Source: a virus
Direction: 5' to 3' (one strand)
Length of the DNA stretch: 64,000 nucleotides
Virus record (IMG/VR): IMGVR_UViG_3300025759_000064
Coordinates: 32,001 to 96,000 of that record
Shown: positions 1 through 64,000 of the stretch, piece by piece
Layout of the letters: the number at the start of each line of letters is the position of its first letter
How positions within the stretch are numbered: position 1 is the first letter of the stretch
The notes under the pieces: generated by a model
Database searches by the model: none
What the model was told of the DNA's origin: nothing
What the model saw: the letters and a program-made list of their open reading frames with translations, nothing else
Position numbers and translations under genes: made by a program

Positions 1-925
1 TTTCTTTTTGCCATCTTTTGAAATCTCTTAACCTTAGAGTATGTTGGTGTTTAGTGTCACTTTCATGCCCATCATTACCACCTAAGAAAGATAGTTGTCT
101 TGATTTTCTGTTTTTGTTTACACCATGATAAACACCATGGTCTTTATTTCTATCTCTTTCATTGTAGTCTAACTTGTGGGCGTTTTCTATCTCCATACCC
201 TTTTCCGCCCACTTGTTATCCGAAAGATAGTATTCTCTCAACATGTTTTCCCACTCAGGCATTCCGGTATCGACTCTTCTTTTACGAACTGGATGATGTT
301 TTTCATCAAACGGGTTAGCATCTAAGTAGTGCTTTTCTGTAAATGCCGTAGGTTCAATAGATGCTGGTATATTACTACGTAAATTATCTCGCCCTTCTTT
401 CCCACCATCGAAGGCAATTCTAAAAGGATTAAATTGAGGCCACATAGAGTGTTTCATAGTATGTGGAATCATATTTCTTGCACGATATGGACCATATTTT
501 TCACCGTCTTTTTGTGGGCTGTGTAACGGATAATTATACTTTTTATTATCGTTTTCATCCCAAGTCCGTTTTGCTCTTCCAATCGTTTTTATTCTTCTTG
601 GTTCTTTTCCTTCTTCTTGTATGTGTCTAAATACAGTATCTCGCCAATTATGGTCTGTGCCATACGATTTAGCCATCGCTGGTCTAAAGTTGTGCATTGT
701 GCCAAACTCTGTTTTTTTCTCTTTAGCCTTAGATAGAATATATTCACTGAAAGAATCGCACACAACGTCAACATCTATTTTCTCATATGTGATGTTATGA
801 TTCTCTAAGTTCATCTTAGAAATTAGATAATCTCCAACCTCTTGTTCCGGTGGAGTATTATCGTAAATTGCTTTTAGCAATTCAGTACGGTGTCTGATGT
901 AAACTTGTATCGCATCTTCTTCCAT
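1..925 (-). CDS. Large putative virion/structural protein, partial (runs off the window start)
   Basis: Manual translation from ATG at 925 (MEEDAIQVYIRHRTELLKAIY...). Stop-free over the stretches checked (925-421 and 60-1, same frame). GAGGGA SD upstream. Absent from the ORF track, presumably because it has no stop in the window. Confidence 0.75.
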   Translation of the reverse strand, partial: MEEDAIQVYIRHRTELLKAIYDNTPPEQEVGDYLISKMNLENHNITYEKIDVDVVCDSFSEYILSKAKEKKTEFGTMHNFRPAMAKSYGTDHNWRDTVFRHIQEEGKEPRRIKTIGRAKRTWDENDNKKYNYPLHSPQKDGEKYGPYRARNMIPHTMKHSMWPQFNPFRIAFDGGKEGRDNLRSNIPASIEPTAFTEKHYLDANPFDEKHHPVRKRRVDTGMPEWENMLREYYLSDNKWAEKGMEIENAHKLDYNERDRNKDHGVYHGVNKNRKSRQLSFLGGNDGHESDTKHQHTLRLRDFKRWQKE

Positions 926-936
926 GACATTCCCTC

Positions 937-1083
937 TCAGCCTCCGGTATTGTACCTTTGGTAATAAGGACAATCTCTGAGTGAAAGCCCCCTTGCTTGT
1001 TTACAACCTTCGTATGCGGTTGCACCACACATTTTACATGGGTCCATTTGTGCAACGCCTTTCTTGACGTACACTTTATTCAA
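937..1083 (-). CDS. Small Cys-rich protein (48 aa; CxxC..C..C)
   Basis: Manual translation from TTG: MNKVYVKKGVAQMDPCKMCGATAYEGCKQARGLSLRDCPYYQRYNTGG. Fills the gap between neighbouring genes. Confidence 0.6.
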   Translation of the reverse strand: MNKVYVKKGVAQMDPCKMCGATAYEGCKQARGLSLRDCPYYQRYNTGG

Positions 1084-1085
1084 TC

Positions 1086-1472
1086 TTATCCCTCAACAAG
1101 ACGGTCTACTGTATCGTGAGTGTTAACTTTCAAAGTGTCTAAATTAACACTTTCACTAGATGCACCTTTGTTAGCAATATCTTCTGAATCTAAAAGACTT
1201 TGATTTGTGTGATAGAAAGCGTTGTATGTTTGACCGCCAGTTTCTATGTTAAATTGTACACCTTCCGGCTGTGTACCAAAACTTGTTTCTTTGTGATGAG
1301 TGCCTTTCTTCATAGAGGTGCATCCCGTTTTCATCATACAATCCATTTTTTTCATACCACAAGAAGGGCACTTTGCTTCTTTTTCAAGAGTATCTAGTCT
1401 CTCTGCTATTTCTTCTGCTTTTCTTAACATCTCGTATGCCTTAGGTGAGGCCGCTTCATATCTAGGTTTCAT
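1086..1472 (-). CDS. Hypothetical head-module protein with a CxxC motif
   Basis: 128-aa ORF, TAATG-coupled, downstream of the portal. Confidence 0.7.
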   Translation of the reverse strand: MKPRYEAASPKAYEMLRKAEEIAERLDTLEKEAKCPSCGMKKMDCMMKTGCTSMKKGTHHKETSFGTQPEGVQFNIETGGQTYNAFYHTNQSLLDSEDIANKGASSESVNLDTLKVNTHDTVDRLVEG

Positions 1473-1819
1473 TAATACATCTCCTTTACTTCTCTATGCT
1501 GGTCTGCCATTTCATGTATATCGTCCCAACTCATTTCGTGAATCTGTTCGTTAGAATATTTATCAGGGTTATTTTCATCTTGTTTGAGTATAGTACCTGA
1601 TGATGTTTCCATATCTGCTCTAAAGGCATCAACAGTAACATCTTCCGACAATGGTGTAGAATAAGGCACGTAACCTGCTTTTCTCAAAATTATTTGCGGA
1701 TTATCCATTGCTTTTCGTAGCATGGCATTTTCAGCACGAACAGATTGAATATCTCTATCCATGGTTTCCATTTTAGAAATTAGAGCATTCATTAAACGCT
1801 CAGTTACATCTTCTTCCAT
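1472..1819 (-). CDS. Hypothetical coiled-coil protein (head module)
   Basis: 115-aa ORF with an N-terminal heptad pattern. Confidence 0.7.
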   Translation of the reverse strand: MEEDVTERLMNALISKMETMDRDIQSVRAENAMLRKAMDNPQIILRKAGYVPYSTPLSEDVTVDAFRADMETSSGTILKQDENNPDKYSNEQIHEMSWDDIHEMADQHREVKEMY

Positions 1820-1828
1820 TCTAAAGCC

Positions 1829-2206
1829 TCAGTTACCGGGAGAATAACGTCCGTATGTGCCTCTTGCTGGCTTCATTTGTGAATTAGTTCTTGAGGACAT
1901 AATTGTTCCATTTAATTGTCTATCTCTCATTGAAGGGTCGAAGTTAGAACCAGTTTTGTTAAACTTTAGAACTGGGCTTCTGTGTTCCCATCCATTGTCG
2001 GGAGTAACTACTTCTGTTTCTGCTTTCTTTATTGCAAACTCTAAGTCTGTTTCCATGTTAGTTGCATACTTTAATAATTCATTTAGATGTTGGCGTGCGT
2101 CGTCTGCATTACCGTCTTCTAGAGCCTTAGTAAAAGCCTCATTATGTGCGGTCATTTTTCTAGCCATTGGATGCATTTTCAATAAGTCCATGTGGTTCAC
2201 TACCAT
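1829..2206 (-). CDS. Hypothetical protein (head module)
   Basis: 125-aa ORF directly downstream of the portal. Confidence 0.7.
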   Translation of the reverse strand: MVVNHMDLLKMHPMARKMTAHNEAFTKALEDGNADDARQHLNELLKYATNMETDLEFAIKKAETEVVTPDNGWEHRSPVLKFNKTGSNFDPSMRDRQLNGTIMSSRTNSQMKPARGTYGRYSPGN

Positions 2207-2231
2207 TTGCGTGTATGCGATGCTACTTTAA

Positions 2232-3962
2232 TTATGCGCCTTTTATCCGTCTAGAGTTCATTAAAGCGCGAGAATTGTTCTGCGCAACTGAATTAGGAGG
2301 ACCGCGTTGTTGAACACTGGTTACTGGTGACCCAATACCCGGACTTCCTCTATTTTGAGGAGAGGCTGGTCCTCTTGGAGTACGGATACCCATACCCTCA
2401 CCACCGGGCTGTGATGGTGGCATCGCATTAGCCAACAAACCCGGAGGACTTGCGCCCATTTGTTGAGCCATTGGGCCACCGCTTCCGGGTGACATTCCTT
2501 GAGGCGGTTGCATTCCCGGCGGCATCGGAGGTGCGCCATCTTGTTGCTCATTCATCTGTCGATAAGTAAATCGTATATCTCTATCTCCCTGTTCCATTAA
2601 TTCAGGCTTGTATCCAAGCATCATCATTCTTTGTGCAAGGTTAACTTCCATCTCATCTCTTCGTAATCGAGTAATCTCATCTTCTTCTTCATTCGGATAA
2701 AGAGTCAACTTCCAATCTGTTACTTCCATTTGTCTTAACATTCTAGGAAATAGAACTTGCGTGTAGACTTTCTGACCAAACTCAACAGCCCTGTTAGTTA
2801 CAAGTATTTGCATACCTTCGTTATTTAATCCGCCGGATTTTCCGCTATCAATCATAAAGATACTACTTACACCAAAGAATGCTGCTATTCTATTACGCAT
2901 CTCATCTCTAACAGGAATATATTGCATCTCTTCTAACGTATCCATGAACTTTACCCAATTCACACCACCTCTACCAGTTTGGCTTTCAATACCAATTTTA
3001 GGTATGTAGTGTGGGTCTCTTTCCATTTTTTCGTCTACACTTTTCCAAAATGATTTCATTGATTCTAGATTATCTGTGGTCACAGAGATAATTCCTTTTG
3101 GACTTCTTCTCTTCTGATATGAGGTATACATGTAATTATCCATTGCAGTAAGTGTCATAGCCTGTCTCCACATTGTGTTCACAGGACTTCTACCATACAA
3201 TTTAGATGGGTTGTATTTACTAATGTGTATTACTTCTCCTTCTAAGTAATACTGTGTTTTACCACTACCAGCCATATTTGCATAGTGCGCTTCTTGCATA
3301 TTATTGCCGCAAACTTCACACTTGTCATCTTGACCGGGATAGGAGATTTGGTCTCTATGAAGAGGACATACTTTGTATCTTCCACCTCGCACACCGCGCT
3401 TATCAGATATAATTCTCATAAAGATAGGGTCGCCTCTAATCAATTCTTTAACCCTGTAAAACTTAATGTCCGATGTTTCGGGGTCTACGAAATATTCTTT
3501 TACACAGATTAAGAAAGCATCATCTACTATTTCTAAATCTCTTTCTATTTCTTGCAACACGTGCATGAAATCTTGTTCCATAGAGTTTTGTTGCTCTAGT
3601 AACCACTTAGGGTAGATTAGTTGTTGTACGTCAGGCTGTTTTACTTCCCCTCCACATAACTTACAACTATCTACTTCGTGAGTATATTCTTCACCGCAGT
3701 CCTTGCACTTGTGCTGAAACTTCTTTTCCCAATAATAACCTCTTCTAAATATCTCTTGTCCTAGTTTAGAAATTACAGTTCTAAGAATCAAGTTTTCTTG
3801 TGATACTGCATAAAGCGCTGGAATAGTAATACCTTGTGCTAATACAGGCTCTTGAATACCAGTTGTGTATAACGGCATTTGCGGCTCAGGAGTTGTTCTA
3901 CTTCTAAACGGACTACCTAATGCAGAGATTAATCGACCTATTCTTCCTTGTTCTTCTGCCAT
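2232..3962 (-). CDS. Portal protein
   Basis: 576 aa next to the terminase. Portal-like segments (LYGRSPV, RNRIAAFFGVS, GGLNNEG). Two CxxC/CxxH pairs inserted. Pro/Gly/Gln-rich C-tail. Confidence 0.85.
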   Translation of the reverse strand: MAEEQGRIGRLISALGSPFRSRTTPEPQMPLYTTGIQEPVLAQGITIPALYAVSQENLILRTVISKLGQEIFRRGYYWEKKFQHKCKDCGEEYTHEVDSCKLCGGEVKQPDVQQLIYPKWLLEQQNSMEQDFMHVLQEIERDLEIVDDAFLICVKEYFVDPETSDIKFYRVKELIRGDPIFMRIISDKRGVRGGRYKVCPLHRDQISYPGQDDKCEVCGNNMQEAHYANMAGSGKTQYYLEGEVIHISKYNPSKLYGRSPVNTMWRQAMTLTAMDNYMYTSYQKRRSPKGIISVTTDNLESMKSFWKSVDEKMERDPHYIPKIGIESQTGRGGVNWVKFMDTLEEMQYIPVRDEMRNRIAAFFGVSSIFMIDSGKSGGLNNEGMQILVTNRAVEFGQKVYTQVLFPRMLRQMEVTDWKLTLYPNEEEDEITRLRRDEMEVNLAQRMMMLGYKPELMEQGDRDIRFTYRQMNEQQDGAPPMPPGMQPPQGMSPGSGGPMAQQMGASPPGLLANAMPPSQPGGEGMGIRTPRGPASPQNRGSPGIGSPVTSVQQRGPPNSVAQNNSRALMNSRRIKGA

Positions 3963-3963
3963 A

Positions 3964-5106
3964 TTATATCGCCTCCGCCCATTTTGTTATATCGTCGGCT
4001 TGCACTCCCCATTCCGAAAGGAGCGCATTCGACTTATTGGTATCATCGCTCCAATTGTAGTATCTTACGACTTTCTTTAATTCTTCTTTCTTTAATCCAT
4101 CGTTTTCTTCTATGTATGCTAAAACCGCTTTTGCTTGAGTTTTCTTCATTTCTAAAAACGGTAATATACCTTTCAATAGTTTACTAATATCTGCCTTAGA
4201 ATAAAATTGTAATCTGTGTTGACTTCTTTGATTATCTTTGTATATTTTTTGGTCTAATTGTAAAACACCGCAATCTAAAGTTTTTTGCAATTGTTCACAA
4301 TGTACTTTACCTCTTGAACCAGTAGCGATAAATCCGGCTCTAGGTTCACCTCTCCCTGTAATTGTAATATACCCATCTGCATCTAAGAAACCCGCAGCAT
4401 ACGCCCATGGGTCTTTTATGATTAATCCAGTTCTATCCATTTTTACAAATGTGCCTCTAGATGCCCCGGCCATAATATCTACTTCTTCCCCATACATACT
4501 GAGTAATTTTGCTAATTTCATAGATGTCATACTTTTGTGTAATATATTTCTATCGTAAAGATTAGCAAATAACGTTCTACCGCTCATAGTACCTTTTTCT
4601 AAAAGTATTTCAGCACTTTTTACTAACGCCTCTCGGTCTTTTTCATTTAGTCTATCCATTTGATGAAGTGTACTTTTCCATACTTTCCTTGCATCTCTTT
4701 TACCGTCCATTGCAGCCACCCATGCTTTTTTCTGTTCGTCTTGCCACACATCTTCATATTCTTCAAGCATTTTCAAAGCGTCGTCTGATTTCTGCCATTG
4801 GTGACAGGCTCTTTGTAAACTAACTCTACGAGAGTCGCCAAACTTTCTCAAGGCTTTCATATTATTATCAGACATTCCTAATTCTTTTATCACATCAGAG
4901 TATTGCTCACACCAACTATGCATTTTTAGAGTAGCATCTAATTCCATACTTTTCATAGCCCGTATATCTTCTATGGCTTTATCAATAAACTCTTTTTCAT
5001 CTTTGTTGCTTCTTCTAGCCTTTCTAAGTCGATGTACTAACTCTGTCGCAGAATAACCTAAATTGGCTTCAAACCAACCATCGTTATTCTTAGAAAAAGT
5101 ATTCAT
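3964..5106 (-). CDS. LAGLIDADG homing-endonuclease-like protein with a long helical N-terminal domain
   Basis: AYAAGFLDADGYITI motif followed by the typical ...ILPFLEMKKTQA; single motif in the C-terminal third. Confidence 0.8.
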   Translation of the reverse strand: MNTFSKNNDGWFEANLGYSATELVHRLRKARRSNKDEKEFIDKAIEDIRAMKSMELDATLKMHSWCEQYSDVIKELGMSDNNMKALRKFGDSRRVSLQRACHQWQKSDDALKMLEEYEDVWQDEQKKAWVAAMDGKRDARKVWKSTLHQMDRLNEKDREALVKSAEILLEKGTMSGRTLFANLYDRNILHKSMTSMKLAKLLSMYGEEVDIMAGASRGTFVKMDRTGLIIKDPWAYAAGFLDADGYITITGRGEPRAGFIATGSRGKVHCEQLQKTLDCGVLQLDQKIYKDNQRSQHRLQFYSKADISKLLKGILPFLEMKKTQAKAVLAYIEENDGLKKEELKKVVRYYNWSDDTNKSNALLSEWGVQADDITKWAEAI

Positions 5107-5194
5107 TTTAAGAACTCCAGTACACCCAATTCTCTATCCAAAAAGTATTATTTTCCCATTCATCTTTCATTATTGTATCATTCATCTTCTTCAC

Positions 5195-6676
5195 CTATGG
5201 TATCATTATCGAGTCATTTTTGCTTTCGCCCTTAAACCACTCATCAAATCCGGGCATGTAATCATCTAAGAGTGTAATGCTTCCCTTGAACTCCTTAGAT
5301 GCCCAATTTGCTAGTGCTAAACTCATCGCCAAGTCATCATGTACGCCTACACTTTCTAGTTTACCATTTTTCTGCATTCCGAATCTATTCAACTCTTGCT
5401 CAACTTTGTGAGTGTAGGTTCTACTTCTTTCATCACCATATGGTAATTTGATGTGGCCTTGTTCAAATGCGAGTAATAAACTCATAAACAACGACTCTTT
5501 ACGAGTACGAGTAGTCATAAATACTCTAATTGGCATATCTGCTCTCAACTCTCTCATTTCTTGTTCTAACATACGCTGAAAATTATTACCTTCAAGTTGA
5601 ATTAAATCAGGACTAAATCGACTATTTAGTAATACCATCATTCTTTTCTGAGCCATAGAAGACATACCTCTCTCATGTACCACGTGAACTATTTCTTTTG
5701 TTGCTTCACCGGGCTTTTGTCGCATCACAGTTATAGCGGTAAAATCGGCATTTTTATCAGATGATATAGCGGGGTCGTGTCCCACAAAATGTTGACCAAA
5801 GACTCCGTTTGCTTCACCTTCTTCGTTATAGAAAGTTTCAGCCCTGTCAATCAAAACAAGTTTAGGGTCTCTACATTTTTCTAATAATGGGCCGGGGAAC
5901 ATACTCGCCACGTCGTGAATCGGCTCACATAGGTATTCACGGCTAAACTGTATTGCTGGCATAGACATTCTTCTTTTCTCTAAAGATTCTAAATCCCATC
6001 TTTCAGGCCATAAGGCAACTCCTTCTTGGTTTATTGCTGGATAAGTTTCTACTCTAAAAGTTTCTTTTTGTTCTAATTCAGCGTATAAATCGTTGTAACT
6101 GAAAGGAGTTCCTACCATCATTAACTTACTACTGTGGTGAAGCACAGGTAACAAAACACCGTAAAACCAATCTGCTGTTTTAGCAAGTTCACTTGCAGTA
6201 GTACCCCATAGAATATCGTCACATACAACAATGTCAGGGTGGAAACCACGTGTAGCACCTCCAACTGACTTTGCCATCATACGGCTACCATTGGAAAACT
6301 CGAAGTAAGATTTAGCCCAAGGTTTACCCTGTGGCTTCAAATCTCTAAGTATATCGTGCCCTTCTATTGTATTACGTACAAAGCGCATGTGTTCAAGAGT
6401 TTGTTCAAGGGAGTGTGAGAATATCATAACGTGGGTATTAGGTTTGAATGCCGCTAACCATAACGCATACATCATAAAGAAAACTGATTTTCCGTGGTCT
6501 CTTGACGCTTTAACACAAAAATACTGAGATTCTTCTAATCCTTCTTTCCAAGATTCGTGATGGTGATTGTACATGAAACCTAGCATATCTACAAAAAAGT
6601 ACTTGAAAGATTTCTTAGACATCTCCGTATCCATATTAAGAATAAAGGCATCCATTTCTTCCTTATTCTTACTCAT
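5195..6676 (-). CDS. terL: Terminase large subunit
   Basis: Walker A-like ASRDHGKS, Walker B IVVCDD, coupling motif VGTP, RNase H-like nuclease GHDPA...DFTA...HDDLAMS. Confidence 0.92.
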   Translation of the reverse strand: MSKNKEEMDAFILNMDTEMSKKSFKYFFVDMLGFMYNHHHESWKEGLEESQYFCVKASRDHGKSVFFMMYALWLAAFKPNTHVMIFSHSLEQTLEHMRFVRNTIEGHDILRDLKPQGKPWAKSYFEFSNGSRMMAKSVGGATRGFHPDIVVCDDILWGTTASELAKTADWFYGVLLPVLHHSSKLMMVGTPFSYNDLYAELEQKETFRVETYPAINQEGVALWPERWDLESLEKRRMSMPAIQFSREYLCEPIHDVASMFPGPLLEKCRDPKLVLIDRAETFYNEEGEANGVFGQHFVGHDPAISSDKNADFTAITVMRQKPGEATKEIVHVVHERGMSSMAQKRMMVLLNSRFSPDLIQLEGNNFQRMLEQEMRELRADMPIRVFMTTRTRKESLFMSLLLAFEQGHIKLPYGDERSRTYTHKVEQELNRFGMQKNGKLESVGVHDDLAMSLALANWASKEFKGSITLLDDYMPGFDEWFKGESKNDSIMIP

Positions 6677-7338
6677 AAATACTCCTGTCGTAAAGCATTC
6701 ATTGGATGGTAATTATTACTATCATTAAACCAATTTTGGTCTTTACTCTCCTGTCGTAGAGATTGCATAGCAGCATTAGTCGGTGACGGTGACTCTTCTT
6801 CTGTAAACTCATCGTCTACTATCTGACGAGGAGGTGGTAATTGTTTTGGAGATGCGATTGTAGATACAGTAGTATTATTCTCAGGTGTACCCATTCCTTT
6901 CCCTCTTCTTACCCCGATTTGTGCTCCTAAAGTAGTAGAATACGGTTGTGCGGTTCGCCCCCCAGTATAAGCAGCAGTACCTATATTCGCCATCCCACTA
7001 AAGTCAAGCGGTTCACCACTAGAACTCAAATTGTAAAATGTGCTAAGACCGCCTAACCCAGCACCTGCATATAGACCCGCTCTGCCTAATCTTTTAGCCC
7101 ATTTTTCTCCATGTTTACCTTGTTCGACAGTGGCAGTACCATCTGTGGGTAATGCTCCGGGCGATGTAACGTTGCCCTGTTTGTCATACGTTCCATAAAC
7201 TGCATCCTCAGGTGTAACCCAATTTGGTAGATTATACATGACATTACCAAAACCACCTCCCGATTGACCACCACCCATCATAAAGGCTGACGATGGATTA
7301 GCACCAGCGTCTTTTCTAATAACGTAAACTTTACCCAT
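6673..7338 (-). CDS. Gly-rich putative internal virion/ejection protein
   Basis: 221 aa with a glycine-zipper-like hydrophobic stretch GLYAGAGLGGLSTF; late operon. Confidence 0.5.
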   Translation of the reverse strand: MGKVYVIRKDAGANPSSAFMMGGGQSGGGFGNVMYNLPNWVTPEDAVYGTYDKQGNVTSPGALPTDGTATVEQGKHGEKWAKRLGRAGLYAGAGLGGLSTFYNLSSSGEPLDFSGMANIGTAAYTGGRTAQPYSTTLGAQIGVRRGKGMGTPENNTTVSTIASPKQLPPPRQIVDDEFTEEESPSPTNAAMQSLRQESKDQNWFNDSNNYHPMNALRQEYL

Positions 7339-9765
7339 TTAGACACCCCCGAATGAAACCTTGACCACTTTAACTACTCTATCGGAATAGCCGTATGTCT
7401 TAGATATTCTCTCCCAATCGCCTTTAGTGTTTAATATTGTACTAACATCCATAGATGTGATGTCTAGCATTTTCGCTAAGTAAAGAATGTCTGTAATAGA
7501 ATCTACGCTTAAATTATTAGAAGGTAAATGCTTGATAATTTCATCATCTTTTCGAGCATCTTCTATTTGTAATATTTCTACTGCTTTAATTAGTCTATCC
7601 ATGGCGGCATTATGCCCATCTTTACTTTTAGTAGGATAGTCAGAAAGAAAACGTTGGTAGGGGTCACCCATATTTTGTTGAAACTCTCGTTGTCTCTGAG
7701 AAGATACTACACCAACTGGTGGTACTTGGGTTTCTCCGGGGTAAAGCACTTGCGCTTGCTGAGGATGGTATTGTGGTCGAGGTAATCTAGACATTACATT
7801 TTGTACTGTTTCAGGAGACGCATAACCAAACTTTGCTCTCATTTGTTGGTCAGGAGTTATTTTTTTATTTGCAACTAATTGACGAAAGTGTTCTGTATTT
7901 GGGTCTACTTGCAATTGTGCTCTTCTTGCAGCATCGCTTAGTGGTGGTGGCGCACCACTAGTTGCAGCCGGAGGTGCACCGCCGGAAACTGGAACAGGTG
8001 CACCGGATATACCTTTTTCTTTACCCGGTTGTGGTTTTAATGTGGTTTCTTCGGGTTGCATAGATGCGCCGACTGGTGACATAGATGATGTCATGTCTGA
8101 ATATCTAATGTGTTCTGGCACACCTAATTGCCCCCTATCTTCGTGTGTACCTCCTTGAAGTATATTGTCTACAATTGGTTGTAATTGCTGTAATTCTTCT
8201 TGTGAAGGTATTTCTTTTCTTTCATGTCCCCCCGCTATGGTGTGGCTATGAAACAAATGGTCTAGCATTATTTTTACATTAGGCGCAGCCGCTCTTGTTT
8301 CAGGAGTATCATACAATCTAATTTTTGCCGCTTTCAAATCTTCGGGCGATAAATCATCTTCTGCATGATTGATTCCCTGAGATGCTGCAAGCACAACATT
8401 ACTCCATGCGTCTTTTGCTCTATTATGATGACCTATACCTCCTCTTACTTGATGTTGCTTATACGCTTCAATTTTTTCAGTATGGCTCATAAAATGGTCA
8501 AGCCCTTTTCCTTCTTCTGCTGTATCTCCATATCTCTGCCCATATAGATGATTCATTTTTCCAACAGTTTGACCTGCTTGTTTTATACTCCCATCTTCAT
8601 TAAACTTAGGATTTCTATTTTCACCGTAAACTGCTTGAAACGCTGGAAACTGAGATAAATAATTAGCCGCTTCTAATTGTCCTTGAGGTGTTTGTAATAA
8701 TACTTTTAGCGGCTTACCGTTTATTTCACCGGGTATATTTGCTAAATGTTTCATAGCCCCTGCGCTATCAACTATCAAGTTATTAACAACCCCTTCTCTA
8801 TTTTTCCCAGTTACTAAAGCCATGTGATGAAGAAAACTATCTACTGTTTGTTTTCTTGTTTGTCTTTTTCCACCCGGTGCTGCATCAATTTGAGGTATGT
8901 AGTAAACGTTAGGATAATGATGGGCTATTCCCCAAGATGTAATATTTTGAAAGGCTCTACTATCAGGTATTCTACTACCCCATTTTAATCTTTGACTTCC
9001 GTGTAATCTATCACCATCTAATTTACCTGAGTCTATCGAATTAGCACCAAACTGCATCCCACCTTTTCCATCAGGAACTAAATGTAATCTATGTGGTTTT
9101 ACATAAGGTTTCTTTACCCAACTATGTTTTTGCGGATTAGGATGTCCCAGTTGTGCCATAACTTCTCCAAGTTGTTTATTGAAAGGTATAGCATAAGATT
9201 CTAGATAAGTGCCACTTCTATGATTATCGCCGTGTCTATTAGTATACGTTGTAATTAAATTACCATCTTGAGTATAATTACTTCTTACTCTATGGTCTTG
9301 TTCCGTTAATGGTGCTAAATGCATTTTTCTCCAACCAACGCTATCTACATTAGGTAAATGATTGTCTTCTTTATGGTTTTGATTATGCATATCTATGGCT
9401 TTTTGAATTACATCTTTTGCTGGCGCTTTTATTCCATGTTCTAACAAAGAGTCCCCAACTGCACGTATTATTCCGTCAATACCATGCATGTGTTCTCCGC
9501 CGGATTCATCAGCGTATATTTGTTCTCCATGCATACCTGTTTTCCAATCACCGGGAAAAACGTGACCCATTCCGGGCACCCCCGTTTCTTCTTCCGAGTG
9601 AGCGCCAGTGTGAGCAAACGCTGGAATATCAGGCATATTTGGGTCTCGGTTATGAGCCTCAGGCGGTGGGAATCTTAGAGGATTCATTTTACCTGCAAAT
9701 AAACTATAATTACCATCGCCCTTTCTAAGTAGAAGAGATTTCATAATTATAGAGGATTTAATCAT
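7339..9765 (-). CDS. Large His/Pro/Gln-rich putative virion protein
   Basis: 808-aa ORF in the late operon; no recognisable catalytic motif. Confidence 0.6.
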   Translation of the reverse strand: MIKSSIIMKSLLLRKGDGNYSLFAGKMNPLRFPPPEAHNRDPNMPDIPAFAHTGAHSEEETGVPGMGHVFPGDWKTGMHGEQIYADESGGEHMHGIDGIIRAVGDSLLEHGIKAPAKDVIQKAIDMHNQNHKEDNHLPNVDSVGWRKMHLAPLTEQDHRVRSNYTQDGNLITTYTNRHGDNHRSGTYLESYAIPFNKQLGEVMAQLGHPNPQKHSWVKKPYVKPHRLHLVPDGKGGMQFGANSIDSGKLDGDRLHGSQRLKWGSRIPDSRAFQNITSWGIAHHYPNVYYIPQIDAAPGGKRQTRKQTVDSFLHHMALVTGKNREGVVNNLIVDSAGAMKHLANIPGEINGKPLKVLLQTPQGQLEAANYLSQFPAFQAVYGENRNPKFNEDGSIKQAGQTVGKMNHLYGQRYGDTAEEGKGLDHFMSHTEKIEAYKQHQVRGGIGHHNRAKDAWSNVVLAASQGINHAEDDLSPEDLKAAKIRLYDTPETRAAAPNVKIMLDHLFHSHTIAGGHERKEIPSQEELQQLQPIVDNILQGGTHEDRGQLGVPEHIRYSDMTSSMSPVGASMQPEETTLKPQPGKEKGISGAPVPVSGGAPPAATSGAPPPLSDAARRAQLQVDPNTEHFRQLVANKKITPDQQMRAKFGYASPETVQNVMSRLPRPQYHPQQAQVLYPGETQVPPVGVVSSQRQREFQQNMGDPYQRFLSDYPTKSKDGHNAAMDRLIKAVEILQIEDARKDDEIIKHLPSNNLSVDSITDILYLAKMLDITSMDVSTILNTKGDWERISKTYGYSDRVVKVVKVSFGGV

Positions 9766-11642
9766 GGAGTTCTACCGCCTCGACTTGTTAAGTGGTCTAA
9801 AGGGTTGATTCCAAAAGTACGAGGGTCATTAGTTGCATCTTCCGTTGCACCTTCCGGCCTAGTAGTTTCTTTAGTGGGCGCATTATTATGCGCTGGTAAA
9901 TTACTAGCAGAACCTACGTTTGAATCACCTTTACCTTTTTTCTTGGTTTCTTTTCTTTTCATCGCTCTTCGAGCGTCGTTAACGAGTTGGCGAAGTTCGG
10001 CCATGTCATAGTATGATAGTCCCCGCTTTTGTAATTCGCTACCTTCTCCAACTTCACTAGTCATCACAGGTGCACCTTGTATAGCAGAACTAGGTAATCT
10101 AGGTCTGTAAGTTGGACTCTGACCGGACATACCCTGAACACCAACGCCCATTCTTGGTTGCGACATTACAGGTGGACTAGGTATACTAGGCGATGGTAAT
10201 GTAGCCCTGCGCGGTGAAGATGGGGGCATTAGTGGTGGTGGTCTAATAGACCTAAGTGCAGGTCTTCTCATTTGTTGCGCTTGTCCGGGTAGTAAACTTT
10301 GCAATGTACCACCGCCAGTCAAACCTGCTTTGTAAGAACGTGCACCGAATCTTGACGGTGTAGATGAAACGGTTCGTATGTTACCTAAACGCTTTCGTGC
10401 CTCAGATTGACCGAGGTATTGTCTGTATCTTTGTACATCTTTAGACATAGGTTGTTTAGTTTTTACACCCCTGTGAGACATTTCGACAGCAAGATGCGCT
10501 CTACTTAATCCAGTTTTCTTCCCACCAGCAATACCACGCATTCTAGCCTTGGCTCTTCTAGATGTAGCACTGCCGGGTGTCATTCCGCCCGGTGGTCTCT
10601 TGAACTCACCAGTTGAAGGTCGCCATTTCTTCTGCCTTTCTTTATGTGCTTTTCTTGCTTTTGCCCCTTTCTTTCTTTTCGGCTTTTTACCTACAAAGCC
10701 CTGTCTCTCGCTTTTGAGTAATTGAAATGCTATTTCTATGGGATTACCTTTCAAATCACCCATCATTGACTGGTCAAAAGACGGTTGTGAGTTTTTATGT
10801 TTCAACGCTTTCAGAGTAGCCATGTACATACTCATATTAATCACTGCTAAATCTTCGTGATTCATGTCGTGATAATTAGTTTGATTTCTCATATTTTGTA
10901 AAAGGTTATTAGCAGGGTCTGACAATTGCCTTGGAGCACCTCGCGGAGAACGACTCATCACCATGTAATCATGTAATAGTTTCAAATCACTTTCAGTTTC
11001 ACGCAATTGAGGCTCAAATGCCGCAACACCTTCATTGCTTCTTGTCAACTCATTTACAGCATCGTCATGGTCTTGTACCATTGGATGATTTACATTCATG
11101 TGTAAGAGTGGATATCTGTTTTCATCAAATGAGTTACCAAACATACTCATCTCATTTATATCACCATCTAAATATGACTGTAAATGTTCATCTTTGTATG
11201 CTTTTAATAATTGGAATGCTATTTCCATAGGTTCTCCCATGGCAAAGTTCTGCCCTCCGGCAAAACCCGGCCCTCTAGCCTGATTTGCTAAACTTGTAAG
11301 TGCGCCGTAATTACCCGGAGTACCAGTCATCAAAGATGGCTCTAACTCATTATCAAACTTAGTAGGTTGTAAATCTTCATCTTCATCTTCAACGGCAGGT
11401 AAGTCAGCAGTTGTAATAGAAAGATGTTTTAATCGCTTCATTTCATTTGCTCTATCTTTACGTTCTTGTTTTTTACGGTCAATACGAGCATCACGATGTT
11501 CTGTATCTTCTCCGCCGTATGCACCTTCTTCTTCGTGATTTGCGCGGAACATGTGAGAAGATTCACTTCTCGGTCCATACATTCGCGTATCGCTACCCGT
11601 ACTTGTCATACCTGATTTTAGAATACGCACAGGTTTACTCAT
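9762..11642 (-). CDS. Large low-complexity basic putative virion polyprotein with two PxEIAFQLLK repeats
   Basis: ORF track gives 9762..11657; ATG at 11642 preferred (GGGGG SD). Motif copies at 11202-11231 and 10713-10742. Confidence 0.65.
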   Translation of the reverse strand: MSKPVRILKSGMTSTGSDTRMYGPRSESSHMFRANHEEEGAYGGEDTEHRDARIDRKKQERKDRANEMKRLKHLSITTADLPAVEDEDEDLQPTKFDNELEPSLMTGTPGNYGALTSLANQARGPGFAGGQNFAMGEPMEIAFQLLKAYKDEHLQSYLDGDINEMSMFGNSFDENRYPLLHMNVNHPMVQDHDDAVNELTRSNEGVAAFEPQLRETESDLKLLHDYMVMSRSPRGAPRQLSDPANNLLQNMRNQTNYHDMNHEDLAVINMSMYMATLKALKHKNSQPSFDQSMMGDLKGNPIEIAFQLLKSERQGFVGKKPKRKKGAKARKAHKERQKKWRPSTGEFKRPPGGMTPGSATSRRAKARMRGIAGGKKTGLSRAHLAVEMSHRGVKTKQPMSKDVQRYRQYLGQSEARKRLGNIRTVSSTPSRFGARSYKAGLTGGGTLQSLLPGQAQQMRRPALRSIRPPPLMPPSSPRRATLPSPSIPSPPVMSQPRMGVGVQGMSGQSPTYRPRLPSSAIQGAPVMTSEVGEGSELQKRGLSYYDMAELRQLVNDARRAMKRKETKKKGKGDSNVGSASNLPAHNNAPTKETTRPEGATEDATNDPRTFGINPLDHLTSRGGRTP

Positions 11643-12039
11643 GTTGAACCCCCGCAAAATTAAATGACGTTAACATAACAAGTTTTCCGATATTACGATA
11701 AAACAAAGGAACGGTAGATGGGGTAGTAAACTTTGTACCCATTTCTTCACAGTGTTCTAAATAATTATAGCAACTATGACGTATTTGTTCTCTTAACGGT
11801 AAAACAATTTCAGGTTCATCAGTATCATCTAATTGTTTCACACATTCTATAATATGCATTAAACTATCTTCATTAACTAGGACATTGGCTTCTTTGAATG
11901 CATGGTATCTAAAACGTTCTGTTACCTTGACACAATAATCAAAGAACAAAGGATATTGTGATTTTTCCATATTTTCACCCGATAAGAATGAAAGATAGCC
12001 CGGATGCTGTGTTTGCATTAAATCAACCACAGGTATCAC
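11635..12039 (-). CDS. Hypothetical protein
   Basis: 134-aa ORF, GTGA-coupled to the upstream gene. Confidence 0.6.
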   Translation of the reverse strand: MIPVVDLMQTQHPGYLSFLSGENMEKSQYPLFFDYCVKVTERFRYHAFKEANVLVNEDSLMHIIECVKQLDDTDEPEIVLPLREQIRHSCYNYLEHCEEMGTKFTTPSTVPLFYRNIGKLVMLTSFNFAGVQHE

Positions 12040-12719
12040 AGCACTTCCTCCATCTCTGCTTGTAATTTACTTTTAATTCTCTTCCAACTATCAGGACTTT
12101 CTTTTGCAAGTTCAACTTTTAGAATATTGATAGTTTGATTAACTTGTGTACCATCTGTTTGTGTACCCCATTTATCTTGAAAGCCAGTTAAATCTTTTAT
12201 TGATTCTCTTACTTCTTTATGTAAAGTAACTGCATTTCTTACAAAGCCTTCTTCATGCACACTACCTTCTTCCATCAATTCAGACAACTTGTTGTTTAAT
12301 TTTTCAACATTGCTTCTTAAAACAGTTATTTCATTTCCAACCGTAATTGCGACCTCAGTTGCTGCTGACCTTTGAACCAACGGCTGAAAGTGATGTTTCA
12401 TGTGATGATACACAGTAGTCTCCTTAATACCTAGTTCTTCTGCAATTAATTCAGATTGAGTACCATCGGAAAAGAATCGATTTTCATATTCTGCTCTATT
12501 CTCACTTGAACAAATTACGCAAGAAGGGTTTGCGGCCATATGGTATTGACCCATGTGATTACGGTAATGTCGGTCAGCAGTATTAGCCCTCCAACCCATA
12601 TCTTTATCCAACTGTTCACAGGATATTTCGCCACTTTTGATGGCCTCCTCAAGCACACTTCTGTCGTCACTTTGACAGAACGCGCATGAACGTTTCATAA
12701 CTGGCTCTCGCTCAACCAT
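12036..12719 (-). CDS. Tandem Zn-binding HTH protein, candidate terminase small subunit
   Basis: Two repeats of CxxC-HTH-HxxxH followed by a coiled coil; first gene of the operon leading to terL. Confidence 0.45.
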   Translation of the reverse strand: MVEREPVMKRSCAFCQSDDRSVLEEAIKSGEISCEQLDKDMGWRANTADRHYRNHMGQYHMAANPSCVICSSENRAEYENRFFSDGTQSELIAEELGIKETTVYHHMKHHFQPLVQRSAATEVAITVGNEITVLRSNVEKLNNKLSELMEEGSVHEEGFVRNAVTLHKEVRESIKDLTGFQDKWGTQTDGTQVNQTINILKVELAKESPDSWKRIKSKLQAEMEEVL

Positions 12720-12755
12720 GTGTGACCGGAATACTATGTGGTTAATCAGGGTTGC

Positions 12756-13016
12756 TTAGATAAACCGCGTTATTCTCTGATATATAGAGGTCAAGAGTAT
12801 AAAGGAAAAAAATACTCCCACCATATACATTGACATTTCTGATTGGCTAATATCAGCATTCTTGAATATTAAAATCCCCATGAACACAAGTATAGCACTA
12901 ATGAGTTGTACCATTACCATATCTACTATAACTTCTCTTTTTGGAGCAAGCATGTGCATTGACATATCTGCTATTTGTCTAGGTACTGGTACACCGAAAT
13001 TATTACTACCCATCAT
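12756..13016 (-). CDS. Small membrane protein (2 TM)
   Basis: Hydrophobic segments MVMVQLISAILVFMGILIF and MYMVGVFFSFILLTSIY. Confidence 0.7.
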   Translation of the reverse strand: MMGSNNFGVPVPRQIADMSMHMLAPKREVIVDMVMVQLISAILVFMGILIFKNADISQSEMSMYMVGVFFSFILLTSIYQRITRFI

Positions 13017-13660
13017 TATACTCTACCTCCTGTGAGGAAATTACGGAAGAAAGTACCACTACCTTGCGCTACGTTATTTATCAATCCGGGGTCTGCTAAT
13101 GCATTTGTTAATTGACTTTGTAGCATACTTTGTTGAGCATTTTGCAACGTTTGTTGTCTTTGATTATCTGCTTGTGCTATGGTTTGATTTACCATATTAG
13201 TCATAGAGTTCATTTGTGACATTACGTTTTCAGAACTCATAGTCTGTAACTCTGTTGGTAAACTAGCCACATCTAATTTGAATATTCCATTCTCTTCATC
13301 AAAAGTGTAATTAGCATTTTTTAACACATTTAGTAAAGAAAAAGTGTTTATCTGACTAATAACATCTAACAGCATAGGAAATAATTGTGATTGAAGAAAT
13401 CTCTCCACAGGGTAAGAAGTGTTTAACATCGTTAACAAAATCTCTGTATCACTAGGTGGTACAATGGCTTGTTGATTGTAAGGGTCTTGACCAGTAGCAC
13501 CCGCCCACGCTGCGCTTAGAGCACTCGGTTGCTGAGGTTGTTGATACCATTGTTGCGGTGGAGCGGTATATCCACTACCGTAATTTGTGTTAGGCGCTCC
13601 AGTTTGACTTAGATTAAGTGCGCTAGAAGCGGGTTGTTGATTATTCCAATTCATTGTCAT
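13016..13660 (-). CDS. Gln-rich hypothetical protein
   Basis: 214-aa ORF, coupled on both sides. Confidence 0.7.
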   Translation of the reverse strand: MTMNWNNQQPASSALNLSQTGAPNTNYGSGYTAPPQQWYQQPQQPSALSAAWAGATGQDPYNQQAIVPPSDTEILLTMLNTSYPVERFLQSQLFPMLLDVISQINTFSLLNVLKNANYTFDEENGIFKLDVASLPTELQTMSSENVMSQMNSMTNMVNQTIAQADNQRQQTLQNAQQSMLQSQLTNALADPGLINNVAQGSGTFFRNFLTGGRV

Positions 13661-14625
13661 TGCATACCCTCCAACACTGCTTCCGGTATCAACGGAGGGG
13701 GGTTTATGGTTTGAGCCTGTTGGTTTAGAATATCTTGGAATGCAATGTTAGGCGTAGTCATATCTCTAAGTTCTTTTTGAAACATTCTCATATCAAAAGT
13801 AATTGTCGTAATATCATTATCGCCGCTAACTGGATTAACGTAATGTTGCATTGTAATACCTTTACTTTTTCTTACATCTGCTGAAATCTCAGCAAAGAAA
13901 GGTTCGTATTTAGTAATCATAGGATGTATTGGACCTGTCTGCCCAGCAGTAATAGTAGAAACTGGTACAGTAACTATACTGACTCCTCTTTTTATCTTAT
14001 CACGAAATCGACTAGGTTTCATTTCATCTTCAACATCTTGCTGTTCTTCCCATTTACAAAGTAAATGATACAAATGTAAATGTTCAGGACAATAAGTTGC
14101 TCTCATTTTTCTACCACTTGTTACTCCTTCTCTTGCTATGAATGCTTCTGCCTCACCTGTAACTGGATTTTGCCAGTACATATCCCATAGAGTTTTACCA
14201 GTATCTTCATCACTTATTCTAGAATATAAATTATCATGTTGTATTAATTCTTTTACATTACATCCATCAACACAACAGACAGCAGTATCTTTGTTATACA
14301 TATATTTGCTGTGACGGAATAATCTACGAGGGTCAAATATGGAGCGTTTTGTTGGGCTTAATAATTTGTAAGCCTGACGAATATCTTGTTTTCTTGCTTT
14401 GTAAGGATTAGCGTGCCTCGATGGATAGAAGTTAACCTTAGGCACTTCTATGTTCTTTTCCATAGACATTCTTTGCATCTGTTGTTGTGCTGCTGCTTGT
14501 TCCATTAGAGCAGCATGACTAAAATTAGGATTACCTTGTTGTGATAAAGCCATTAATGTAGCATCATTCACTTGACCTAGATTCGGTTGCTGCTGAGAAT
14601 AAAACGGATTCATGTTCATTACCAT
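13657..14625 (-). CDS. Hypothetical protein with a putative Zn site (CCVDGC...YCPEH)
   Basis: ORF track gives 13657..14688; ATG at 14625 preferred (GGAGTGA SD, follows the stop of the AbrB-like gene). Confidence 0.7.
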   Translation of the reverse strand: MVMNMNPFYSQQQPNLGQVNDATLMALSQQGNPNFSHAALMEQAAAQQQMQRMSMEKNIEVPKVNFYPSRHANPYKARKQDIRQAYKLLSPTKRSIFDPRRLFRHSKYMYNKDTAVCCVDGCNVKELIQHDNLYSRISDEDTGKTLWDMYWQNPVTGEAEAFIAREGVTSGRKMRATYCPEHLHLYHLLCKWEEQQDVEDEMKPSRFRDKIKRGVSIVTVPVSTITAGQTGPIHPMITKYEPFFAEISADVRKSKGITMQHYVNPVSGDNDITTITFDMRMFQKELRDMTTPNIAFQDILNQQAQTINPPPLIPEAVLEGMQ

Positions 14626-14630
14626 GCGTA

Positions 14631-14810
14631 TCACTCCTGTGGGCTTACTGAAATAGACATTTCGCCATCTTTTACTATTAATGACCACTCTATTTTAGAG
14701 CCAGCAGACAAACCAAATTGCTCTACTATCCACATAGGAATAGTAGTTCTAAGAGAATTACTAGAGCCTCCTGTGGAGACTAAGGCTGTTGTCGACGTGC
14801 CCTTACCCAT
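14631..14810 (-). CDS. AbrB/MazE/SpoVT-like swapped-hairpin DNA-binding protein (59 aa)
   Basis: Manual translation MGKGTSTTALVSTGGSSNSLRTTIPMWIVEQFGLSAGSKIEWSLIVKDGEMSISVSPQE matches the SLRxTIP..I...GL..G..I.W pattern. Confidence 0.7.
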   Translation of the reverse strand: MGKGTSTTALVSTGGSSNSLRTTIPMWIVEQFGLSAGSKIEWSLIVKDGEMSISVSPQE

Positions 14811-14852
14811 GTCTCTCGCACACCCTACTCATCTAAAAGGTCACTGTTGAGG

Positions 14853-15578
14853 TCAGTAATCTACCATCTCTAATAATGTGTTTTCTACATTCCATCCTAT
14901 ACGTGTTGCCATGAAAGAACGTCTTGTTGGAATACCTGCTTTTTGTAATCTAATTAGGTCTTCTCTAAAAGGGTCAAATATCTTATGTTCTCCAATTCTA
15001 CCTTCTCTCCATAATTGAGCGGCCTTGTTATCAAAATATCTATCCGCTTTATTAGCAACTAGAAGAATCATTTTTGGTGCATACTTTTTCCCTTTTCTCC
15101 AACTTTTCCAATTTCTATATCTATAATTTCTTTCTATTATATTATCTACTAAAAATCTAAATCCACCTATTTGGGTTAAAGCATCGTCGCCACCTTTGAA
15201 AGCCCTATCATCAAACATAAATATCGCATATTCGCATTGTCTAGCGACCATATCATCTATCCAAAGATTCCAATATCTTTCTTCTCCACCTAAATCAGCA
15301 GAGTGAATAACTCTTCTCTCTCCTTCCCAACGCACTCTTTTACGTGTAGGTTTAGGTAAAATATAGCGAGTTATTAATTTGAAATGTTTAGTCCTTTCGT
15401 GTTCAGGTATTTCTTCCATTTCACCGGGCGTAGTCATATATTTGTCTAAAGTAGTTTTACCAACCATAGACGCGCCATATATTCCCACTCTTCTAGATTT
15501 CCAATTATTGTAGGCTTGTTTACCGTATAAGGCTACACCCACTAATATACTGCCGCTTGCCGCAACCATATCAATCAA
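14853..15578 (-). CDS. Ras-superfamily (Arf-like) small GTPase with an N-terminal hydrophobic helix
   Basis: G1 GASMVGKT, G3 DLGGEERYWNLW (compare Arf DVGGQxxxRxxW), G4 NKAD, G5-like MATRIGWNV. Confidence 0.85.
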   Translation of the reverse strand: MIDMVAASGSILVGVALYGKQAYNNWKSRRVGIYGASMVGKTTLDKYMTTPGEMEEIPEHERTKHFKLITRYILPKPTRKRVRWEGERRVIHSADLGGEERYWNLWIDDMVARQCEYAIFMFDDRAFKGGDDALTQIGGFRFLVDNIIERNYRYRNWKSWRKGKKYAPKMILLVANKADRYFDNKAAQLWREGRIGEHKIFDPFREDLIRLQKAGIPTRRSFMATRIGWNVENTLLEMVDY

Positions 15579-15862
15579 CTAAACTTATTTGTTAACCATG
15601 TTCCAAAGTCTGCTACTTTTTGATATACCCATTCAACTGTCATTTCCCATAAGTTCCAATCTGTATTGGCTTCCATTGCAGAAACAGCCATTGCTGCACC
15701 GACAGAACATAATATTGTTCTAATCCAACCCAGTCCCCATTCGTAGGTATTATCTACTGTATTTGCTAAATGCATAGCACGCAGTGTTTCTTCAACTGAA
15801 TCATCACCAACATTGCGAAAAATACGCAATGGAGAAGGAATTAACTGTCCGGGTAGTACCAT
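15575..15862 (-). CDS. Small membrane-associated protein
   Basis: 95 aa; hydrophobic WIRTILCSVGAAMAVSAM and an amphipathic Trp-rich C-terminus. Confidence 0.65.
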   Translation of the reverse strand: MVLPGQLIPSPLRIFRNVGDDSVEETLRAMHLANTVDNTYEWGLGWIRTILCSVGAAMAVSAMEANTDWNLWEMTVEWVYQKVADFGTWLTNKFS

Positions 15863-15873
15863 ACTGCTTTACC

Positions 15874-16539
15874 TCAGGAGGCTTTGTATCTTAAATCCGG
15901 CGTACCGTCTTTCTTTAATCGCTGATTTGTTGGTTGCCCATCTCTTGGTGGTATAGGTAATGTTCGTGGAGGTAAGTTAGACTGGCTTGTCATTGCATCT
16001 ACTGCTCTTTGTGTATTCGACAAACCTAGATTCATCGGTGCTTCTTTTTGTGCAGAATGAGTAGGTACTCCAAATGGATTAGCGGTGTTATGATAATCAC
16101 CAGCGACACCATCGGATATATTACTACCATTAAAGAACTGACTATTTTGCATTATTCTACTAGGGTCTTCTTGCATTAAACGTAATTCATGTTCTAATTG
16201 TAATTCCATTTGTCTTAATTCTAAGTCTGCTCTACGTTGGTCAAAACCCATTTGTTGCTGTCTATACATGTTTTGTCTATTTCTTTGCATTTCAGCAACT
16301 TCTACTTTTTCTTTCATAGATTGTTCAAAGAACATTTTGAATAAGTAATAGGCTATTGTTTGTACTGCGAGCGCACCCATAGCATACGTCATTCCATTAA
16401 TAGTGGAATTAGCATTAGCCCCTGTTGGTAACCATAACCCTGAACTATACACTCCTACTGCTACTCCTACTAACGCAGATTGGGACAAAATTAGCCCTGT
16501 CATTTTCATTTCATTTGTATCTCCGATGTCTCTACTCAT
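15874..16539 (-). CDS. 2-TM membrane protein with a coiled coil and C-terminal KKDGTPDLRYK motif
   Basis: Two N-terminal hydrophobic helices, a Q/E/R coiled coil and a basic terminal motif. Confidence 0.7.
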   Translation of the reverse strand: MSRDIGDTNEMKMTGLILSQSALVGVAVGVYSSGLWLPTGANANSTINGMTYAMGALAVQTIAYYLFKMFFEQSMKEKVEVAEMQRNRQNMYRQQQMGFDQRRADLELRQMELQLEHELRLMQEDPSRIMQNSQFFNGSNISDGVAGDYHNTANPFGVPTHSAQKEAPMNLGLSNTQRAVDAMTSQSNLPPRTLPIPPRDGQPTNQRLKKDGTPDLRYKAS

Positions 16540-16586
16540 ACTGTGACCTCGCTCTAGCCCACGGTGGGGGTCATCTTAAGCCTTAT

Positions 16587-16670
16587 CTGTCCGAATATTC
16601 TAATGTCTTGTATATACATAAAGAATAATATGTACTATTGTATAGATAGACAATCGGAATCATCGGACAG
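16587..16670. repeat. Imperfect palindromic element, copy 1 (homologous to 62905-62978, partly to 26971-27086)
   Basis: CTGTCCGAATATTC...TACATA-N8-TATGTACT..TATAGA..GACAATCGGAATCATCGGACAG. Confidence 0.65.
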
Positions 16671-17136
16671 GCCATATACCTTCAGGTGCATATTTTTGCC
16701 ACATAGATTGAGCCTCAGGTGATTGGTCATTATCAGGGGTTAATGTTTGGTCATAATTAGATAACACTTCTGCCATAGTATCATAGAGATTTTTAGCATA
16801 TCCTCTTTGTCGATAAGGTTGTTCTGTTCTCGCATTCATAACACTGGTAGTGTTTCTATCGCCTAAAGTTCTAGCATTCATTCTATTCCTATCACTAATA
16901 TTCCCAGCGATATTTAATCTAGGTCGTGTTCTTTTCAAAGGTTTACCAAAATAAGTTCCACCGTTTTCTCGCCTTCTAACATCTATGTCTGTTTGTAATA
17001 TTTCATTAGTAACAGGGTCTTGAAAATCAGCAGCCCACGTATCGTGTTCGCCTGATGGTTCAGATGTTACTCTTCTTAATGAATCGGGAATCATAGGCGC
17101 TTTGAGCACAATCCACGCTTGGTCGAAGGCGGTCAT
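16660..17136 (-). CDS. GNAT-family acetyltransferase with AFDxAWxxLK leader
   Basis: Acetyl-CoA motif A YRQRGYAKNLY and C-terminal QSPEAQSMW. Confidence 0.7.
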   Translation of the reverse strand: MTAFDQAWIVLKAPMIPDSLRRVTSEPSGEHDTWAADFQDPVTNEILQTDIDVRRRENGGTYFGKPLKRTRPRLNIAGNISDRNRMNARTLGDRNTTSVMNARTEQPYRQRGYAKNLYDTMAEVLSNYDQTLTPDNDQSPEAQSMWQKYAPEGIWPVR

Positions 17137-17351
17137 TGATTATCACTCCACCAAGTATCTACTTCAGGGTCATTCATCAAATCTTCATTAAAATAATAGA
17201 AATGCTTCTTGTAACAATCATCACATAACATTCTTGGAAAATCAACGCCATCATCAAGTGTATGATTCTGACTGTTTAACAAAGCACCACAATGTGAACA
17301 AGCGCCCACTTCTAATTTTAGCAAAGCCCACGCTTGGTCGAAGGGGTTCAT
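17133..17351 (-). CDS. Small Zn-finger protein with PFDQAWALLK leader
   Basis: CxxC...CxxC; ATG at 17351 (TGATG overlap). Confidence 0.65.
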   Translation of the reverse strand: MNPFDQAWALLKLEVGACSHCGALLNSQNHTLDDGVDFPRMLCDDCYKKHFYYFNEDLMNDPEVDTWWSDNQ

Positions 17352-17710
17352 CAGCAGTTCCACCGTTTGAGCGCTGCGCCCTTCGGTGTTAGTTTTCCAC
17401 CTTTACTGGTCGGTCCTTTGCTCCCACCCATTCTAGCACAGAATGACTTTCTTCTGTTTGCCGCTTTACTACCGGGTTTTAGTGAACTTGGTTTTTTAGT
17501 AACAGGTCTTTTCAAGTTTGCACCTGTCTCTCGCTTGAACTTTGCACGCCCTTTTGCATTTAGACCACCACTTCTGCTATGCCTGTTTGGATTGTAACCG
17601 TGAAATGGTTTTGATTTCTTTTTTGCTTTTTCAAACACAGAATCTAACAGTGCTACTGATGCTTGTTGCATAGGTGTGCAACAGTCACATGTGTCAAATC
17701 CCATAGTCAC
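17351..17710 (-). CDS. Basic protein, DUF6321-like (marine viruses)
   Basis: GGLNAKGRA...NLKRP...RRKSFCARM...LKRWNC signature, recalled from memory. Confidence 0.65.
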   Translation of the reverse strand: MTMGFDTCDCCTPMQQASVALLDSVFEKAKKKSKPFHGYNPNRHSRSGGLNAKGRAKFKRETGANLKRPVTKKPSSLKPGSKAANRRKSFCARMGGSKGPTSKGGKLTPKGAALKRWNC

Positions 17711-18015
17711 CGTAACACACCCACCATCTTAACAATTGTTGGCTTTCCGCCCACACCTTGCTTTTTTGCACGTTTTCTTTTTGTTGCTGCTTGCTTCTGA
17801 CCTGATGACATAGAACCTGATGTTTTTGGCGTTTTGCTTGAAACCTTGATTGATGGTCTGCATTTAGGATAACCTTTACTAGATTTATTTGCTTTACTTC
17901 TACCACACGGAGGATGCTTACCATCTTTAGTACGCGACACATCTACCCATTTTTCTTTGAACCAGCGATTTAGGTTCTTAACTACAAGAGTATCATGGCA
18001 AGTACATCGTGTCAT
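17707..18015 (-). CDS. Basic Cys-containing viral protein (LxRWFKEKWVD..CGR..YPKCRP family)
   Basis: Motif resembles widespread marine virus hypothetical proteins. Confidence 0.65.
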   Translation of the reverse strand: MTRCTCHDTLVVKNLNRWFKEKWVDVSRTKDGKHPPCGRSKANKSSKGYPKCRPSIKVSSKTPKTSGSMSSGQKQAATKRKRAKKQGVGGKPTIVKMVGVLR

Positions 18016-18173
18016 ACTACTCCTACCATTTTCTTAATACTCTTTTGTTTATCCATCAATGCGTAACAAGGACATTTAGGAGCGGATGCTGAACATTGAT
18101 TACCCTCAATCATACAAACGCAAGGCGTTTTACTAGTAGCCCCGCAACAACATTTGTCTTTCTTAAGTTTCAT
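18012..18173 (-). CDS. Small Cys-rich protein (53 aa)
   Basis: Manual translation MKLKKDKCCCGATSKTPCVCMIEGNQCSASAPKCPCYALMDKQKSIKKMVGVV; ATGA-coupled at both ends. Confidence 0.65.
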   Translation of the reverse strand: MKLKKDKCCCGATSKTPCVCMIEGNQCSASAPKCPCYALMDKQKSIKKMVGVV

Positions 18174-18340
18174 TTTTTCTTTTTCCCCTTAAACTTACCA
18201 CGACAATATTGAACAGCCCACCCGTTTGCATACGCAGATGGGTAAACATCGAACTTTTTCTTTGCGGCTGCTTTTCCAGCAGGGCATAGTTTTTTCCAAA
18301 CCGCATCCATACCAACACAATGACCGCATTCGCAACTCAT
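18170..18340 (-). CDS. Small basic protein (LCPAGKAAAK..F.VYPSAYAN family, 56 aa)
   Basis: Manual translation MSCECGHCVGMDAVWKKLCPAGKAAAKKKFDVYPSAYANGWAVQYCRGKFKGKKKK; ATGA-coupled. Confidence 0.7.
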   Translation of the reverse strand: MSCECGHCVGMDAVWKKLCPAGKAAAKKKFDVYPSAYANGWAVQYCRGKFKGKKKK

Positions 18341-19902
18341 TTTTTCACCTTAACCCTGCGAAGTGTACCTTTATTTTTGAAATGCCTTGCTCTATTTGAG
18401 TGTGCACTCTCTAAAGTTAATTTTCCACCTTGCGTGTGGCTGACATCTTTACCACCTTTTCCGTATATGCCCCGCTTCCTACGCTCTGTGTTTAATTGCT
18501 CACGATACTTTACACGCTTAGGTGTCTTTTGATATTGCTTGTCATACTCTAATTTGTGAGCAAATGCTGCTGGCGACTTGCGCTCTTTGAGCAACTGATA
18601 GGCTATGTCCATTGGTTCGCTGGCTAGTTTCCGATTTTTCCACTCAAAACGGGTAGTATATTCAGGATGGTCTTCGGGAAGCAACGACATTGGAGGACGT
18701 TCTTTACTTGGCTCAAGCCGTCTATATTCATTTTCAAAATGTCGTCTGTTCTCCCTTTTTTGTTTTTCATAATACCTATTGAACTCCTTTATTGAATCCC
18801 AATAGTCTTGTTCATTATAATCTTTTATATTTCCATATCCGTATAATCTTTCAGAGCCTTCATCTCGCTCGTATGGTTGGATATTGCTGAAATAATCATA
18901 TAACATATTTTCATCCATATCTTCGTCTTCCTGAATATTTTTAAGCAACTGGAGGGCTATGTCCATTGGACTACCTTTAGTCAATTCGTAGATTTCATCT
19001 TTAGTTTTACCATAAAATAAATTATGTAACTCATCTGCATCCATATCTTCTATCTTTTTTCGTTTAATCGGCTTACCCCAAGGTAAAGGTTTGTCGCTCC
19101 ATCTACTAATTCGGCCACTTGGCCTTCTGTCTGTATTACTAATATTACGACCTAAATTGGGAGTGCCCATCTCTAGTGTTTCGTCTTTATAATGTCGTCG
19201 CAATGGTACTTCAACTAAACTTTCACGTGGAATATTTTCATCATGCTCAATAAACGCTTCTGCTAAATCTTCTTTTGCTTCGTCACTATCTCTTCTGTGC
19301 ACTTTTCCGTATTTATCAAGATTTCCACGTACATAAACTAACTTATCGGGGGCATTATGGGTGTATAAATTATTAATATCTCCCATTGTATTATTTGAAA
19401 CCCAAGTTCCAGCCTTTGCATTTTTTAATCCAGCGAAAAGTTTTCGCGCGCGGGGATGATACTTACCATCTCTATGCGCACCTGCCATATAATACGGTAC
19501 ATTTGATATAGGGTCTTTCCTCCATCTCGAATTAGGGTCTTCCCAAACAGGGTCATTATCATGGGGTATTTCAGGAATCAGTGGTGGAAGTCTTGGGTCA
19601 CCTTCTTCATAGTTTATATTAGAGCCATCTTGCGGTACAGGTTCTCCCGCAGGTCTATGCGCCCCTTGTACACGAACAGCCCTAACGGGGTCCCATCCTT
19701 CCCAACCAGTTGTGTAATCTAATCTAGGGTCATGCATTGGCAACTTTGTTTGATAATTATTTTCAATTGTGTACTCCGGGTGATTTGGAAACAATTGCGC
19801 TCTTCTCGCTTGTTCCATCATATCCATATATTCTTTCGATTCTTTAATAGCCTCTTCATCTTCTAACGATTTTAGAAAAGCCCAAGATTTGTTAAACACC
19901 AT
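18337..19902 (-). CDS. Modular polyprotein: leader, ART-like domain, acidic module, HNH-like basic domain
   Basis: Start MVFNKSWAFLK. AVR...GTWVS...EAFI..IP ART-like pattern. PMDIAxQLLK repeats at 18940-18969 and 18586-18615. C-terminal KDVSH...LE..H.NRAR. Confidence 0.6.
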   Translation of the reverse strand: MVFNKSWAFLKSLEDEEAIKESKEYMDMMEQARRAQLFPNHPEYTIENNYQTKLPMHDPRLDYTTGWEGWDPVRAVRVQGAHRPAGEPVPQDGSNINYEEGDPRLPPLIPEIPHDNDPVWEDPNSRWRKDPISNVPYYMAGAHRDGKYHPRARKLFAGLKNAKAGTWVSNNTMGDINNLYTHNAPDKLVYVRGNLDKYGKVHRRDSDEAKEDLAEAFIEHDENIPRESLVEVPLRRHYKDETLEMGTPNLGRNISNTDRRPSGRISRWSDKPLPWGKPIKRKKIEDMDADELHNLFYGKTKDEIYELTKGSPMDIALQLLKNIQEDEDMDENMLYDYFSNIQPYERDEGSERLYGYGNIKDYNEQDYWDSIKEFNRYYEKQKRENRRHFENEYRRLEPSKERPPMSLLPEDHPEYTTRFEWKNRKLASEPMDIAYQLLKERKSPAAFAHKLEYDKQYQKTPKRVKYREQLNTERRKRGIYGKGGKDVSHTQGGKLTLESAHSNRARHFKNKGTLRRVKVKK

Positions 19903-19903
19903 T

Positions 19904-20122
19904 CTAAATCCATCCTGATGTCCTCTTTGATTGTTGTGTCTTAGGTTGTGACGTAGGTTGAGGCGGATTGGCTTGCATATTTCTTTTAGCATCTGCGTTT
20001 TTAGCCATTATCATGTCTTGTAGAGACATAAAGCGACCTGAGCCGGGAGGATATTCGTGCATATCAATGGGGTCTGCTTTGAGAAATTGCCAAGCCTCAT
20101 TGAATGCGGTCAACCCAATCAC
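19904..20122 (-). CDS. Small protein with AFNEAWQFLK leader
   Basis: 72-aa ORF, coupled. Confidence 0.65.
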   Translation of the reverse strand: MIGLTAFNEAWQFLKADPIDMHEYPPGSGRFMSLQDMIMAKNADAKRNMQANPPQPTSQPKTQQSKRTSGWI

Positions 20123-21264
20123 CTATTTGCAAAAACATCTTTTGGCATACGAGGTCTTGGTTTGTTAGGGTCTGCAAATCGTGGGTCACCCGGTCTAGGC
20201 GCACCACGTGGTTTTCGCATTTCAGGCATACCTTCCGCCATTATTGCAGCCCGTTCCGCTTCATTCATTTCCGCTTGGCGTGCATCTTCATCACCAAACT
20301 CAGGTTTACCGTATGGCGGTCCTAAATCTTCCCCATCATATTCAGGAAAACCTTCATCATCGTATCTACTTGGACCGGGCATACTATCTCTAGTGTAATT
20401 ATTCGCCCCTTTTCTATGTAAATCTTCGTCTATAAAACGTTGAGGAGACATATCAGGAAGATTTCGTGCTCTGACGTGTTCGGGTAAATTAGATATTCTA
20501 AAGTTTTGCTTCAACATTTCAAATGCTTTTTGCATAGGTTTACCCCTGCCGGGGATTCGATGTAGCATTTTTGAATTGATAAGTTCTTGTAATTTTGCCT
20601 CACTTGCTGCTCTTTTACCAAGTTTAGTGTTTTTTAACGCTTCTTGCAAAAATGGGGCATAATCATCCTTAAAATCCCGCACCTCTTTATTAGTTGGGTG
20701 TGTTTGTTGGTATGAGTAAGATTGTGGTGCTTTGGTTCTTCTTTGGTTATCTTTGTTAGCATAAGCATTCATTTGGTCCATAGGGTCATCTACACTTCCA
20801 TATGGCATACTATCGGCGTAGTACTCAGGGTGCATATCTAACGTTGGGGTTTTACCATCACGGTAATCTAATGCACTTTCATTTGCACGAAGATTCAGAT
20901 TTGGCAAGTCTGCATTTTCGTCATTATAACTACCTGATGTCAAATGGGGGTTTTCTTTCATGCGCCTCTGCATCATCCCATATATCGCAGGGTGTATAGT
21001 ACCCGCACCCTCTTGCCTCTCTCCGACATCAGGGCCTTCTCCTTGGTAAGTGATTTCTGCTAGATTGGCTCTGTCATAAGCAGGTTCAAACATTTGATGC
21101 TCAGGTAGCGCTTTCAAGGTCTGCCACGATTTCTTCATAGGCATAGAGCCGTATTTCTTCATGTTCGGTGTAGCGGCATCGGTGGGCTTAGTTTTCATTT
21201 TTGGCCCAATGCTGATAATTACAGCAACGCCCTTTTTCTTTTTCTTGTCTTTCATTTTAATCAC
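20119..21264 (-). CDS. Low-complexity putative virion protein with internal PMxxxW/FxxLK motifs
   Basis: 381 aa; PMKKSWQTLK and PMQKAFEMLK. Confidence 0.65.
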   Translation of the reverse strand: MIKMKDKKKKKGVAVIISIGPKMKTKPTDAATPNMKKYGSMPMKKSWQTLKALPEHQMFEPAYDRANLAEITYQGEGPDVGERQEGAGTIHPAIYGMMQRRMKENPHLTSGSYNDENADLPNLNLRANESALDYRDGKTPTLDMHPEYYADSMPYGSVDDPMDQMNAYANKDNQRRTKAPQSYSYQQTHPTNKEVRDFKDDYAPFLQEALKNTKLGKRAASEAKLQELINSKMLHRIPGRGKPMQKAFEMLKQNFRISNLPEHVRARNLPDMSPQRFIDEDLHRKGANNYTRDSMPGPSRYDDEGFPEYDGEDLGPPYGKPEFGDEDARQAEMNEAERAAIMAEGMPEMRKPRGAPRPGDPRFADPNKPRPRMPKDVFANR

Positions 21265-21266
21265 TT

Positions 21267-21614
21267 TTAATTTTGATATTGTGGATTATTTTGCTGGTAC
21301 GGTGGCCTTTCATGCTCAAATGGGTTTCTTTTAGCCTCAAATGGTTTGGGTTGATGAGGTTGGTAAGGGTTGTAAGGTAGGTTGTTATCATTTGGATTAC
21401 CTTGTCCGTATGGCGCATTTTGCTTCATTCTCTCCATGTACTCGTCCAAAGTTCGCTGTTTACCTTCTTTTGATGGAGAGGGGGCGTAAGGGTTAGGTTG
21501 AGGATTATTTCGGTAAGGTTGGTTAGATGGATTGGAAGGCATTGCTCGGTGGTATAAATAATTCGGGTTAGGTGCGCTTTTCAAAAACGTCCACGCTGTT
21601 TCAAATGCTGTCAT
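21267..21614 (-). CDS. Pro/Asn/Tyr-rich protein with AFETAWTFLK leader
   Basis: 115-aa ORF. Confidence 0.7.
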   Translation of the reverse strand: MTAFETAWTFLKSAPNPNYLYHRAMPSNPSNQPYRNNPQPNPYAPSPSKEGKQRTLDEYMERMKQNAPYGQGNPNDNNLPYNPYQPHQPKPFEAKRNPFEHERPPYQQNNPQYQN

Positions 21615-21874
21615 TCTCCTTGACCCCCTCTAAATGACTCAAACCATTCGGGATGGTTCTGTCTGTAAAAATCAATTATTTTAGCATCTTCTTCGTGGTC
21701 ATCTATTTTTTCACGTAATTTTGAAGCCTTTTGCTTCTTTTTACGGCTATCAGACCTTGTTTTACCAGTTTGATTCAGTGCCTCTTCCATGTAACTTGGC
21801 ATATCGTGCTGCATAGCAACTTGAGAGGAGGGGGACATTTTTAGCACATTTATTGCTGCATCTATTGGATTCAT
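21611..21874 (-). CDS. Small protein with PIDAAINVLK leader variant
   Basis: ATG at 21874 after a GGTGA SD. Confidence 0.65.
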   Translation of the reverse strand: MNPIDAAINVLKMSPSSQVAMQHDMPSYMEEALNQTGKTRSDSRKKKQKASKLREKIDDHEEDAKIIDFYRQNHPEWFESFRGGQGE

Positions 21875-22055
21875 TTTATTCACCTTTTACGCATCGGCGT
21901 GGTAACTACGTGCACCGCTAGTAATGCGATATGTCTAATATGTTACGCTCTATCCTGAGGGCGTGGTGGCTTCCATTCCGCAGGGTCAAGTTGTTGTAAG
22001 TTCTTCTTCTTTCCACATTCATTACCTCAAAAAAAATAAGCAGACTGGTGGGAAT

Positions 22056-22679
22056 ATGGAAGTCACCGCACCTGTTTTGGTTACTAAAGGCGTAGGAGAA
22101 ACAGCGCTAAACTTGGGCGCTCTTGCACTTGCACCATTTACTGGTGGTATGTCGGCAGTTGCCTTAGGAGCAGCAAGAGGCGCACAGGCATTGAGAGCGG
22201 TAAAAGCAGCAAAAGGTGCAAAAACTGCCGTAGGAACTACTCAAGCCGCTAAAACTACTGCTGGTAAAGTTGCAGTTAAAGACCCAATGGCTATGGCAAA
22301 CGCAAGACATGCAGAGCAAATAGCAGAGGCTGGTGAAAGCGGAGGTAGATTAGGTCAATTGCGAAGTAGAGCAGTAACACCAACGGCGGCAGAAGAATTA
22401 GAGGCTGCAACTTCAAATCAAGCAAGAATGAAAGATATAGCAAGCACTACTGATGCAGCAGCAGAAGCGGAAAAAAATCTTGCCGAATTACATGAGCAAC
22501 AAAAAACTGCAACAGATACAGCAGGGGCTGCTGCTGTTGTGGGAGTACAAGGCACAAACGCTGCCGCACAACAAAAACAGGCACAACAAAAAGCCGAAAT
22601 GGAAAGAATAGAAGGATTAGCGGAAGATGCTAGGTCAAAAGCCAGCACCGGAACTGGTGGGAAGGTAGCGGTGGCATGA
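22056..22679 (+). CDS. Ala-rich helical protein with a hydrophobic glycine-zipper segment (ejection-protein-like)
   Basis: ATG at 22056 after GGTGGG; LGALALAPFTGGMSAVALGAA. Confidence 0.65.
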   Translation: MEVTAPVLVTKGVGETALNLGALALAPFTGGMSAVALGAARGAQALRAVKAAKGAKTAVGTTQAAKTTAGKVAVKDPMAMANARHAEQIAEAGESGGRLGQLRSRAVTPTAAEELEAATSNQARMKDIASTTDAAAEAEKNLAELHEQQKTATDTAGAAAVVGVQGTNAAAQQKQAQQKAEMERIEGLAEDARSKASTGTGGKVAVA

Positions 22680-22789
22680 TTGCCATGGCTCTAAAAGGCT
22701 ACATTAAACTGCAATTAGCCCAAATGATACAGCATTTGATTGTCGGCTTAGGACTTGTAGTTGTAGTTACTGTTATACTTTTATCTTAG
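22676..22789 (+). CDS. Tiny single-TM membrane protein (37 aa)
   Basis: Manual translation MIAMALKGYIKLQLAQMIQHLIVGLGLVVVVTVILLS; ATGA-coupled to 22056..22679. Confidence 0.5.
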   Translation: MIAMALKGYIKLQLAQMIQHLIVGLGLVVVVTVILLS

Positions 22790-23621
22790 TATTTACAAAC
22801 TTGACTAGCGGTTCTAAGTCTTTAAGCGTAACACCACAATCAAGATTCTCTCTATCAGCCCAGTGTACTAACTGTTCTGTGGCTAAATTGCCCCCTGAGC
22901 CGGGTACAAACGGGCAACCGCCCATTCCTCCAATGCTAGAATCGAACTGTGTGATGCCGCAATCGAAGCCAGCAGACAGATTATCGTACATTCTGCCCTC
23001 TCTTACACCGTGATGTAGGTGCAATGCGATATTTGCATCTATCTTTCTGTCAGTTAAACGCATTACTTTGCGTATCATCGATGGGTTAGCATTACCTATG
23101 GTGTCAGACAAAACTATTGTATCGCCTAAGGTATTTGCCCATTCCATGGTTTTTAGCATGTCTTTTGGCGGTATTTCGCCCATAATCGGGCATCCAAAAG
23201 ATGTAGAAAGGTAAACTCTGACGTTTTTGGTCGGTATTCTGTCTAATGCGCCACTGTATTCAGCAAAAATTGTGTTTAGGTTTTTACCTAAGTTATTGAC
23301 ATTGAAGTAGTTTGACGGTGAGAAAAAAATATTATATTTTTCTACACCAACAGACTTTGCCCTTTCAACACCCACACGGTTTGGCACTAACATACCCAAG
23401 TTGTGCGTAGAGGCTAAATCTTGCACTTTGAGGAATACTACTTCGCTATCAGCCATATTTGGAACTCTGTCAGGATTGACCATTGAGCCAATTTCAATAT
23501 TTTTGATACCCGTATTTGCAATTTTACGTATCAAAGTCACCTTATCGTGCGTAGATGTGATTGTATCTGCGCTCTGCAACCCATCGCGTGGTCCTACTTC
23601 GTAGATTGAAAAGTCGCTCAT
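22773..23621 (-). CDS. hmgL: Hydroxymethylglutaryl-CoA lyase (DRE-TIM metallolyase)
   Basis: EVGPRDGLQ, FGCP, LSDTIG, HLH, and GGMGGCPFVPGSGGNLATE with the catalytic Cys. ATG at 23621 (TAATG overlap). Confidence 0.9.
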   Translation of the reverse strand: MSDFSIYEVGPRDGLQSADTITSTHDKVTLIRKIANTGIKNIEIGSMVNPDRVPNMADSEVVFLKVQDLASTHNLGMLVPNRVGVERAKSVGVEKYNIFFSPSNYFNVNNLGKNLNTIFAEYSGALDRIPTKNVRVYLSTSFGCPIMGEIPPKDMLKTMEWANTLGDTIVLSDTIGNANPSMIRKVMRLTDRKIDANIALHLHHGVREGRMYDNLSAGFDCGITQFDSSIGGMGGCPFVPGSGGNLATEQLVHWADRENLDCGVTLKDLEPLVKFVNTKIKV

Positions 23622-24280
23622 TATTCTGTCTCCCAATCCCACATATCGGGTCTTTCAGTTTCACCAACACCCCCACCGTAAGCCAAATCTTTAATGTCTC
23701 TCGGCACATTGCCCCAAGTAGATTCATCATGCCAATTCATTGGCTGCCCTACGTTTTTACCCTGTCTCATCATAACTAATCGGTGCGGGTCAATCGCCTC
23801 ATGGATAAGCCCTTCAGGAAATCCTTCAGGACTTTGTTTTGCGTTCCTCCACTGCGCATCGAGATTTTTCGCGCCCTCAGGTGTCATACGAATCCCAACC
23901 ATTGAATGTCCCATTCCTTTTCCACTAGGCGTAGCACCAGCGTATGCGGGTGTAACATTACGAAAATCGGGTTTAGTCACCCAAAATCCTTTACCCCCAC
24001 CACGTGTAGTATCAAACTTTTTGTCATTTTTACCAGCCATTACATCTTCCCATTGCGAATTATCTTCTCCATAACCACGGTTTGCGTTTTGCGGCAAAGG
24101 CTGCAAACCTCGATTATCAATATCTTGCATATATTCGCTCGGTACAACACGCATCATCGACATCGGCCCAGCCCGACTAGGAAAATCTGCATGGTATTGA
24201 CCCAAGGTAGTTTGGTCAGGGTGCAATTCAGGATACAAAGGTGACTTTAGAACAGCCCATGCTTGGTCAAAGGGGTTCAT
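23621..24280 (-). CDS. Putative ADP-ribosyltransferase-fold protein with PFDQAWAVLK leader
   Basis: MRVV..I..RGLQP...GFWVT...EGLIHEAIDPHRL resembles the ART/KptA-like strand pattern. Confidence 0.45.
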   Translation of the reverse strand: MNPFDQAWAVLKSPLYPELHPDQTTLGQYHADFPSRAGPMSMMRVVPSEYMQDIDNRGLQPLPQNANRGYGEDNSQWEDVMAGKNDKKFDTTRGGGKGFWVTKPDFRNVTPAYAGATPSGKGMGHSMVGIRMTPEGAKNLDAQWRNAKQSPEGFPEGLIHEAIDPHRLVMMRQGKNVGQPMNWHDESTWGNVPRDIKDLAYGGGVGETERPDMWDWETE

Positions 24281-24648
24281 TGTTGACCCTCCCGATTCGC
24301 CCAAAAACCCTCAGCATCCTCGCTCTGCATGTGATTAGTGTTCTGCACAGTAAGTCCAGTAATTTTCTCAGCGTGGTTGTACATGTCCGTGGCTATACCC
24401 CCTCTCCGAAAACTCGGATGCGTGTAACTAGCCAAAGGAATCAAGTTACCGTCAGCCACTGAAAACTTTGCATAACCATATTTTATGGGCTTTTGGTCGT
24501 ATTTATCCAAACCCTGTATGGCCGCAACCTGTAAATTACCATGTTTATCGTATTCATGCTGCAACGAGAAATCTTCGGGGTCTCCGTAGTAAGGGAAATC
24601 CGGTTTAGGCATTTTGAGTACAGCCCACGCTCGGTCGAAGGCAGTCAT
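24277..24648 (-). CDS. GNAT-family acetyltransferase with AFDRAWAVLK leader
   Basis: HPSFRRGGIATDMY motif A; QSEDAEGFW. Confidence 0.7.
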   Translation of the reverse strand: MTAFDRAWAVLKMPKPDFPYYGDPEDFSLQHEYDKHGNLQVAAIQGLDKYDQKPIKYGYAKFSVADGNLIPLASYTHPSFRRGGIATDMYNHAEKITGLTVQNTNHMQSEDAEGFWANREGQQ

Positions 24649-25178
24649 TCATGCACCCCATCATACGGCCAACGTAGTCTTATCCCTCTATAATCATCTT
24701 GAAACTTAGTGTGAGCAGAACGCCTCTCATCTCCCTCATACGGCAATTCCATGTGTTTTGCCCAAAATGGGGCTGAGGATGCGCTTAACTGACTCGGAAA
24801 TGTCGTTAGCCTAGCATTTTTCTTCTTCGCCATCTCATTCGCCAAATTATAAACACCCGTCATCAAACCTCTTCTTCTGTAACCCTCTCTAGTTTTTGCA
24901 TGAGAAGTTTTCCATTCAGGGCCATAATGCTCGCTAATATGATTAACAGCAAGCGGTTTTCCATCATTATCCATAATTCTTGTATTTAGCCCATACATAT
25001 CATATTCCGACACCATTGGATAGATTTTGTTTGTTTGAGGGTCTTGAAATTGTGCTTCCATCCCACCGTCTTGTACGTCAGCCTCCTTAATGGGGTCCCA
25101 CCCTTCTATTTCTTTAATTGAGCCGGGGATTATCGGCATCTTGAGTATAGCCCACGCAATGTCGAATGCGTTTACCAT
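24645..25178 (-). CDS. GNAT-family acetyltransferase with AFDIAWAILK leader
   Basis: EGYRRRGLMTGVY motif A; shares FQDPxTN with 16660..17136. Confidence 0.7.
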   Translation of the reverse strand: MVNAFDIAWAILKMPIIPGSIKEIEGWDPIKEADVQDGGMEAQFQDPQTNKIYPMVSEYDMYGLNTRIMDNDGKPLAVNHISEHYGPEWKTSHAKTREGYRRRGLMTGVYNLANEMAKKKNARLTTFPSQLSASSAPFWAKHMELPYEGDERRSAHTKFQDDYRGIRLRWPYDGVHE

Positions 25179-25222
25179 GCGCCTCACACAGCGTTACTCT
25201 ATATCGAACTACCGCTAAATTA

Positions 25223-25674
25223 GCGTAATGTTAAAACCTTGACCCTTAAACATATGAGACCCGAAGGGGTTTTTTTACCAAAAATATTTTTTTTATTCGA
25301 GCGCTGTATGCGACTATAAGAGCGTAATGCTATTGGCGTAATGCTATCTCTCCGGCTAAGGCAGCGTAATGCTTTGGCGTAATGGGGTACTGCAAGCCTG
25401 TTTCAGACATTACGCCTTGGCGTAATGCCCTGTTGTTGTGGCGTAATGCTTTGTAGTGGGCGTTACGCGGTTGCGTAACGCTTGTACATGTGCCTATGTA
25501 GCAAAGCACGTAAGTCGCGGCTTACAAACGCATCACTGCTCTATGCTTTTCGCCTCACACTTAGCGTGATTATAACGCCAGCCCTTGCACCGCTTTGGAT
25601 TCCCCACCCGTATGGTTGGTGCATTAACAGTGCATCTTCTTCATACTAGGGCGTATTGCTGTTGAGCGTAATGC
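25223..25674. repeat. GCGTAATG(C) iteron field in the divergent intergenic region (candidate origin, pac site or terminus)
   Basis: Exact + copies at 25223, 25322, 25336, 25364, 25377, 25420, 25441 and 25666; inverted copy at 25408; variants at 25460, 25473 and 25651; T/A tract at 25270-25297. Confidence 0.8.
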
Positions 25675-25732
25675 TTGTGTGCTGCCTGTATTCTTACTCA
25701 TCTCATCTCTTTCAGTCTAACGTTTATCAGTC

Positions 25733-25756
25733 TTGACTATATAAACCGAGATTGAA
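25733..25756 (+). promoter_or_regulatory. 24-bp early promoter cassette TTGACTATATAAACCGAGATTGAA, copy 1
   Basis: Exact consensus; TATA box TATATAAA upstream of a gene start. Confidence 0.8.
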
Positions 25757-25778
25757 AGGGTAGGTGGAGGAATCTGAA

Positions 25779-26534
25779 ATGGTAAACGATTTGAAAAACG
25801 ATACCCAAATAACGATGATTGAGCGAATTGCTACGCTCTTGCAGTCACTTGTGACTGTAAGCAAAGCAAAAGGTCGAGGTAAGGTCGACATAGGTAGGTG
25901 GGATGTATCCAAAGGATACCCTGACCCTCTGTATGATGATGAAGCACCTAACACCACATTGACAGCCAAGCAAGCAAGCACTGTACTTGCACGCTTCTGT
26001 CAATCTGTGATTGATAGTGGTTGGAAACCTGCAAGCGAATTGACTGTTAGTCAACATGCACTTGCAGAGACACATACTCTTTCCACAGGAAAGAACAAAG
26101 GCAACGAAGTTCCTGTCTTTGCATACGGCCTGAACAAAGTCCGTGGAAATGCACGTACAGCAATTAGGAAAGCAAAGTTGGCAGCATCACTTGTGACTGC
26201 TCAGGAGAATGGTGGTGCATGGTTTGCTGTTGGTGTAACCAACAAAGATGGCACAGGTAAGGCGTTCCCAAGTGAGAAGAAAGCGAGAAATGCTTATGCA
26301 AACATGACCTATGGTAAGGATTGGTACGACCATCCTGACAAAGAGGCTAGGAAAGCGGAGGCATCAATCCACCGTGGCACATACATAGCCTTCGATGAGA
26401 ATACCATCATCACAAGTGACACAGTGTTCACGACTGATGAAGCCTTGATTGCTGCTGCTAAATCATTAGGCAGCAAAGCAAGCACAGCACGCGGTGCTAA
26501 GACATTCATGAAGAAGCACTTCGCTAAGGCCTGA
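25779..26534 (+). CDS. First early gene, hypothetical basic Ala/Lys-rich protein
   Basis: ATG at 25779 after GGAGG; has its own promoter and terminator. Confidence 0.75.
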   Translation: MVNDLKNDTQITMIERIATLLQSLVTVSKAKGRGKVDIGRWDVSKGYPDPLYDDEAPNTTLTAKQASTVLARFCQSVIDSGWKPASELTVSQHALAETHTLSTGKNKGNEVPVFAYGLNKVRGNARTAIRKAKLAASLVTAQENGGAWFAVGVTNKDGTGKAFPSEKKARNAYANMTYGKDWYDHPDKEARKAEASIHRGTYIAFDENTIITSDTVFTTDEALIAAAKSLGSKASTARGAKTFMKKHFAKA

Positions 26535-26645
26535 GTCTGAGACAGACTAGACGGACATACGCAAGCCCTCTGCGGGGATACTCGCAGGGGGTAGCCCTCA
26601 TACTCTTGGGGGTGCAGGTTTTTCATTCATCCCTGTACCCCCACC

Positions 26646-26676
26646 CCCCCCGCCGCGAGGCAGGGGGTTTTTTTTT
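26646..26676 (+). terminator. GC hairpin (GCGA tetraloop) plus T9, intrinsic-terminator-like
   Basis: CCCCCCGCC-GCGA-GGCAGGGGG-TTTTTTTTT. Confidence 0.6.
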
Positions 26677-26970
26677 GGCCTAGCCTCACGCATTACGCGG
26701 GCTTGGATTCTGATTCTCTTACGCTCGTCTACGCTATGCGTATCCTTCGCAGAATCCTCTCCAACCATACGGGTGGTAGTCACGCCCGTATCTTGAAAAA
26801 TAATCTCATCTTCTGCGAGAGCGAGACACACCCTGTTGACGCTATCTTAAACTCGCACCCTCATTTCGGTGTGTCCTCAGCACACCCGTTAATCTGCACA
26901 GTTTGTATGGATTCTGCTCATGTGCACATACGCACGTGAGGACAGAGCGGATTCACATAGAAAGAGGGTA

Positions 26971-27086
26971 ATATTCCGACTTGTCTAATGTACTATCTAA
27001 ACATTATACAGTAATATATAGAAGAGAGACTACAAGAATAATACAATTGTCAATCATACAAATGAATAATCGGAAACCTCGGACAA
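26971..27086. repeat. Imperfect palindromic element, divergent copy
   Basis: ATATTCCGACTTGTC...AT-rich spacer with ATGTACT...TAATCGGAAACCTCGGACAA. Confidence 0.5.
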
Positions 27087-27141
27087 TTATCTTTAACACA
27101 CTAGCATATCTATGCTCGAAGTTGACATCAGTTTAGTAGCC

Positions 27142-27165
27142 TTGACTATATAAACCGAGATTGAA
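27142..27165 (+). promoter_or_regulatory. 24-bp early promoter cassette, copy 2
   Basis: Exact consensus. Confidence 0.8.
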
Positions 27166-27174
27166 ACTAATGCC

Positions 27175-27408
27175 ATGAAAGAGTTGATTACCTCTGACTT
27201 TGCTTTGACAACGAATGACATCTTGAGTAGTGTGAGTATACACTGCTTGACTTGCTGTGTCCCAATACAAGTGGACATGGATGCTTTTCTTTACAGAGAG
27301 TGTGTGGATGGGGAGATGACTGAGAACTACAACATACAATGTGACTGTGATGCTGACGAACAACCTTGCCTTGTGCTACGCACTCATGTACTAGAGGTGG
27401 AAGAATGA
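27175..27408 (+). CDS. Small acidic Cys-rich protein
   Basis: 77 aa; starts 10 nt after the cassette, so probably leaderless. Confidence 0.6.
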   Translation: MKELITSDFALTTNDILSSVSIHCLTCCVPIQVDMDAFLYRECVDGEMTENYNIQCDCDADEQPCLVLRTHVLEVEE

Positions 27409-27548
27409 GTTTAACTTACTGCCCTAACTGTGGTTTGAATCCAAATCACCATCAGCCCGACGAACAACAAATATGGGAGAGCGACTATGTGAAAGAACAT
27501 GGTCTGTGCCACTATTGCGTTAATGTAGGAACAGGTGATGATGAATGA
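27405..27548 (+). CDS. Small Zn-finger protein
   Basis: MSLTYCPNC...LCHYC; ATGA-coupled. Confidence 0.6.
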   Translation: MSLTYCPNCGLNPNHHQPDEQQIWESDYVKEHGLCHYCVNVGTGDDE

Positions 27549-27691
27549 GTAGTACACACACTAGTAATACTCTTGGCTACATGCGTGGGTACTTTAGATT
27601 GAAGAGAGAGAATGCTGAGTTACTCAAACAGGTTACACAACTACAAGTTTTATGTCGTACACTTGCAGATGAAATAGAAGGTGATTGTTAA
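27545..27691 (+). CDS. Small coiled-coil protein (48 aa)
   Basis: Manual translation MSSTHTSNTLGYMRGYFRLKRENAELLKQV...; coupled on both sides. Confidence 0.55.
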   Translation: MSSTHTSNTLGYMRGYFRLKRENAELLKQVTQLQVLCRTLADEIEGDC

Positions 27692-28266
27692 TGGGTACAC
27701 GCTGTAACATACGTGTTGTTCAAGACACAGGTGATGAGTTGTGGTTCTATCGTCACAATGATGGTTACCCACAGGAAGTTATACCTAGCCTCACACCCTT
27801 GATGGAGAGATTGATAGACGGTACTGTTAGACCTAACGTGAGTCAGTTTTCAGGTTGGTTAATTGTATTAGGACATGAACAACGCACACCTTCATCACAC
27901 TATGGCGGTGGTAATGCTGAACTTGATTGGAAGGTAGGACACTACGAGCCTACCACATGTATGCATGGTGATATAGCATACCTATACACCATTGACCTAG
28001 ATTCAAAGTCAATACGTGTCACATGTGCGTTTGGTAATATGCCGGATGAGGATATAGATTACATTGAACGCACAAAGACAGAGATATGGCAGAAGTACAG
28101 GCAAGCGGGACTAACAGGCGATGACCTCCTAGATTCTAATTGGATACACTATGACACATATGAATGGTATCTAGGAGAATACGAAGTGGAGAGGTTTTTC
28201 TCATTGAAACAAGTAATCAACTTTATGCAAGATTGCGACATACCTGAGTTAGGTGATGATGAATGA
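27691..28266 (+). CDS. Hypothetical protein (MGTR..Y.H.DGYP viral family)
   Basis: MGTRCNI...FYRHNDGYP...HGDIAYLY. Confidence 0.7.
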   Translation: MGTRCNIRVVQDTGDELWFYRHNDGYPQEVIPSLTPLMERLIDGTVRPNVSQFSGWLIVLGHEQRTPSSHYGGGNAELDWKVGHYEPTTCMHGDIAYLYTIDLDSKSIRVTCAFGNMPDEDIDYIERTKTEIWQKYRQAGLTGDDLLDSNWIHYDTYEWYLGEYEVERFFSLKQVINFMQDCDIPELGDDE

Positions 28267-28574
28267 GTTACGAGTTTGTGATGATAACTTACGTTGTGCG
28301 TGATGGAGACAAGGAACACATAAACCACTACATAATGACGAAGAACAATGCAGAGAAGCACGATGTTGATTTGATACACATGATGTATTACTTGGATGGT
28401 TTTGATACAGATGAGGATGATGAGGTCAATGCAGAGCACATACTGTTACACATGTTAGAACATGAGGAAACACGTGGTTGGGTGACTACGGACTGGGGCA
28501 TGGTAAAGGTTGTTAGAAAAGAACCAATGAGCCGTGAGACTAAGGAACTGTTCAACAGTTACGGGGTGTACTGA
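28263..28574 (+). CDS. Hypothetical protein
   Basis: 103 aa, coupled. Confidence 0.65.
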   Translation: MSYEFVMITYVVRDGDKEHINHYIMTKNNAEKHDVDLIHMMYYLDGFDTDEDDEVNAEHILLHMLEHEETRGWVTTDWGMVKVVRKEPMSRETKELFNSYGVY

Positions 28575-28638
28575 ATGAGTATACACAACGAGATAATGAT
28601 GTGGAGAAAACACATAGCAAAATGCAGAGAGCAAGATG

Positions 28639-28662
28639 CTGACTATATAAACCGAGATTGAT
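28639..28662 (+). promoter_or_regulatory. 24-bp early promoter cassette, copy 3
   Basis: CTGACTATATAAACCGAGATTGAT (2 terminal mismatches). Confidence 0.75.
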
Positions 28663-28682
28663 AAGATAAGGGAGAGATTAAG

Positions 28683-29630
28683 ATGGCTATGAATAAAGAA
28701 CAGAAAAGAGCATACGGTGAAATGAAACAGAAAGAGAATAGTGAGCGTTGGTTCGATAACCTTAGTGCTGCTATCATTGACAACAAGATACCATGGCGTA
28801 AACCATGGAGAGGAGGCACTGCAAGTATGCCGCGTAATTTAGTAAGTAAGAAAGCATATCGTGGTGGTAATGTGATACAATTATGGGTAGCAGGTATGAC
28901 TAATGGTTGGTCTGACTTACGATTTGCTACACGCAAACAGTTGTTAGCAAAGGGTTACTCAATAGAAGGATTGACTAATGACAACGCGGTAAACATACAG
29001 TTCTTCAAGCGTAGTAAGTTCACTGTTGAGAACGAAGATACAGGAGAGGAAGAGACACGCAGCAGATGGTTAGTACGTTGGTACTCTGTATTCTGTGTTG
29101 AACAGTGTGTAGATTACGTAGCACCTGAGACTGATGAAGAAGTGGTAGTAGTGCCTGAGTCTGAGATGATGGTTCACTTCCAAGAGTATATTGATTCACA
29201 AGATACACTAGACTTACACCGTAAAGGTGTACGTGCATACTACAACCTAAGTAAAGATGAGATTGTTATGCCTCCACATGAGTCATTCATATCACCTATT
29301 GGTGAAGTGATGACTGCATTCCATGAGGCTATTCATAGTACGGGTCATGTCAAGAGAGTTGAACGACCACTCAAGTCTAAGTTTGGTTCACCTGAGTATG
29401 CCTTTGAAGAATTGATTGCTGAAATGGGGCAGTTAATCGTGACACTCACACTAGGTGGTGAGTTCAAACCTGATTCAGTGGTTGAAGATAATGCTAACAG
29501 TCAGGCTTACCTTAAGTCATGGTTGGCTGCGTGTAAAGATAAAGATAAGGCTCTCAGTCAAGCGTTTAGCAGTGCTCAAAATGCGGCTGACTATATAATA
29601 AACAGTATACAAAAGGAGGAAGAAGAATGA
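28683..29630 (+). CDS. ardC: ArdC-like antirestriction protein (ssDNA-binding domain plus zincin metallopeptidase)
   Basis: PWRKPW, YRGGN..LW, FAT..Q, HEAIHSTG, YAFEELIAE, YLKSWL. Confidence 0.9.
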   Translation: MAMNKEQKRAYGEMKQKENSERWFDNLSAAIIDNKIPWRKPWRGGTASMPRNLVSKKAYRGGNVIQLWVAGMTNGWSDLRFATRKQLLAKGYSIEGLTNDNAVNIQFFKRSKFTVENEDTGEEETRSRWLVRWYSVFCVEQCVDYVAPETDEEVVVVPESEMMVHFQEYIDSQDTLDLHRKGVRAYYNLSKDEIVMPPHESFISPIGEVMTAFHEAIHSTGHVKRVERPLKSKFGSPEYAFEELIAEMGQLIVTLTLGGEFKPDSVVEDNANSQAYLKSWLAACKDKDKALSQAFSSAQNAADYIINSIQKEEEE

Positions 29631-29671
29631 ATGATGAAACAATGAATGATGAAACAATGAATGTTGAAATA
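29627..29671 (+). repeat. 15-bp tandem repeat (MNDET MNDET MNVEI)
   Basis: ATGAATGATGAAACA x2 plus one degenerate copy. Confidence 0.7.
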
Positions 29672-29977
29672 TATGGGATGGGTGATGAACCACCTAGAGT
29701 GATTGATAAAGAACCTGAGTCAAAGATAGAAAACTTGAATGTGCATGATAATCCTATGGAAACAGCACAGCATATCATTAGAGCGATTGCTGATTATGAT
29801 GAGGACTTGTATGAATTAGTCATGTGCAAACCCGCATCATATCCTGATGAAGAGGATGACAAGTACCACGATGGTACTGCTGACTACGATAACGATGTGG
29901 ATTGGGCTGAGTTACACTCACTGATTGGGGCGTTACAATATATGTCAGAAAGATATTACAAGGAGGAAGAAGAATGA
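29627..29977 (+). CDS. Acidic hypothetical protein
   Basis: 116 aa, coupled. Confidence 0.65.
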   Translation: MNDETMNDETMNVEIYGMGDEPPRVIDKEPESKIENLNVHDNPMETAQHIIRAIADYDEDLYELVMCKPASYPDEEDDKYHDGTADYDNDVDWAELHSLIGALQYMSERYYKEEEE

Positions 29978-32670
29978 TTGATACAACTAGATTTATACCG
30001 AGCAACGAAGATATGCACAAACTAATCAAAGCCTTTGCGTCAGTTCACGTAGAGAATGAGAAAGATGACATCGGGCCTAACAGACCTGACGCACCATTCT
30101 TTGAGAGAGTAGCACGCATGGATAGTATTGATGAAGAAGATTACATCGAGATGGCTGATAGATTCTATAAATACATTAACACACAACTACCAACTATTCA
30201 ACACATCGCTGGCTACCCACCTGAAACAGATTGGTCTCAAGCACTTATTGTATTGAAAGAGAAAGGTGAGAAGGCTAGGGCTGCTAGACTAGAACGTGAA
30301 AAGATACTTGCACAATTTGAAAGAGATAGAGGAGATATACGCCGTTTGTTTATGGATGCGGTGAAGAAGTTACAATGTGAATCAAGCATTAATGCTTTTA
30401 ATGTATCTTTTGTTAGAGTATTACCTGAAACAAACATGATTAGTTTTGCTACGCAGTTGGAGGAAATAGGTATGACATCAGCCGAGGCTCTAGCCGAAGT
30501 TGCTACATGGATGCGTAAGTATGCACAGATGATAGTCTCCAATAATCAGTCAAAAATAGTCCAAATTGAGGAATATGAAGAGGTTTGGTACAGCAGAAAC
30601 GACCCTCACCAACGTTATCCGCGTAAAAGTAAGAGGTTAGCATTGGATTGGGGTACACGTGACTCAGACCTGTATAGGACTCTAAAGAACAAGATACCCT
30701 TCCCCTCATTCAAATGGGATGGGGAGAAAATGTCAGTAGCACTTGATGTTATGGTGATTAATACTGCTGTTAAAATACTACAAGAAATGGGCTATTTTAC
30801 CCATGTAATAGAAGTTTTTGCATCAAAACTTGAAGCAAGTCAACCCACACCTACTAACAGTAGTGGTTATAGTGCCACCTTAAAATCAGATGCTATAATA
30901 CTCAAAGTTCCATTCGATGATACTAATTCAAGGGCTGTAATTAAAAATGTAAATGGTAGGAAATGGTTAGCAGACATCAAAGCATGGTCTGTTCCTCTAT
31001 CGGAAGCAAATGTGTTGATTAAAAAACTAGGTGAGAAAGATGTGTTTGGTGAACAATCAAGTCAGAAACAGAAACTACTCGCTGAGGTAAATAAGATAGA
31101 AGAAGTCAAAACATACCTCATGGGTAAGGCTGAGAGAATAGCAATCAGTGATGCTACCGCTTTACATGACGATGATTTAGTCAAGGACATGAAAGACAGA
31201 CTAGCAGCAATGTTTCCCGCAGGTCGCGAGTTATATCCTTTCCAATACGCTGGTGTTAGGTTTGCTGAGTTAGCAGATGGGAGATGTCTCATTGGTGATG
31301 ACATGGGTGTAGGTAAGACCATCCAAGCAATTGCATACTCAGCCTTACATCAGGAACATTGGCCTGTAATTGTGGTATGCCCTGCTAATCTAAAGTATAA
31401 TTGGGGCAGAGAAATTAGCACTTGGCTACCTAACTCAACTGTTCAAGTGGTAAAGAATGGGAAGGTGGATTTAGAAGGCTGTGACTTTACCGTTATCAAC
31501 TACGACTTAGCAACTAGACAGAAGGATAACTTAGATGCTTTAGGTGCTAATCTAATCATCTTCGATGAATCACATTACTTGAAGAATAGTAAAGCCAAGA
31601 GAACTATTGCTTGTGTATCCGTAGCAGAGAATGCTAACTCAGTTATATGTCTCAGTGGTACACCGATTACTAACAGACCAATTGAACTATTCACTACGCT
31701 TGAGATGATTAAACCTGCTGAATACAAGGGCAACTTCTTCCCTTATGCTAAAAGATATTGTAATGCTCATAACAATGGTTGGGGTTGGGACTTCAACGGT
31801 TCATCCAATGTTGAAGAGTTGCATGAGAAACTAAGAGATATTATGATACGCAGAATGAAGAACGATGTGCTTGAAGAGTTGCCTGATAAGATTAGACAGT
31901 TCATTCCAATAGTACCTAGTACAAAGTATCTAGCAGATTATAGAAGGCTTGCTAGACAATGGCTCAGTGAGTATGACTACTACAAGACAGCAGGTGGTAT
32001 GCCAGCAGGGTTTGTATTGAATATGCTTACTGCACTTAGACATGCTGCTGGGCAAATGAAAGTACCTGCTGCTGCTGATTGGATAGCAGAGTACCACGAC
32101 CAAAACCCTGACAAACCTATCATAGTATTCCACCATCACAAAGATGTAGGAGAAGAATTGATTAAACTATTACGCACTGATAAAAGATTCAGTGGTAGGA
32201 GATGGAGTACAATCAACGGTAGTACCCCTGCTGAAAAGAGAGATGCTAGAGTTCAGGCTTTCCAAGCAGGTGAATTAAGTGGGCTTATCTGTTCAACGAT
32301 TGCTGCTAAAGAAGGATTGACTCTTACAGAAGCAGACACAGTAGTGTTCATAGAAAGAGAATGGGTATCAGGTTGGGAAGAACAAGCAGAAGATAGAGTC
32401 AATCGTATAGGACAAGATGCTGATACAGTACACGCAGTATATCTATCAGTTGTTGGTACTATTGATGAGAAGTTTGATAGAATCGTAGAAGATAAGAGAG
32501 AGGTTGTAAGTGCAATCTTAGATGGTACTACACATGAAGAAGGTACTAAGTCAGGGGTAGCAAAAGCATTACTGCAAGCAATGGTTGATGCGGGAGACAT
32601 ACCAGCAGGTATGATGAAAGACATAGGTGTTGCTAAACCTAAGTCACACACAGGAGAGGAAGAAGAATGA
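29974..32670 (+). CDS. SNF2-family (HARP/SMARCAL1-like) helicase
   Basis: LYPFQ, GDDMGVGKT, DESH, LSGTP..NRP, GLTLT, QAEDRVNRIGQ; HARP-like segments N-terminal. Confidence 0.9.
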   Translation: MIDTTRFIPSNEDMHKLIKAFASVHVENEKDDIGPNRPDAPFFERVARMDSIDEEDYIEMADRFYKYINTQLPTIQHIAGYPPETDWSQALIVLKEKGEKARAARLEREKILAQFERDRGDIRRLFMDAVKKLQCESSINAFNVSFVRVLPETNMISFATQLEEIGMTSAEALAEVATWMRKYAQMIVSNNQSKIVQIEEYEEVWYSRNDPHQRYPRKSKRLALDWGTRDSDLYRTLKNKIPFPSFKWDGEKMSVALDVMVINTAVKILQEMGYFTHVIEVFASKLEASQPTPTNSSGYSATLKSDAIILKVPFDDTNSRAVIKNVNGRKWLADIKAWSVPLSEANVLIKKLGEKDVFGEQSSQKQKLLAEVNKIEEVKTYLMGKAERIAISDATALHDDDLVKDMKDRLAAMFPAGRELYPFQYAGVRFAELADGRCLIGDDMGVGKTIQAIAYSALHQEHWPVIVVCPANLKYNWGREISTWLPNSTVQVVKNGKVDLEGCDFTVINYDLATRQKDNLDALGANLIIFDESHYLKNSKAKRTIACVSVAENANSVICLSGTPITNRPIELFTTLEMIKPAEYKGNFFPYAKRYCNAHNNGWGWDFNGSSNVEELHEKLRDIMIRRMKNDVLEELPDKIRQFIPIVPSTKYLADYRRLARQWLSEYDYYKTAGGMPAGFVLNMLTALRHAAGQMKVPAAADWIAEYHDQNPDKPIIVFHHHKDVGEELIKLLRTDKRFSGRRWSTINGSTPAEKRDARVQAFQAGELSGLICSTIAAKEGLTLTEADTVVFIEREWVSGWEEQAEDRVNRIGQDADTVHAVYLSVVGTIDEKFDRIVEDKREVVSAILDGTTHEEGTKSGVAKALLQAMVDAGDIPAGMMKDIGVAKPKSHTGEEEE

Positions 32671-32673
32671 ACC

Positions 32674-32697
32674 TTGGCTATATAAACCGAGATTGAA
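32674..32697 (+). promoter_or_regulatory. 24-bp early promoter cassette, copy 4
   Basis: TTGGCTATATAAACCGAGATTGAA (1 mismatch). Confidence 0.78.
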
Positions 32698-32701
32698 TTA
32701 A

Positions 32702-32986
32702 GTGGTGATTAAGATGTTGTTTGATTGTGAGTTTTGTAATGAAAAAGGAATGGAATTAAGTCTAGGGACATACTTAGCACCCTCAGTATTCTATGGTGGT
32801 GAGCCTAAGGAAACAGACATTATCGTAATGAAATGTATTGAGTGTGGTGTGCATGAGCCTTGTGATGATGATGATTTAATAGGCTTCATCATGCAGATAT
32901 TAGGTGAGACTAACTACCAAAAAGCGATGATAAAAACACTACAAATATTGTGGAAAGAAACATACATGAAGGAGATGATTGAATGA
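32702..32986 (+). CDS. Zn-ribbon protein
   Basis: CxxC...CxxC; the start may be ATG at 32714. Confidence 0.6.
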   Translation: MVIKMLFDCEFCNEKGMELSLGTYLAPSVFYGGEPKETDIIVMKCIECGVHEPCDDDDLIGFIMQILGETNYQKAMIKTLQILWKETYMKEMIE

Positions 32987-33255
32987 AGATAGACTTAAGC
33001 GAAACAAAACCTGTGTATGAAATACACATTTGGTATGAAATATCAGAGTGTAAAACCTGCGACCATATGTCGTTAGGTGAGTTTGATGACTTTGAAAAGT
33101 TCGACAATAAAGATGAGGCGATAGAAGCGTATAACAAATTAGATTGTGCATACAAAATACTCATGGAATATGCTGGTGATGATGGTGATTGGTTAATGCA
33201 ATGTGCACCCAAAAGGCGGAACATGCTACAAGATAGTGGAGGTGATGATGAATGA
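32983..33255 (+). CDS. Hypothetical protein
   Basis: 90 aa, coupled. Confidence 0.6.
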   Translation: MKIDLSETKPVYEIHIWYEISECKTCDHMSLGEFDDFEKFDNKDEAIEAYNKLDCAYKILMEYAGDDGDWLMQCAPKRRNMLQDSGGDDE

Positions 33256-33458
33256 TTGACACAGACATGGCTGAACAAATACTGCAAGGTGATGACACAC
33301 ACCCTGACATCCCATGTCATAACAGCAGGTTACAGGCGTTGGGACTAGAGATGCTCGCAGAAGTCAAGCGGTTGCGATACCACCTTGACTTGATGATAGA
33401 AAAGTTCGGTGAAGCATACCTTATTGAAACATTGATTGAAAGAGGTGAAGAAGAATGA
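33252..33458 (+). CDS. MIDTD/AEVKRL paralog 1
   Basis: MIDTD start; LAEVKRLR. Confidence 0.65.
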   Translation: MIDTDMAEQILQGDDTHPDIPCHNSRLQALGLEMLAEVKRLRYHLDLMIEKFGEAYLIETLIERGEEE

Positions 33459-33754
33459 TTGACACAGACACAATTGAAAAATACATACTTGGTGGTGAAT
33501 GGGAGAACCAATACCCACAAGTAATAGAATATCTGCTCGCAGAAGTCAAGAGGTTGAAAAAAGAACTAGCGTTTTACACAGACAACTGCACTGTTGTGTG
33601 GATGCTCGATGATGTCTTGTCCGTTGATAACACATTGTCAGATGAACAAGCATCGTGGGTTCTTGAAAGAATGGAACACAAGCACGACGCTTGCTTAGGT
33701 ATCAGTTGGGACACGATTGAGTTTTGGATTAGCGAGGTGAAGAAGAATGATTGA
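33455..33754 (+). CDS. MIDTD/AEVKRL paralog 2
   Basis: MIDTD start; LLAEVKRLK. Confidence 0.65.
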   Translation: MIDTDTIEKYILGGEWENQYPQVIEYLLAEVKRLKKELAFYTDNCTVVWMLDDVLSVDNTLSDEQASWVLERMEHKHDACLGISWDTIEFWISEVKKND

Positions 33755-34196
33755 CACAGACAAATACGAAGGACATACAGTAAATCGTAGGGATAAATTG
33801 GGAACTTTTGCTGGTACTGATATATATGTATGGACTTACTTTGCTCAAGAACTTCCGAGTTGGACGAGTAAAGCGGATTTCCTATTGGTAGAAGACGCAC
33901 CACTTCTCCTAGCAGAATACAAAAAACTACGTCAGTTTGCTAGGCTTAGTAATTACAGTTTTTCTGAATCATTACCTGAATTGATGCAAGCACTTGTAGA
34001 TGAGCGAGCAGAAGTCAAGCGGTTGCGTGAAGAACTTGACGAGGTTTATCAAGAGAGAGATAAATACGAAGGTGCTTTGAACATAGCACTTGAACACTTA
34101 GGCTATCAAGGTGCAGACCACGAATGGTTTTGCAGAGAGAAGTATCAATGCAATGTGTATGGTGATGAACTACTAACAAAGGAGGAAGAAGAATGA
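33747..34196 (+). CDS. MIDTD/AEVKRL paralog 3
   Basis: MIDTDKYEGHT; DAPLLLAE; AEVKRLR. Confidence 0.65.
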   Translation: MIDTDKYEGHTVNRRDKLGTFAGTDIYVWTYFAQELPSWTSKADFLLVEDAPLLLAEYKKLRQFARLSNYSFSESLPELMQALVDERAEVKRLREELDEVYQERDKYEGALNIALEHLGYQGADHEWFCREKYQCNVYGDELLTKEEEE

Positions 34197-34528
34197 TTGA
34201 CACAGACAAATACGAAAAACATACACCTATGTGGTATTTAGATGGTGACTCAGATGGATGGTGGATTCTATCTGACTTCACTACACATAATGATTGCGTA
34301 GTAGCGGAAGTGCGGTCAGAAAACGAAGCCGATGCACAACTCATGGCAGACGCACCTGACTTACTCATAGAAGTCAAGCGGTTGCGTCGTCTATGTAATA
34401 CATTATTCACCTATGCACATAGCATTGAAACCGGACAATCCACCATCGAGAAATCCAATGGAGAGCCTCTAAGCACAATAGATTTTGAGAAAGATATGAC
34501 TTGGGTGAATTGGGGTGAAGAAGAATGA
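34193..34528 (+). CDS. MIDTD/AEVKRL paralog 4
   Basis: MIDTDKYEKHTP..W; ADAQLMADAPDLLIEVKRLR. Confidence 0.65.
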   Translation: MIDTDKYEKHTPMWYLDGDSDGWWILSDFTTHNDCVVAEVRSENEADAQLMADAPDLLIEVKRLRRLCNTLFTYAHSIETGQSTIEKSNGEPLSTIDFEKDMTWVNWGEEE

Positions 34529-34676
34529 ATCTAGTTAATGTAATACCTGCTGTATTAGTATTTGGGATATTTATTACTTTGATAGGTCACCTGTTATTTG
34601 AATCATTCATATACTCTCGCACCCGTATGAATTGATGATAGTCGTTGTTTGCGATTATATGAGAGTGATTAGAACA

Positions 34677-34700
34677 TTGACTATATAAACCGAGATTGAA
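34677..34700 (+). promoter_or_regulatory. 24-bp early promoter cassette, copy 5
   Basis: Exact consensus. Confidence 0.8.
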
Positions 34701-34716
34701 TGAAAGAGTGGTAACT

Positions 34717-34905
34717 ATGACAAATAAGAATTGGATTAACTTTGCTAGATACAGTTCCCCACCAATAGGTAAGGGTAGGATGTATCAGTGTGAACTGAAT
34801 GAACAAGAGGGTGAATTGATATTGAGTATAGACCTTGATGGGACTAGATTTGAAGGTAAACTATACGATATAAGTATGATATTAACGAAGGAGGAAGAAG
34901 AATGA
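34717..34905 (+). CDS. Hypothetical protein
   Basis: ATG at 34717 after the cassette. Confidence 0.6.
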   Translation: MTNKNWINFARYSSPPIGKGRMYQCELNEQEGELILSIDLDGTRFEGKLYDISMILTKEEEE

Positions 34906-35180
34906 GTTACGGATATGAACCTAGTCCTAAACCTACATGGTGGAAGGGACTAACTGAGAAAGAGCAGATAGAGTGGTATAATGGTTACATTAAAGCACTA
35001 AAGGATGTAATTACTTACGGTAATAGTAACATAAACGGTGACCTTGAAGATGCGAGGCGAGAGTTATTTTTACTAACAGGAAAATACGAAAGAAACACCG
35101 ATAAAGAACCCACAATGTTAGATGTGATTATGAAAATGAGTAGTAACATTGTGAGATATGAAAAGGGGGAAGAAGAATGA
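34902..35180 (+). CDS. Hypothetical protein
   Basis: 92 aa, coupled. Confidence 0.6.
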   Translation: MSYGYEPSPKPTWWKGLTEKEQIEWYNGYIKALKDVITYGNSNINGDLEDARRELFLLTGKYERNTDKEPTMLDVIMKMSSNIVRYEKGEEE

Positions 35181-36016
35181 GTATGAAGGGTAAGGCAAAA
35201 AGAGGGCGAAATTGGGATAATTTACAAGAAGAGTTCGTTTATGAACTAGCAGAAACTAGAATGGCAAACGGTGAATTGATGGGTTTACCTGCCATAACAA
35301 TGTTCTATAATCAAGAGTTTAATGGTAAATATGATGATTGGATTGAGCGACCAGTTAGTGCTATCGCTTCTAGGTTAAACAAAATACGTGCTAGAAAGAA
35401 AGATGAGATGTTAAGAGAAAAACGTAGACAAGCGTTAGCAAATCAAAGAGAAAATTATCAGCGTGAAATAAATGAGACGATTGAAGAAATAACTCCTAAA
35501 AATAAACACATGACACTAGATGCACATAAAAGATTACTAAAATCTGAACGTCATGTAAAGGGTGCAGAAACTAAAAGAGAGTTAGCAAAGACTCATCTAA
35601 ACTTAGGTAAAACTTGGTCGATGGATGACAAGATATACTTGTATGAAAATTGGGATATTGATGGTATATTTGGTGCAAGTACTATTTCTGACCATGCACA
35701 AGAGGTAGCGGATACTCTCAGTAGGACTCTTGATTCTTGTCGCACTAAACATTACGTTTTATCGAGAGATAAAAAGTTCTTGAAGAGGTACGAGGAAATG
35801 TATGGTATTCGTAAGGATGGTGTATTTAAGAAATACATGGAAGAGAAAAATGAAGTAAAAACTCTTGAAGATATTGTTGAATACCGAGGCTTCACCTCAC
35901 TCTTCTTCCGTCTGTATACATGGTCTAAGAATAGGAAAGACCGTAAGAGGATGAAGAAAGAACTAAAGAGACAGGCTCAAGAAAAATACAGAAGATATGT
36001 GGAGGACTTAGAATGA
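35177..36016 (+). CDS. Basic protein with two Myb/SANT-like HTH segments
   Basis: W..(L/D).E/K..Y...RP.SAIASR and WS.DD..YL....A..L.RT..SC patterns. Confidence 0.5.
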   Translation: MSMKGKAKRGRNWDNLQEEFVYELAETRMANGELMGLPAITMFYNQEFNGKYDDWIERPVSAIASRLNKIRARKKDEMLREKRRQALANQRENYQREINETIEEITPKNKHMTLDAHKRLLKSERHVKGAETKRELAKTHLNLGKTWSMDDKIYLYENWDIDGIFGASTISDHAQEVADTLSRTLDSCRTKHYVLSRDKKFLKRYEEMYGIRKDGVFKKYMEEKNEVKTLEDIVEYRGFTSLFFRLYTWSKNRKDRKRMKKELKRQAQEKYRRYVEDLE

Positions 36017-36240
36017 TTGACACAGACACACTCATTCAAGCATTCAAACGCGGTGTAGAAGATGGTCTTATAGAACAAGGATTGGTTCATGCTCATGAAT
36101 ATTCACAGTTTGCTTTAATAGCGGATGAATTAGGTGATGGGAGTGAGTATCTTTGGAAAAACTACCAAGATGGCTATGAGTTTGGTGCGTATCTTCACCA
36201 CGTTATGTCTGTTGCGGATGTAGAGGTGATGAGAGAATGA
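36013..36240 (+). CDS. MIDTD-start hypothetical protein
   Basis: 75 aa. Confidence 0.6.
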   Translation: MIDTDTLIQAFKRGVEDGLIEQGLVHAHEYSQFALIADELGDGSEYLWKNYQDGYEFGAYLHHVMSVADVEVMRE

Positions 36241-36297
36241 AGATGCCTGAGATGTATTACAATCAGGGAAGTATATACTATCCCCGCAATAGAACTG

Positions 36298-36321
36298 TTG
36301 ACTATATAAACCGAGATTGAA
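36298..36321 (+). promoter_or_regulatory. 24-bp early promoter cassette, copy 6
   Basis: Exact consensus. Confidence 0.8.
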
Positions 36322-36339
36322 TAAAGGAGAGAACTGAAA

Positions 36340-38766
36340 ATGACGATGACGAAAGATGATGATACCAAAGGTATGAGTGTAGAAGAACTGTTCGCAGACT
36401 TCTTCAATTCAGCCAAAGAAACAGATGCAAAGAAAGTGAAAACCAGTAGCGTACAGTTTAGTACAGTTAGCAAAGAGAGAAGAATACTATGTAACTCTCA
36501 GAAAGCAAGTGATATGGTAAAGTATGGGATACACTATAATTCAGGTGAGGTTAGATGGAAGCCACCTAAGACAGAACTAATATTACTTACAGATACATAC
36601 GAGGTAGTTCAGTCTGCTTTCGATAGACTACTACCTGAGTGTGAGGATGGTAAGACTGCTTTCCTTCGCACATGTCCTCAGGAGGCTAGACATGGTGTCT
36701 TAGAATCCTTGAGTGTTACACAAGAGACACTAGAAGATTCTTGGAAAAAGTTAGTTGAAACCATGGATGAGCATGACCCTAATGGTAGCCTAATCCTACA
36801 ACCATTCATCAATGCCACATCTAGTTGTGTGCTTGCACCTCAACAGTTCGCTGCTGTTGCTGAGGGTCACGATGGTATCACGGCAGGTATCAATGAAGAG
36901 ACTGGAAGAATGTTATACTTCGCACTGAATCCTGAACAAACATATCTATCAAACGACATACACATGGTCAATCCTAATTGTAAGTTTGATTCATCCACTA
37001 AGACAACTAACTATGAGTTAGAGTTCGTCTATCAAAGAGATGAGGACTTTAAGAGAAAAATGGGTGGTGGTACTGAACCTTTCATTACACAGATACGTGG
37101 CTCACCCCCTAATCCACCTAGAGAATTACCTTTTACCTACATAGATGAAAACGGTGTTGAGCGTGTTGCTAACATAGATGGTAGTGCTGGCTCAACTGGG
37201 AGATGCGAAGCCAAAGAAGTATGGACTGCATCAGGTTTGGAAGAAGTGGCGTGGTTAGAAGCCAACATCACAAGAGACTTATGCCCTGATGGGTTTGTTA
37301 TATCTCATCCAACTGGCTCTCTTATGTCACACATTTGTGCTCATGCAAGACAGCATGGTATACCATACATAGTAGGTGAAGTAAACGTGGGTGATAGGTT
37401 TACAGAAGGTTCACAAACATGGCTTGCACTTGACCCTAATTGGGATATCGTACCTCAACCTTACAACCCATGTGTACCTGAATACATTGAAGCATTCAAG
37501 GCTGGACTACTACGTTCACAGACACACTGGCAAAGACAACAGGGTTGGTTTGCTCACTTCTTCCACCAATGGGTTGGTCTAAACTACAATGGTATAGAGA
37601 CTGCTTACTTAGCAGGTGGCTTCGTTGGTTGGATGGTTAAGGCTATCCTTGCCCTCTCACTAGGTGAGATGAGATATTCTCAAGGTAACAAAAAGAATAT
37701 TTGTGTAGACCTTTGGCCTACCTTAACAGCAATTATGGGTGAAACTGAATGGGAAGAGTTGTCAGGAGAGAAGCACGCTGGTACTACAAGACAGCATTAC
37801 TATGCTTTACTTGAGCAACTAAACTTAGATACAGTTGAAATGGAAATGGCTTTGAGATGGTGTAAGAAACACTTCTCCACTGGTTGGGGCACACACACAA
37901 GTTTTGGTGGTGCTAACTGGGGTGCATGTGCATCAAGAGGGGCTGATGTTTGTAAGAGCGTGAATGCATTCTTAGCAGAGCCAAATCAAGAAACACTTAA
38001 CGATTTGATAGGTGAAGTGAATCTAGCAAAGAACCTAGAACACAATGGAGGCTTCTTGTATAATAAGTTCCTAAGTAGAAAAGCCTTTGATTATAGTACA
38101 ATGCATACAGATAGTGCAGGTAATCAGAAGGGACTATTCTCTCATTCACCTGAGGCTTTATCATACATGTTTAGAACCTATGAGTTAGCAAGAGAGTTCC
38201 TTGATGGTGACGCAAACAAAGGTAACAAAGCACCCACTAATGATTGGGTAGAAATATTTGGTTTCCTAAACGGTAAAGGTGCATCCTACTTCCGTCAACA
38301 TTTCATCGCTAGTGACTTAGATGTACCTGAGTCATTGAGAAATGCAGCAATAGCGTGTGGACCTAAACTACTACACTACAATAACAAATACTCAACTGAG
38401 GAAAGTTATGTTCCATGTGGTATCAGTACATGTGAATTATGTATCAAGAATGATGTGTTGGTTGTCAATCTAAAGTATGGTAATGTAGGCTCTCAGTTAT
38501 TGTCTACTACTTACCCTGAGGTGTTCATGGCTGGTGGTAAAGAAGTATCATCAGTCGATAGTTATGCAGTTGCATCTTTACTTAGAGAGAAGAAGTATAC
38601 GGATGTTACACCAAAGATGTGGATAGATGGGTGGAATGGTTTGAATAAACTAGATGCCGCTTATGCCCTGTTGTCTGACCTGATGAGTAAGTTCCTGAGT
38701 AACCAAATGGCTGACAACAACCAGTGGACTGAGGAAGTATTAAAATTATTGAAGGAGGAAAAGTGA
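36340..38766 (+). CDS. PEP-utiliser/PPDK-like phosphotransferase (ATP-grasp-like region, phospho-His swivel domain, unknown C-terminal domain)
   Basis: PTGSLMSHICAHARQHGIPYIV matches the swivel motif GG.xSH....ARxxGIP. Upstream FLRTCP, ILQPFI, ELEF, TQIR are ATP-grasp-like. Confidence 0.65.
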   Translation: MTMTKDDDTKGMSVEELFADFFNSAKETDAKKVKTSSVQFSTVSKERRILCNSQKASDMVKYGIHYNSGEVRWKPPKTELILLTDTYEVVQSAFDRLLPECEDGKTAFLRTCPQEARHGVLESLSVTQETLEDSWKKLVETMDEHDPNGSLILQPFINATSSCVLAPQQFAAVAEGHDGITAGINEETGRMLYFALNPEQTYLSNDIHMVNPNCKFDSSTKTTNYELEFVYQRDEDFKRKMGGGTEPFITQIRGSPPNPPRELPFTYIDENGVERVANIDGSAGSTGRCEAKEVWTASGLEEVAWLEANITRDLCPDGFVISHPTGSLMSHICAHARQHGIPYIVGEVNVGDRFTEGSQTWLALDPNWDIVPQPYNPCVPEYIEAFKAGLLRSQTHWQRQQGWFAHFFHQWVGLNYNGIETAYLAGGFVGWMVKAILALSLGEMRYSQGNKKNICVDLWPTLTAIMGETEWEELSGEKHAGTTRQHYYALLEQLNLDTVEMEMALRWCKKHFSTGWGTHTSFGGANWGACASRGADVCKSVNAFLAEPNQETLNDLIGEVNLAKNLEHNGGFLYNKFLSRKAFDYSTMHTDSAGNQKGLFSHSPEALSYMFRTYELAREFLDGDANKGNKAPTNDWVEIFGFLNGKGASYFRQHFIASDLDVPESLRNAAIACGPKLLHYNNKYSTEESYVPCGISTCELCIKNDVLVVNLKYGNVGSQLLSTTYPEVFMAGGKEVSSVDSYAVASLLREKKYTDVTPKMWIDGWNGLNKLDAAYALLSDLMSKFLSNQMADNNQWTEEVLKLLKEEK

Positions 38767-40011
38767 ATGGGTAGTAAAGATGGATGTCATACAGGTAATC
38801 CCCTTGTCTTTGAGGCAAAGGGTGTCAAAGTATATGCTGGTGGAACAAATAGAAATGGTGGCTGGCACAAGATGTCACCTGTACCTGACTTGGCTCTAGG
38901 GCCAATCGGTGTAATACACAGTGCAAGAACTATTGATGTATTACCGGAAGGTTGGAAGTCATCGTCTACATTAGTGGGTGGTGATACACCTATTGTAATG
39001 GAGATTGATTGGCCTGATTACAGTATTCCTAGTAACTTAGGCCCATCGTGGTGGAGAGCATTGGTTGAGGATATCGAGACTAAAAACATCAAATCAATAT
39101 CTACTCAGTGTATGGGTGGTCATGGTAGAACTGGTGTACAGTTGGCTATTCTTGCACACTTGATGATACCAAAAGCAAAGCATGAATGGAAGAACGCATA
39201 CGACCTTATAAAGTGGGTTCGTGGTAACTTTTGTGAACATGCGGTAGAAGCAAAATCACAGCAAACATACATCGCAGATGTGTGTGGTATACCTGAGGGT
39301 GACTCTGCAATTGTAGTCACGCAGCCACAATGGAGTAACTTCGATTACACTGCTGATAATCTTCTAACAGAAGATGAGTTGAGAGCAGAGCAAGTAAAGA
39401 TTGAGAGAGAAGAAAAGAAAGCAAAGGCTGCTGCTAAGAAAGCGAAGGCTGCTAAGAAAGGTAAGAAAGGTAAGGGCAATAATCCTAAGAAACATACCCT
39501 TGAAGATTTCCTTGCTGATGATGATGAGCGTGTACCTTTTGGTAGTGATAACAAAGTGAGTTCTCCTATTGAAAAGGGTTGGACTATCGTTGAGTGTTGT
39601 GATTGCCACCATAACGAATGGCGCAAAGCAGATAGAAATACGTTTACTACACCTTGTAGTTCATGTGGTTTTGACGGAGGCTTTGTACAAGTTGATAGAG
39701 AGTTCCTCGATGGTAATAAGACTAGACTTTGCTTAGTTACTGATGAAATGTATCACCAAATAGAAATGTACGATGAACAAGTTTCATACGTAGGAGAAGC
39801 AATACGTAGAGGTATGAGTGTTAGAAGAAATCACGGAGGTATTGCTACTATTAGAATAGGTAACAAATACATACCTATCCACTTATTAAAAAGAGACGGA
39901 GATGACATCGTTTCTATGAAAAAGACCACACAAAAAATAGTCGAATCCCGTAGTGCCATACAAGGTATGGAGTTTATGGGAAGGCAAGAAAGAGAAATAC
40001 TGGAGGAATAA
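38767..40011 (+). CDS. Protein-tyrosine/dual-specificity (CX5R) phosphatase with a C-terminal Zn ribbon
   Basis: WPD loop IDWPDYSIP, P-loop QCMGGHGRTG, Q-loop AVEAKSQ. Confidence 0.85.
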   Translation: MGSKDGCHTGNPLVFEAKGVKVYAGGTNRNGGWHKMSPVPDLALGPIGVIHSARTIDVLPEGWKSSSTLVGGDTPIVMEIDWPDYSIPSNLGPSWWRALVEDIETKNIKSISTQCMGGHGRTGVQLAILAHLMIPKAKHEWKNAYDLIKWVRGNFCEHAVEAKSQQTYIADVCGIPEGDSAIVVTQPQWSNFDYTADNLLTEDELRAEQVKIEREEKKAKAAAKKAKAAKKGKKGKGNNPKKHTLEDFLADDDERVPFGSDNKVSSPIEKGWTIVECCDCHHNEWRKADRNTFTTPCSSCGFDGGFVQVDREFLDGNKTRLCLVTDEMYHQIEMYDEQVSYVGEAIRRGMSVRRNHGGIATIRIGNKYIPIHLLKRDGDDIVSMKKTTQKIVESRSAIQGMEFMGRQEREILEE

Positions 40012-40013
40012 AT

Positions 40014-40409
40014 ATGGAAGAAAGATTACAGGTAAAATGCAATTATGATAATGGTTTGATACACGTTCAAGGTGTATCGAAAACGGTGAATCAAGGAAGA
40101 GAGTATGGTTTTGCGACCAAGATGCGTACAACAACTGAGGTTAGTATGTGGTTAAAAGAACAACCGCCAGTGCTTAAGTCAGCCGCTTCTAACACTCTTG
40201 CTTACACACCGTTTCAAATCATCAGATACAGTAACAAAGTACCGCAGTTATTCATACCCGGCACGCCCGCTAATCACCCAAACGGTGCTGTATTAAACTT
40301 ACACCCGCTATCTAACGGTGTTAAACAACTGCTTTCTTTTGCGGAAAAAGCAGGTTTTATTGTAGATTCAGATGAGTTACCATTCACAACAGACGAGGTG
40401 AAAGAATGA
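40014..40409 (+). CDS. Hypothetical protein
   Basis: 131 aa with a GGAGG SD. Confidence 0.65.
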   Translation: MEERLQVKCNYDNGLIHVQGVSKTVNQGREYGFATKMRTTTEVSMWLKEQPPVLKSAASNTLAYTPFQIIRYSNKVPQLFIPGTPANHPNGAVLNLHPLSNGVKQLLSFAEKAGFIVDSDELPFTTDEVKE

Positions 40410-40612
40410 GTATCATAGAATTATCTGTGCTTACTGGAACAGCATCTATTGACTTGAGAAATGTAACTGCTATTGTTCGTTCAGACGACTTTGAAGAAAC
40501 ATGGAATCTTAATGTACACATGAAAAGTGGTACTATCTTTATGTGTGCTGAATATACTGTTGAGGATTATGAAAACTTAGTTAGACTATGGACTGGGGTT
40601 GTGTCATCGTGA
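40406..40612 (+). CDS. Small hypothetical protein (HMKSGTIF family)
   Basis: 68 aa, coupled. Confidence 0.6.
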   Translation: MSIIELSVLTGTASIDLRNVTAIVRSDDFEETWNLNVHMKSGTIFMCAEYTVEDYENLVRLWTGVVSS

Positions 40613-41187
40613 GTAAAACACCATTCCCTAAAGGTCACGTACTGAATGATATTTGGGCATCTCTTAGATTAGTAGCCCAAGAATTGAACATAGAACACCC
40701 TAATACTATGTTTGCTATACCTGAGCGTACCGCTAAGATGATTGCTGATAGAAGAGAGATACAGGCATCTTTACGCATACAAAATGATGATAGTCTCGCT
40801 CACCATGTAGGTTGGGGGTTACAAACTAATGTCGTAGATTCTATATGTATGGTGTCTCTTTGGAATGAATTAGCAGAAATATACGGAATACCTGCTGGCT
40901 TCTTCTCAGCATTAGAGTATTCAATTAGAGATGACCCCGCTTTCATGGATGTGAGAATAGTAGGTTTAAGTCCATTTTTAATAGATGCAAACGGTTCACC
41001 TACTATTGATTTGGAGAAAGCGACACATTCTACACCCGCACTTATGCGTTTAGCATGGGATGGTGCATTATCAGGTGATTACTGGGATGTGGAGAGTATA
41101 ATGCACTTACCTAAGACAGTGTATCATAATGACGACAGGGCGCTAGAAGCAGCAGAAAGAGTAGGGGTAGAGGTCGAGTTCGCTTAG
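40609..41187 (+). CDS. Hypothetical protein
   Basis: GTGA-coupled start at 40609. Confidence 0.6.
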   Translation: MSKTPFPKGHVLNDIWASLRLVAQELNIEHPNTMFAIPERTAKMIADRREIQASLRIQNDDSLAHHVGWGLQTNVVDSICMVSLWNELAEIYGIPAGFFSALEYSIRDDPAFMDVRIVGLSPFLIDANGSPTIDLEKATHSTPALMRLAWDGALSGDYWDVESIMHLPKTVYHNDDRALEAAERVGVEVEFA

Positions 41188-41194
41188 AAGAACA

Positions 41195-41218
41195 TTGACT
41201 ATATAAACCGAGATTGAA
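41195..41218 (+). promoter_or_regulatory. 24-bp early promoter cassette, copy 7
   Basis: Exact consensus. Confidence 0.8.
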
Positions 41219-41235
41219 AAAGGAAGTGAGACAAA

Positions 41236-41832
41236 ATGAAAATGAAAGTATTTGGAAAAGAAAGAGAAGTGGATGGATATGAAAGAAGTCCTATAAATAT
41301 GAAGAGTAATTACTTTTTAGGTAGTTCGGGAAGTAATGCCCCATTACTGCTCAGTGATGGTACTAGCCTAAATCGAGATGGTAAATATGGCTTTTTAGCC
41401 TTAAAAGACAGAGAATCAGGAGACATATTCCTCTTAGATATGTATGGGTATGATGGTTATAATCACACTTATGAATTACAATCACAAGTTCAACACGTAG
41501 ATACGTCAACTAGGAAAAGAAGTACAAGCGTGGTACTCAAAGCATATGGTATGAATGATGCGTTTAAGTGTCTAAAAGAAGTTTATAGAAAAGACCCTAA
41601 AGACTATTCATTGGTTATATTAGAGGCAAAAAGTTATGATAGCCAATGGCTGTATTATGGTGGTAAGATAGGAAATACTAGAGCGAATTATGTGGGTAAA
41701 GGTCCGTTGGAACGCAACGACATGGCAAAGATAAAACATGTTCATGTGCTTATAGATTCGTTAGATAAATCGATAGTATCAGGTAAAGCATCAATGATGA
41801 AATTAAAAGAATTAGTAGTGGAGGAAATATAA
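41236..41832 (+). CDS. Hypothetical protein
   Basis: 198 aa. Confidence 0.7.
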   Translation: MKMKVFGKEREVDGYERSPINMKSNYFLGSSGSNAPLLLSDGTSLNRDGKYGFLALKDRESGDIFLLDMYGYDGYNHTYELQSQVQHVDTSTRKRSTSVVLKAYGMNDAFKCLKEVYRKDPKDYSLVILEAKSYDSQWLYYGGKIGNTRANYVGKGPLERNDMAKIKHVHVLIDSLDKSIVSGKASMMKLKELVVEEI

Positions 41833-43470
41833 ATGGCAAAAGCAGAGAGACAAGGTTGGCAAACATGGGAACGATACAAAGCAGCAGGTATAGTCAGTGA
41901 TGATATTACATTTACAGACGAGAAGATAATAATAGACCACGCTATTGGTAAAACTAAAGAAACAATAGGTAAGTGTTACCCAATAGATGCAGCAGTGGCT
42001 TATTCATTAGCATCTGCTGGGCCTGAGGCTAAACTAACATCTAAACAATTAGTAAATCAATACACTAGAATGGCTACTGCTATGATGACTCAAACAGTTG
42101 GATATGGTAGAGTACCTAACCCTGATACCGTTTCATGTGGTCACGATGAAATCAACGGATTTAATATTTCATTCCCATACCCATACTTGAAAGGAGAATG
42201 TATTGCTAGTAAGTATACTCATTCTTCCACTCTAGAAAGTTGGTTGAAAACTAATGAATTAGACCATCTTTTACCTTATGCTAAAATACGAACCAATTCT
42301 AAAGGTATGAATGCACTCACTACTCAAGTAGGATATGTCCGTTTATTGATGAGTAAGAAATACACACCACTTAGATTAGCCATTGAGGAAAAGTTAGGCA
42401 CTACCATTTGGTTAATTGGAGATGGTAATAGTAACGTAAAGGTTACTGCCACAAAAGGTGAGTGTAAATGGAAAGATGACCCAAGTAAGAAATGTGGGCA
42501 TCACGATGGTGATTACATTACAGATTGGGTTATGATAAGAGATGGTGGAGGCGGTCTACATGAATTATGGAGTAGAGAAAGAGGTGAAGCAGTGGTATCT
42601 AGTGGCTGGAATCACGACCAAATTGAAAGCACATTTGGATATAACCATCACAAGGCCCTAGCCCCATCAGACATCATCCTATGGTCTAAAAAATCTAGGA
42701 CACTAGGTAATATCATAGCAGAGAAAGAAGTCATTAAAGAGATTAACAAGGCACTAAGACGTATGACTGCAAGAAACTTCAACGTTGTACGCAAAGAAGG
42801 TTTGAGGAATACTGCAACTTACACTTGGAAGAACTGGAATTGGTTATACAGTCTGAGAGACTTAGTTAAACAAACAAGTAAGAAAAACAGAAAAGAACAC
42901 GATTTGGTTAACGGTTGGTTGTACAAAAAATACGATTCTAGGATGTCTTACGGTCATGAACTTGCTAAGTTCAAGTGGATACCCGGAAAGAAAGCGGAAG
43001 AAGGTGCTAGTGTACCTGCTGTAAAGGATGAAGAATCCATTAAAACCTTTATAGTATACATGAATGCAACTGGTGGTAGTTATTACAACAGTGGTAAAGG
43101 TATACTACCGTTTAGATTCGCTAGTATTCAAGATGCTAAAACTTTCGTTAATATGTCTGCCCAATTAGCACAGAAACTTGGTGCAGTAGATTCAAGCGGT
43201 AGGAAATGGGATGCTCAAACTATAACAGACTCTACACCTAATGTCGATAAACTAAAGATAATGGCTAAGGTACACAGGTTAGAGATGGACTCAACTGTTG
43301 AGCCTGAGGTCACACCTTCACCTAGTGAGATGATTAATGCATTCTTTTGGGGGTCACCGCAAGAGTTCGACAAACACATTTCATATCTAAACGAAGAATC
43401 ACAAGGCCGATTCACTAGACCAAAGATTGTAAACAAGCAAGAGGAGATTGTGGAAGTTGCTACCGAATGA
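41833..43470 (+). CDS. Hypothetical protein
   Basis: 545 aa; no recognised motif. Confidence 0.75.
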   Translation: MAKAERQGWQTWERYKAAGIVSDDITFTDEKIIIDHAIGKTKETIGKCYPIDAAVAYSLASAGPEAKLTSKQLVNQYTRMATAMMTQTVGYGRVPNPDTVSCGHDEINGFNISFPYPYLKGECIASKYTHSSTLESWLKTNELDHLLPYAKIRTNSKGMNALTTQVGYVRLLMSKKYTPLRLAIEEKLGTTIWLIGDGNSNVKVTATKGECKWKDDPSKKCGHHDGDYITDWVMIRDGGGGLHELWSRERGEAVVSSGWNHDQIESTFGYNHHKALAPSDIILWSKKSRTLGNIIAEKEVIKEINKALRRMTARNFNVVRKEGLRNTATYTWKNWNWLYSLRDLVKQTSKKNRKEHDLVNGWLYKKYDSRMSYGHELAKFKWIPGKKAEEGASVPAVKDEESIKTFIVYMNATGGSYYNSGKGILPFRFASIQDAKTFVNMSAQLAQKLGAVDSSGRKWDAQTITDSTPNVDKLKIMAKVHRLEMDSTVEPEVTPSPSEMINAFFWGSPQEFDKHISYLNEESQGRFTRPKIVNKQEEIVEVATE

Positions 43471-43723
43471 AGTCGCATTAAGTCCTAAGTTATTATCAGA
43501 CATAGCAGATACAAACACAGCAAAGATAGGTGGTAGAAAGTTTACATTTTCGTGGGGTGATGCAACAGTTTTGATGTGGGCTAAGGGTACAACTATACCT
43601 TGTCCCCTATGTAAGAAAGAGTGTAGTAGTTGTCTTGTATTAAAGACAGATATAGGTGATGTTTACGCTTGTATTCACTGTGAAAAGTACATTATGTATA
43701 GCGATAAAATGGAGGAAGAATAA
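43448..43723 (+). CDS. Zn-ribbon protein
   Basis: CPLC...CIHC. Confidence 0.6.
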   Translation: MWKLLPNEVALSPKLLSDIADTNTAKIGGRKFTFSWGDATVLMWAKGTTIPCPLCKKECSSCLVLKTDIGDVYACIHCEKYIMYSDKMEEE

Positions 43724-43726
43724 GAA

Positions 43727-43905
43727 TACGATTACAAGTTGGCGAGGCTACATGAATAGGTGGTAGCCCAAAACCGTAACCAGTATGCACAGAACGGGAT
43801 AAAGAACCGGAGGAGAAGGGTCGGAGAGAGATTAGATTGCAACGCCCAAACTGTTCTGATAAATGAAATAGAGCATTAAGAAGTCGGATAAGCCAACATA
43901 TCGTA
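43727..43905 (+). ncRNA. Putative structured non-coding RNA (~180 nt)
   Basis: ORF-free gap with nested stems: TACGAT/ATCGTA, GTTGGC/GCCAAC, GGCTAC/GTAGCC, ATGC/GCAT, CAGAACGG/CTGTTCTG. Confidence 0.55.
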
Positions 43906-43940
43906 AACTATTACTGAATCAAAACAAGGAGAAAGAAAAA

Positions 43941-44684
43941 ATGAGTAAAGAAAATAATTGGAAACCTGATAGAAAATTGAAAGAGTGGGCGCTGAAACAT
44001 TTTGCAGAGATGCAAGTTGGTGGCGTATGGATGCCTGACGGAAGCGGCCTAACGTTTGTAAAAATAGACGAAAACACTTGGAGTCTGAAATCGATAGTAG
44101 AATCTATTGAAGCGGAAGAGAATCTTCAACGTATGAAAGTGTTGATGTTTGACGTAGGGTATACTCTCTTAGAGGGCGACACAGAAGTGATGCCTGAACC
44201 CACTAGTGCAGAAGAAGCAAGGATGTTAGAGATACACATGAAGCGAGATATAGCACAGAACTGGGCTGGTAGTGACGGCACATTACTCAAAGATATGGGA
44301 CTAGAAAATGTATGGCCTAGTTACATAGAAGATAGAGAGATACTACTTGACAACGGTGACACGACTACTATACAAGTGTGGGCATATCTAGTAACTAATC
44401 CTAACACTGGAGAAGAGATACAGTTAGACCCTGACGATTACCACTTACTTATGGGTGACAAATACTTCATGCGATTTAGAACATCTGAGTTTGAATATTC
44501 CGCATTAAGCCGTGAAGAGATGATTGAGGATATAGACATGCATAAAGGGCACACAAGTAGTGTTGGAGTAGGTAGTATACACATTGGAGGAAACCAAACT
44601 CATAGTGAAAGAGTCGTAAAAATACCACCTTGGATGTGGGGCACATATTGTCAACAGTTAAGTTGGGATGAAGAAGAGGAATGA
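43941..44684 (+). CDS. Hypothetical protein
   Basis: 247 aa with a GGAG SD. Confidence 0.7.
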   Translation: MSKENNWKPDRKLKEWALKHFAEMQVGGVWMPDGSGLTFVKIDENTWSLKSIVESIEAEENLQRMKVLMFDVGYTLLEGDTEVMPEPTSAEEARMLEIHMKRDIAQNWAGSDGTLLKDMGLENVWPSYIEDREILLDNGDTTTIQVWAYLVTNPNTGEEIQLDPDDYHLLMGDKYFMRFRTSEFEYSALSREEMIEDIDMHKGHTSSVGVGSIHIGGNQTHSERVVKIPPWMWGTYCQQLSWDEEEE

Positions 44685-45427
44685 TTGAAATGTTGACTAA
44701 TGAAGAGTGGCGTTTAATAGACGTTATAGGGCAAAGCCCAAAGATTATCCATGACGGTGGACTCCGTTCTACTCTTCCTCTTTGGACTCTATGGCCTTCT
44801 CTTAACGAGAAGGGTAAGACCAACGGATACTACAAAAACGCTCTTACAGTTGGAGGAAAAATCAATCTTGGATTGCCATTGTTTAATGAAGTTACTCCAG
44901 CAGAAAATGATGTAGTACGGTTAAATGTAGAAGTTAAATTACCATTCTTTACTAGCCAAGAAGATTGCTTAAAGTATACTCTAATGTTACCTATGCTTGC
45001 AGAAAATTGCGGGGGTGTAGTATTAACTCAACGAGATTTAGATTATACAATAGATACGGCAGTCAATGATTTGGTACTCGAAGATGGAACAATAACTAGC
45101 ATAAGTGCATTTGATAAAAGAGGTGAATATTCTGAATTAAAAATGTATGACTATGAGAGACTTTGGGATAGCGAACAGGCTAGATTTACTTTGAAAGGTT
45201 TAGAACCAGCCTATACACCAACAGCGATGCATGTTTTACCCTACATCTTAGATAAATTAGGTGAGGATGACGAAAGAATAGATATTTACGATATGTATAG
45301 AAAACTGTCGAAGGAAGCGTTAGTAATGAAGGCTACACTTGATGCACTTATTGAAATAGGGAAGACTAGACACTTTCACCAACACTACGATAATTTGTTA
45401 CAGCCGTTTATGGATGAAGAAGAATGA
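44681..45427 (+). CDS. Hypothetical protein
   Basis: 248 aa, coupled. Confidence 0.7.
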   Translation: MIEMLTNEEWRLIDVIGQSPKIIHDGGLRSTLPLWTLWPSLNEKGKTNGYYKNALTVGGKINLGLPLFNEVTPAENDVVRLNVEVKLPFFTSQEDCLKYTLMLPMLAENCGGVVLTQRDLDYTIDTAVNDLVLEDGTITSISAFDKRGEYSELKMYDYERLWDSEQARFTLKGLEPAYTPTAMHVLPYILDKLGEDDERIDIYDMYRKLSKEALVMKATLDALIEIGKTRHFHQHYDNLLQPFMDEEE

Positions 45428-45515
45428 AGTGTAAAATATGTCCGAGAGTTTCAGGAGAGAGTTGTTGTAGAGTTTGTGGGCATACATACTACGGTACGAG
45501 AAGGGAGGAAGAAGA

Positions 45516-46010
45516 ATGAACTTTGAAGAAGCGAAGAGACTAATGGAAACAATAAAAGGTGATACAGACATAATAGGTCGGCCAATAGATTCGCGCGGTA
45601 GAAGGGTTGGCAGGTCGATAGGAAAATATACTCGTCTTTACTACGGTATGTATGAATACAAATATACTCCATATTATAGTATACGTTATCGTGGTGAAAG
45701 TATAATTCAGATATTACCTGAGCGTATATGGTTTCCATGTAAGCCTAATCATCATACCCATTCGGATGAAGCGTGCGAGAAATTAAACGGCTATCTACCA
45801 GTAGGTATGCATGTCTATAAGGAGGGTACTGACGAGTATGGCGTTTCAAAATGGTACTTACGAGATATGAATGTAACTAATCCCGATAACCCTGATGAAG
45901 ATGTGGTGTTTCACTTTGACATTGTACGACATATTTCCAATGATGGAAAGGTGATGTTGTATAGTACAGAGCCTAAGTATCCTAGAGTTTATGAGGAGGA
46001 AGAAGAATGA
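45516..46010 (+). CDS. Hypothetical protein
   Basis: ATG at 45516 after GGAGGAAGAAGA. Confidence 0.65.
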   Translation: MNFEEAKRLMETIKGDTDIIGRPIDSRGRRVGRSIGKYTRLYYGMYEYKYTPYYSIRYRGESIIQILPERIWFPCKPNHHTHSDEACEKLNGYLPVGMHVYKEGTDEYGVSKWYLRDMNVTNPDNPDEDVVFHFDIVRHISNDGKVMLYSTEPKYPRVYEEEEE

Positions 46011-46273
46011 GTGATGAAATCAAGTGGCAATCACCTAGCATGGAAGGTAAGTGGAAAGATAACAAAGGTATACTACATCTAAGGATGATAGAATATTATG
46101 GTAAAGACTGGGTAGATATACGGATAATGAATATGTCTAATACCCCGCCTAATTTTACTAGACATGGGGTCAGATTAAACGAGCAGCAGTTGGAAGAGTT
46201 GTTACCTATACTAAGGGACATGTTAGTGGATATGAAGAACAAGAGGGAAGAAGATGAAAGGAAGAGCAGTTAG
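46007..46273 (+). CDS. PC4/YdbC-like ssDNA-binding protein
   Basis: EYYGKDWVDIR...TRHGVRL..EQLEEL. Confidence 0.75.
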   Translation: MSDEIKWQSPSMEGKWKDNKGILHLRMIEYYGKDWVDIRIMNMSNTPPNFTRHGVRLNEQQLEELLPILRDMLVDMKNKREEDERKSS

Positions 46274-46481
46274 TGTAGTTCATGTAGAGTATGAAGTGTT
46301 ACAACATCTACTGGAAGAGATAGAACTATCAGCCTTGAAAGAAAGGATGATTAACGATGACGTTACAAAGAAGAGATTCGATTCAGGGGCTAACAATGTG
46401 GCTGAATTAGTACAGAACATGATGGATAGAAGGAAGCATAAGTTACCTAAAGACCATGTAGATTACGAGGTGAAGAAATGA
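46254..46481 (+). CDS. Hypothetical protein
   Basis: 75 aa. Confidence 0.55.
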   Translation: MKGRAVSVVHVEYEVLQHLLEEIELSALKERMINDDVTKKRFDSGANNVAELVQNMMDRRKHKLPKDHVDYEVKK

Positions 46482-46717
46482 GTAAATGGTATCCCGAAGT
46501 TATGCACCATAGTTTTGGTACTGATGGGACTGTTTGTGGCGCTAAGAACCACACATGGCCTGAGCATTATATGGATGATAAAGTAGCGAGGAAGATACCT
46601 CGTTGTAACGATTGTATGGAGATTATAAACCAATTAAAGGCGAATAATAAAACGCCAGTAAAGAGAGAGAAAACACAAGTAATGCGAGTCTACTTGAAAG
46701 ATTACTTGACTATATAA
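46478..46717 (+). CDS. Small Zn-binding protein
   Basis: H..VCG...CxxC; its stop lies inside cassette copy 8. Confidence 0.55.
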   Translation: MSKWYPEVMHHSFGTDGTVCGAKNHTWPEHYMDDKVARKIPRCNDCMEIINQLKANNKTPVKREKTQVMRVYLKDYLTI

Positions 46718-46729
46718 ACCGAGATTGAA
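46706..46729 (+). promoter_or_regulatory. 24-bp early promoter cassette, copy 8
   Basis: Exact consensus. Confidence 0.8.
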
Positions 46730-46745
46730 AGAAGGGGAGAGAAAG

Positions 46746-47039
46746 ATGACAACAAAATATGAGACTGAGATAGAAGAGATAACTGCACAAAGGGCAGCCT
46801 TAGCAGCAAGAATGAATGAATTAGTAAAGATGAAGGATATGGAAAAGACATTGAAATCGTGTGAGAAAGATGGACACGTGTGGACTTTAACTACCGTAGG
46901 TTCTGACCTATGGAACGTTTGGAACATTGGTCTTGTTTGTACTAGATGCAACGGTGCGGTGAATGTTCAAGTAGACCCTAATAGTCAAATTACTTGGGAT
47001 TCACATGAGACAGAAACGTTGAAAGAAATGTTGGAGTGA
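46746..47039 (+). CDS. Coiled-coil plus Zn-ribbon protein
   Basis: C...GHVW...CTRC. Confidence 0.6.
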   Translation: MTTKYETEIEEITAQRAALAARMNELVKMKDMEKTLKSCEKDGHVWTLTTVGSDLWNVWNIGLVCTRCNGAVNVQVDPNSQITWDSHETETLKEMLE

Positions 47040-47044
47040 TTACA

Positions 47045-47554
47045 ATGAATATATTTGTATTAGATAATAACCCTATAAAAGCAGCAGCAGCAATGGACTG
47101 CGTGAGAGTGCCTAAAATGGTCACTGAATCAGCGCAGATGATGGCATCGGCCTTGCGTAGACATGGCGCTACTGATGATATGATGCCTCTCACAAAAGCA
47201 GGTAAGCCATACAAAGGGGGCTATCATCATCACCCATGCACAGTATGGGCGGGAGATACACGTGCCAACTTCAAGTGGTTGGCCCACCATGCCGAGGCGC
47301 TGTTGGATGAGTATTACCATAGATTCGGTAAAGTTCATGCTTGTCACAACCCAATCTATCAGATGTCAAGTATGAGTAAGATGATACCCGAAGGCGACCT
47401 TACACCGTTTGCCTTAGCCATGCCTGATGAACACAAAGATGATGATGTAGTCAAAGCATACCGAGCCTACTACCACAGTAAAGCAGATAGTAAAGGTGGT
47501 GTGCATTACAGACACACAAGCCCGCCTGACTGGTGGATGGGGGTGACATCATGA
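47045..47554 (+). CDS. Pyrimidine-dimer DNA glycosylase-like protein (T4 endonuclease V/DenV superfamily)
   Basis: MNIFVLD.NP..AA, KM..ESAQM, HHPCTVW, EY..RFGKVH, AMPD, AYRAYY. Confidence 0.75.
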   Translation: MNIFVLDNNPIKAAAAMDCVRVPKMVTESAQMMASALRRHGATDDMMPLTKAGKPYKGGYHHHPCTVWAGDTRANFKWLAHHAEALLDEYYHRFGKVHACHNPIYQMSSMSKMIPEGDLTPFALAMPDEHKDDDVVKAYRAYYHSKADSKGGVHYRHTSPPDWWMGVTS

Positions 47555-47751
47555 GTGATGGAAGAGGGCAAGAATATTTAGACGAGAATCTATGCTTGCA
47601 TGATTGGGTGTCCATAGTCGATTTTGAGGTAATTAATAGTAGTGAAGATGTGCTTGTAACTCTTAGTTGTAATAGATGTGGTGAAACACAACAACATACT
47701 TTGTGTATTGAATCAATACTAGATGACTTAAAGTTGGAGTGGAATGAATGA
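47551..47751 (+). CDS. Small Zn-ribbon protein
   Basis: CLHDW...CNRC. Confidence 0.55.
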   Translation: MSDGRGQEYLDENLCLHDWVSIVDFEVINSSEDVLVTLSCNRCGETQQHTLCIESILDDLKLEWNE

Positions 47752-47854
47752 ACTTGTATGAGTTATTATGCGGCGCTTGCGGAGTAATAACTACATTTAT
47801 AGCATTCTGTGGACTAGTAATACTATTTGAAATGAGAAAATATTTGGTGATATA

Positions 47855-48559
47855 ATGAGTGACGATGCAGCAATAGAATTAGCAAAAATGCTAGGATTGA
47901 AAATTGAAGTAAAGAAAGAAAAAGTTACGCATAAGAAGTCTATTTGTAGAGTGTGTAAAGAAGAGTTTACTTACAAAGTAAAGAAAGGAAAAGCGCCAAC
48001 TCTCTGCCAATCAGAAGAATGTAGAAGGATACATAGGCGTAACATAAGAAAGCCTAAACCTAAAGTCGTTCGTAAGAATGTATGTGTCGTAGAAGGCTGT
48101 GAGACAGTCATCATACAAACTGGTAAGGGTAGAACGATTACTCATTGTGACAGTTGTAAGACTGAACTAAGAGCAGAACAAAATGCTGCATACAGGGCTA
48201 AAACTTTCATACCGTTACAGAGAGTAGGTGTTTGTATAGACTGCGGTTGTCAACTAGAAACTATGACTGGTAGAGGTAAGATGAAACTACGTTGTGCTGA
48301 ATGTCAGAAAAAGAATCACGCTAAGATTGCTAGAGAATCTGCTAAGAAAAACTACAAGACAGTGGTAAGAACTTACTTTTGTGCTGGTTGCAATAAGAAC
48401 TTTGAGCAAATAGGTAGAGGTAAGTTAAGAAAAACTTGTCCTGATTGTAAGACTGTACCCGCTAAAGTAGAGAAGAAAAGTGCGGCAGAAGAACTATTCG
48501 ATGCACTGAATGAAGAACAACAAGAAGCCATTAAACTATGGGAATCTATGAGGAAGTGA
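47855..48559 (+). CDS. Protein with four tandem Zn-ribbon repeats (CxxC..G(K/R)G..CxxC)
   Basis: Repeats visible in the translation. Confidence 0.7.
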   Translation: MSDDAAIELAKMLGLKIEVKKEKVTHKKSICRVCKEEFTYKVKKGKAPTLCQSEECRRIHRRNIRKPKPKVVRKNVCVVEGCETVIIQTGKGRTITHCDSCKTELRAEQNAAYRAKTFIPLQRVGVCIDCGCQLETMTGRGKMKLRCAECQKKNHAKIARESAKKNYKTVVRTYFCAGCNKNFEQIGRGKLRKTCPDCKTVPAKVEKKSAAEELFDALNEEQQEAIKLWESMRK

Positions 48560-48563
48560 AAGC

Positions 48564-49157
48564 ATGAGTAATATAGCAGTCTGCCAAAAATGCGGTAAAA
48601 ACTTTAGAAAGAAGAACAATAGAACAGTGCGCAGTTATTGCGATGAGTGTAGTACAAATTATACTAAAACGCTAAACAAAAGAAACGTCTACAATAGAAG
48701 TAAATCTTCCATTGAAAAAGAGACCAAAGAAGAGTACAGGATACGTTTACTAGAAGAAGAAATAAAAGAATTAAAATCTGTTTTTGAAAGTATTAGCGAT
48801 AGCACAAAAAGACAGATTGCGAAAGAAGTAGGGGTAGCCATTCAAGAAACAATGAAAATAGCCTCAAAAAACCTAGAAGAAGATTTCAATAATCATAAAC
48901 TTCTTGTCGAGAGCGTAGTATCAGATGAGTTCAAAAAACAAAACACAAAGTTTCAGAATCAATTAGCCATATTGAATACGCGAATGAAAAAGTTAGATGA
49001 AAGTTTTACAGATTTAGATACAAAGATGGCGGAACATTTACATTATTACACCACTAAACTAAGTTTACATAAGAACCGTAAAGGCGGTAGAGTACAAAAG
49101 AATCGAACTATTACTGGTAAAAAGAGGGATGAAGTTGAAAAGGGGGATGAGATATGA
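48564..49157 (+). CDS. Zn-ribbon plus coiled-coil protein
   Basis: CQKC..CDEC followed by heptads. Confidence 0.65.
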   Translation: MSNIAVCQKCGKNFRKKNNRTVRSYCDECSTNYTKTLNKRNVYNRSKSSIEKETKEEYRIRLLEEEIKELKSVFESISDSTKRQIAKEVGVAIQETMKIASKNLEEDFNNHKLLVESVVSDEFKKQNTKFQNQLAILNTRMKKLDESFTDLDTKMAEHLHYYTTKLSLHKNRKGGRVQKNRTITGKKRDEVEKGDEI

Positions 49158-49822
49158 CAATACATGACGCATGGGCGTTACTCAAGGAGGAAGTCAGATT
49201 GAGAGGCTCTACTGGGGCTGCATTGCGCATTTTACCTAGTGGTAAAAAAGTGGTAGTAAAAAGAGGCGGTCACGCTGGAGGTAACCCTCAGGCTCACATT
49301 AACAACGAGTATGACATGAATCGTTATCTGAATGAATTAGGTGTTGGTGTTCCTAATGCTCGAATGGTAGAAGAAAGAAGTAGACCTACTATGCTTACTG
49401 ATTATGAAGAAGGGGCTAGACCTGTGAATTATGGAGACAAGCAAAAATTAAGACAAGACTTCGTTCCACAGGCGCTCATAGCCAATTGGGATGTTCTAGG
49501 TATGGATATGGATAATGTTCTGATGAGGCCCGATGGCAACCTTACCTACGTAGACGTAGGAGGGGCTGGACCGTATAGAGCGCAAGGTGCGCCTAAAGGA
49601 AATGCTTGGGGTTCTAGGGTATCTGAATTACAATCAATGCAATATAAGCCACCACATACAGAAGAAGTATATGGGGGAATAACCCCTCAAGAACTAGGTC
49701 AGTCTTACGATAAATATGGCGGTAGCGATGCGATGGAGGCTGCTCTATCCTCGCTTAGAAACAGTCAGACAAGAAACGTACTACAACAAAGAATAGGCGA
49801 TATAGCAAGACAAGTTGCATAA
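49154..49822 (+). CDS. Atypical kinase-fold protein (PI3/4K-, HipA-, LepB-N-like) with HDAWALLK leader
   Basis: Gly loop GSTGA, VVK, NE, catalytic NWDVLG..MDN, DFG-like VDVGG, YRAQG.PK. Confidence 0.7.
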   Translation: MTIHDAWALLKEEVRLRGSTGAALRILPSGKKVVVKRGGHAGGNPQAHINNEYDMNRYLNELGVGVPNARMVEERSRPTMLTDYEEGARPVNYGDKQKLRQDFVPQALIANWDVLGMDMDNVLMRPDGNLTYVDVGGAGPYRAQGAPKGNAWGSRVSELQSMQYKPPHTEEVYGGITPQELGQSYDKYGGSDAMEAALSSLRNSQTRNVLQQRIGDIARQVA

Positions 49823-49828
49823 GTAACT

Positions 49829-49852
49829 TTGACTATATAAACCGAGATTGAA
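49829..49852 (+). promoter_or_regulatory. 24-bp early promoter cassette, copy 9
   Basis: Exact consensus. Confidence 0.8.
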
Positions 49853-49877
49853 TGAAAAGAATGGAAAGGGATTGAAG

Positions 49878-50192
49878 ATGTGGATAGCATTTAACGACGC
49901 ATGGTTGAGCATAGTAGAGAATAGAAATGATGAGGAAACGCTGTTAGTGAGGGCTAGGTCAAAGCAGCACTTACTAAACATATTTCCTAAGTGTGAACTG
50001 TTTAAGGATGAGACAGCAGACTATCCTTATCGGGCTTACATAGATAGAGAACATGTGGCTAACGTAGTATCCGATAGGTTAATGAAAATTAATTATCCTA
50101 ATTTCAAAGCATCGGTAAAAGACGATAAACTAGGCACTGCTTACTCTAATATATGGAGTGAGATTTACTTCTTCTATCACGATGAGAGATAA
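49878..50192 (+). CDS. Conserved viral hypothetical protein (MW..F.S.V...LLVRAR...DY.YR..Y.NFK)
   Basis: Motif pattern; ATG at 49878. Confidence 0.7.
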   Translation: MWIAFNDAWLSIVENRNDEETLLVRARSKQHLLNIFPKCELFKDETADYPYRAYIDREHVANVVSDRLMKINYPNFKASVKDDKLGTAYSNIWSEIYFFYHDER

Positions 50193-50194
50193 AC

Positions 50195-50479
50195 ATGAGA
50201 GAAAAAGACATCTATGCTTTAGGTATAGCATTCGGTATGAAGCCGTTACAGATTAACAAAGCGATTCTATCGTATACGAAAATAAGATTAGATTCAAATT
50301 GGTCTAATCAAAGAAGTAATAAGAATCTAATAATCGACTGTCTTTACTTGTATGCTAAGGAATACAAAAGCGGTATCACTGTAAAGAAAGTGGAAAGTAT
50401 AACATTGGATATGTTAGGAACGGGTACGAAACCAAAGCCAAATAAGTGGCTCGCTACTCACAAGCATCTACTGGTTTAA
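50195..50479 (+). CDS. Possible single cyclin-fold (TFB-repeat-like) protein
   Basis: RS...LIIDCLYLYAK.....ITVKKV resembles the TFIIB repeat GR....AA..Y.A.R....T..E(I/V). Confidence 0.35.
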   Translation: MREKDIYALGIAFGMKPLQINKAILSYTKIRLDSNWSNQRSNKNLIIDCLYLYAKEYKSGITVKKVESITLDMLGTGTKPKPNKWLATHKHLLV

Positions 50480-51747
50480 TGTTATTTACAGATTTGGCGA
50501 ATGCTTGGGAAAGAAGTCGCTTAGGAGATAGGAGTCTATCTTCTTTAGACTTCAATGAAGAATCGACTGCGCTTTATGCTTACGAGATTCTGTTTTCTAA
50601 TGAAACCTTGACTGAAAGAAAAGTCCTTTCTAAAGTGGCTAACGAATTAGAAGTACCGTATGAAATTGTTTTAGAATTACTTGACAAAAGAGTATCGACC
50701 TTACTCGCATCAGAGAGCAGTGCATCGAATCCTTGCGATTGGAGCATAGAAGATATGCTGAAAATAAGAAATGCTGTTATTGAAGGCGAGTATTCGTTTT
50801 TAGAATTAAGTAAACAGATGAATGAGATAGACGCTAGATTATTTTGGTCGTCCGTAATAGGCGAGCAACAGCCTATTTCCGCTCTCAGATTTTTGAGAAG
50901 ATTGAACACTGCTGTATCCCCTGACATCATATCGTCTAGTAGGGATTTTCTTACCGATAAAGAAATAATTCATGCGGTATACAATGATGTAAATTATTTA
51001 TACGACCCTAAGTTATGGTATCAGAAACCCACTGCTGCGCTAAGAAAGCGTAGATGGATTCCGTGGAGCAAGTACAAATCTGTGGATATAGATGTATACC
51101 AATCTATACCTAACAATGGTATAGTGAGCGTTGAATACAACGAGGAAGAAGACGTTATCATAGAGAAAGCAGGTGATGTAATCACCGATGTTGCATACCC
51201 CAAGCATCCTAAATTATCATTAAAAGAAAGGTTGCTAAAGTATTCTGAATCACACGATGAGGAAATCGCTTGGCCTACTCCTACACCTTCTTGGGATTCA
51301 ATAATTAAACATGAGAACACGGTACGGTTTCCTAACACTGGGGCATTCTCTCCTACTGAATATGGAGGCTATGTCTTAGTGAAGCAATCTCACATTCATA
51401 ATTTAAGATTAGCAGCATACAAACATGGTGATGTAATGGAAATAAAATTACAGGCAATCGATGGGATAGACGAGTTTTTGGATGTAGGATTTTGCGGAGT
51501 TTATATAGAGTCAGAAAAAAGTTCTATCGCATTCGATATTGAAAGAATACTTGGTGCTAATACGGAAGAAGTAAACAGGTGGAAGGTAATACCTGATGAT
51601 GTTTGCATAGTGATACGTGTGTCGTCGCCCTTTGTTGATAGAAGGTCAGGCGCTTTGAGTAAACCTTCGTTTGTAGAAATAGATAATGAAATGGGAATAT
51701 CCGATGTGGCTCAGTACGTCGATTTAGTGGGTGTAGAAAATGAATAG
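50479..51747 (+). CDS. Degenerate ATP-dependent DNA ligase-like protein
   Basis: MLF..LA..E N-terminus and ligase-OB-like C-terminus (P.FV.I..EM.ISDV); no KxDG visible. Confidence 0.45.
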   Translation: MLFTDLANAWERSRLGDRSLSSLDFNEESTALYAYEILFSNETLTERKVLSKVANELEVPYEIVLELLDKRVSTLLASESSASNPCDWSIEDMLKIRNAVIEGEYSFLELSKQMNEIDARLFWSSVIGEQQPISALRFLRRLNTAVSPDIISSSRDFLTDKEIIHAVYNDVNYLYDPKLWYQKPTAALRKRRWIPWSKYKSVDIDVYQSIPNNGIVSVEYNEEEDVIIEKAGDVITDVAYPKHPKLSLKERLLKYSESHDEEIAWPTPTPSWDSIIKHENTVRFPNTGAFSPTEYGGYVLVKQSHIHNLRLAAYKHGDVMEIKLQAIDGIDEFLDVGFCGVYIESEKSSIAFDIERILGANTEEVNRWKVIPDDVCIVIRVSSPFVDRRSGALSKPSFVEIDNEMGISDVAQYVDLVGVENE

Positions 51748-52177
51748 TGAAATAGATAGAAGAGAAGAGTGGATGGGTTTAGGTATCATATTAACCGAAC
51801 TACGTATGAAAACTTGGGTAGAGAATAGAAGTGATTCCAAATTAGGTATGAGAGTAAAGAAACAAATAAGTTGGCGCTCTCTATTTACTAGTGGTACTTA
51901 CATTCAGCAGACCTGTGTAAGCAAGTTCCTAAGTCCCTTCGGTATGGAGTTAAAAGAAAAATACCATAGCAAGGGTGACATTTTCAAGTGGTTGGTCTTA
52001 TTAGATAAGTTAGAGAACATGTATGGAATACGCTCTGCTTTATCCGATAGTGCTGGCTGGCACATGTTATCTTGGGTTGTTGATAATCCTGTCCCAAAGA
52101 CATGGGATGATTTTCTTGTTTGGGTAGAAGCACACGATACAGAATTAGATATGCTCTCATACGATGAAATTGGTTGA
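51740..52177 (+). CDS. Hypothetical protein (possible degenerate LAGLIDADG fold)
   Basis: 145 aa; KLGMRV segment only weakly suggestive. Confidence 0.5.
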   Translation: MNSEIDRREEWMGLGIILTELRMKTWVENRSDSKLGMRVKKQISWRSLFTSGTYIQQTCVSKFLSPFGMELKEKYHSKGDIFKWLVLLDKLENMYGIRSALSDSAGWHMLSWVVDNPVPKTWDDFLVWVEAHDTELDMLSYDEIG

Positions 52178-52197
52178 CTATATAAACCGAGATTGAA
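52174..52197 (+). promoter_or_regulatory. 24-bp early promoter cassette, copy 10
   Basis: Exact consensus; heads the replication operon. Confidence 0.8.
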
Positions 52198-52205
52198 TAA
52201 ACAGG

Positions 52206-53219
52206 GTGATGAAAACTCCAAGTATTTTCAATTACTCAGTAATCAGTGAAATGGCAGGTTTAGATGCTCTCAAGCAAGATGTACAATCTTGGTACGGGCA
52301 AGAGTATGAAACTGGTCAATCGGTATTACCACAGGCATTGTTGTTCTACGGTCCTCCGGGCACAGGTAAGACTAGTGCCGCTCACTGTATAGCAAGAAGT
52401 TTTCTAGGCGACAACTTCAACAGCATGAACTTCATTGAATCTAATGCAAGTGATGATAGAGGTATTGATTTCATTAGAGGCTCATTCAAAACTGCTATGA
52501 GAACAAAAGGTATAGGTGTACAAAGAAAGATAATCCTACTAGATGAAGCAGACGGGCTTACCCCAGCAGCACAAGATGCTATGCGCCAGTTGATAGAGAA
52601 GTATGCTCACAATGCAATGGTTATACTCACGTGTAATGAGATTGAAAAGATACGACCTGCTATACGTTCAAGGTGTAAAGCATACGCTTTCTCACCAGTA
52701 GATGAAACAGTAGGCGCGTCTTGGATTTATGATAGATGCGTCGCGCACCAATTGATAAATCCAACCGAAGTTTATACGGATATGATGGATGAGTTAAAAA
52801 GACTTGTAAAACATATGAACGGAGATATGAGAGCGACTATCATGTTTATGAAATCCATGAACACACAAGATGATTTCAATTCTGTAAGAATCGGTATACG
52901 TATAGACCAACTTGTATCATCCGGCGCAGAAGATTCGGTAGCATACGCAATTAACAATGAATGGTATAACCTAAGGCGAAACCTTCATGCACAAATCAAA
53001 TCCGGCAGAACACTCCCAGCCGTACTCAATGGTTTCTACGGAGACATATATTCCCACTTTGAAGATGAGGATACATTGGATATGATATGGGACATAATGG
53101 CGGTATATGGTGATACTATGACACATAGATACACATGGCCCGGCGACGACTATTCCTTCCTTGACTGGATGGTATCAAAAATGAGAAAACAAGTAAACAG
53201 AGGTAACAAAAATGAATAA
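52206..53219 (+). CDS. rfcS: Replication factor C small subunit (clamp loader)
   Basis: GPPGTGKT, NASDDRGID, LDEAD, AQDAMR, SRC. Confidence 0.9.
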   Translation: MMKTPSIFNYSVISEMAGLDALKQDVQSWYGQEYETGQSVLPQALLFYGPPGTGKTSAAHCIARSFLGDNFNSMNFIESNASDDRGIDFIRGSFKTAMRTKGIGVQRKIILLDEADGLTPAAQDAMRQLIEKYAHNAMVILTCNEIEKIRPAIRSRCKAYAFSPVDETVGASWIYDRCVAHQLINPTEVYTDMMDELKRLVKHMNGDMRATIMFMKSMNTQDDFNSVRIGIRIDQLVSSGAEDSVAYAINNEWYNLRRNLHAQIKSGRTLPAVLNGFYGDIYSHFEDEDTLDMIWDIMAVYGDTMTHRYTWPGDDYSFLDWMVSKMRKQVNRGNKNE

Positions 53220-54543
53220 TGCAAGTGAGAATAACCCGTTCAAACAACGGGAAGAAAAGAAAGACGAATGGCCCGAAGAGGTGATGCTGCGTTTCAAGAT
53301 GCAAGCGGAAAGAACTGGTGAAAGTGTGGAGAAAGTTATCGAAGCATACATCAAACATATCGCTGACACATGGAACTGCACCGATTGGACTGCCGAAGAT
53401 GCAGACTTATTGGTAGATTGGGCAGAAGGAATGTACATCGAAGATAGAAGCAGCAACATAAGCGGTGGCGGTGGAGACACAGTTACTTTCGTAGGACACT
53501 GGATGGGTGTAGAAGAGAAATCAGCAGATAGAAACGGTTGGTCTGTAAGAAATGCTAGACAGAAATGGCAAGAAGACCCTAATGCGGCTATGTCAGACGG
53601 TGTTGTAGGACACTACTATGAAGAAGATGGTGTGTGGGCTATTAACACCGCTAACGGTGCTCTAGTAACCACAGACCCAGCAAACGTAGACCCTACTATG
53701 GGATTCAAACAAGGTGATGATTGGATTTGCCTACTTAGCAAAGCGGGTAGACCGTATCCATACGAAAGAATGGGTAGGTATTACAGATTCTTCGGTAATG
53801 AGCCAAAGAAGTTCTTAGATGGCGACTTACAATTTTGGAGAGTAGACCTAACTAACGAAAACAGAAACATGAAGATAGACGTAGGTTCTCCTGTATCTAT
53901 CCAAGTTAGACTACCTAATACTAAAAGTGAAGCATTCCAAGACGTTCTAAGCACCAATTACAACTTTAGCGAAACTATGCAATACACCGATGAATGGTGT
54001 CCTGAGCATATCAGACATCATCTACAACCTTTCAAGATGTGGACTAACGATGACTACATGGGAGATGCATACGTAAACCTAACAGAACTAGAAGATGCAT
54101 ACAACGCTGGTAAAAGACACTTTACTGGTAGAGATGGTAACGATGGTACGGTTGGACCTGATGTAATCGTAAGAGGTAGTGTAATGAGAATGTCTACCGA
54201 AGGTAAACCTAGTGATTGGGATGAGACAGGGCGTAACTTTAGCCTATCTGTATCTTCCTTGAATCTACAAAATCAACACGGTAAAGGTAGAATGAGCGAA
54301 ATCCCTTGTTGGGTTAGTGGTTCATGCAACGATATTGCAAGCCCATTCCACTTTAGAGACATAGACGATGAACTATGGGGCTTTGGAGAAAAGAGTTCTG
54401 TACTAGTCTATGGTAGACTAAAGATGAAAGTACAAGACGGACAAAGTATGCCACAACTAGCAGTGTTTGGTGTATATACAAATCCATCAAGAGCAATTAG
54501 AAGAGTCGGTGGTGGGGACACCGATTCTTCACAATTTGAGTGA
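53212..54543 (+). CDS. Putative ssDNA-binding/RPA-like replication protein
   Basis: 443 aa, beta-rich with an acidic C-tail, located between RFC and PolB; function inferred from context. Confidence 0.4.
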   Translation: MNNASENNPFKQREEKKDEWPEEVMLRFKMQAERTGESVEKVIEAYIKHIADTWNCTDWTAEDADLLVDWAEGMYIEDRSSNISGGGGDTVTFVGHWMGVEEKSADRNGWSVRNARQKWQEDPNAAMSDGVVGHYYEEDGVWAINTANGALVTTDPANVDPTMGFKQGDDWICLLSKAGRPYPYERMGRYYRFFGNEPKKFLDGDLQFWRVDLTNENRNMKIDVGSPVSIQVRLPNTKSEAFQDVLSTNYNFSETMQYTDEWCPEHIRHHLQPFKMWTNDDYMGDAYVNLTELEDAYNAGKRHFTGRDGNDGTVGPDVIVRGSVMRMSTEGKPSDWDETGRNFSLSVSSLNLQNQHGKGRMSEIPCWVSGSCNDIASPFHFRDIDDELWGFGEKSSVLVYGRLKMKVQDGQSMPQLAVFGVYTNPSRAIRRVGGGDTDSSQFE

Positions 54544-54552
54544 GGTGAGAAA

Positions 54553-54825
54553 GTGACAGATAAGAAAAGAACGAAAAAAGAATTGGAAGAAGAATTGGAG
54601 ACAGCCGTATCAAACAATGCGAGCCTAGTAGAGCAATACAACACGCTTTACACAGATGCTATGCAGGTACAGAAAGTTGCAGGTGACAGACTGGTTAGCA
54701 TTAGGTTGCTAGAAGCGTTTGCTAATGAAGTGAATGCAGCGTTAAACAAACTACGTAATGACATAGCAGAAGTTAGCAGGGCTAATCAAGCAGAAGCACA
54801 GGCAGCAGAAGAGGAGCAGAATTAA
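54553..54825 (+). CDS. Coiled-coil protein
   Basis: 90 aa; GAGGTGA SD. Confidence 0.65.
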   Translation: MTDKKRTKKELEEELETAVSNNASLVEQYNTLYTDAMQVQKVAGDRLVSIRLLEAFANEVNAALNKLRNDIAEVSRANQAEAQAAEEEQN

Positions 54826-54826
54826 G

Positions 54827-55081
54827 ATGGCGGGTTTTGGAGAGAGTAAGAAAGTGCAACAAAAGGCAAGCGAAGAACCTGCTGACCCTTTTGCAGACTT
54901 GAGAACCGAATTAGCAGATGTAAATGCTAACAGACCTAAGACACACATTTTCATGGCTTTAGTTGGTCAAGAAAATACAGGTAAAAGTGCTATAATATTT
55001 GACTTCTTTCAGAGGTATTGCGATTCGTTTGATACAGGCAGACAGACTAACTTAGTAGAGTTTACAGAGGTGAATAAATGA
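54827..55081 (+). CDS. N-terminal (Walker A) part of a split RecA/Sak4-like ATPase
   Basis: MALVGQENTGKS, then a stop 30 codons later. Confidence 0.65.
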   Translation: MAGFGESKKVQQKASEEPADPFADLRTELADVNANRPKTHIFMALVGQENTGKSAIIFDFFQRYCDSFDTGRQTNLVEFTEVNK

Positions 55082-55803
55082 GCGATAAACCTAAGCAATT
55101 TTGGGTAATTGACTTTGACAACGGTGGCTCTGCTACTAAGTCTGCGTTCTATGCCAACAATGACAACATCAAGTGCTGGGAGCCGTGGGTGATGAACAAG
55201 AACGATAGGACAGCCTATGACTATCCAGCAACACACGATAGGACAGTTAAGATAATGCAGTTCGCATTAGATTCACATGAGGATTTGTGGGGTGTCTTGG
55301 TCACTGGTATAGATTTGTGGGATTCTGTCGCGACCAACTGTATGAGAATACAGGATTTGGGATTATCCAAAGACGGTATCGAAGCGGCTGATAACAGAGG
55401 TCAAGGAGAGAACAAGAGAGTGCAGTCACAATGGGACTGGTCTATTCGTTCTACAAGATTCCATCAACTTACTGCTTTATCACGTGCACTTGTAAAGAGA
55501 GGGGTGAATGTATTTTGGGAAACACACTTGAAAGATGTCTACAACAAGCAAGGTGAGATTACTGCTAAAGAAGGACAACCTGCATGGGAGAAAACAACAG
55601 CAGGTTACATGTACCAAATTATACATTGCAGACGTAAAGATTCCTACGATGACGATGGTGAGGTTACACGTTCTGAGTTTACCGCCACCTTTGAGAAATC
55701 AAAGACCGATGCGACACTACAAGGACAACGTAGTACTATACTGATAACTGAGCAGGGTAAACAACCTTCGTGGTTAGGCTTACCTGAATTACAAAGGCTG
55801 TGA
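55078..55803 (+). CDS. C-terminal part of a split RecA/Sak4 (AAA_24)-like ATPase
   Basis: WVIDFDNGG, VLVTGID, WETH; no Walker A; has its own GAGGTGA SD. Confidence 0.65.
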   Translation: MSDKPKQFWVIDFDNGGSATKSAFYANNDNIKCWEPWVMNKNDRTAYDYPATHDRTVKIMQFALDSHEDLWGVLVTGIDLWDSVATNCMRIQDLGLSKDGIEAADNRGQGENKRVQSQWDWSIRSTRFHQLTALSRALVKRGVNVFWETHLKDVYNKQGEITAKEGQPAWEKTTAGYMYQIIHCRRKDSYDDDGEVTRSEFTATFEKSKTDATLQGQRSTILITEQGKQPSWLGLPELQRL

Positions 55804-55807
55804 ATCA

Positions 55808-56575
55808 ATGGCTCAGATGACACTTGACAAGAAAGAATGGTTAAGCCATTTAGGTCAATTTGATAGCAACATGAATGATTTGAATGTAAACGTCATGGTC
55901 AATCCTACTTGTTTAGGATATAGTGCCGCTTATCAAACGCATTTCTTGAAAGTGTACTACCACTACCCCGACGCACCTGCTAATGAAGGCACTCTGAATA
56001 TATCAGACTTGGGTAAAACTTGTGCTTTTATTAGCAAGTGCGCTGGACCTGTTACGATTAAACAAATTAAAGGTGGTAAAACTGTCTACATTACAAGCGG
56101 TAAGATGAAAATGAATATACCTGTAACCGATATGAAGAGTAGTCAGTTAGTACCTACGTTTGAGAAGTTAGTAGCGAAGGCGGAGAAGGCTGAATGGGCA
56201 TCCTTCGGTCAGGACACTTACACTTTGAAAGGTAAAACTCAGATGACCGACATACTCAAATTAGCGACATTGAAATCGATAGTTAACAAGGATTCTGACT
56301 ACAAATTGACTGCCGATGCAGATTCGTCTGAACTTACAATATCTGTGGGTAAAGCCCACGATGTCAAATTATTTGCTACAAGTGAACTGAGAGAGGCAGA
56401 AGGACCAAAGCATTCAGTGTCCTCTAGTTTCGGTCCTTGGCTTCTTCCATGTTTAGGTTTAGTTAATCCTAAGATGGTGTCAAGGATACACTTTGGTGAT
56501 TCTGTGGGTTTAGTGGTAAGACAATCTGATAATATGGTAAAGCGCTTATTGATAATTATAGACCAACAGGAATGA
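55808..56575 (+). CDS. Putative sliding clamp (PCNA-like)
   Basis: 255 aa with a two-domain helix/strand pattern; directly before PolB in the RFC operon. Confidence 0.55.
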   Translation: MAQMTLDKKEWLSHLGQFDSNMNDLNVNVMVNPTCLGYSAAYQTHFLKVYYHYPDAPANEGTLNISDLGKTCAFISKCAGPVTIKQIKGGKTVYITSGKMKMNIPVTDMKSSQLVPTFEKLVAKAEKAEWASFGQDTYTLKGKTQMTDILKLATLKSIVNKDSDYKLTADADSSELTISVGKAHDVKLFATSELREAEGPKHSVSSSFGPWLLPCLGLVNPKMVSRIHFGDSVGLVVRQSDNMVKRLLIIIDQQE

Positions 56576-56580
56576 GATGA

Positions 56581-59016
56581 ATGATAATTGATTATTACTA
56601 TCCCGAAGATGAATGGGAAGGTGTAGGTTACCCTCACGTTTACATGAGGCATAGAGGGGCTAGTGGTGAGTTGGTTGAATTAACCATAGACCCTAACGAT
56701 ACGGATATTGATTTTAGCACATATGTGCCGTGTCATTGCTGGATTGCGGCTAACACACATGCTAGGAGAATAAGTAGAGTAGTGGCTAGGTATCCGGGCA
56801 CTAGAGTCAGGTACGACATTACTGCTACTGGTTTAGACGGCGTTCCTCTAATGAGATTCGATGTTCCTAATCCAGCGCATCTATATGATATTAGGAATGA
56901 AATACGAACTTATGAAGCCGATATTAATTACAATGATATGTTAATCAAACATATGTATCCTAAGGCAAAGGATATACCTGACTTTCAACCTAGAATATGG
57001 TATTTCGATATGGAATGGCAACCGGAAGGATGTCCTAATGAGGGTGCTACTACAATGATTGCTATTGATGATACACACGCAGAATATCCGGTTGTATTCG
57101 CTTGGAAGAGTGACGGGTCTGCGTTAGTAGGAGATGCATACGTAAAGTATGTGAGAAACAATCCTAAGATTGAGACACCGACTATTGATTTTATCGATAG
57201 AGAAAGCGGTTATATGTTGTATATGTGTAAAGATGAAGGTGCTATGCATGAAGCATTCTTAGAACATTTAGAAGAGTGTGACCCTGACATGCTTGTGGCT
57301 CACTCAATACTATGGGCTGATTTACCCCAGTTAGTTAGAAGATTGGGTAATGAATCTGAGAGGCTTAGTCCTGTTAGACAAGTGATAAGACCTCACAAGA
57401 AAAATGGATACAGAGAGAACAGTCAACCTATACTTGGTAGACTATGTTACGATACCGCACTGTCTTGGGAGAAAGGTAGTGGTCTTGAGGCTATGTGGCA
57501 GAAGAGCGGCAACGGTCAATTTAGAAATAAGAAGTTGGCTACTATTGCAGAAGATTTAGAATTAGACAAAGAGTTTGGTGAAGAAGGCGCTAAGATGGAT
57601 GCGGATGTATTCACATGGTGGATAGATAACTTTGATGAGTTTGTCGATTATTGCGTGCGTGATACTACACTTCTTAGGAAATGCACTGAGAAGGTGAAGG
57701 CTATACCATATCATCTTGCTATGCAAAAACACTGCGGCGTATCTTTCAGAAGCACGTGTAATGTATCCAATTATATCAGAGGATTAATCTCACGTGAAAC
57801 TGATTTGAAGGCTTTAACGACATACAACAGGCAAAGAGAAGAGTATGCTGCTGCTAACGTACCTGACACTGTTGGGGGTAGACATAGAGGAGTTGCTTGT
57901 ATTGATTTCAAGGCTATGTATCCTATACTGATAGTAGACGCAAATCTCTGTGTCACTACTAAGATGAGACATGGTGGGGATGGTATACGTAGTGTTCCTA
58001 ATGGTACTTACTGGTCTAATGAGAAGGGTGTAATACCAACTATTATCGCTAGTATGTTAGAACTGCGTGGAGAATATAAGGCTCTGTTGAAAGCGGCAAA
58101 AACTGACGAAGAGCGACTACAATACAACATGATGCAGACGGCTGTCAAAGTGGCTACAAATGCCGTGTATGGTTATGTATCTCAGAAGGCCGTTGGTGGC
58201 GGGTGGATAGACCCTGACATCGGTGCTACGATTACATATTACGGTAGGCAATGTATCAATACTTTACTCTTAGAAAGTGAGAAAGCGGGATATAGAGCGC
58301 TTGCTGGGCACACAGACTCAGGTTACATACAGATACCATTCGATGAAATAGATACTCATGTAAATGATTTGAATAAGATAATACGAGAAAGGTTTGATTT
58401 GCCTTCTATGGAAATTGAACTAGAAGCGTATTTCGATTACTGGTTAACTGCCGATGTGAAGAATCAGAACTTCGGTATCTTTGTATGGCCTGAGGAAAAG
58501 AAGGGTCAGTTGAAAGTTACCGGATTCTCATACAAAGCATCTAGCGTATCTCCTATCACCAAACAGATACAAGGGCGAATCTTCAATATGATAGGCACTG
58601 GTGCTGAGGAAGATGAGGTTACAAACTTCATTAGACCAATTGCTCTATCTGTAATTAAGGGCGAGAAAGGTGCGGAAGAACTTGCACCGTATGGTCGTAT
58701 AGGTAAAGAAAAATATGCGCGTGTGCCCCCTATGCCAGTAAGAGGCGCTTACTACTATAACGAGCATATCAACCCTAGAGAGCCTTTCAAAGTGGGAGAT
58801 AGCCTACAATGGGTTTACACAAAAGCATCTCCTGATGGTATGGTACATACTAACGTAGTGGGCTTTAGGTCAGTGGATGAGATTGATAATTTTGTTATCG
58901 ACTACAATACCTGTGTTGAAAAGTTCATCACAAGGAAAATTAAGAATATTTACAGTGTATTAGATTGGGATTTAGATGCGGCTGTTGGGGCTAAAAGGCC
59001 GAAGAAACATTGGTGA
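56581..59016 (+). CDS. polB: Family B DNA polymerase
   Basis: Exo I FDME, Exo III YCVRD, motif A IDFKAMYP, motif B KVATNAVYG, motif C GHTDS. Confidence 0.95.
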   Translation: MIIDYYYPEDEWEGVGYPHVYMRHRGASGELVELTIDPNDTDIDFSTYVPCHCWIAANTHARRISRVVARYPGTRVRYDITATGLDGVPLMRFDVPNPAHLYDIRNEIRTYEADINYNDMLIKHMYPKAKDIPDFQPRIWYFDMEWQPEGCPNEGATTMIAIDDTHAEYPVVFAWKSDGSALVGDAYVKYVRNNPKIETPTIDFIDRESGYMLYMCKDEGAMHEAFLEHLEECDPDMLVAHSILWADLPQLVRRLGNESERLSPVRQVIRPHKKNGYRENSQPILGRLCYDTALSWEKGSGLEAMWQKSGNGQFRNKKLATIAEDLELDKEFGEEGAKMDADVFTWWIDNFDEFVDYCVRDTTLLRKCTEKVKAIPYHLAMQKHCGVSFRSTCNVSNYIRGLISRETDLKALTTYNRQREEYAAANVPDTVGGRHRGVACIDFKAMYPILIVDANLCVTTKMRHGGDGIRSVPNGTYWSNEKGVIPTIIASMLELRGEYKALLKAAKTDEERLQYNMMQTAVKVATNAVYGYVSQKAVGGGWIDPDIGATITYYGRQCINTLLLESEKAGYRALAGHTDSGYIQIPFDEIDTHVNDLNKIIRERFDLPSMEIELEAYFDYWLTADVKNQNFGIFVWPEEKKGQLKVTGFSYKASSVSPITKQIQGRIFNMIGTGAEEDEVTNFIRPIALSVIKGEKGAEELAPYGRIGKEKYARVPPMPVRGAYYYNEHINPREPFKVGDSLQWVYTKASPDGMVHTNVVGFRSVDEIDNFVIDYNTCVEKFITRKIKNIYSVLDWDLDAAVGAKRPKKHW

Positions 59017-59020
59017 TTGT

Positions 59021-59206
59021 ATGAGTAAGATAGAAGATATAGTAATAGAAAAAATAACTGCAAGAGCAGAATTGGGTCAGCGTAAATATAACACTACGAT
59101 GGAGAGAAGCGATTTAACTCGTAAAGCGTGGTTAATTCACGCTCAAGAAGAAGCGCTAGACCTAGCAGTTTATTTGCAGAAATTGATAATGTTGGAGGAA
59201 GAGTAG
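59021..59206 (+). CDS. Small all-alpha NTP-pyrophosphatase-like viral protein
   Basis: G..KY.TT..R.DL...WL.HAQEE.LD...YL. Confidence 0.55.
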   Translation: MSKIEDIVIEKITARAELGQRKYNTTMERSDLTRKAWLIHAQEEALDLAVYLQKLIMLEEE

Positions 59207-59395
59207 ATGCCAAAACGTAGTGTTCACATACGAAATGAAAATCTAAAGAAGTGGGAGGCTATTTCTGAAAAAAGCGTATGGATTAACAATATTTTATCAT
59301 CATGGTCTATAAAAGACCTTGAGAGACTAAAAACGGAAAACCCTTATTCAAAACTTGAAAGAAGAGTGGCTAAGTTAGAGGGGATGATGAAATGA
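59207..59395 (+). CDS. Ribbon-helix-helix-like small protein
   Basis: RSVHI strand followed by two helices (KSVWIN). Confidence 0.45.
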   Translation: MPKRSVHIRNENLKKWEAISEKSVWINNILSSWSIKDLERLKTENPYSKLERRVAKLEGMMK

Positions 59396-59529
59396 CTAGG
59401 TTTCAGATAGTAAAATGCTTTTGTGGATGGCAAGGTGAGAAGGGTATCTATATGGTAAAAGGTGTACCTACTTGCCCTAACTGCCGAAGAGCACTTTCAG
59501 CGTTAAAATGTGAGGGGTGTTCCGAATGA
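59392..59529 (+). CDS. Small Zn-finger protein (45 aa)
   Basis: Manual translation MTRFQIVKCFCGWQG...CPNC...CEGCSE; ATGA-coupled at both ends. Confidence 0.6.
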   Translation: MTRFQIVKCFCGWQGEKGIYMVKGVPTCPNCRRALSALKCEGCSE

Positions 59530-60539
59530 GTGAGTTTATGAAGTTCAATCCTAACAAGGAGAGTCTAGGTGATAGAGGCGCTGAGGCTCATACTCTTGAG
59601 TTGTTAGAATCTTACAACAACAGTGCGTATGCTTGGCAACCGGGTATGGTTAAACATTTGAGAGTTAGTAAATCATCTCTTAATGCACATGGTTGGTGTG
59701 GCTATTCTTACAAGATGAAATACATCTATCGTTTATCTGAGGCAGAGACAGAAGACATGGTAAGGGGTACTAACGTACACAATATTGTAGAATACTTTTG
59801 GGACTATGCGCCTGACAAGATAGATGAAACCTTGAGTCTTATCGACGATGGTAAAGAATTGTTAGCCAAAGACTTGATGTACAGTGTAATTCCTAAACCT
59901 CCTAAACCATATTTGTTAGGAGAAGAAGAAATTATACAGCAATGGTTCGATTGGCAATGGGATAGGTTTCTTGTAACTAGAGGTGTTAACTGGGCAGCCA
60001 AAGGTAACGAGGTATCTGCACACGCTCTAATTCATGTAGAAGTAGACGGTGAAGAATACCCAGTACATCTACGCGGATTCATTGATACTATCTTCTCTGA
60101 TGGAGAAGGAGGCTTTGTATTGATGGAATTAAAAACTGGTAAATGGAAGCAGAAAAAGACCGCAAAGAAGATGCGAGAAGAAATGCAATTTTACAGGCTG
60201 ATGCTGGATGAAGGGGAGTTCTCAGATTGGTTGCCAGTAACGCATTGGGCTTGGGAGTTCCCTAGAGGATGGGCTAACGGTGGAGATAAAGCCAATTGGG
60301 AAATAGAAGAGGTTGGCTCAAAGATAACTAGGTATGCACCTAGAACAGTACAAAACAAACTAAAGAAATTAGTAAAAGCGCACATAACAGACTCATTTGA
60401 GCCTGAACCATTTAACTATACAGATTGGAAAGGAAACGTAGTTTCTAGTTGCCAATTTTGTAGTTTCATGGAATTATGCCCTGCGTGGGGCAACAACTTA
60501 GACAGTCAAACAGAAATAGACATGGAGGACATAGAATGA
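59526..60539 (+). CDS. Cas4-like PD-(D/E)XK exonuclease
   Basis: C...RGFID...ELKTG...QFY...CxxCxxxxxC. Confidence 0.85.
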   Translation: MSEFMKFNPNKESLGDRGAEAHTLELLESYNNSAYAWQPGMVKHLRVSKSSLNAHGWCGYSYKMKYIYRLSEAETEDMVRGTNVHNIVEYFWDYAPDKIDETLSLIDDGKELLAKDLMYSVIPKPPKPYLLGEEEIIQQWFDWQWDRFLVTRGVNWAAKGNEVSAHALIHVEVDGEEYPVHLRGFIDTIFSDGEGGFVLMELKTGKWKQKKTAKKMREEMQFYRLMLDEGEFSDWLPVTHWAWEFPRGWANGGDKANWEIEEVGSKITRYAPRTVQNKLKKLVKAHITDSFEPEPFNYTDWKGNVVSSCQFCSFMELCPAWGNNLDSQTEIDMEDIE

Positions 60540-60877
60540 AAGTATATAGAGAGACAGATGAGATAACAGCAATAAGAAGAACAATCAAAACAGAATTAAC
60601 CAAATTGATTGATAGACCTGAAACGGAACTAACCGTAGTAGACGGTATGATAAAAGATGATTTATACAGAGTTGATATAGGTGAACAGATGACGTTACGA
60701 GCATTTACAGAAGAGGATGGAGTAGCCTCTTTTCCCGTAATAATAGTGACGTTAGATAAGCGAATATACAGGTCTTCATTTTGTCGTGACCAAGAGAATA
60801 TAGAAATGCTTGCTACTTTGATATATGGAACGATAAACAATAAAATCAAAAGTCAAGGTCTAAACAAATACTGGTGA
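60536..60877 (+). CDS. Hypothetical protein
   Basis: ATG at 60536, GGAGG SD. Confidence 0.6.
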   Translation: MKVYRETDEITAIRRTIKTELTKLIDRPETELTVVDGMIKDDLYRVDIGEQMTLRAFTEEDGVASFPVIIVTLDKRIYRSSFCRDQENIEMLATLIYGTINNKIKSQGLNKYW

Positions 60878-60881
60878 TTGT

Positions 60882-61979
60882 GTGCCATTCATACCACTTG
60901 ACTTTCCGAGGGAAGTCTTGGAATTAAGCGCTCATGGTGGTCATGGCGGGCGTTACCTTGTAAGGAACTGGGAAGAACTAGAAAGATACTGGAAAGGTAA
61001 AAATGGAAGCGGAAACGCTTACTTTACTGCTTACGGGTACAGACGAACTCAAGCGCCTAGACACCATAGAGCGGAATACAACACAGCCATAGTTAGACAC
61101 TTTGTCATGGACTTCGACTGTAAAGACTTCAAACAGAAAGGTAAGAGCGTAGAGTTTTCTTTCATGCATGAGCAGGTAAAGAGACTACATCAGCATTTAT
61201 TAGATAACGACTATCATCATTTTATTTATTTCTCAGGCGGAGGATTCCATATTTGGATTCCTTTTGAAGAGGCATTCCTCCCTACTGATGGATTAGAAGT
61301 TACTAGATTGAAAAGTGCAGGTAAGATGCTTATGATGAATTGGCACGATGCGTTAGACCTTTCTTGTAATGACCCGACAGTGGCATTTGATTTAGCGGGT
61401 ATGATAAGGATACCCAACTCATACAATATGAAACGTGGATGTTGGTCTACACCTCTTACCTCAGAAGAAGTATTGACTCTTGAACATGAAGATTTGTTAG
61501 ATTTAGCACAAGAGCCTAGAGGTGGGTATATACTTCTGGGAGAAAAACCGATTAAACTCGCACTACCTGAGAAAAAGACGGGCGTATTCGCTGTGAATAA
61601 AAAGAAAGTGGGTGATTTACCCACTATCTCATTAGGTAAGATACAGGTACTACCATGTCTAGCACAAGCGGCTTTAGGTGAGGGTAATCCTATCCATAGG
61701 GCTAGGTATCATCTAGCCTCATATCTAGCCCATAGACTAAGGTGGTTCTTTCCAATAGATAGAGTAGAGGAAAAAGAATTAGATAGCCATGTGGAACAGA
61801 TAATTGAGATTTGTTCTGAACAAGGTTGGGCTGATTACAACGAAGATACTACTAGAATGCAAACAGAGAGTATAGTTTACAAAGGATACCCCCACGCCAA
61901 ATGTAGCACTTTGATGGAAGAGGGCTTCTGCACAGGTAAGTGTAGATTCTACGATGGAACAGGAGAAGGATTAACATGA
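60882..61979 (+). CDS. Archaeo-eukaryotic primase, PriS fused to a PriL-like C-terminal domain
   Basis: DFD, SGGGFH, RIPNS; C-terminal LPC..H.AR..LA.YL..C..C...C. Confidence 0.85.
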   Translation: MPFIPLDFPREVLELSAHGGHGGRYLVRNWEELERYWKGKNGSGNAYFTAYGYRRTQAPRHHRAEYNTAIVRHFVMDFDCKDFKQKGKSVEFSFMHEQVKRLHQHLLDNDYHHFIYFSGGGFHIWIPFEEAFLPTDGLEVTRLKSAGKMLMMNWHDALDLSCNDPTVAFDLAGMIRIPNSYNMKRGCWSTPLTSEEVLTLEHEDLLDLAQEPRGGYILLGEKPIKLALPEKKTGVFAVNKKKVGDLPTISLGKIQVLPCLAQAALGEGNPIHRARYHLASYLAHRLRWFFPIDRVEEKELDSHVEQIIEICSEQGWADYNEDTTRMQTESIVYKGYPHAKCSTLMEEGFCTGKCRFYDGTGEGLT

Positions 61980-62203
61980 AACATATATTCAATTGCTTGC
62001 AATGTGGTGCTAAGTTAGGTACTAGAAACTACACTTCAAGAGGAAAAAGCATAACACATTTCTGTCAACGTTGTTTTAGTAAACCTACCGATGAACATAG
62101 ATGTCACGGTGTAACAGCAAAGAAAGAAAGATGCAAATGTAGAAAAATAAACGGTAGTGATTATTGTAAAGTTCATAAAAAGAGGGGTATAATAGATGGT
62201 TGA
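61976..62203 (+). CDS. Small Zn-finger protein
   Basis: Multiple CxxC motifs and C...T.K..RC...YC..H. Confidence 0.6.
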   Translation: MKHIFNCLQCGAKLGTRNYTSRGKSITHFCQRCFSKPTDEHRCHGVTAKKERCKCRKINGSDYCKVHKKRGIIDG

Positions 62204-62873
62204 TTTAATTATAGATAGTAATGAAAGAGGAAAACTCTGCGAATCTATTATTCGCAAGGCTGAGAAAATAGGCTTGAGGATTGAAAGAAAGCCGTTAATA
62301 GTCGGTGATTATTTACTAGGCGCAGCGTGTGTAGAAGCCAAGTCTGTCAGCGATTTCTTACAATCATGTGATAGCGGCCATCTTTGGAAGCAATTAGACA
62401 ATATGGATGCTAATTATGAACGATTCTTTTTACTAGTACACGGAAGTATATCGCAGTACGTGAAAATGACAAAGACATCGTACAGCAAAACGCAGAATAA
62501 GTTCTTAGGTCTATTAGCCCGCATAATGGCCGATTTCGACTGTCAGGTGATATTCACCCCTAACGTAAGTGAAGCGGCTCTATTTGTCGTTAAACTACAC
62601 AATAAACTACACAAACCAGCGTCAGCACATGGCGCTCAAGCAATTCGTAGAGTAAGTACTAATGATGTGCGTAAAGATGTGCTACTCACAATACCCGGTG
62701 TGGGTAGTATAATGGCAGACAGGTTATTGAAAACTTGCGGCTGTATAGAAGAGATGATGTATGAAGATTCCCTAAAGAAAGTGAAAGGTTTGGGTACAAA
62801 AACTGCGAGAAAGATTGCAGAAGTACTCACTAGCGAACAACCTGTTCATGTGGAAAGGACGGTGTTTCGCTGA
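62196..62873 (+). CDS. ERCC4/XPF-family structure-specific nuclease with HhH motifs
   Basis: IIDSNE, GDY, VEAKSVSDF, IPGVG and VKGLG. Confidence 0.88.
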   Translation: MVDLIIDSNERGKLCESIIRKAEKIGLRIERKPLIVGDYLLGAACVEAKSVSDFLQSCDSGHLWKQLDNMDANYERFFLLVHGSISQYVKMTKTSYSKTQNKFLGLLARIMADFDCQVIFTPNVSEAALFVVKLHNKLHKPASAHGAQAIRRVSTNDVRKDVLLTIPGVGSIMADRLLKTCGCIEEMMYEDSLKKVKGLGTKTARKIAEVLTSEQPVHVERTVFR

Positions 62874-62897
62874 TTGACTATATAAACCGAGATTGAA
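62874..62897 (+). promoter_or_regulatory. 24-bp early promoter cassette, copy 11
   Basis: Exact consensus. Confidence 0.8.
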
Positions 62898-62904
62898 TAG
62901 TCAG

Positions 62905-62978
62905 ATATTCCGATGTATTATCTATACATAGTTACAATTATGTACTCTAGTATAGACGGACAATAGGAATATTCGGAA
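62905..62978. repeat. Imperfect palindromic element upstream of MCM, homologous to 16587-16670
   Basis: ATATTCCGATGT..TATACATA-N8-TATGTACT..TATAGA..GACAATAGGAATATTCGGAA. Confidence 0.65.
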
Positions 62979-63004
62979 GGGTATGAAAAGGAGAGAAGAA
63001 GAAG

Positions 63005-64000
63005 ATGAAGCAAGCAATTGAATATGAAGCAGTAAAGAAATACAAGATTTTTGATGGGTATATCAAACATTTTGGTAATGTATCGATAGATAACGACATC
63101 CCAGCGATGTTATCGTTTTTCTTCATACAGGGACAGTTAGCAGTCCCTTATGTGAGATTACCGTGGGGTGCAAGTCACCTAGACCCTAGAGTGCATTCTT
63201 TTTGGATACAGTCGAGTAGAACAGGGAAGAGCATAGCATGGGAGTTTGTAGGAGACATACTAGAGGACATAGGTGTCCCATCTGATATGTACACCTCAGG
63301 TACAGATGCTGGTCTACTAGGCTCTTTTCACGTAGAGAAGGACGATAACGGACAAGAGAACTACATACACAAAGAAGGACTACTATCAGGGCGTAAGGCG
63401 CTTAATTTTGACGAAGGCTCTATCATACTGAATCCAAGTACCCACAGTCAGCAAACCGTATTGTATCTGCAATCGGCGTGTAATCCGGTGGGAAGCAATA
63501 ACAACAAGTTAGTTCTACAACAGAGAGGCGGAAGAGCAGAAATTGAATCGCTTGTTTCTCTATGGATTACAACTTATCCACCTGCTGGCGTGAAAGAGTA
63601 TGTGTTGACGAAGGGTATCTTTCAGAGAGTACTTTTGTATTGGTCACACTGGGACATGAATAGAAGGAAGAACGTGAGTTTAGTGCGTTCAGAATCAGCA
63701 TTGAAAGTGAAGCCTAAAATGAAAATTACATACGAGGATATAGTCAATTATTTCAAGGACTTGGAAAAGAGAATGAGAAATAAGGTATTGGAAGTTACTG
63801 AGACTTCTTTCGTAGAATGGGATGCTATGGATAGAGAAGAGCAAGAAACACTATTACAGGATAGCATGACATCTATATTTACAGCAGACGATAATACATT
63901 CTATTCAGCCTTTGCTCAATCTATTGATGAGTATTACGAACTTATGAACGGGCTAGGGCCGGGTATCAGTGACGTAGTGGCTTCGTTCATACCTGCTATG
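63005..64000 (+). CDS. MCM-like AAA+ replicative helicase, partial (runs off the window end)
   Basis: Manual translation of the N-terminal part: MKQAIEY...RVHSFWIQSSRTGKS...TDAGLLGS...EGLL...NFDEG. Confidence 0.7.
   Translation, partial: MKQAIEYEAVKKYKIFDGYIKHFGNVSIDNDIPAMLSFFFIQGQLAVPYVRLPWGASHLDPRVHSFWIQSSRTGKSIAWEFVGDILEDIGVPSDMYTSGTDAGLLGSFHVEKDDNGQENYIHKEGLLSGRKALNFDEGSIILNPSTHSQQTVLYLQSACNPVGSNNNKLVLQQRGGRAEIESLVSLWITTYPPAGVKEYVLTKGIFQRVLLYWSHWDMNRRKNVSLVRSESALKVKPKMKITYEDIVNYFKDLEKRMRNKVLEVTETSFVEWDAMDREEQETLLQDSMTSIFTADDNTFYSAFAQSIDEYYELMNGLGPGISDVVASFIPAM

Follow-up and report, generated by a model that had tools for sequence, protein, structure and literature searches.

A ten-residue peptide tag joins exchangeable protein modules in a magrovirus and is a candidate address label for the virus head

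Three long open reading frames of an archaeal virus carry internal copies of one short peptide motif, which raises the question of whether these copies divide the products into separate modules, and of what such a motif might do there. The region analysed (the window) comprises 64,000 nt, positions 32,001 to 96,000 of the IMG/VR record IMGVR_UViG_3300025759_000064, a contig of 110,919 bp. The source virus is a magrovirus, a head-tailed virus of about 110 kb whose hosts are marine group II archaea; few archaeal viruses of the surface ocean are more abundant than magroviruses. The genome fits the published description of the group in size, major capsid protein (MCP), head module and replication block, that description being of genomes of ∼100 kb with a halovirus-like head module, a family B DNA polymerase and clamp loader in the replication block, and an MCP with ∼33% identity to those of haloarchaeal siphoviruses and little similarity to anything else (PMC5434244). 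The MCP encoded here, which has no propeptide, is 34% identical to that of HVTV-1; its closest relatives are those of haloarchaeal siphoviruses, and a search of a phage collection matched it to archaeal viruses only. The gene order agrees with that of HVTV-1, and the replication genes encode PolB, an RFC-like ATPase and an SNF2 helicase. The prohead protease is an HK97-type S78 enzyme (it matches Pfam Peptidase_S78) fused to the scaffold. The peptide NPEATFSILK at the end of its protease domain was considered as a self-cleavage site and rejected, since it aligns with the conserved S78 domain end in HVTV-1.

The six internal motif copies that an earlier, sequence-only reading of this DNA had listed were all present, and they share, as that reading had proposed, the register of an N-terminal leader peptide that heads nine neighbouring genes. 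The consensus of this tag, P-Phi-(D/E)-x-A-(W/F/Y)-x-x-L-K, spans 10 residues and corresponds to an amphipathic helix. A strict pattern, P[MIF][DENKQ]x[AS][WFYLI]xxLK, gave nine matches in the window and none in each of 100 dinucleotide shuffles. When the whole 110,919-bp genome was scanned with a profile derived from the motif, 15 sites scored at least 8.6 bits, while the next best reached 7.0; all 15 fall within 10.7–25.2 kb of the window and are on the minus strand. The domains downstream of the nine N-terminal copies belong to different or singleton similarity groups. The final Lys was invariant at 229 of 264 tag sites, the remaining 35 being mostly one-residue insertion variants with the Lys one place later; the residue that follows the Lys is variable. 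Conservation of the tag exceeds that of its flanks, even between proteins less than 40% identical. AlphaFold models placed every tag as an isolated helix within a low-confidence linker between modules, outside the domain cores.

The first of the three long proteins (626 aa; 9762–11642; all features described here are on the minus strand) is a core magrovirus protein with 589 homologs. Its N-terminal module (11232–11642; 137 aa, net charge −5) is conserved in all orthologs and is followed by the tag PMEIAFQLLK (11202–11231; 19.6 bits; predicted helix at residues 137–150 in a low-confidence linker). A second tag, PIEIAFQLLK (10713–10742; 15.2 bits; predicted helix 301–312), precedes a very basic C-terminal module of 316 aa (9762–10712) with a net charge of +44 and a pI of 11.6. 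Between the two tags lies an optional module (10743–11201), predicted to form a helical bundle at residues 187–284 (pLDDT 60–83). The compositionally distinct insert of ∼160 aa that had been claimed at this place is indeed found, with 153 aa and a net charge of −10 beside the +44 C-terminal module. Most orthologs lack it and have a single tag, the insert and second tag being present in 14 of 119. A relative with 97% identity lacks exactly the 489 bp that lie tag-to-tag in ORF 9762–11642, and its only tag is a chimera of the two, with the crossover inside the tag. All 25 homologs aligned across the joint carry the tag or a variant of it there, including those missed by the simple pattern.

The 521-aa product of ORF 18337–19902 has three modules, an N-terminal leader and two internal tags. 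It starts with MVFNKSWAFLK, in which the leader is FNKSWAFLK (19870–19896; 9.2 bits; predicted helix 4–12). The first module (18970–19869; 300 aa) has an alpha/beta core folded at residues 55–285 (pLDDT 80–94) and is followed by the tag PMDIALQLLK (18940–18969; 17.7 bits; predicted helix 312–324, pLDDT <50). The acidic middle module (18616–18939; 108 aa) is variable, relatives having other modules or none in its place. The tag PMDIAYQLLK (18586–18615; 19.2 bits; predicted helix 431–441) then leads to a conserved basic last module (18337–18585; 82 aa, net charge +18), which elsewhere also occurs stand-alone, with or without a leader. The three modules had been read as ART-like, acidic and HNH-like. 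The middle one is acidic (net charge −9, pI 4.8). The modelled core of the first weakly resembles the ADP-ribosyltransferase fold: ART-fold proteins took most of the top ranks in the structure search, AvrPphF being the best match (Z 5.6), with MbcT (4.5), Tpt1, a diphtheria-toxin homolog, DarT, ParT and RES also matched, although the best Foldseek E-value was only 0.31, and the module had no match in Pfam. The HNH reading of the last module was not supported, as Pfam gave no match at E up to 1 and no PDB sequence matched better than E 0.7; its sole match was phrog_6437, a family of unknown function, and the model falls below pLDDT 50 across residues 480–521.

In the family of the 521-aa protein, whose members range from 338 to 960 aa, the first and last modules are kept while zero to two differing middle modules lie between them, giving the architectures first~last, first~X~last and first~X~Y~last. 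A tag of the internal type, MKPMDIAFQLLK, stands at the N-terminus in two relatives, L022 and P0252 (a 96-aa stand-alone last module), and the last module in P0334 bears a leader of the N-terminal type, MTAFDTAWRLLK. Because the register is shared, internal-type tags can be N-terminal and the same module can carry an N-terminal-type leader, the internal tag and the N-terminal leader are one and the same element: each internal tag serves as leader to the module behind it.

The third protein (381 aa; 20119–21264) consists of a basic 41-aa head, the tag PMKKSWQTLK (21112–21141; 16.1 bits), an optional module of 191 aa, the tag PMQKAFEMLK (20509–20538; at 8.6 bits the weakest copy) and a 129-aa module. 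The former tag was classed as internal because the 41 residues preceding it are conserved as protein in relatives. Among members of this family a module of about 190 aa has been gained or lost. The three long ORFs are thus strings of unrelated modules in which a tag precedes each downstream module; several independent modules per reading frame and a conserved site at each junction, the marks of a polyprotein, are both present.

The same leader heads stand-alone genes nearby, each with a site in the profile scan: 16660–17136 (MTAFDQAWIVLK), 17133–17351 (MNPFDQAWALLK), for which a domain search indicated a zinc-ribbon-like domain, 19904–20122 (TAFNEAWQFLK), 21267–21614 (MTAFETAWTFLK), 21611–21874 (MNPIDAAINVLK), 23621–24280 (MNPFDQAWAVLK), 24277–24648 (MTAFDRAWAVLK), whose product weakly matches GNAT acetyltransferases, and 24645–25178 (MVNAFDIAWAILK). 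The domain encoded at 23621–24280 is an internal module in the multi-module protein of another virus (32% identity over 156 aa to residues 320–502 of P0024, E 9e-20).

A tag and the domain behind it therefore form a cassette that may stand alone, first, in the middle or last; the same module is found stand-alone with an N-terminal leader, or internally, in different viruses. Entire modules are present or absent between orthologs, the breakpoints falling within the motif, and among 8009 internal similarity breakpoints half lay within 5 residues of a tag, versus 7% for random points. Genomes whose 626-aa proteins are 97% identical do not share the same set of stand-alone leader genes, nor the same middle module in the 521-aa protein. 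Related viruses thus trade cassettes through recombination within the 30 bp of tag DNA. These indels and the predicted linkers bear out the structural part of the sequence-only reading, which saw fused exchangeable cassettes bounded by the motif. As for what is exchanged, most modules have no recognizable function: Pfam searches of 78 diverse multi-module relatives gave very little: a zinc finger in three, DUF3293 in two and a DnaJ Cys-rich domain in one.

What the tag does for the proteins is a matter of analogy. Most probably it addresses proteins to the virus head for loading, and it may also be where they are cut. The tag helix would dock the module strings to one common partner, most likely on the inner side of the procapsid during assembly (scaffold-protease, portal or shell), as the targeting sequences of T4 and P1 DarB do; to this reading we give about an even chance of being right. 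More weakly, the HK97-type S78 prohead protease might cut after the invariant Lys, which would separate the modules, for instance acidic ones from the strongly basic C-terminal ones, so that they could be delivered with the DNA. Both functions are inferred from the analogies with T4, P1 and HK97, the invariant Lys and the position of the genes, which lie beside or inside the head-gene block: in four near-complete genomes the tag genes share the strand of the head genes and lie directly upstream of the terminase gene, and one genome has them in the interval from terminase to portal gene. The S78 protease of HK97 cuts at K103/S104 (PMC10275583), and here a tag ending in an invariant Lys and an S78 protease occur in the same genome. 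Against cutting, the residue behind the Lys varies from site to site, and the scaffold, the MCP, the portal and an 1820-aa head-block protein contain no tag-like site. One protein family among the relatives has the tag at its C-terminal end, where cutting would release nothing, so docking fits this family better than the release of a downstream module. Against head loading, the tag genes are promoter-proximal in a leftward gene block and could therefore be early genes; no receptor for the tag was identified.

A double role, in which the peptide would address modules to the procapsid and be cut after the Lys while its 30-bp DNA acts as a recombination joint, is a tentative possibility argued from the same analogies. 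Were it true, these would be real processed cargo polyproteins in an archaeal dsDNA virus, and any domain inserted at a tag would automatically be packaged, in an integron-like plug-in system for virion cargo.

The tag might instead be an uncut docking helix for another common partner. This could be a hub protein of the host, a chaperonin of the virus or a membrane site that the adjacent GTPase and membrane-protein genes serve, and multi-module proteins would then act as multivalent adaptors. The Phi-xxx-W-xx-L spacing is typical of generic groove-binding helices, e.g. the p53 helix bound by MDM2, and the tag has this spacing and occurs N-terminally, internally or C-terminally. Its genes are, besides being promoter-proximal, adjoined by a cluster of GTPase and membrane-protein genes, and some magroviruses encode chaperonins (PMC5434244). 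The location on the head-gene strand next to head genes (and, in one genome, in the terminase-portal interval) argues against such a partner, as do the very basic C-terminal modules, which suit DNA-associated internal proteins; no partner of this kind was identified. We regard this explanation as rather unlikely.

It is improbable that the tag matters mainly as DNA, that is, as a 30-bp recombination joint, maybe the target of a virus-encoded endonuclease, with the peptide as a passenger. The codons of 58 copies are strongly non-random relative to the flanks (CTC 74% versus 9%, GCC 55% versus 19%, TTC 78% versus 34%), which would suit such a joint, as would the crossover inside the tag of the 97%-identical relative and the concentration of breakpoints at tags. 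However, the peptide is retained through synonymous changes (ATA/ATC/ATT, CAA/CAG, TTG/TTA/CTG, AAA/AAG), and conservation at the amino-acid level holds for the Lys, for a small residue in position 5 and for the Pro that caps the helix; in N-terminal leaders this peptide pattern is encoded by other codons and built from other residues, and a joint acting only as DNA would not need a single reading frame. Last, and very improbable, the internal tags could be hidden gene starts, with Gly-Glu-Pro-Met encoding a ribosome-binding site plus ATG and the modules made as separate proteins, or relics of recent fusions: GGT-GAA or GGA-GAA precedes many internal tags with an ATG within, GGTG/GGAG-type sites occur at true starts of this genome, and split forms beginning at the tag exist, but codon spelling does not uphold this, since a ribosome-binding-like 4-mer precedes the ATG in only 33 of 85 internal copies, AGC-GAA and GGC-GAA are the commonest spellings and some copies have Ile in place of Met, while internal tags vary no more than the N-terminal leaders do, the opposite of decay.

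The docking of cargo in the head, the preferred reading, has its closest parallel in phage T4, where a capsid-targeting sequence directs the internal proteins IPI–III into the head and ends at the cut site of the prohead protease (Mullaney and Black 1996, as related in PMC9024508). The likeness lies in a short N-terminal peptide common to unrelated proteins encoded at a variable locus. T4 uses the gp21 protease, whereas the enzyme here is of the HK97-type S78 class and the host is archaeal, and the comparison implies no relation in sequence. Homology would call for a protease of the gp21 type and head genes like those of T4, but the protease is a Peptidase_S78 and the MCP is nearest to those of haloarchaeal siphoviruses. 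Unlike the T4 sequence, the magrovirus tag also recurs within long proteins as a module joint and, once, at a C-terminus; packaging and cutting, documented in T4, are putative here. Judged from sequence, it is an analogue of the T4 system, not a member of its family. T4 also packages and processes Alt, a protein of the ADP-ribosyltransferase class, and the first module of the 521-aa protein would be a candidate for a similar cargo.

In encapsulins, a short terminal peptide docks unrelated cargo enzymes inside an HK97-fold shell, much as proposed for the tag, but these peptides are extended, mostly C-terminal and uncleaved, and encapsulins are cellular nanocompartments, not viruses. The cut consensus of giant phages is a three-residue motif ending in Glu, neither a 10-residue helix nor a recombination joint between cassettes. 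In phiKZ and SPN3US the prohead protease processes numerous proteins of the head interior at a short consensus, some of them at more than one place (PMC7411985, PMC10052503). In phage P1, about 30 N-terminal residues of DarB suffice for capsid loading, both of this large anti-defence protein and of a reporter (PMC9024508), but this is the signal of a single protein, not family-wide, and without internal recurrence. No description of cassette exchange at T4-type targeting sequences was found in the literature searched, and tag-jointed proteins that recombine inside the tag would be a compact case of viral cargo evolution by cassette exchange.

A full-text literature search with the motif strings returned no relevant paper, the literature searched yielded no virion proteome for these uncultured viruses, and two magrovirus papers, one of them PMC5434244, are silent on the motif and on polyproteins. 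No credible tag was found in the scanned half of the HVTV-1 genome, head genes included, nor in the region of the cyanophage S-CBS2 genome that surrounds a homolog of the last module, which makes the tag system look restricted to magroviruses. Its exact DNA pattern is present in 41 stretches that belong to about 30 IMG/VR contigs. To our knowledge, nothing is known of how magroviruses take over their uncultured hosts. The common tag delimits a whole set of proteins that are shuffled rapidly and are candidates for injection or for a place inside the head, and would, if it is a loading signal, be a testable handle on them. It also provides a simple sequence rule for spotting such candidates in metagenomes.

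The 10-residue tag P-Phi-(D/E)-x-A-(W/F/Y)-x-x-L-K lies internally in three long minus-strand ORFs, 9762-11642, 18337-19902 and 20119-21264, encoding proteins of 626, 521 and 381 aa. The six internal copies listed by the sequence-only reading were all found where it had placed them, and, as claimed, they share a register with the leader M-x-(P/A)-F-(D/E)-x-A-W-x-x-L-K, with which nine genes nearby begin. A strict pattern gave nine matches in the window and none in 100 dinucleotide shuffles. The region belongs to a single virus contig of 110,919 bp (the window being its bases 32,001-96,000), and a profile made from 248 distinct tag copies found 15 sites of at least 8.6 bits in this whole genome, all on the minus strand between 10.7 and 25.2 kb of the window; the next best site scored 7.0 bits. 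Of 264 distinct copies in this virus group, 229 end in Lys, and the other 35 are mostly variants with one extra residue and the Lys one place later. The replication-block ORF 49154-49822 (+), outside the cluster and on the opposite strand, begins with a partial tag (MTIHDAWALLKEE; 5.1 bits), which could be a chance match or a stray member.

The tag genes adjoin the head genes and share their strand. In minus-strand order, small genes and the three long ORFs (25.2 to 9.8 kb) come first, followed by an 808-aa ORF (7339-9765), the terminase large subunit (5195-6676), an HNH-containing ORF and the portal (2232-3962). Past the left edge of the window the strand continues with an 1820-aa ORF, a fusion of an S78 prohead protease with a helical scaffold-like tail, the major capsid protein and the tail genes. 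In four near-complete genomes, tags were confined to the head-gene neighbourhood, with none elsewhere; in one genome the tag genes lie between those for terminase and portal. The capsid protein is of the SU10/HK97 type and shares 34% identity with its counterpart in the haloarchaeal siphovirus HVTV-1; all its matches in the phage collection were archaeal viruses. The order of the head genes also agrees with HVTV-1. The plus strand encodes a family B DNA polymerase, an RFC-like clamp loader and an SNF2 helicase. Capsid protein, gene order and replication genes together constitute the published signature of the magroviruses, viruses of marine group II archaea (PMC5434244). The 1820-aa ORF (genome bases 27511-32973 (-), between portal and protease) gave only a faint ligase-like match in Pfam, and an ORF of >5068 aa (genome bases 2-15205 (-)), left of the window, runs off the contig end; HVTV-1 likewise has large ORFs at this position.

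Relatives drawn from IMG/VR and from the protein collection were compared across the tags, at which modules had been expected to be gained, lost or swapped; all three families bore this out. The family of the 626-aa protein has at least 589 members. When 25 of them, some distant enough to escape a simple pattern, were aligned across the joint, every one had the tag or a variant (SEPMNVGVRLLK, SEPMDDAWSELLK) there; the module on its N-terminal side is conserved, and the one on its C-terminal side is very basic. Most members have one tag, an insert plus a second tag being present in 14 of 119. In a relative with 97% identity in the flanks, exactly 489 bp are absent, tag to tag, and the single remaining tag is chimeric: its 5′ part is spelled like the first copy and its 3′ part like the second. 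Members of the 521-aa family (338 to 960 aa, up to four tags) retain the first module and the last, basic module of 90 aa; in between, some have nothing, some a single module of one or another unrelated kind, and some two modules. A genome 97% identical in the 626-aa protein has another middle module in its 521-aa homolog. The 191-aa module between the two tags of the 381-aa protein is missing in relatives. High-identity alignments among family members gave 8009 internal ends, of which half fell within 5 residues of a tag, versus 7% of random points (median distance 5 versus 66 residues). Residues after LLK track the downstream module and those before G-E-P the upstream one; the junction therefore lies inside the tag. 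Cassette architecture and tag-centred exchange are very probably real.

An internal tag is the leader of the module downstream of it. A domain that has its own gene and N-terminal leader in one virus can be an internal module in another; the gene 23621-24280, for instance, matches residues 320-502 of the related protein P0024 (E 9e-20). Four arrangements were seen for the last module of the 521-aa protein. It ends multi-module proteins, it stands alone behind an internal-type tag (P0252, MKPMDIAFQLLKERK...) or behind an N-terminal-type leader (P0334, MTAFDTAWRLLK...), and in cyanophage-like sequences it has no leader. In two relatives (L021 (G001) 12880-13250; L023 8102-8458) the tag stands at the C-terminal end, not the N-terminus, of one small protein of a ∼120-aa family (SSVAFSLAWNLLKSE, 11.1 bits). 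This conserved basic module (phrog_6437) has leaderless stand-alone homologs in marine cyanophages, among them Synechococcus phage S-CBS2 gp045 (L032 5959-6273); it has therefore passed between viruses of bacteria and viruses of archaea.

An AlphaFold model of the 521-aa protein (36 sequences, mean pLDDT 62.6) contained one well-folded core (residues 55-285), the three tags forming isolated helices (4-12, 312-324 and 431-441) in low-confidence linkers. The model of the 626-aa protein (64 sequences, mean pLDDT 51) was mostly of low confidence; in it the tags are helical (137-150 and 301-312), and a helical bundle (187-284) makes up the optional insert. No tag lay in a domain core of either predicted model. 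Structure matches to the 521-aa core were weak throughout; ADP-ribosyltransferase-fold proteins filled most top ranks, AvrPphF coming first (Z 5.6), followed by MbcT, Tpt1, a diphtheria-toxin homolog, DarT, ParT and RES. Module charges alternate: -5, -10 and +44 in the 626-aa protein, and -8, -9 and +18 in the 521-aa protein.

The tag is a conserved, helix-forming, position-tolerant peptide that marks where exchangeable modules start. The proteins that carry it may dock through it to a single partner, the simplest candidate being the procapsid interior, for which the capsid-targeting sequences of T4 and P1 are precedents (PMC9024508); we give its being a capsid address an even chance. That the tag might also be cut, the S78 protease cleaving after its invariant Lys, is a more tentative proposal, and less likely than not. 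The HK97 protease cleaves at K103/S104 (PMC10275583), and the capsid protein of this virus has no propeptide, so the protease's only obvious substrates would be its own scaffold tail and the tag-bearing proteins. Points against are that neither the scaffold nor the capsid protein had a tag-like site, that the residue following the Lys varies, and that some relatives have a C-terminal tag. Internal tags as hidden gene starts were rejected, since their Gly-Glu-Pro-Met context lacks a conserved ribosome-binding site: a 4-mer resembling one was present in only 33 of 85 copies, AGC-GAA and GGC-GAA being the commonest spellings.

The tag carries signal at both the peptide and the DNA level. The peptide is kept despite synonymous changes and the differing wording of N-terminal leaders. 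Codon choice in 58 internal copies departs strongly from that of the flanks (CTC 74% versus 9%, GCC 55% versus 19%, TTC 78% versus 34%, CCA 72% versus 31%), which fits copies being spread and homogenised via recombination at the tag. An N-terminal targeting peptide common to variable internal proteins is already known in principle from T4. A literature search found no description of one tag as the in-frame joint of multi-module proteins, of recombination inside such a tag, or of such a system in an archaeal virus with an HK97-type protease.

The tag-gene cluster is divided in two by a small GTPase-like ORF (14853-15578 (-); weak Roc match, E 0.007) with membrane-protein ORFs on both sides, and a putative 238-aa Ala-rich ORF (21963-22679 (+)) lies mid-cluster on the opposite strand. 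The rightward gene block starts with an ORF (28683-29630 (+)) fusing an ArdC-N anti-restriction domain to a zincin-like metallopeptidase (Pfam E 5e-27 and 5e-19). Several proteins begin with a second short pattern, hydrophobic-x-hydrophobic-(K/R)-K-(S/A), possibly a degenerate form of the tag or an alternative to it; examples are MSKPVRILKSG at the start of the 626-aa protein (11610-11642 (-)) and MSPKYIAVKK or MPPNFVAVRK in relatives that have the first module without its FNKSW leader. It was noted, too, for the related proteins P0025-P0045 and the 808-aa ORF.

Follow-up and report, generated by a model that had tools for sequence, protein, structure and literature searches.

The 64,000-nucleotide stretch of DNA analysed here (the window) belongs to the 111-kb genome of a tailed virus of marine archaea (magrovirus), in which a divergent Arf-like small GTPase is encoded within a cassette whose five-gene core is kept in three magrovirus lineages. 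We propose, with a probability of about 0.35, that late in infection the cassette may act as a virus-specific GTP switch at the cytoplasmic membrane of the host, as a release device or its timer. The egress machinery of archaeal tailed viruses was still uncharacterised as of a 2024 review (PMC10791045), and the cassette offers a concrete set of five or six testable genes for the exit of these viruses. It also extends the Arf-like GTPases, hitherto found in eukaryotes, Asgard archaea, and the archaeal ArvA system, to viruses of Euryarchaeota, an extension that bears on the origin and spread of GTP-driven membrane remodelling. Our literature search found no searchable paper describing the cassette.

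Layout of the cassette and its membrane proteins

An earlier note on this DNA had described a separate unit of seven genes at positions 12756–16539. All seven open reading frames (g1 to g7) were found there, on the minus strand and tightly packed; however, position 12756 is no boundary, as g8, g9, and the head genes continue without a gap. The cassette lies directly upstream of g8 and the terminase and portal genes and is continuous with the head-gene operon. The 227-aa product of g8 (12036–12719, minus strand) combines a helix-turn-helix and two CxxC...HxxxH motifs with a long helical tail; the gene comes after the cassette throughout the window lineage and was not found in the distant lineages described below. 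It stands outside the core, and its protein probably binds DNA, as a late regulator or in a small-terminase-like role. Scans of the cassette proteins against PHROGs and NCBIfam gave nothing useful, and the GenBank phage collection held no match by DNA or by the GTPase, g5, or g8 protein.

The 111-kb genome encodes few credible membrane proteins, and three of these (g1, g2, and g7) belong to the cassette. The hydrophobic segments of the three are conserved, in agreement with the membrane-protein operon proposed earlier. The g1 gene (15874–16539, minus strand) encodes a membrane protein of 221 aa in which two hydrophobic segments, a charged coiled-coil-like stretch (RRxDMELRMQEAQLE), and a KKDGTPDLRY motif at the C-terminus are conserved; its linker is variable and disordered. 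Neither family scans nor a profile search against solved structures found a family or a solved relative for g1. An assignment to EMC6_arch was rejected: 2 of 16 members match this family and 7 of 16 match DUF350, all below threshold, which we take as generic transmembrane-hairpin similarity. The g2 gene (15575–15862, minus strand) encodes a small protein of 95 aa with one moderately hydrophobic segment, and its relatives share a conserved N-terminal motif, MGRIFKTPxDDSVEETLRAMH. The g7 protein (12756–13016, minus strand; 86 aa) has two clear transmembrane segments and may be called holin-like by size and topology only. In size and number of transmembrane segments, g7, g1, and g2 would all fit holins; an endolysin is adjacent to none of them, and the cassette has no associated enzyme that would degrade a wall or an S-layer.

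Approximately 40 nt upstream of the g1 start lies a conserved TATA-like element, GCTTAAGATGACC (16569–16581, minus strand), which reads CTTTATGATGACC in relatives; a Shine-Dalgarno-like motif, GAGGTCA, comes after it and is likewise conserved (upstream-region alignments of 14–20 relatives). This element is a candidate promoter of the cassette. Two other ideas about the region were discarded: the motif upstream of g1 as a shared late promoter, since its repeats in the window were not above chance, and an RNA hairpin masking the g1 ribosome-binding site, for which RNAalifold gave no consensus pairs. In metatranscriptomes, four runs from three studies yielded contigs over parts of the cassette; these are contigs only, for which DNA carry-over is possible and from which timing, strand, and transcript ends cannot be read.

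A divergent GTPase closest to the Arf family

The open reading frame of the GTPase, g3, spans 14853–15578 as read, but its relatives begin at the ATG at 15569, which gives a protein of 238 aa (14853–15569, minus strand). Motif conservation was assessed on 17 sequences from three lineages, down to 21% identity. In G1 (G32xxxxGK38T, 15453–15476), the P-loop GxxxxGK[ST] residues G32, G37, and K38 are invariant and T39 is nearly so; in G3 (D92xxG95, 15285–15296) and G4 (N173KxD176, 15042–15053; the NKxD of guanine specificity), D92, G95, N173, and K174 are invariant and D176 is nearly invariant (all on the minus strand). The complete G1/G3/G4 set read by the earlier note is thereby borne out. Its Arf-type switch II holds in part. 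Compared with DxGGQxxxRxxW, the DxGG and the Trp 11 residues after the G3 Asp are kept, the latter (W103, 15261–15263, minus strand) being nearly invariant and placed as in Arf and Sar, whereas the Arg position is not conserved and the residue after DxGG is Glu in the window virus and Gln (in many), His, Asp, or Ala in relatives. Because this residue varies, the catalytic competence of g3 is uncertain. The N-terminal 20–25 residues form a conserved Gly/Ala-rich hydrophobic helix (residues 3–23 of the model); hydrophobic as had been noted, it is neither a classic transmembrane segment (Kyte-Doolittle 19-residue mean ~1.1) nor a typical Arf amphipathic helix (hydrophobic moment ~0.15).

On the profile and model comparisons, g3 is a small GTPase closest to the Arf/Arl/Sar type by both sequence and fold, which upholds the original Arf-like assignment. 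When the GTPase family profile was compared with the sequences of solved structures, the best match was the Asgard protein GerdArfR1 (E 1.3e-7), in an alignment that takes in the N-terminal helix and DxGGQxxxRNLW. The AF2 model (pLDDT 72) has a small GTPase alpha/beta fold, and Foldseek returned at least 500 matches to it, the 50 listed being small GTPases or G-alpha subunits (best E 1e-6). The highest VIA Z scores, over ~160 residues, were obtained with Arl10B/Arl8 (13.7 and 13.5), Arl2 (13.7), Arf1 on membrane tubules (13.1), and GerdArfR1 (13.1); Rag and G-alpha rank lower. In Pfam, no cut-off was reached by the family: Arf (PF00025) matches 4 of the 17 members below cut-off (best E 0.0048), the window GTPase matches Roc only (17 bits against a cut-off of 27), SR-beta matches a single member (E 0.089), and the sub-threshold matches include MMR_HSR1 and GTP_EFTU.

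To judge from its distribution, the GTPase is virus-specific. Its profile (E <= 0.001) found no cellular relative among 1.84 billion representative proteins, where it gave only 86 matches, all short or family-sized. Fused, longer forms were not found, which is weak evidence. Among prokaryote genomes, only two contigs carried relatives, and both were mis-binned. No viral-contig loci were obtained for two divergent GTPases, P0157 and P0127. A co-fold of the GTPase with the g5 core and GTP/Mg scored 0.01 and is uninformative on pairing.

A five-gene core kept in three lineages

The block is strictly syntenic in all 80 GTPase-anchored loci and is present in 39/39 terminase-anchored loci, and all 66 loci of a distant lineage, B, are likewise syntenic. 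The neighbours are therefore conserved with the GTPase, and the contrary case that the earlier note had raised against its own reading does not hold. The conserved unit is nevertheless smaller than the one first proposed, as only five of the seven genes are deeply conserved: those for the 2-TM protein, the small membrane protein, the GTPase, the Cys/His protein, and the Gln-rich protein. This core is kept in two distant magrovirus lineages (L086 and B) at a GTPase identity of 31–39%. A g1 homologue occupies the same position in L086 (HMM E 5e-13), and in lineage B its counterpart is recognised by position and architecture only, with no statistical support for homology. The g2 slot is filled in both lineages by counterparts of the same size and architecture, for which HMM and hhalign comparisons gave no statistical support. 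In the distant lineages g5 always lies directly downstream of the GTPase, and the lineage B counterparts of g5 and g6 were matched by hhalign with probabilities of 91.5% (E 8.7e-7) and 65% (E 6e-5), respectively. All 80 close loci carry g7; in lineage B, no counterpart of g7 follows the g6-like gene directly. The g4 gene (14631–14810, minus strand) encodes a 59-aa protein, probably of the AbrB/SpoVT swapped-hairpin type, with a conserved SLRTTIPxWI motif, and its match to PF04014 (Pfam MazE_antitoxin; E 2.5e-5) falls just under the cut-off (24.5 against 24.7 bits). It is probably a DNA-binding regulator, as suggested earlier, but it stands outside the core: with 73 of 80 close loci carrying it and both L086 and B lacking it, g4 is by gene content an insertion specific to the window lineage.

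The two remaining core proteins have no recognisable fold or family, and the protein Atlas returned for them unnamed viral clusters only, or nothing. The g5 protein (13657–14625, minus strand; 322 aa from a conserved ATG) is an orphan with a Gln-rich N-terminus, an invariant VPKVNFYPSRH motif, and a basic helix. It had been called a Zn/Gln-rich protein. Its Gln-rich N-terminus and conserved Cys117, Cys122, Cys179, His182, His184, and His187 would fit this, but the putative Zn site is not fully conserved: each of the three lineages keeps the three Cys, the first two of these are spaced differently from lineage to lineage, and L086 lacks the His that follows the third. No solved relative of g5 was found by profile, and its model is poor (pLDDT 58), with a best fold score of Z 4.4 that is not meaningful. 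The g6 protein (13016–13660, minus strand) is a 214-aa Gln/Asn-rich orphan (Gln 13% against 3.5% genome-wide). Its N-terminus is disordered and its helical core conserved (PPSxTEIL...LPSxLQTxSxEN), and it also has a Gln-rich helix and a C-terminus that is basic and rich in Gly; a profile search of solved structures found nothing for it.

Could the GTPase act on a target away from the membrane, such as translation, the ribosome, or nucleic acid, with the membrane genes merely co-located? Its very basic character (pI 9.8), the sub-threshold MMR_HSR1 and GTP_EFTU matches, the basic helix of g5, and the weak winged-helix resemblance of the low-confidence g5 model (Z 3.5–4) would suit such a target. 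However, its strict co-inheritance with the membrane proteins, seen across three lineages and as many genome contexts, speaks against a chance association, the g2 stop codon lies only 5 nt ahead of the GTPase ATG, and the best structure and sequence matches are Arf/Arl proteins rather than translation-factor GTPases. We consider this explanation very unlikely.

The genomic setting of the core differs among lineages: in the window lineage it is upstream of the terminase, lineage B has it between the genes for capsid and tail tube, and in L086 its neighbour is a chaperonin-like gene (thermosome-type by sequence). As far as gene order tells, the cassette is an independent module that moves as a unit among three genome contexts, and the block is always in or beside late or structural gene clusters. 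Lying inside head and tail gene clusters, it would fit an assembly role equally well. In such a role, comparable to the membrane-initiated assembly of T4 proheads, the cassette would be a membrane-associated virion assembly factor, serving as platform or checkpoint when heads or tails are built or DNA is packaged, with g5 and g6 chaperone- or scaffold-like. The head-gene and capsid-to-tail-tube settings are consistent with this role, as are the genes with capsid-targeting-type leader motifs on both flanks of the cassette in the window genome and the helical, Gln-rich g6, which resembles many scaffold proteins. Against it, the leader motif is absent from all cassette proteins, the end of the L086 cassette adjoins recombinase- and nuclease-like genes rather than head genes, and we know of no tailed virus that requires a small GTPase for assembly. 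On balance, an assembly factor appears unlikely.

A proposed membrane switch late in infection

In the reading that we prefer, a late GTP switch on the host membrane, the GTPase would be anchored to the membrane through its own N-terminal helix and through g1 and g2, and in its GTP form it would recruit or release g5 and g6. The complex, once assembled, would deform or permeabilise the membrane after virion completion and would therefore be an egress or lysis device, or the timer of one, in a host without a murein wall. We infer the membrane binding, GTP hydrolysis, and timing of the cassette GTPase, and an egress or lysis role is plausible. A stronger version, in which the cassette is the release machine of archaeal tailed viruses and the membrane-anchored Arf-like GTPase times or drives membrane rupture or scission with dedicated membrane and Gln-rich partners, is a good deal more doubtful. 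If true, it would represent a GTP-controlled lysis system without a bacteriophage counterpart, and Arf-type membrane GTPases would have a lineage in prokaryotic viruses that bears on how eukaryotic trafficking arose.

Comparison with known systems

The viral GTPase resembles the Arf family (Arf1, Arl2, Arl8, and Sar1; Asgard ArfR such as GerdArfR1, PDB 8OUN/8OUM) in its fold, G1/G3/G4, DxGG, Trp at +11, A-T-x-x-G type G5 region, and a helix before the core. Unlike the Arf family, it has ~30 extra residues between G1 and G3, lacks a Trp before the G3 Asp, replaces the catalytic Gln with Glu in the window virus, and comes from a tailed euryarchaeal virus rather than from a eukaryote or an Asgard archaeon. 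The Arf family is defined by an amphipathic helix at the N-terminus, which an interswitch toggle releases onto membranes (bioRxiv 10.1101/2024.02.28.582541), whereas the viral helix is Gly/Ala-rich and hydrophobic rather than clearly amphipathic.

Among cellular archaeal systems, ArvA is a small GTPase that works with a Zn-ribbon partner to drive the formation of vesicles (PMC10927574). In both the ArvA-ArvB-ArvC operon (Haloferax volcanii HVO_3014–3012) and the viral cassette, the small GTPase is Arf-like and has a hydrophobic helix at its N-terminus, and a Cys-containing (Zn-type) partner is encoded just downstream. They differ in that no homology is detectable and that the Arv operon lacks the integral membrane proteins and the Gln-rich protein of the viral cassette. 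The role of ArvABC in deforming the archaeal membrane is proven. DUF2073 (ArvB) was not among the Pfam matches of the cassette proteins up to E 1.

These parallels also suit a takeover of the host membrane apart from release, whether by a superinfection block, an SR-beta-like redirection of targeting or secretion, or ArvA-like vesicle production. A hydrophobic N-terminal anchor joined to an Arf-like domain recalls SR-beta and Sar1, and the ArvA operon likewise encodes a Zn-binding protein one or two genes downstream of its small GTPase. Yet the ArvC family (PF09845, DUF2072) had no match in the whole 111-kb genome, with control genomes positive, and no ArvA-like or SR-beta-like protein was found at significance. 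Superinfection-exclusion genes, moreover, are usually variable accessory genes rather than a deeply conserved five-gene core. Such a takeover is thus improbable in our judgement. SR-beta itself is a GTPase related to Arf and anchored at the membrane through a hydrophobic stretch at its N-terminus; it lacks the switch II Trp, and the cassette has no SR-alpha-like partner.

For a release device or its timer, the holin lysis cassettes of phages offer a comparison. The viral cassette differs from these in having no endolysin, spanin, or sequence similarity to them, and to our knowledge no lysis cassette includes a GTPase. Both contain small membrane proteins with one or two transmembrane segments and charged tails, and the lysis cassette of lambda lies, like the viral cassette in the window, in a late operon ahead of the terminase.

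Results

The GTPase gene (14853-15569) lies within a cassette of seven open reading frames (orfs), all on the minus strand and separated by gaps of -4 to 42 nt, and the gene-by-gene description in the earlier note was borne out. Conserved features of the product of the first gene, g1 (15874-16539), are two hydrophobic segments, a charged helix (RRxDMELRMQEAQLExELRWM), and a C-terminal motif, KKDGTPDLRY, which is found nowhere else in the genome; its linker is variable and disordered. The g2 product (15575-15862) carries a single hydrophobic segment and, at its N-terminus, a conserved motif. The GTPase starts at the ATG at 15569 in relatives, instead of the listed TTG, and is followed by g4 (14631-14810), an AbrB-like gene (E 2.5e-5). 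The true start of g5 (13657-14625) is the ATG at 14625; its product is Gln-rich at the N-terminus and carries the invariant motif VPKVNFYPSRH as well as conserved Cys and His positions. Gln makes up 13% of g6 (13016-13660) versus a genome mean of 3.5%, and g7 (12756-13016) has two clear transmembrane (TM) segments; few membrane proteins are encoded outside the cassette. g1, g5, and g6 are orphans, with no family in Pfam, PHROG, or NCBIfam and no relative among solved structures. None of the 647 cluster representatives in the g5 family is named, the g5 structure model was poor and gave no fold match, and Atlas searches with g5 and g6 returned no lead. Co-folding the GTPase with the g5 core and GTP/Mg scored 0.01, which speaks neither for nor against an interaction.

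The cassette resides on a single virus record of 110,919 bp, rated 98% complete, of which the window is positions 32001-96000. Other genes of the record code for a phage portal, a large terminase of the T4 type, and an SNF2 helicase; its relatives are marine IMG/VR contigs, ~60-115 kb in length. In gene content and size it fits the magroviruses, tailed viruses that infect Marine Group II archaea (PMC5434244). Neither PMC5434244 nor PMC10160649 mentions GTPase, AbrB, lysis, or membrane genes, and our literature search found no paper pairing 'magrovirus' with 'GTPase'. DNA runs covering the whole of 11600-17200 are labelled 'freshwater metagenome', though the relatives are marine; the source may be estuarine or mislabelled. 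Outside the window, record positions 1-15220 (minus strand) hold one open frame of >5,073 codons, located 3' of the tail genes and running off the record end. Cut short where the contig stops, it probably encodes a giant protein of fibre or adhesin-like type.

Close relatives of the GTPase occur on 179 IMG/VR contigs. In the best 80 loci (GTPase identity 63-98%), the order g1-g2-GTPase-(g4)-g5-g6-g7-g8-(g9), with two large head-module proteins next in line, was the same in every case. The reverse test was anchored on the terminase and used the 39 loci that extend 9 kb or more upstream; in all 39 the GTPase lay at a distance of 8.0-9.7 kb and g2 and g4-g8 were present, and g1 was seen in 37 of them. 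Directly downstream of the cassette is g8 (12036-12719, minus strand), whose product contains two CxxC...HxxxH motifs, a helix-turn-helix with sub-threshold matches to HTH_20/GerE, and a long helical tail. It always adjoins the cassette in this lineage and exceeds the GTPase in conservation (median 67% identity); we regard g8 as a candidate for a late regulator or a small terminase.

Two distant magrovirus lineages carry a related block. In the first (L083-L086), a GTPase 31-35% identical to that of the window is accompanied by a g1 homologue (HMM E 5e-13) and a g2-like small membrane protein and is followed by a g5 homologue (E 1e-26 to 1e-48) and a Gln-rich protein; the AbrB gene is absent from this cassette, and the only candidate for g7 is a 2-TM orf further downstream. 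This cassette lies 3' of a chaperonin-like gene, and its far end adjoins recombinase- and nuclease-like genes. The chaperonin-like gene (L086:3820-5481, 553 aa), directly upstream of the cassette, is thermosome-type by sequence.

In the second lineage (lineage B, 140 contigs), the GTPase is of the P0145 type and 33% identical to that of the window. Its order, 2-TM protein, 73-aa membrane protein, GTPase, Cys/His protein, and Gln-rich protein, was found in 66/66 loci with room for all five genes; g7 is absent. Profile-profile comparison supported homology of g5 to its lineage B counterpart (probability 91.5%, E 8.7e-7), suggested it for g6 (65%, E 6e-5), and left it unsupported for g1 and g2. 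Here the cassette lies between the major capsid protein and a SAP-domain protein on one side and the tail-tube gene on the other, and a role in virion assembly at the membrane is a live rival for a block so placed. The SAP-domain protein (L174:5487-5978 in a lineage B locus; PF02037, E 4e-10) separates the major capsid gene from the cassette. Since the two distant lineages keep the same five-gene set, the conserved core comprises five genes, with AbrB and g8 added in the window's lineage, and the block shifts as one unit between genome contexts, three in all. Conservation of neighbours with the GTPase across magroviruses, the check proposed in the earlier note, was found in the loci compared (80/80, 39/39, and 66/66).

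To which GTPases the central protein is related was addressed by sequence and fold. Pfam matches for 17 family members were all sub-threshold (Roc 7/17, MMR_HSR1 6/17, Arf 4/17, and GTP_EFTU 4/17). Among solved-structure sequences, the top match of the family profile was GerdArfR1 (E 1.3e-7), an Asgard Arf-related GTPase (8OUN; bioRxiv 10.1101/2024.02.28.582541), with the alignment spanning the N-terminal helix, the P-loop, and DLGGQxxFRNLW; Arl8A/B and Arl10 were next. Foldseek placed the AF2 model (pLDDT 72, pTM 0.73) among small GTPases, and VIA-align scored it against Arl10B and Arl2 (both Z 13.7), Arl8b (Z 13.5), Asgard RagA-like, Arf1 on membrane tubules, and GerdArfR1 (all Z 13.1), Rag/Gtr (Z about 12), and G-alpha (Z about 11.5). 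An Arf-like affinity emerges from both sequence and structure, though the VIA-align Z margins are small. When 1.84 billion representative proteins were searched with the GTPase profile, 86 matched, all of them full-length relatives or fragments, and no ordinary cellular GTPase was reached at E 0.001. Searching one genome per prokaryote species gave two matches, both short contigs in alphaproteobacterial MAGs; because both bear the whole viral cassette, they represent mis-binned virus.

GxxxxGK[ST], DxxG, NKxD, and a Trp at G3 Asp + 11 are invariant or nearly so in the 17 members, down to 21% identity, so that the G1/G3/G4 motifs and Arf-type DxGG..W read from the window alone proved to be family-wide. 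A Trp 11 residues past the G3 Asp is the spacing of Arf and Sar. The residue after DxGG is Glu in the window GTPase and Gln, His, Asp, or Ala in other members. The N-terminal hydrophobic helix that had been proposed is indeed a conserved helix, Gly/Ala-rich and followed by aromatic and basic residues. Given its moderate hydrophobicity (KD19 ~1.1) and low hydrophobic moment (~0.15), it is neither a typical Arf amphipathic helix nor a canonical TM segment, and together with the adjacent aromatic and basic residues it is plausibly a membrane-interacting or partner-binding element.

The gap 5' of g1 is 120 nt, and gene content upstream of it differs between relatives. Within this gap, at 16569-16581 (minus strand) and ~40 nt before the g1 ATG, relatives share a conserved motif, CTTAAGATGACC or CTTTATGATGACC, and GAGGTCA lies near the start codon; the two look like a putative archaeal TATA box and ribosome-binding site. 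A similar motif, CCTTTTAGATGA, occurs upstream of g4 (14811-14852, minus strand), and the AbrB insertion may have brought along its own promoter. On its downstream side the cassette continues with no gap into g8, g9, and the head genes, and therefore in this genome it is not closed off as the separate unit that the earlier note described. Four metatranscriptome libraries, drawn from three studies, contain contigs that overlap parts of the cassette; DNA carry-over is possible, and these contigs give no timing. Proteins flanking the cassette (9762-11657 and 16660-25178, minus strand) carry a shared N-terminal leader, (A/P)F(D/E)xAWxxLK, or internal PM(D/E)IAxQLLK repeats; a regex scan located the leader at eight sites and the internal repeat at three, none of them in cassette proteins.

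Discussion

The cassette GTPase is a guanine-specific switch protein of the Arf-like type. Its strict co-inheritance takes in both small membrane proteins and a pair of soluble partners, and the cassette lies within or next to clusters of late genes. Together with the scarcity of other membrane proteins, these features lead us to infer a membrane-anchored GTP switch that would act late. Such a switch might control or execute virus release from a host without murein, a reading that we prefer and to which we give about one chance in three. A host-membrane function other than release is, like virion assembly at the membrane, a live rival. If release is the role, the cassette would belong to a process whose machinery is uncharacterised in every tailed virus of archaea (PMC10791045). 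In the cellular ArvA system (PMC10927574), vesiculation of the membrane can be driven by an archaeal small GTPase that has a Zn-type partner; this system and the viral cassette are analogous, not homologous.

Follow-up and report, generated by a model that had tools for sequence, protein, structure and literature searches.

Within the window, the 64,000-nucleotide stretch of viral DNA analysed here, ten genes encoding mostly unrelated proteins begin with the same short peptide, which raises the question of what one peptide does on so many different proteins. A sequence-only reading had proposed that the leader packages a variable set of protein-modifying enzymes into the virion head for injection and that its DNA could act as a recombination handle for swapping payloads. 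That interpretation is partly supported by the present analysis.

A recurrent tag and its carriers

The window is part of the 110.9-kb, 98%-complete genome of a magrovirus-like tailed virus, a marine archaeal virus. The head-gene arm is encoded on the minus strand and includes the portal protein (2232..3962) and the large terminase TerL (5195..6676; Terminase_6C 4e-12, Terminase_6N 1e-7). An S78 protease-scaffold fusion (genome positions 26086-27465) and the major capsid protein (MCP; genome positions 24881-26050) follow the portal gene outside the window. The replication arm carries an 11-copy promoter-like element that the head-gene arm does not have. The tagged array adjoins a divergent control region and an Arf/Roc-like GTPase-membrane operon, with membrane proteins encoded beside it, and the virus also encodes its own thermosome.

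The tag follows the consensus [NTS]-[PA]-[FMI]-[DE]-x-A-[WF]-x-[LV]-L-K and corresponds to a helix that opens with an [NTS]-[PA] N-cap, presents F/M, A, W/F, L and L on its hydrophobic side and closes with an invariant Lys. The Ala, Trp/Phe, Leu and Lys residues are almost invariant, and the final Lys is never Arg. The genome contains 16 copies, 15 of them on the head-gene arm and one on the replication arm, and no tag was found by PSSM and pattern scan in the other 47 kb. The PSSM, which has 14 columns and was trained on the same 16 copies that it scores, gives these copies 28-45 bits; no other position in the genome scores above 11 bits, and the maximum never exceeded 17.5 bits in 20 codon shuffles. 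When each copy is left out of training in turn, the copies score 3-40 bits, with at least 16 bits in 13 of 16 copies and more than 17.5 in 11, the weakest being those at 20544 (3.1 bits), in the kinase-like gene (12.0 bits) and at 21874 (14.9 bits). The tag is a discrete, strongly non-random motif, of which a literature search found no published description.

All ten N-terminal leaders reported earlier are present, with the start-codon ends of their genes at 17136, 17351, 19902, 20113 (TTG), 21614, 21874, 24280, 24648, 25178 and 49154 (plus strand). Six further copies are internal, and the motif is confirmed as real and more widespread than had been reported. Except for the genes at 49154 and 49878, all carriers described below are on the minus strand.

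Three of the ten genes encode GNAT-like proteins of 177 aa (24645..25178; M-V-N-A-F-D-I-A-W-A-I-L-K, then the GNAT-like domain), 123 aa (24277..24648; M-T-A-F-D-R-A-W-A-V-L-K) and 158 aa (16660..17136; M-T-A-F-D-Q-A-W-I-V-L-K). These are paralogues with 25-40% identity, so the payloads are mostly, though not all, unrelated as had been claimed. Profile matches of the 177-aa protein to GNATs have E-values of 0.1-2, and the 123-aa paralogue matches Acetyltransf_7 and Acetyltransf_1 at E ~0.005, below the cut-off. The AF2 model of the 177-aa protein (pLDDT 73, pTM 0.70) was compared with the PDB using Foldseek, and all of the ~50 top matches were GNAT acetyltransferases (probability 0.95-1.0, E 1e-3 to 3e-2). 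Alignment A3 shows an invariant Gly and an almost invariant Arg in acetyl-CoA motif A ([RQ]-x-x-G-x-[GA]); two of the three paralogues carry R-Q-R-G-Y-A and R-R-G-G-I-A, and the third has Met at the last position. The model and this motif support the predicted GNAT fold for this one payload family, as the sequence-only reading had suggested.

The remaining carriers are diverse. The 219-aa payload (23621..24280; M-N-P-F-D-Q-A-W-A-V-L-K) exhibits no Pfam, PHROG or PDB match, and its hits to the PARP and Tox-ART clusters in Atlas reach 0.87, short of the 0.9 needed for a lead. An 87-aa product (21611..21874) has the weak variant M-N-P-I-D-A-A-I-N-V-L-K, in which I replaces W, and a Pro/Asn/Gln-rich payload of 115 aa (21267..21614) begins with M-T-A-F-E-T-A-W-T-F-L-K. 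A 381-aa ORF with a Lys-rich head (20119..21264) contains internal tags starting at 21147 and 20544, and a 69-aa protein (19904..20113) begins with L/M-T-A-F-N-E-A-W-Q-F-L-K. The three-module protein of 521 aa (18337..19902) starts with M-V-F-N-K-S-W-A-F-L-K and has internal tags starting at 18975 and 18621. Its last module, a conserved basic module of 82 aa (18340-18585), features an invariant D-x-S-H ... N-R-A-R-H and a predicted hairpin and helix (model pLDDT 63); it has no Pfam, PDB-profile or Foldseek match, and only phrog_6437 (function unassigned) matches it (E 2e-19). The 72-aa zinc-ribbon-like payload (17133..17351) carries M-N-P-F-D-Q-A-W-A-L-L-K followed by CxxC...CxxC, with Zn_ribbon_Nudix and LIM at E ~0.02, below the cut-off. 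A basic, Pro-rich, low-complexity protein of 631 aa (9762..11657), with internal tags starting at 11237 and 10748, is kept in nearly all relatives.

The sole tagged gene on the replication arm (49154..49822, plus strand; M-T-I-H-D-A-W-A-L-L-K) encodes a 222-aa kinase-like protein whose best PDB match is TkArkI (E 0.33) and whose Atlas neighbours are HipA_2 and PI3_PI4 at 0.91-0.92; no Pfam match was found. Its neighbour (49878..50192, plus strand) has a decayed tag-like start, M-W-I-A-F-N-D-A-W-L-S-I-V, that lacks L-K. The labels ART-like for the 219-aa payload, kinase-like for the 222-aa protein and HNH-like for the 82-aa module are leads only. Directly upstream of TerL, a Gly-rich protein of 221 aa (6673..7338) has a degenerate tag, S-P-T-N-A-A-M-Q-S-L-R, near its C-terminus (~6748-6783); the proteins encoded at this place in relatives have a canonical tag at their C-terminal end.

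Conservation and turnover among relatives

The DNA encoding the leaders is indeed similar, as had been noticed: repeat family D4 comprises seven copies of 36 nt with 67-86% identity. Identical codons at identical residues number 237, against 218 expected from codon usage, so this similarity is about what the common amino acids require. Since synonymous codons are free, the tag is a peptide signal and not a DNA signal. The proposed recombination handle is left unsupported, as there is no excess nucleotide identity.

In 80 related loci (1.3 Mb), 308 copies were identified, 299 of them on the head-gene strand. Every relative examined has many copies, and the array is co-oriented with and upstream of the terminase, portal, S78 protease and MCP genes, in agreement with the predicted enrichment near head genes. 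A-W-x-x-L-K sites also cluster within ~10 kb in five other near-complete genomes, where reversed-pattern controls gave 0-2. Equal frequency in replication or host genes, which had been named as the refuting outcome, was not seen: the replication arm holds a single copy, and the variant MNPFDxAWxxLK, searched as a DNA pattern, had no match in 185,579 prokaryote genomes. In ~70 of 78 viral stretches matching this variant, Met is at position -2. By these searches the tag appears to be specific to the virus lineage.

Ten copies are N-terminal as described, yet the tag is not strictly a leader. It is position-independent: 171 of the 308 copies in relatives are internal, internal tags sit exactly at module junctions, and several copies are C-terminal, with only 3-6 residues after L-K. 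In multi-module proteins the 82-aa module comes after an internal tag; it also occurs on its own behind an N-terminal tag (L078) and, in other cases, bears the tag at its C-terminus (P0057, P0052). Its distant homologues have no tag. Payloads fall into 123 sequence clusters from 323 modules and, as had been predicted, are exchanged between close relatives that have 91-98% identity in the flanking GTPase; the basic module and the 631-aa protein are retained. The tag itself is kept even between loci with only 63-70% identity in the flanking genes.

A functionless remnant of duplication or recombination at the starts of genes would fit the tandem arrangement of tagged genes and the paralogous GNAT-like payloads, but is scarcely credible for a motif kept while synonymous sites and all downstream sequence diverge, present on 123 unrelated clusters of payloads, within proteins as well as at C-termini, and conserved across such diverged loci.

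Possible functions of the tag

The best explanation, to which we assign a probability of about 0.5, is that the tag serves as a transferable docking helix by which cargo enters the procapsid. The position-independent helix of ~10 residues would be joined through a Pro/Asp/Glu-rich linker, such a stretch being present after the tag, to proteins bound for one common receptor, most likely part of the procapsid under assembly (the scaffold, the inner face of the capsid or the portal vertex). The cargo would consist of a core of proteins that are basic, of low complexity or Gly-rich and of small enzymes and binders, some of them GNAT-like, whose repertoire changes fast, and all of it would be delivered with the DNA. 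The tagged set looks like head-internal content, with basic disordered proteins, Gly-zipper-like proteins and small enzymes. If this is correct, one short label loads a fast-changing protein set into an archaeal virus head.

Two features of the locus were counted against head loading. The tagged kinase-like gene on the replication arm is conserved, and the divergent control region beside the array is a place where early host-takeover genes could equally sit.

The same two features, and the GTPase operon beside the array, favour docking on a hub other than the capsid, either a host machine (RNA polymerase, ribosome, chromatin or chaperonin) or a viral non-structural one (the thermosome or the Arf/Roc-like GTPase-membrane operon that adjoins the array), with modifiers and binders aimed at one intracellular target. 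A short helix that keeps an invariant core but no fixed position is what linear docking motifs typically look like, and enzyme-like payloads suit host takeover. This is nonetheless rather unlikely. The best-conserved carriers, long proteins that are basic, disordered or Gly-rich and encoded next to the terminase, would be unusual clients of a hub that targets enzymes, and the array does not have the replication-arm promoter element. The lack of prokaryote matches to MNPFDxAWxxLK further argues that at least this form was not copied from a host motif.

Returning to docking on the procapsid, a secondary and less certain step may be cleavage after L-K by the S78 (HK97-type) prohead protease, which would dice multi-module proteins and trim leaders. 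HK97 gp4, the prototype of the S78 proteases, cuts gp5 after Lys103. L-K is invariant in the tag (122/123 and 141/142), and Pro is excluded at +1 (1/260) and enriched at +2 to +7, a pattern equally expected from helix C-capping. A conserved [IL]-L-K closes the S78 domain, ahead of a hypervariable linker, and another lies near the N-termini of the protease and MCP; N-terminal h-L-K is present in 6 of 42 untagged head-arm ORFs versus 1 of 61 on the other arm. What these protease and MCP sites have in common with the tag is only h-L-K (core PSSM 5.4 bits, rank ~39 of 35,800 positions), [ILVFM]-L-K occurs 60 times in the proteome, and the likeness is not significant. The highly conserved C-terminal tail of the scaffold, M-S-W-D-E-V-H-x-L-A, scores negative against the tag model.

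Were the motif solely a recognition element for a viral protease processing polyproteins and leaders, with no addressing role, the junction copies, the invariant L-K without Pro at +1 and the encoded S78 protease would all be accounted for. Ten conserved helical residues, however, far exceed what S78/assemblin-type proteases are known to recognise. A 12-residue leader on single-module genes, removed for its own sake, would be purposeless, and the C-terminal tags have nothing to release. Because copies are also found inside proteins and at C-termini, a cleaved leader cannot be the whole function of the tag. Processing as the only role is improbable. For cleavage as such, it was counted as contrary evidence that the C-terminal tags gain nothing from cutting.

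Very improbable is an amphipathic helix placing proteins on the host membrane. The tag is short and amphipathic, with Phe/Trp/Leu on one face plus Lys, and is encoded next to membrane proteins, but membrane-targeting helices tolerate wide variation, which the near-fixed core here does not. The helix is also too short and too weakly hydrophobic, and it is carried by highly basic DNA-binding-like proteins.

Comparison with known systems

Encapsulin cargo-loading peptides are short and conserved, sit on a flexible linker at one end or the other of varied cargo enzymes and dock on the inner face of an HK97-fold shell. The tag is likewise usable at either end and has a flexible linker; encapsulin peptides, however, are extended, Gly/Ser/Leu-rich and uncut rather than capped amphipathic helices, and encapsulins are not viruses. 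In phage 80-alpha, the capsid and scaffold proteins have a common N-terminal leader that is removed by the host Prp protease. Several head proteins thus start with one short leader that is cut off at a constant position, as may be the case for the tag, whereas the 80-alpha leader is cut after Phe, by a host enzyme, and is found on structural proteins only, without variable cargo.

The giant phages SPN3US and phiKZ-like phages deliver a large cargo with their DNA, including many head-internal ejection proteins processed by the prohead protease, but these have only a three-residue cleavage motif in common and their propeptides differ (PMC10052503, PMC7411985). In phage P1, DarB has an N-terminal packaging signal of ~30 residues, and the Dar anti-restriction cargo accompanies the DNA on injection (PMC9024508). 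A terminal peptide there directs cargo for host takeover or anti-defence into an HK97-type head for injection, as would be the case here, but the P1 signal is on one protein and needs stepwise-loaded helper proteins, with no short motif common to many genes (PMC9024508).

Phage T4 has a prohead protease related to the S78/assemblin fold. The T4 capsid targeting sequence (CTS) of the internal proteins IPI-III and Alt is ~10 residues long and common to otherwise unrelated polymorphic proteins (Mullaney and Black 1996, as summarised in PMC9024508); according to this summary, the CTS alone can bring foreign proteins into the prohead, and its last residue marks the cutting site of the prohead protease. 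The CTS exhibits no sequence similarity to the tag, is N-terminal only and ends in Glu, whereas the magrovirus tag is also internal and C-terminal and ends in Lys. The function of the CTS is also proven, while that proposed for the tag concerns an archaeal virus and more than 100 payload clusters. In both, one short peptide is carried by several otherwise unrelated proteins of one virus, here with 16 copies in this genome and 308 copies and 123 payload clusters among its relatives.

Sequence and placement of the tag

The ten protein leaders named in the sequence-only reading are all found in the window, and six extra copies of the same tag lie inside three large ORFs that encode proteins of 521 aa (18337–19902), 381 aa (20119–21264) and 631 aa (9762–11657). 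Under a 14-column model built from the 16 copies, each of them scores 28–45 bits, with the genome-wide runner-up site at 11 bits, and the score never exceeds 17.5 bits in 20 codon shuffles. This model is trained on the same 16 copies that it scores, hence leave-one-out scoring was also run; the copies then score 3 to 40 bits, with 13 of the 16 at 16 bits or more and 11 above the shuffle maximum. No tag copies are present in the 47 kb of the genome outside the window. The tag has an N-cap, [NTS]-[PA], followed by F/M/I, D/E, any residue, A, W/F, any residue, L/V, L and K. Its hydrophobic residues are spaced i, i+3, i+4 and i+7, and it is predicted to be helical in both AF2 models that include the motif. 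The Ala, the aromatic residue, the Leu and the Lys are near-invariant, Arg never replaces the Lys, and a linker rich in Pro, Asp and Glu accompanies the tag. Two dialects are seen in relatives: M-[NTS]-[PA]-F-[DE]-x-A-W-x-[LV]-L-K at protein starts and [GS]-E-P-M-[DE]-[IL]-A-[FWMY]-[QR]-L-L-K at internal positions. The DNA of the leader had been proposed to act as a recombination handle, an idea that finds no support here: identical codons at the tag number 237 across the 16 copies against 218 expected from codon usage, which is no excess, and the upstream regions are unrelated except for ribosome-binding purines. Since the synonymous codons match one another only as far as codon usage would lead one to expect, selection acts on the peptide.

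The source virus record is 110,919 bp in length and rated 98% complete (bases 32001–96000 form the window), and in size and gene content it agrees with the magroviruses of Marine Group II archaea (PMC5434244). The window falls into two parts by GC skew and by the orientation of its ORFs: a minus-strand arm (1–25.2 kb), on which the tagged genes are followed by the head genes, and a plus-strand replication arm. The large terminase TerL (5195–6676) and the portal (2232–3962) are encoded on the minus strand. Just outside the window on this head arm are an S78 (HK97-type) prohead protease with a scaffold-like C-terminal extension of approximately 280 aa, an SU10-type major capsid protein (MCP) and tail genes; a thermosome gene is found on the other arm. 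Between the portal and the protease is a minus-strand ORF of 1820 aa at the window edge (genome positions 27511–32973), which contains E-L-L-K-A at residues 31–35, as does the capsid protein. A 380-aa minus-strand ORF (3964–5106) between terminase and portal is kept in relatives; it matches LAGLIDADG_3 weakly (E 0.017) and may derive from a homing endonuclease. A giant minus-strand ORF of more than 5068 aa (genome positions 1–15205) lies outside the window and runs off the contig end.

In the divergent intergenic region between the arms (25230–25673), CATTACGC is repeated eight times in direct orientation and once inverted; these repeats look like iterons and may mark a replication origin or a regulator-binding array. 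An archaeal TATA-like element, TTGACTATATAAACCGAGATTGAA, occurs in 11 copies between 25733 and 62897, on the plus strand only and upstream of gene blocks. The head-gene arm has no copies of this promoter-like element, and its genes would accordingly be served by a promoter class of their own. A second common protein start, M-I-D-T-[DT], is found on five plus-strand genes (29974, 33455, 33747, 34193 and 36013; region 29974–36240). These genes have approximately 28 nt of DNA in common, including the ribosome-binding site (GGAGGAAGAAGAATGATTGACACAGACA), and are alike at the DNA level, unlike the L-K tag; they could be a tandem paralogue family or carry a common translation-initiation cassette.

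Position of the tag and its spread among relatives

Relatives were retrieved as 80 viral contigs through a neighbouring GTPase-like gene that is 63–98% identical to the one encoded here. These loci hold 308 tag copies at 20 bits or more, 299 of which are on the head-gene strand, and the bare motif A-W-x-x-L-K occurs 5–12 times per genome in five other near-complete genomes, against 0–2 times in a reversed control, grouped within approximately 10 kb. Both the high copy number per genome and the concentration on the head arm had been predicted from the sequence. A search of 2.9 million viral contigs with the exact DNA pattern that encodes P-F-D-x-A-W-x-x-L-K gave 78 matching stretches, about 70 of which have a Met two residues upstream. 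The DNA pattern of the specific variant M-N-P-F-D-x-A-W-x-x-L-K has no match in 185,579 prokaryote genomes.

The position of the tag can be followed through an 82-aa basic module, which ends the 521-aa protein of this genome (18340–18585). This module follows an internal tag as the final piece of multi-module proteins, forms a gene by itself, tagged at the N-terminus, in relatives (L078:462–725 and P0045), lacks an N-terminal tag where a C-terminal tag follows with only 2–3 residues after it (P0057, P0052), and precedes a tag and then a zinc finger in two further homologues (P0062, P0063). In one sub-lineage, the gene immediately upstream of TerL encodes a Gly-rich protein of 330–400 aa that has the tag at its C-terminus with four residues after it, as seen on at least six independent contigs; its positional counterpart here (6673–7338) has a decayed tag, S-P-T-N-A-A-M-Q-S-L-R. 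Distant homologues of the 82-aa module (P0068–P0090), which presumably belong to other phage groups, are all tag-less. These module arrangements, the TerL-adjacent C-terminal tags and the tag-less distant homologues together indicate that the tag is an add-on gained within this virus lineage and separable from every payload. The description of the tag as an N-terminal leader thus stands for the ten protein starts; the internal copies, and the C-terminal ones in relatives, mean that it is not simply a removable leader.

Payloads and neighbouring genes

Cutting the tagged ORFs at their tags yields 323 modules in 123 sequence clusters, mostly singletons or pairs. The sole widespread cluster, present at 55 loci, includes the 82-aa basic module as well as the part of the basic, Pro-rich 631-aa protein that bears the tags. 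The 82-aa module matches phrog_6437, a family of unknown function, and has no Pfam, PDB-profile or Foldseek match, the Foldseek query being a low-confidence model. Payloads vary between relatives as had been expected: a relative with a 98% identical GTPase has seven of nine payload clusters in common with this genome, those at 91–93% have 3–5 of 9–11, and more distant relatives have the core cluster only.

Among the variable payloads, the GNAT assignment (16660–17136, 24277–24648 and 24645–25178) holds at the level of the predicted fold, with profile matches, GNATs as all top Foldseek matches and a conserved motif A. The ART-like (23621–24280), kinase-like (49154–49822, plus strand) and HNH-like labels of the sequence-only reading are leads only. 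When the ART-like, kinase-like and GNAT-like payloads were searched against the PDB as single sequences, none had a significant match. The tag is also carried by a zinc-ribbon-like protein and by Pro/Asn-rich proteins, and its carriers in relatives include Gly/Ala-rich proteins with glycine-zipper-like segments.

Several untagged genes are found within the tagged array. Four small, very basic, Cys-rich proteins (17351–18340, minus strand), two of which match DUF6321 (1e-16) and DUF5872 (5e-12), are candidate DNA-binding or core proteins. The array is also broken by an HMGL-like gene of the aldolase/lyase family (22773–23642, minus strand; Pfam 8e-27). Adjoining this gene on the opposite strand is an Ala/Gly-rich ORF (21963–22679, plus strand), whose homologues in relatives are longer and tagged; the copy here ends just short of the tag site. 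In one relative, a 25-aa plus-strand ORF (L005:8854) comprises hardly more than a decayed tag, M-N-P-F-D-Q-A-W-V-L-L-N-R-A-stop, and appears to be the leftover of a lost payload gene.

A proposed receptor for the tag

A near-invariant, capped amphipathic helix with its acidic, Pro-rich linker, usable at either end of a protein or between modules, suggests that the tag would be a docking peptide for one common receptor. The favoured receptor is a procapsid component, as judged from gene placement, carrier types and the encoded protease-scaffold. The tagged genes are located on the head arm and lack the promoter-like element that recurs 11 times on the replication arm; the conserved carriers, basic disordered or Gly-rich, are of kinds found inside heads; the variable ones are reminiscent of the polymorphic internal proteins known from T-even phages; and the virus encodes an S78 protease-scaffold fusion. 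Complex prediction of the MCP (29-row alignment) with residues 1–40 of the ART-like protein gave a score of 0.00 and, run without controls, speaks neither for nor against binding. The conserved scaffold tail M-S-W-D-E-V-H-x-L-A was considered as a mimic of the tag and rejected as evidence for this genome: under the tag model its scores are −9 to −28, ranking 2,581 or worse of 34,804, and aligned by hand under BLOSUM62 it reaches approximately 7 over nine positions.

The main alternative, an unlikely one, is a non-capsid hub of host or viral origin, including the adjoining Arf/Roc-like GTPase operon or the viral thermosome. In all of the relatives retrieved, this operon has the tag array and the gene of the tagged 631-aa protein as neighbours. 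Its small GTPase-like gene follows two membrane proteins (14853–16539, minus strand; Roc domain E 0.007, below the cut-off) and is found on at least 179 viral contigs at 63–98% identity, always between the tag array and the 631-aa protein.

Within the docking reading, a cut after L-K would be a secondary feature. In favour of it, L-K is invariant in the tag, and Pro follows it at +1 in one of 260 cases yet is frequent from +2 to +7. The S78 domain ends with an invariant N-P-E-A-T-F-x-I-L-K, directly ahead of a linker that is hypervariable and gapped, the protease has a conserved h-x-h-L-K-[GAS] behind its variable N-terminus, and G-S-E-L-L-K-A-D-S-P of the capsid protein resembles the tag junction L-L-K-A-[DP]-P. 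An N-terminal h-L-K is present in 6 of 42 untagged head-arm ORFs and 1 of 61 on the other arm (p roughly 0.02, post hoc). In HK97, cleavage takes place after Lys103. Against cleavage, the protease and MCP sites have little in common with the tag beyond h-L-K, and as tag look-alikes they count as no more than a weak hint (E-A-T-F-S-I-L-K, 5.4 bits, rank ~39). Moreover, h-L-K is seen 60 times in the proteome, helix capping would give the same Pro pattern, and C-terminal tags gain nothing if cut. Upstream of internal tags no clear cleavage consensus emerged, with T, M, K, A or R at −1 and a hydrophobic residue or Lys at −3. That the tag is purely a protease site is improbable and conflicts with several observations.

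Very improbable, too, is the reading in which the tag directs sorting by trafficking machinery of the virus itself, composed of the Arf/Roc-like small GTPase and its membrane proteins; if true, this would place a viral protein-sorting system at work in an archaeal cell. A membrane-targeting helix is hardly plausible, as it conflicts with several observations, and a duplication relic, which does so as well, is barely credible. Less exotic than trafficking is direct docking of the helix on the interior of the HK97-fold capsid from any cargo position, in the manner of encapsulins; if true, this would link viral scaffolding to encapsulin cargo loading and offer programmable protein delivery into uncultured marine archaea.

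In the surface ocean, few archaeal viruses are as abundant as the magroviruses, whose genes are for the most part without a known function. One tag marking more than 100 otherwise unknown gene families as a single functional class would annotate much of this dark matter at once. The sequence-only observation is confirmed and extended, and its interpretation is partly supported. Neither the papers on magroviruses nor full-text searches of the motif with capsid-targeting terms yielded an account of the tag. The new points are the independence of position, the tag-less distant homologues, the absence of the M-N-P-F-D-x-A-W-x-x-L-K variant from the prokaryote genomes searched, the codon test against a DNA-level signal, the payload turnover measured between close relatives and the negative scaffold-tail result.

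Should the tag serve to load proteins into the capsid, no system of this kind would have been known before from an archaeal virus, and none known would be more diversified; the tag would define the proteins injected to take over or disarm Poseidoniales cells, and would provide a ready handle to load foreign proteins into HK97-type capsids. It would also work anywhere in the cargo, unlike the T4 capsid targeting sequence, which is among the nearest by function, unrelated in sequence and strictly N-terminal. Also near by function, with sequences unrelated to the tag, are the P1 DarB packaging signal (PMC9024508), the cargo-loading peptides of encapsulins and the ejection proteins that giant phages make with propeptides (PMC10052503, PMC7411985).
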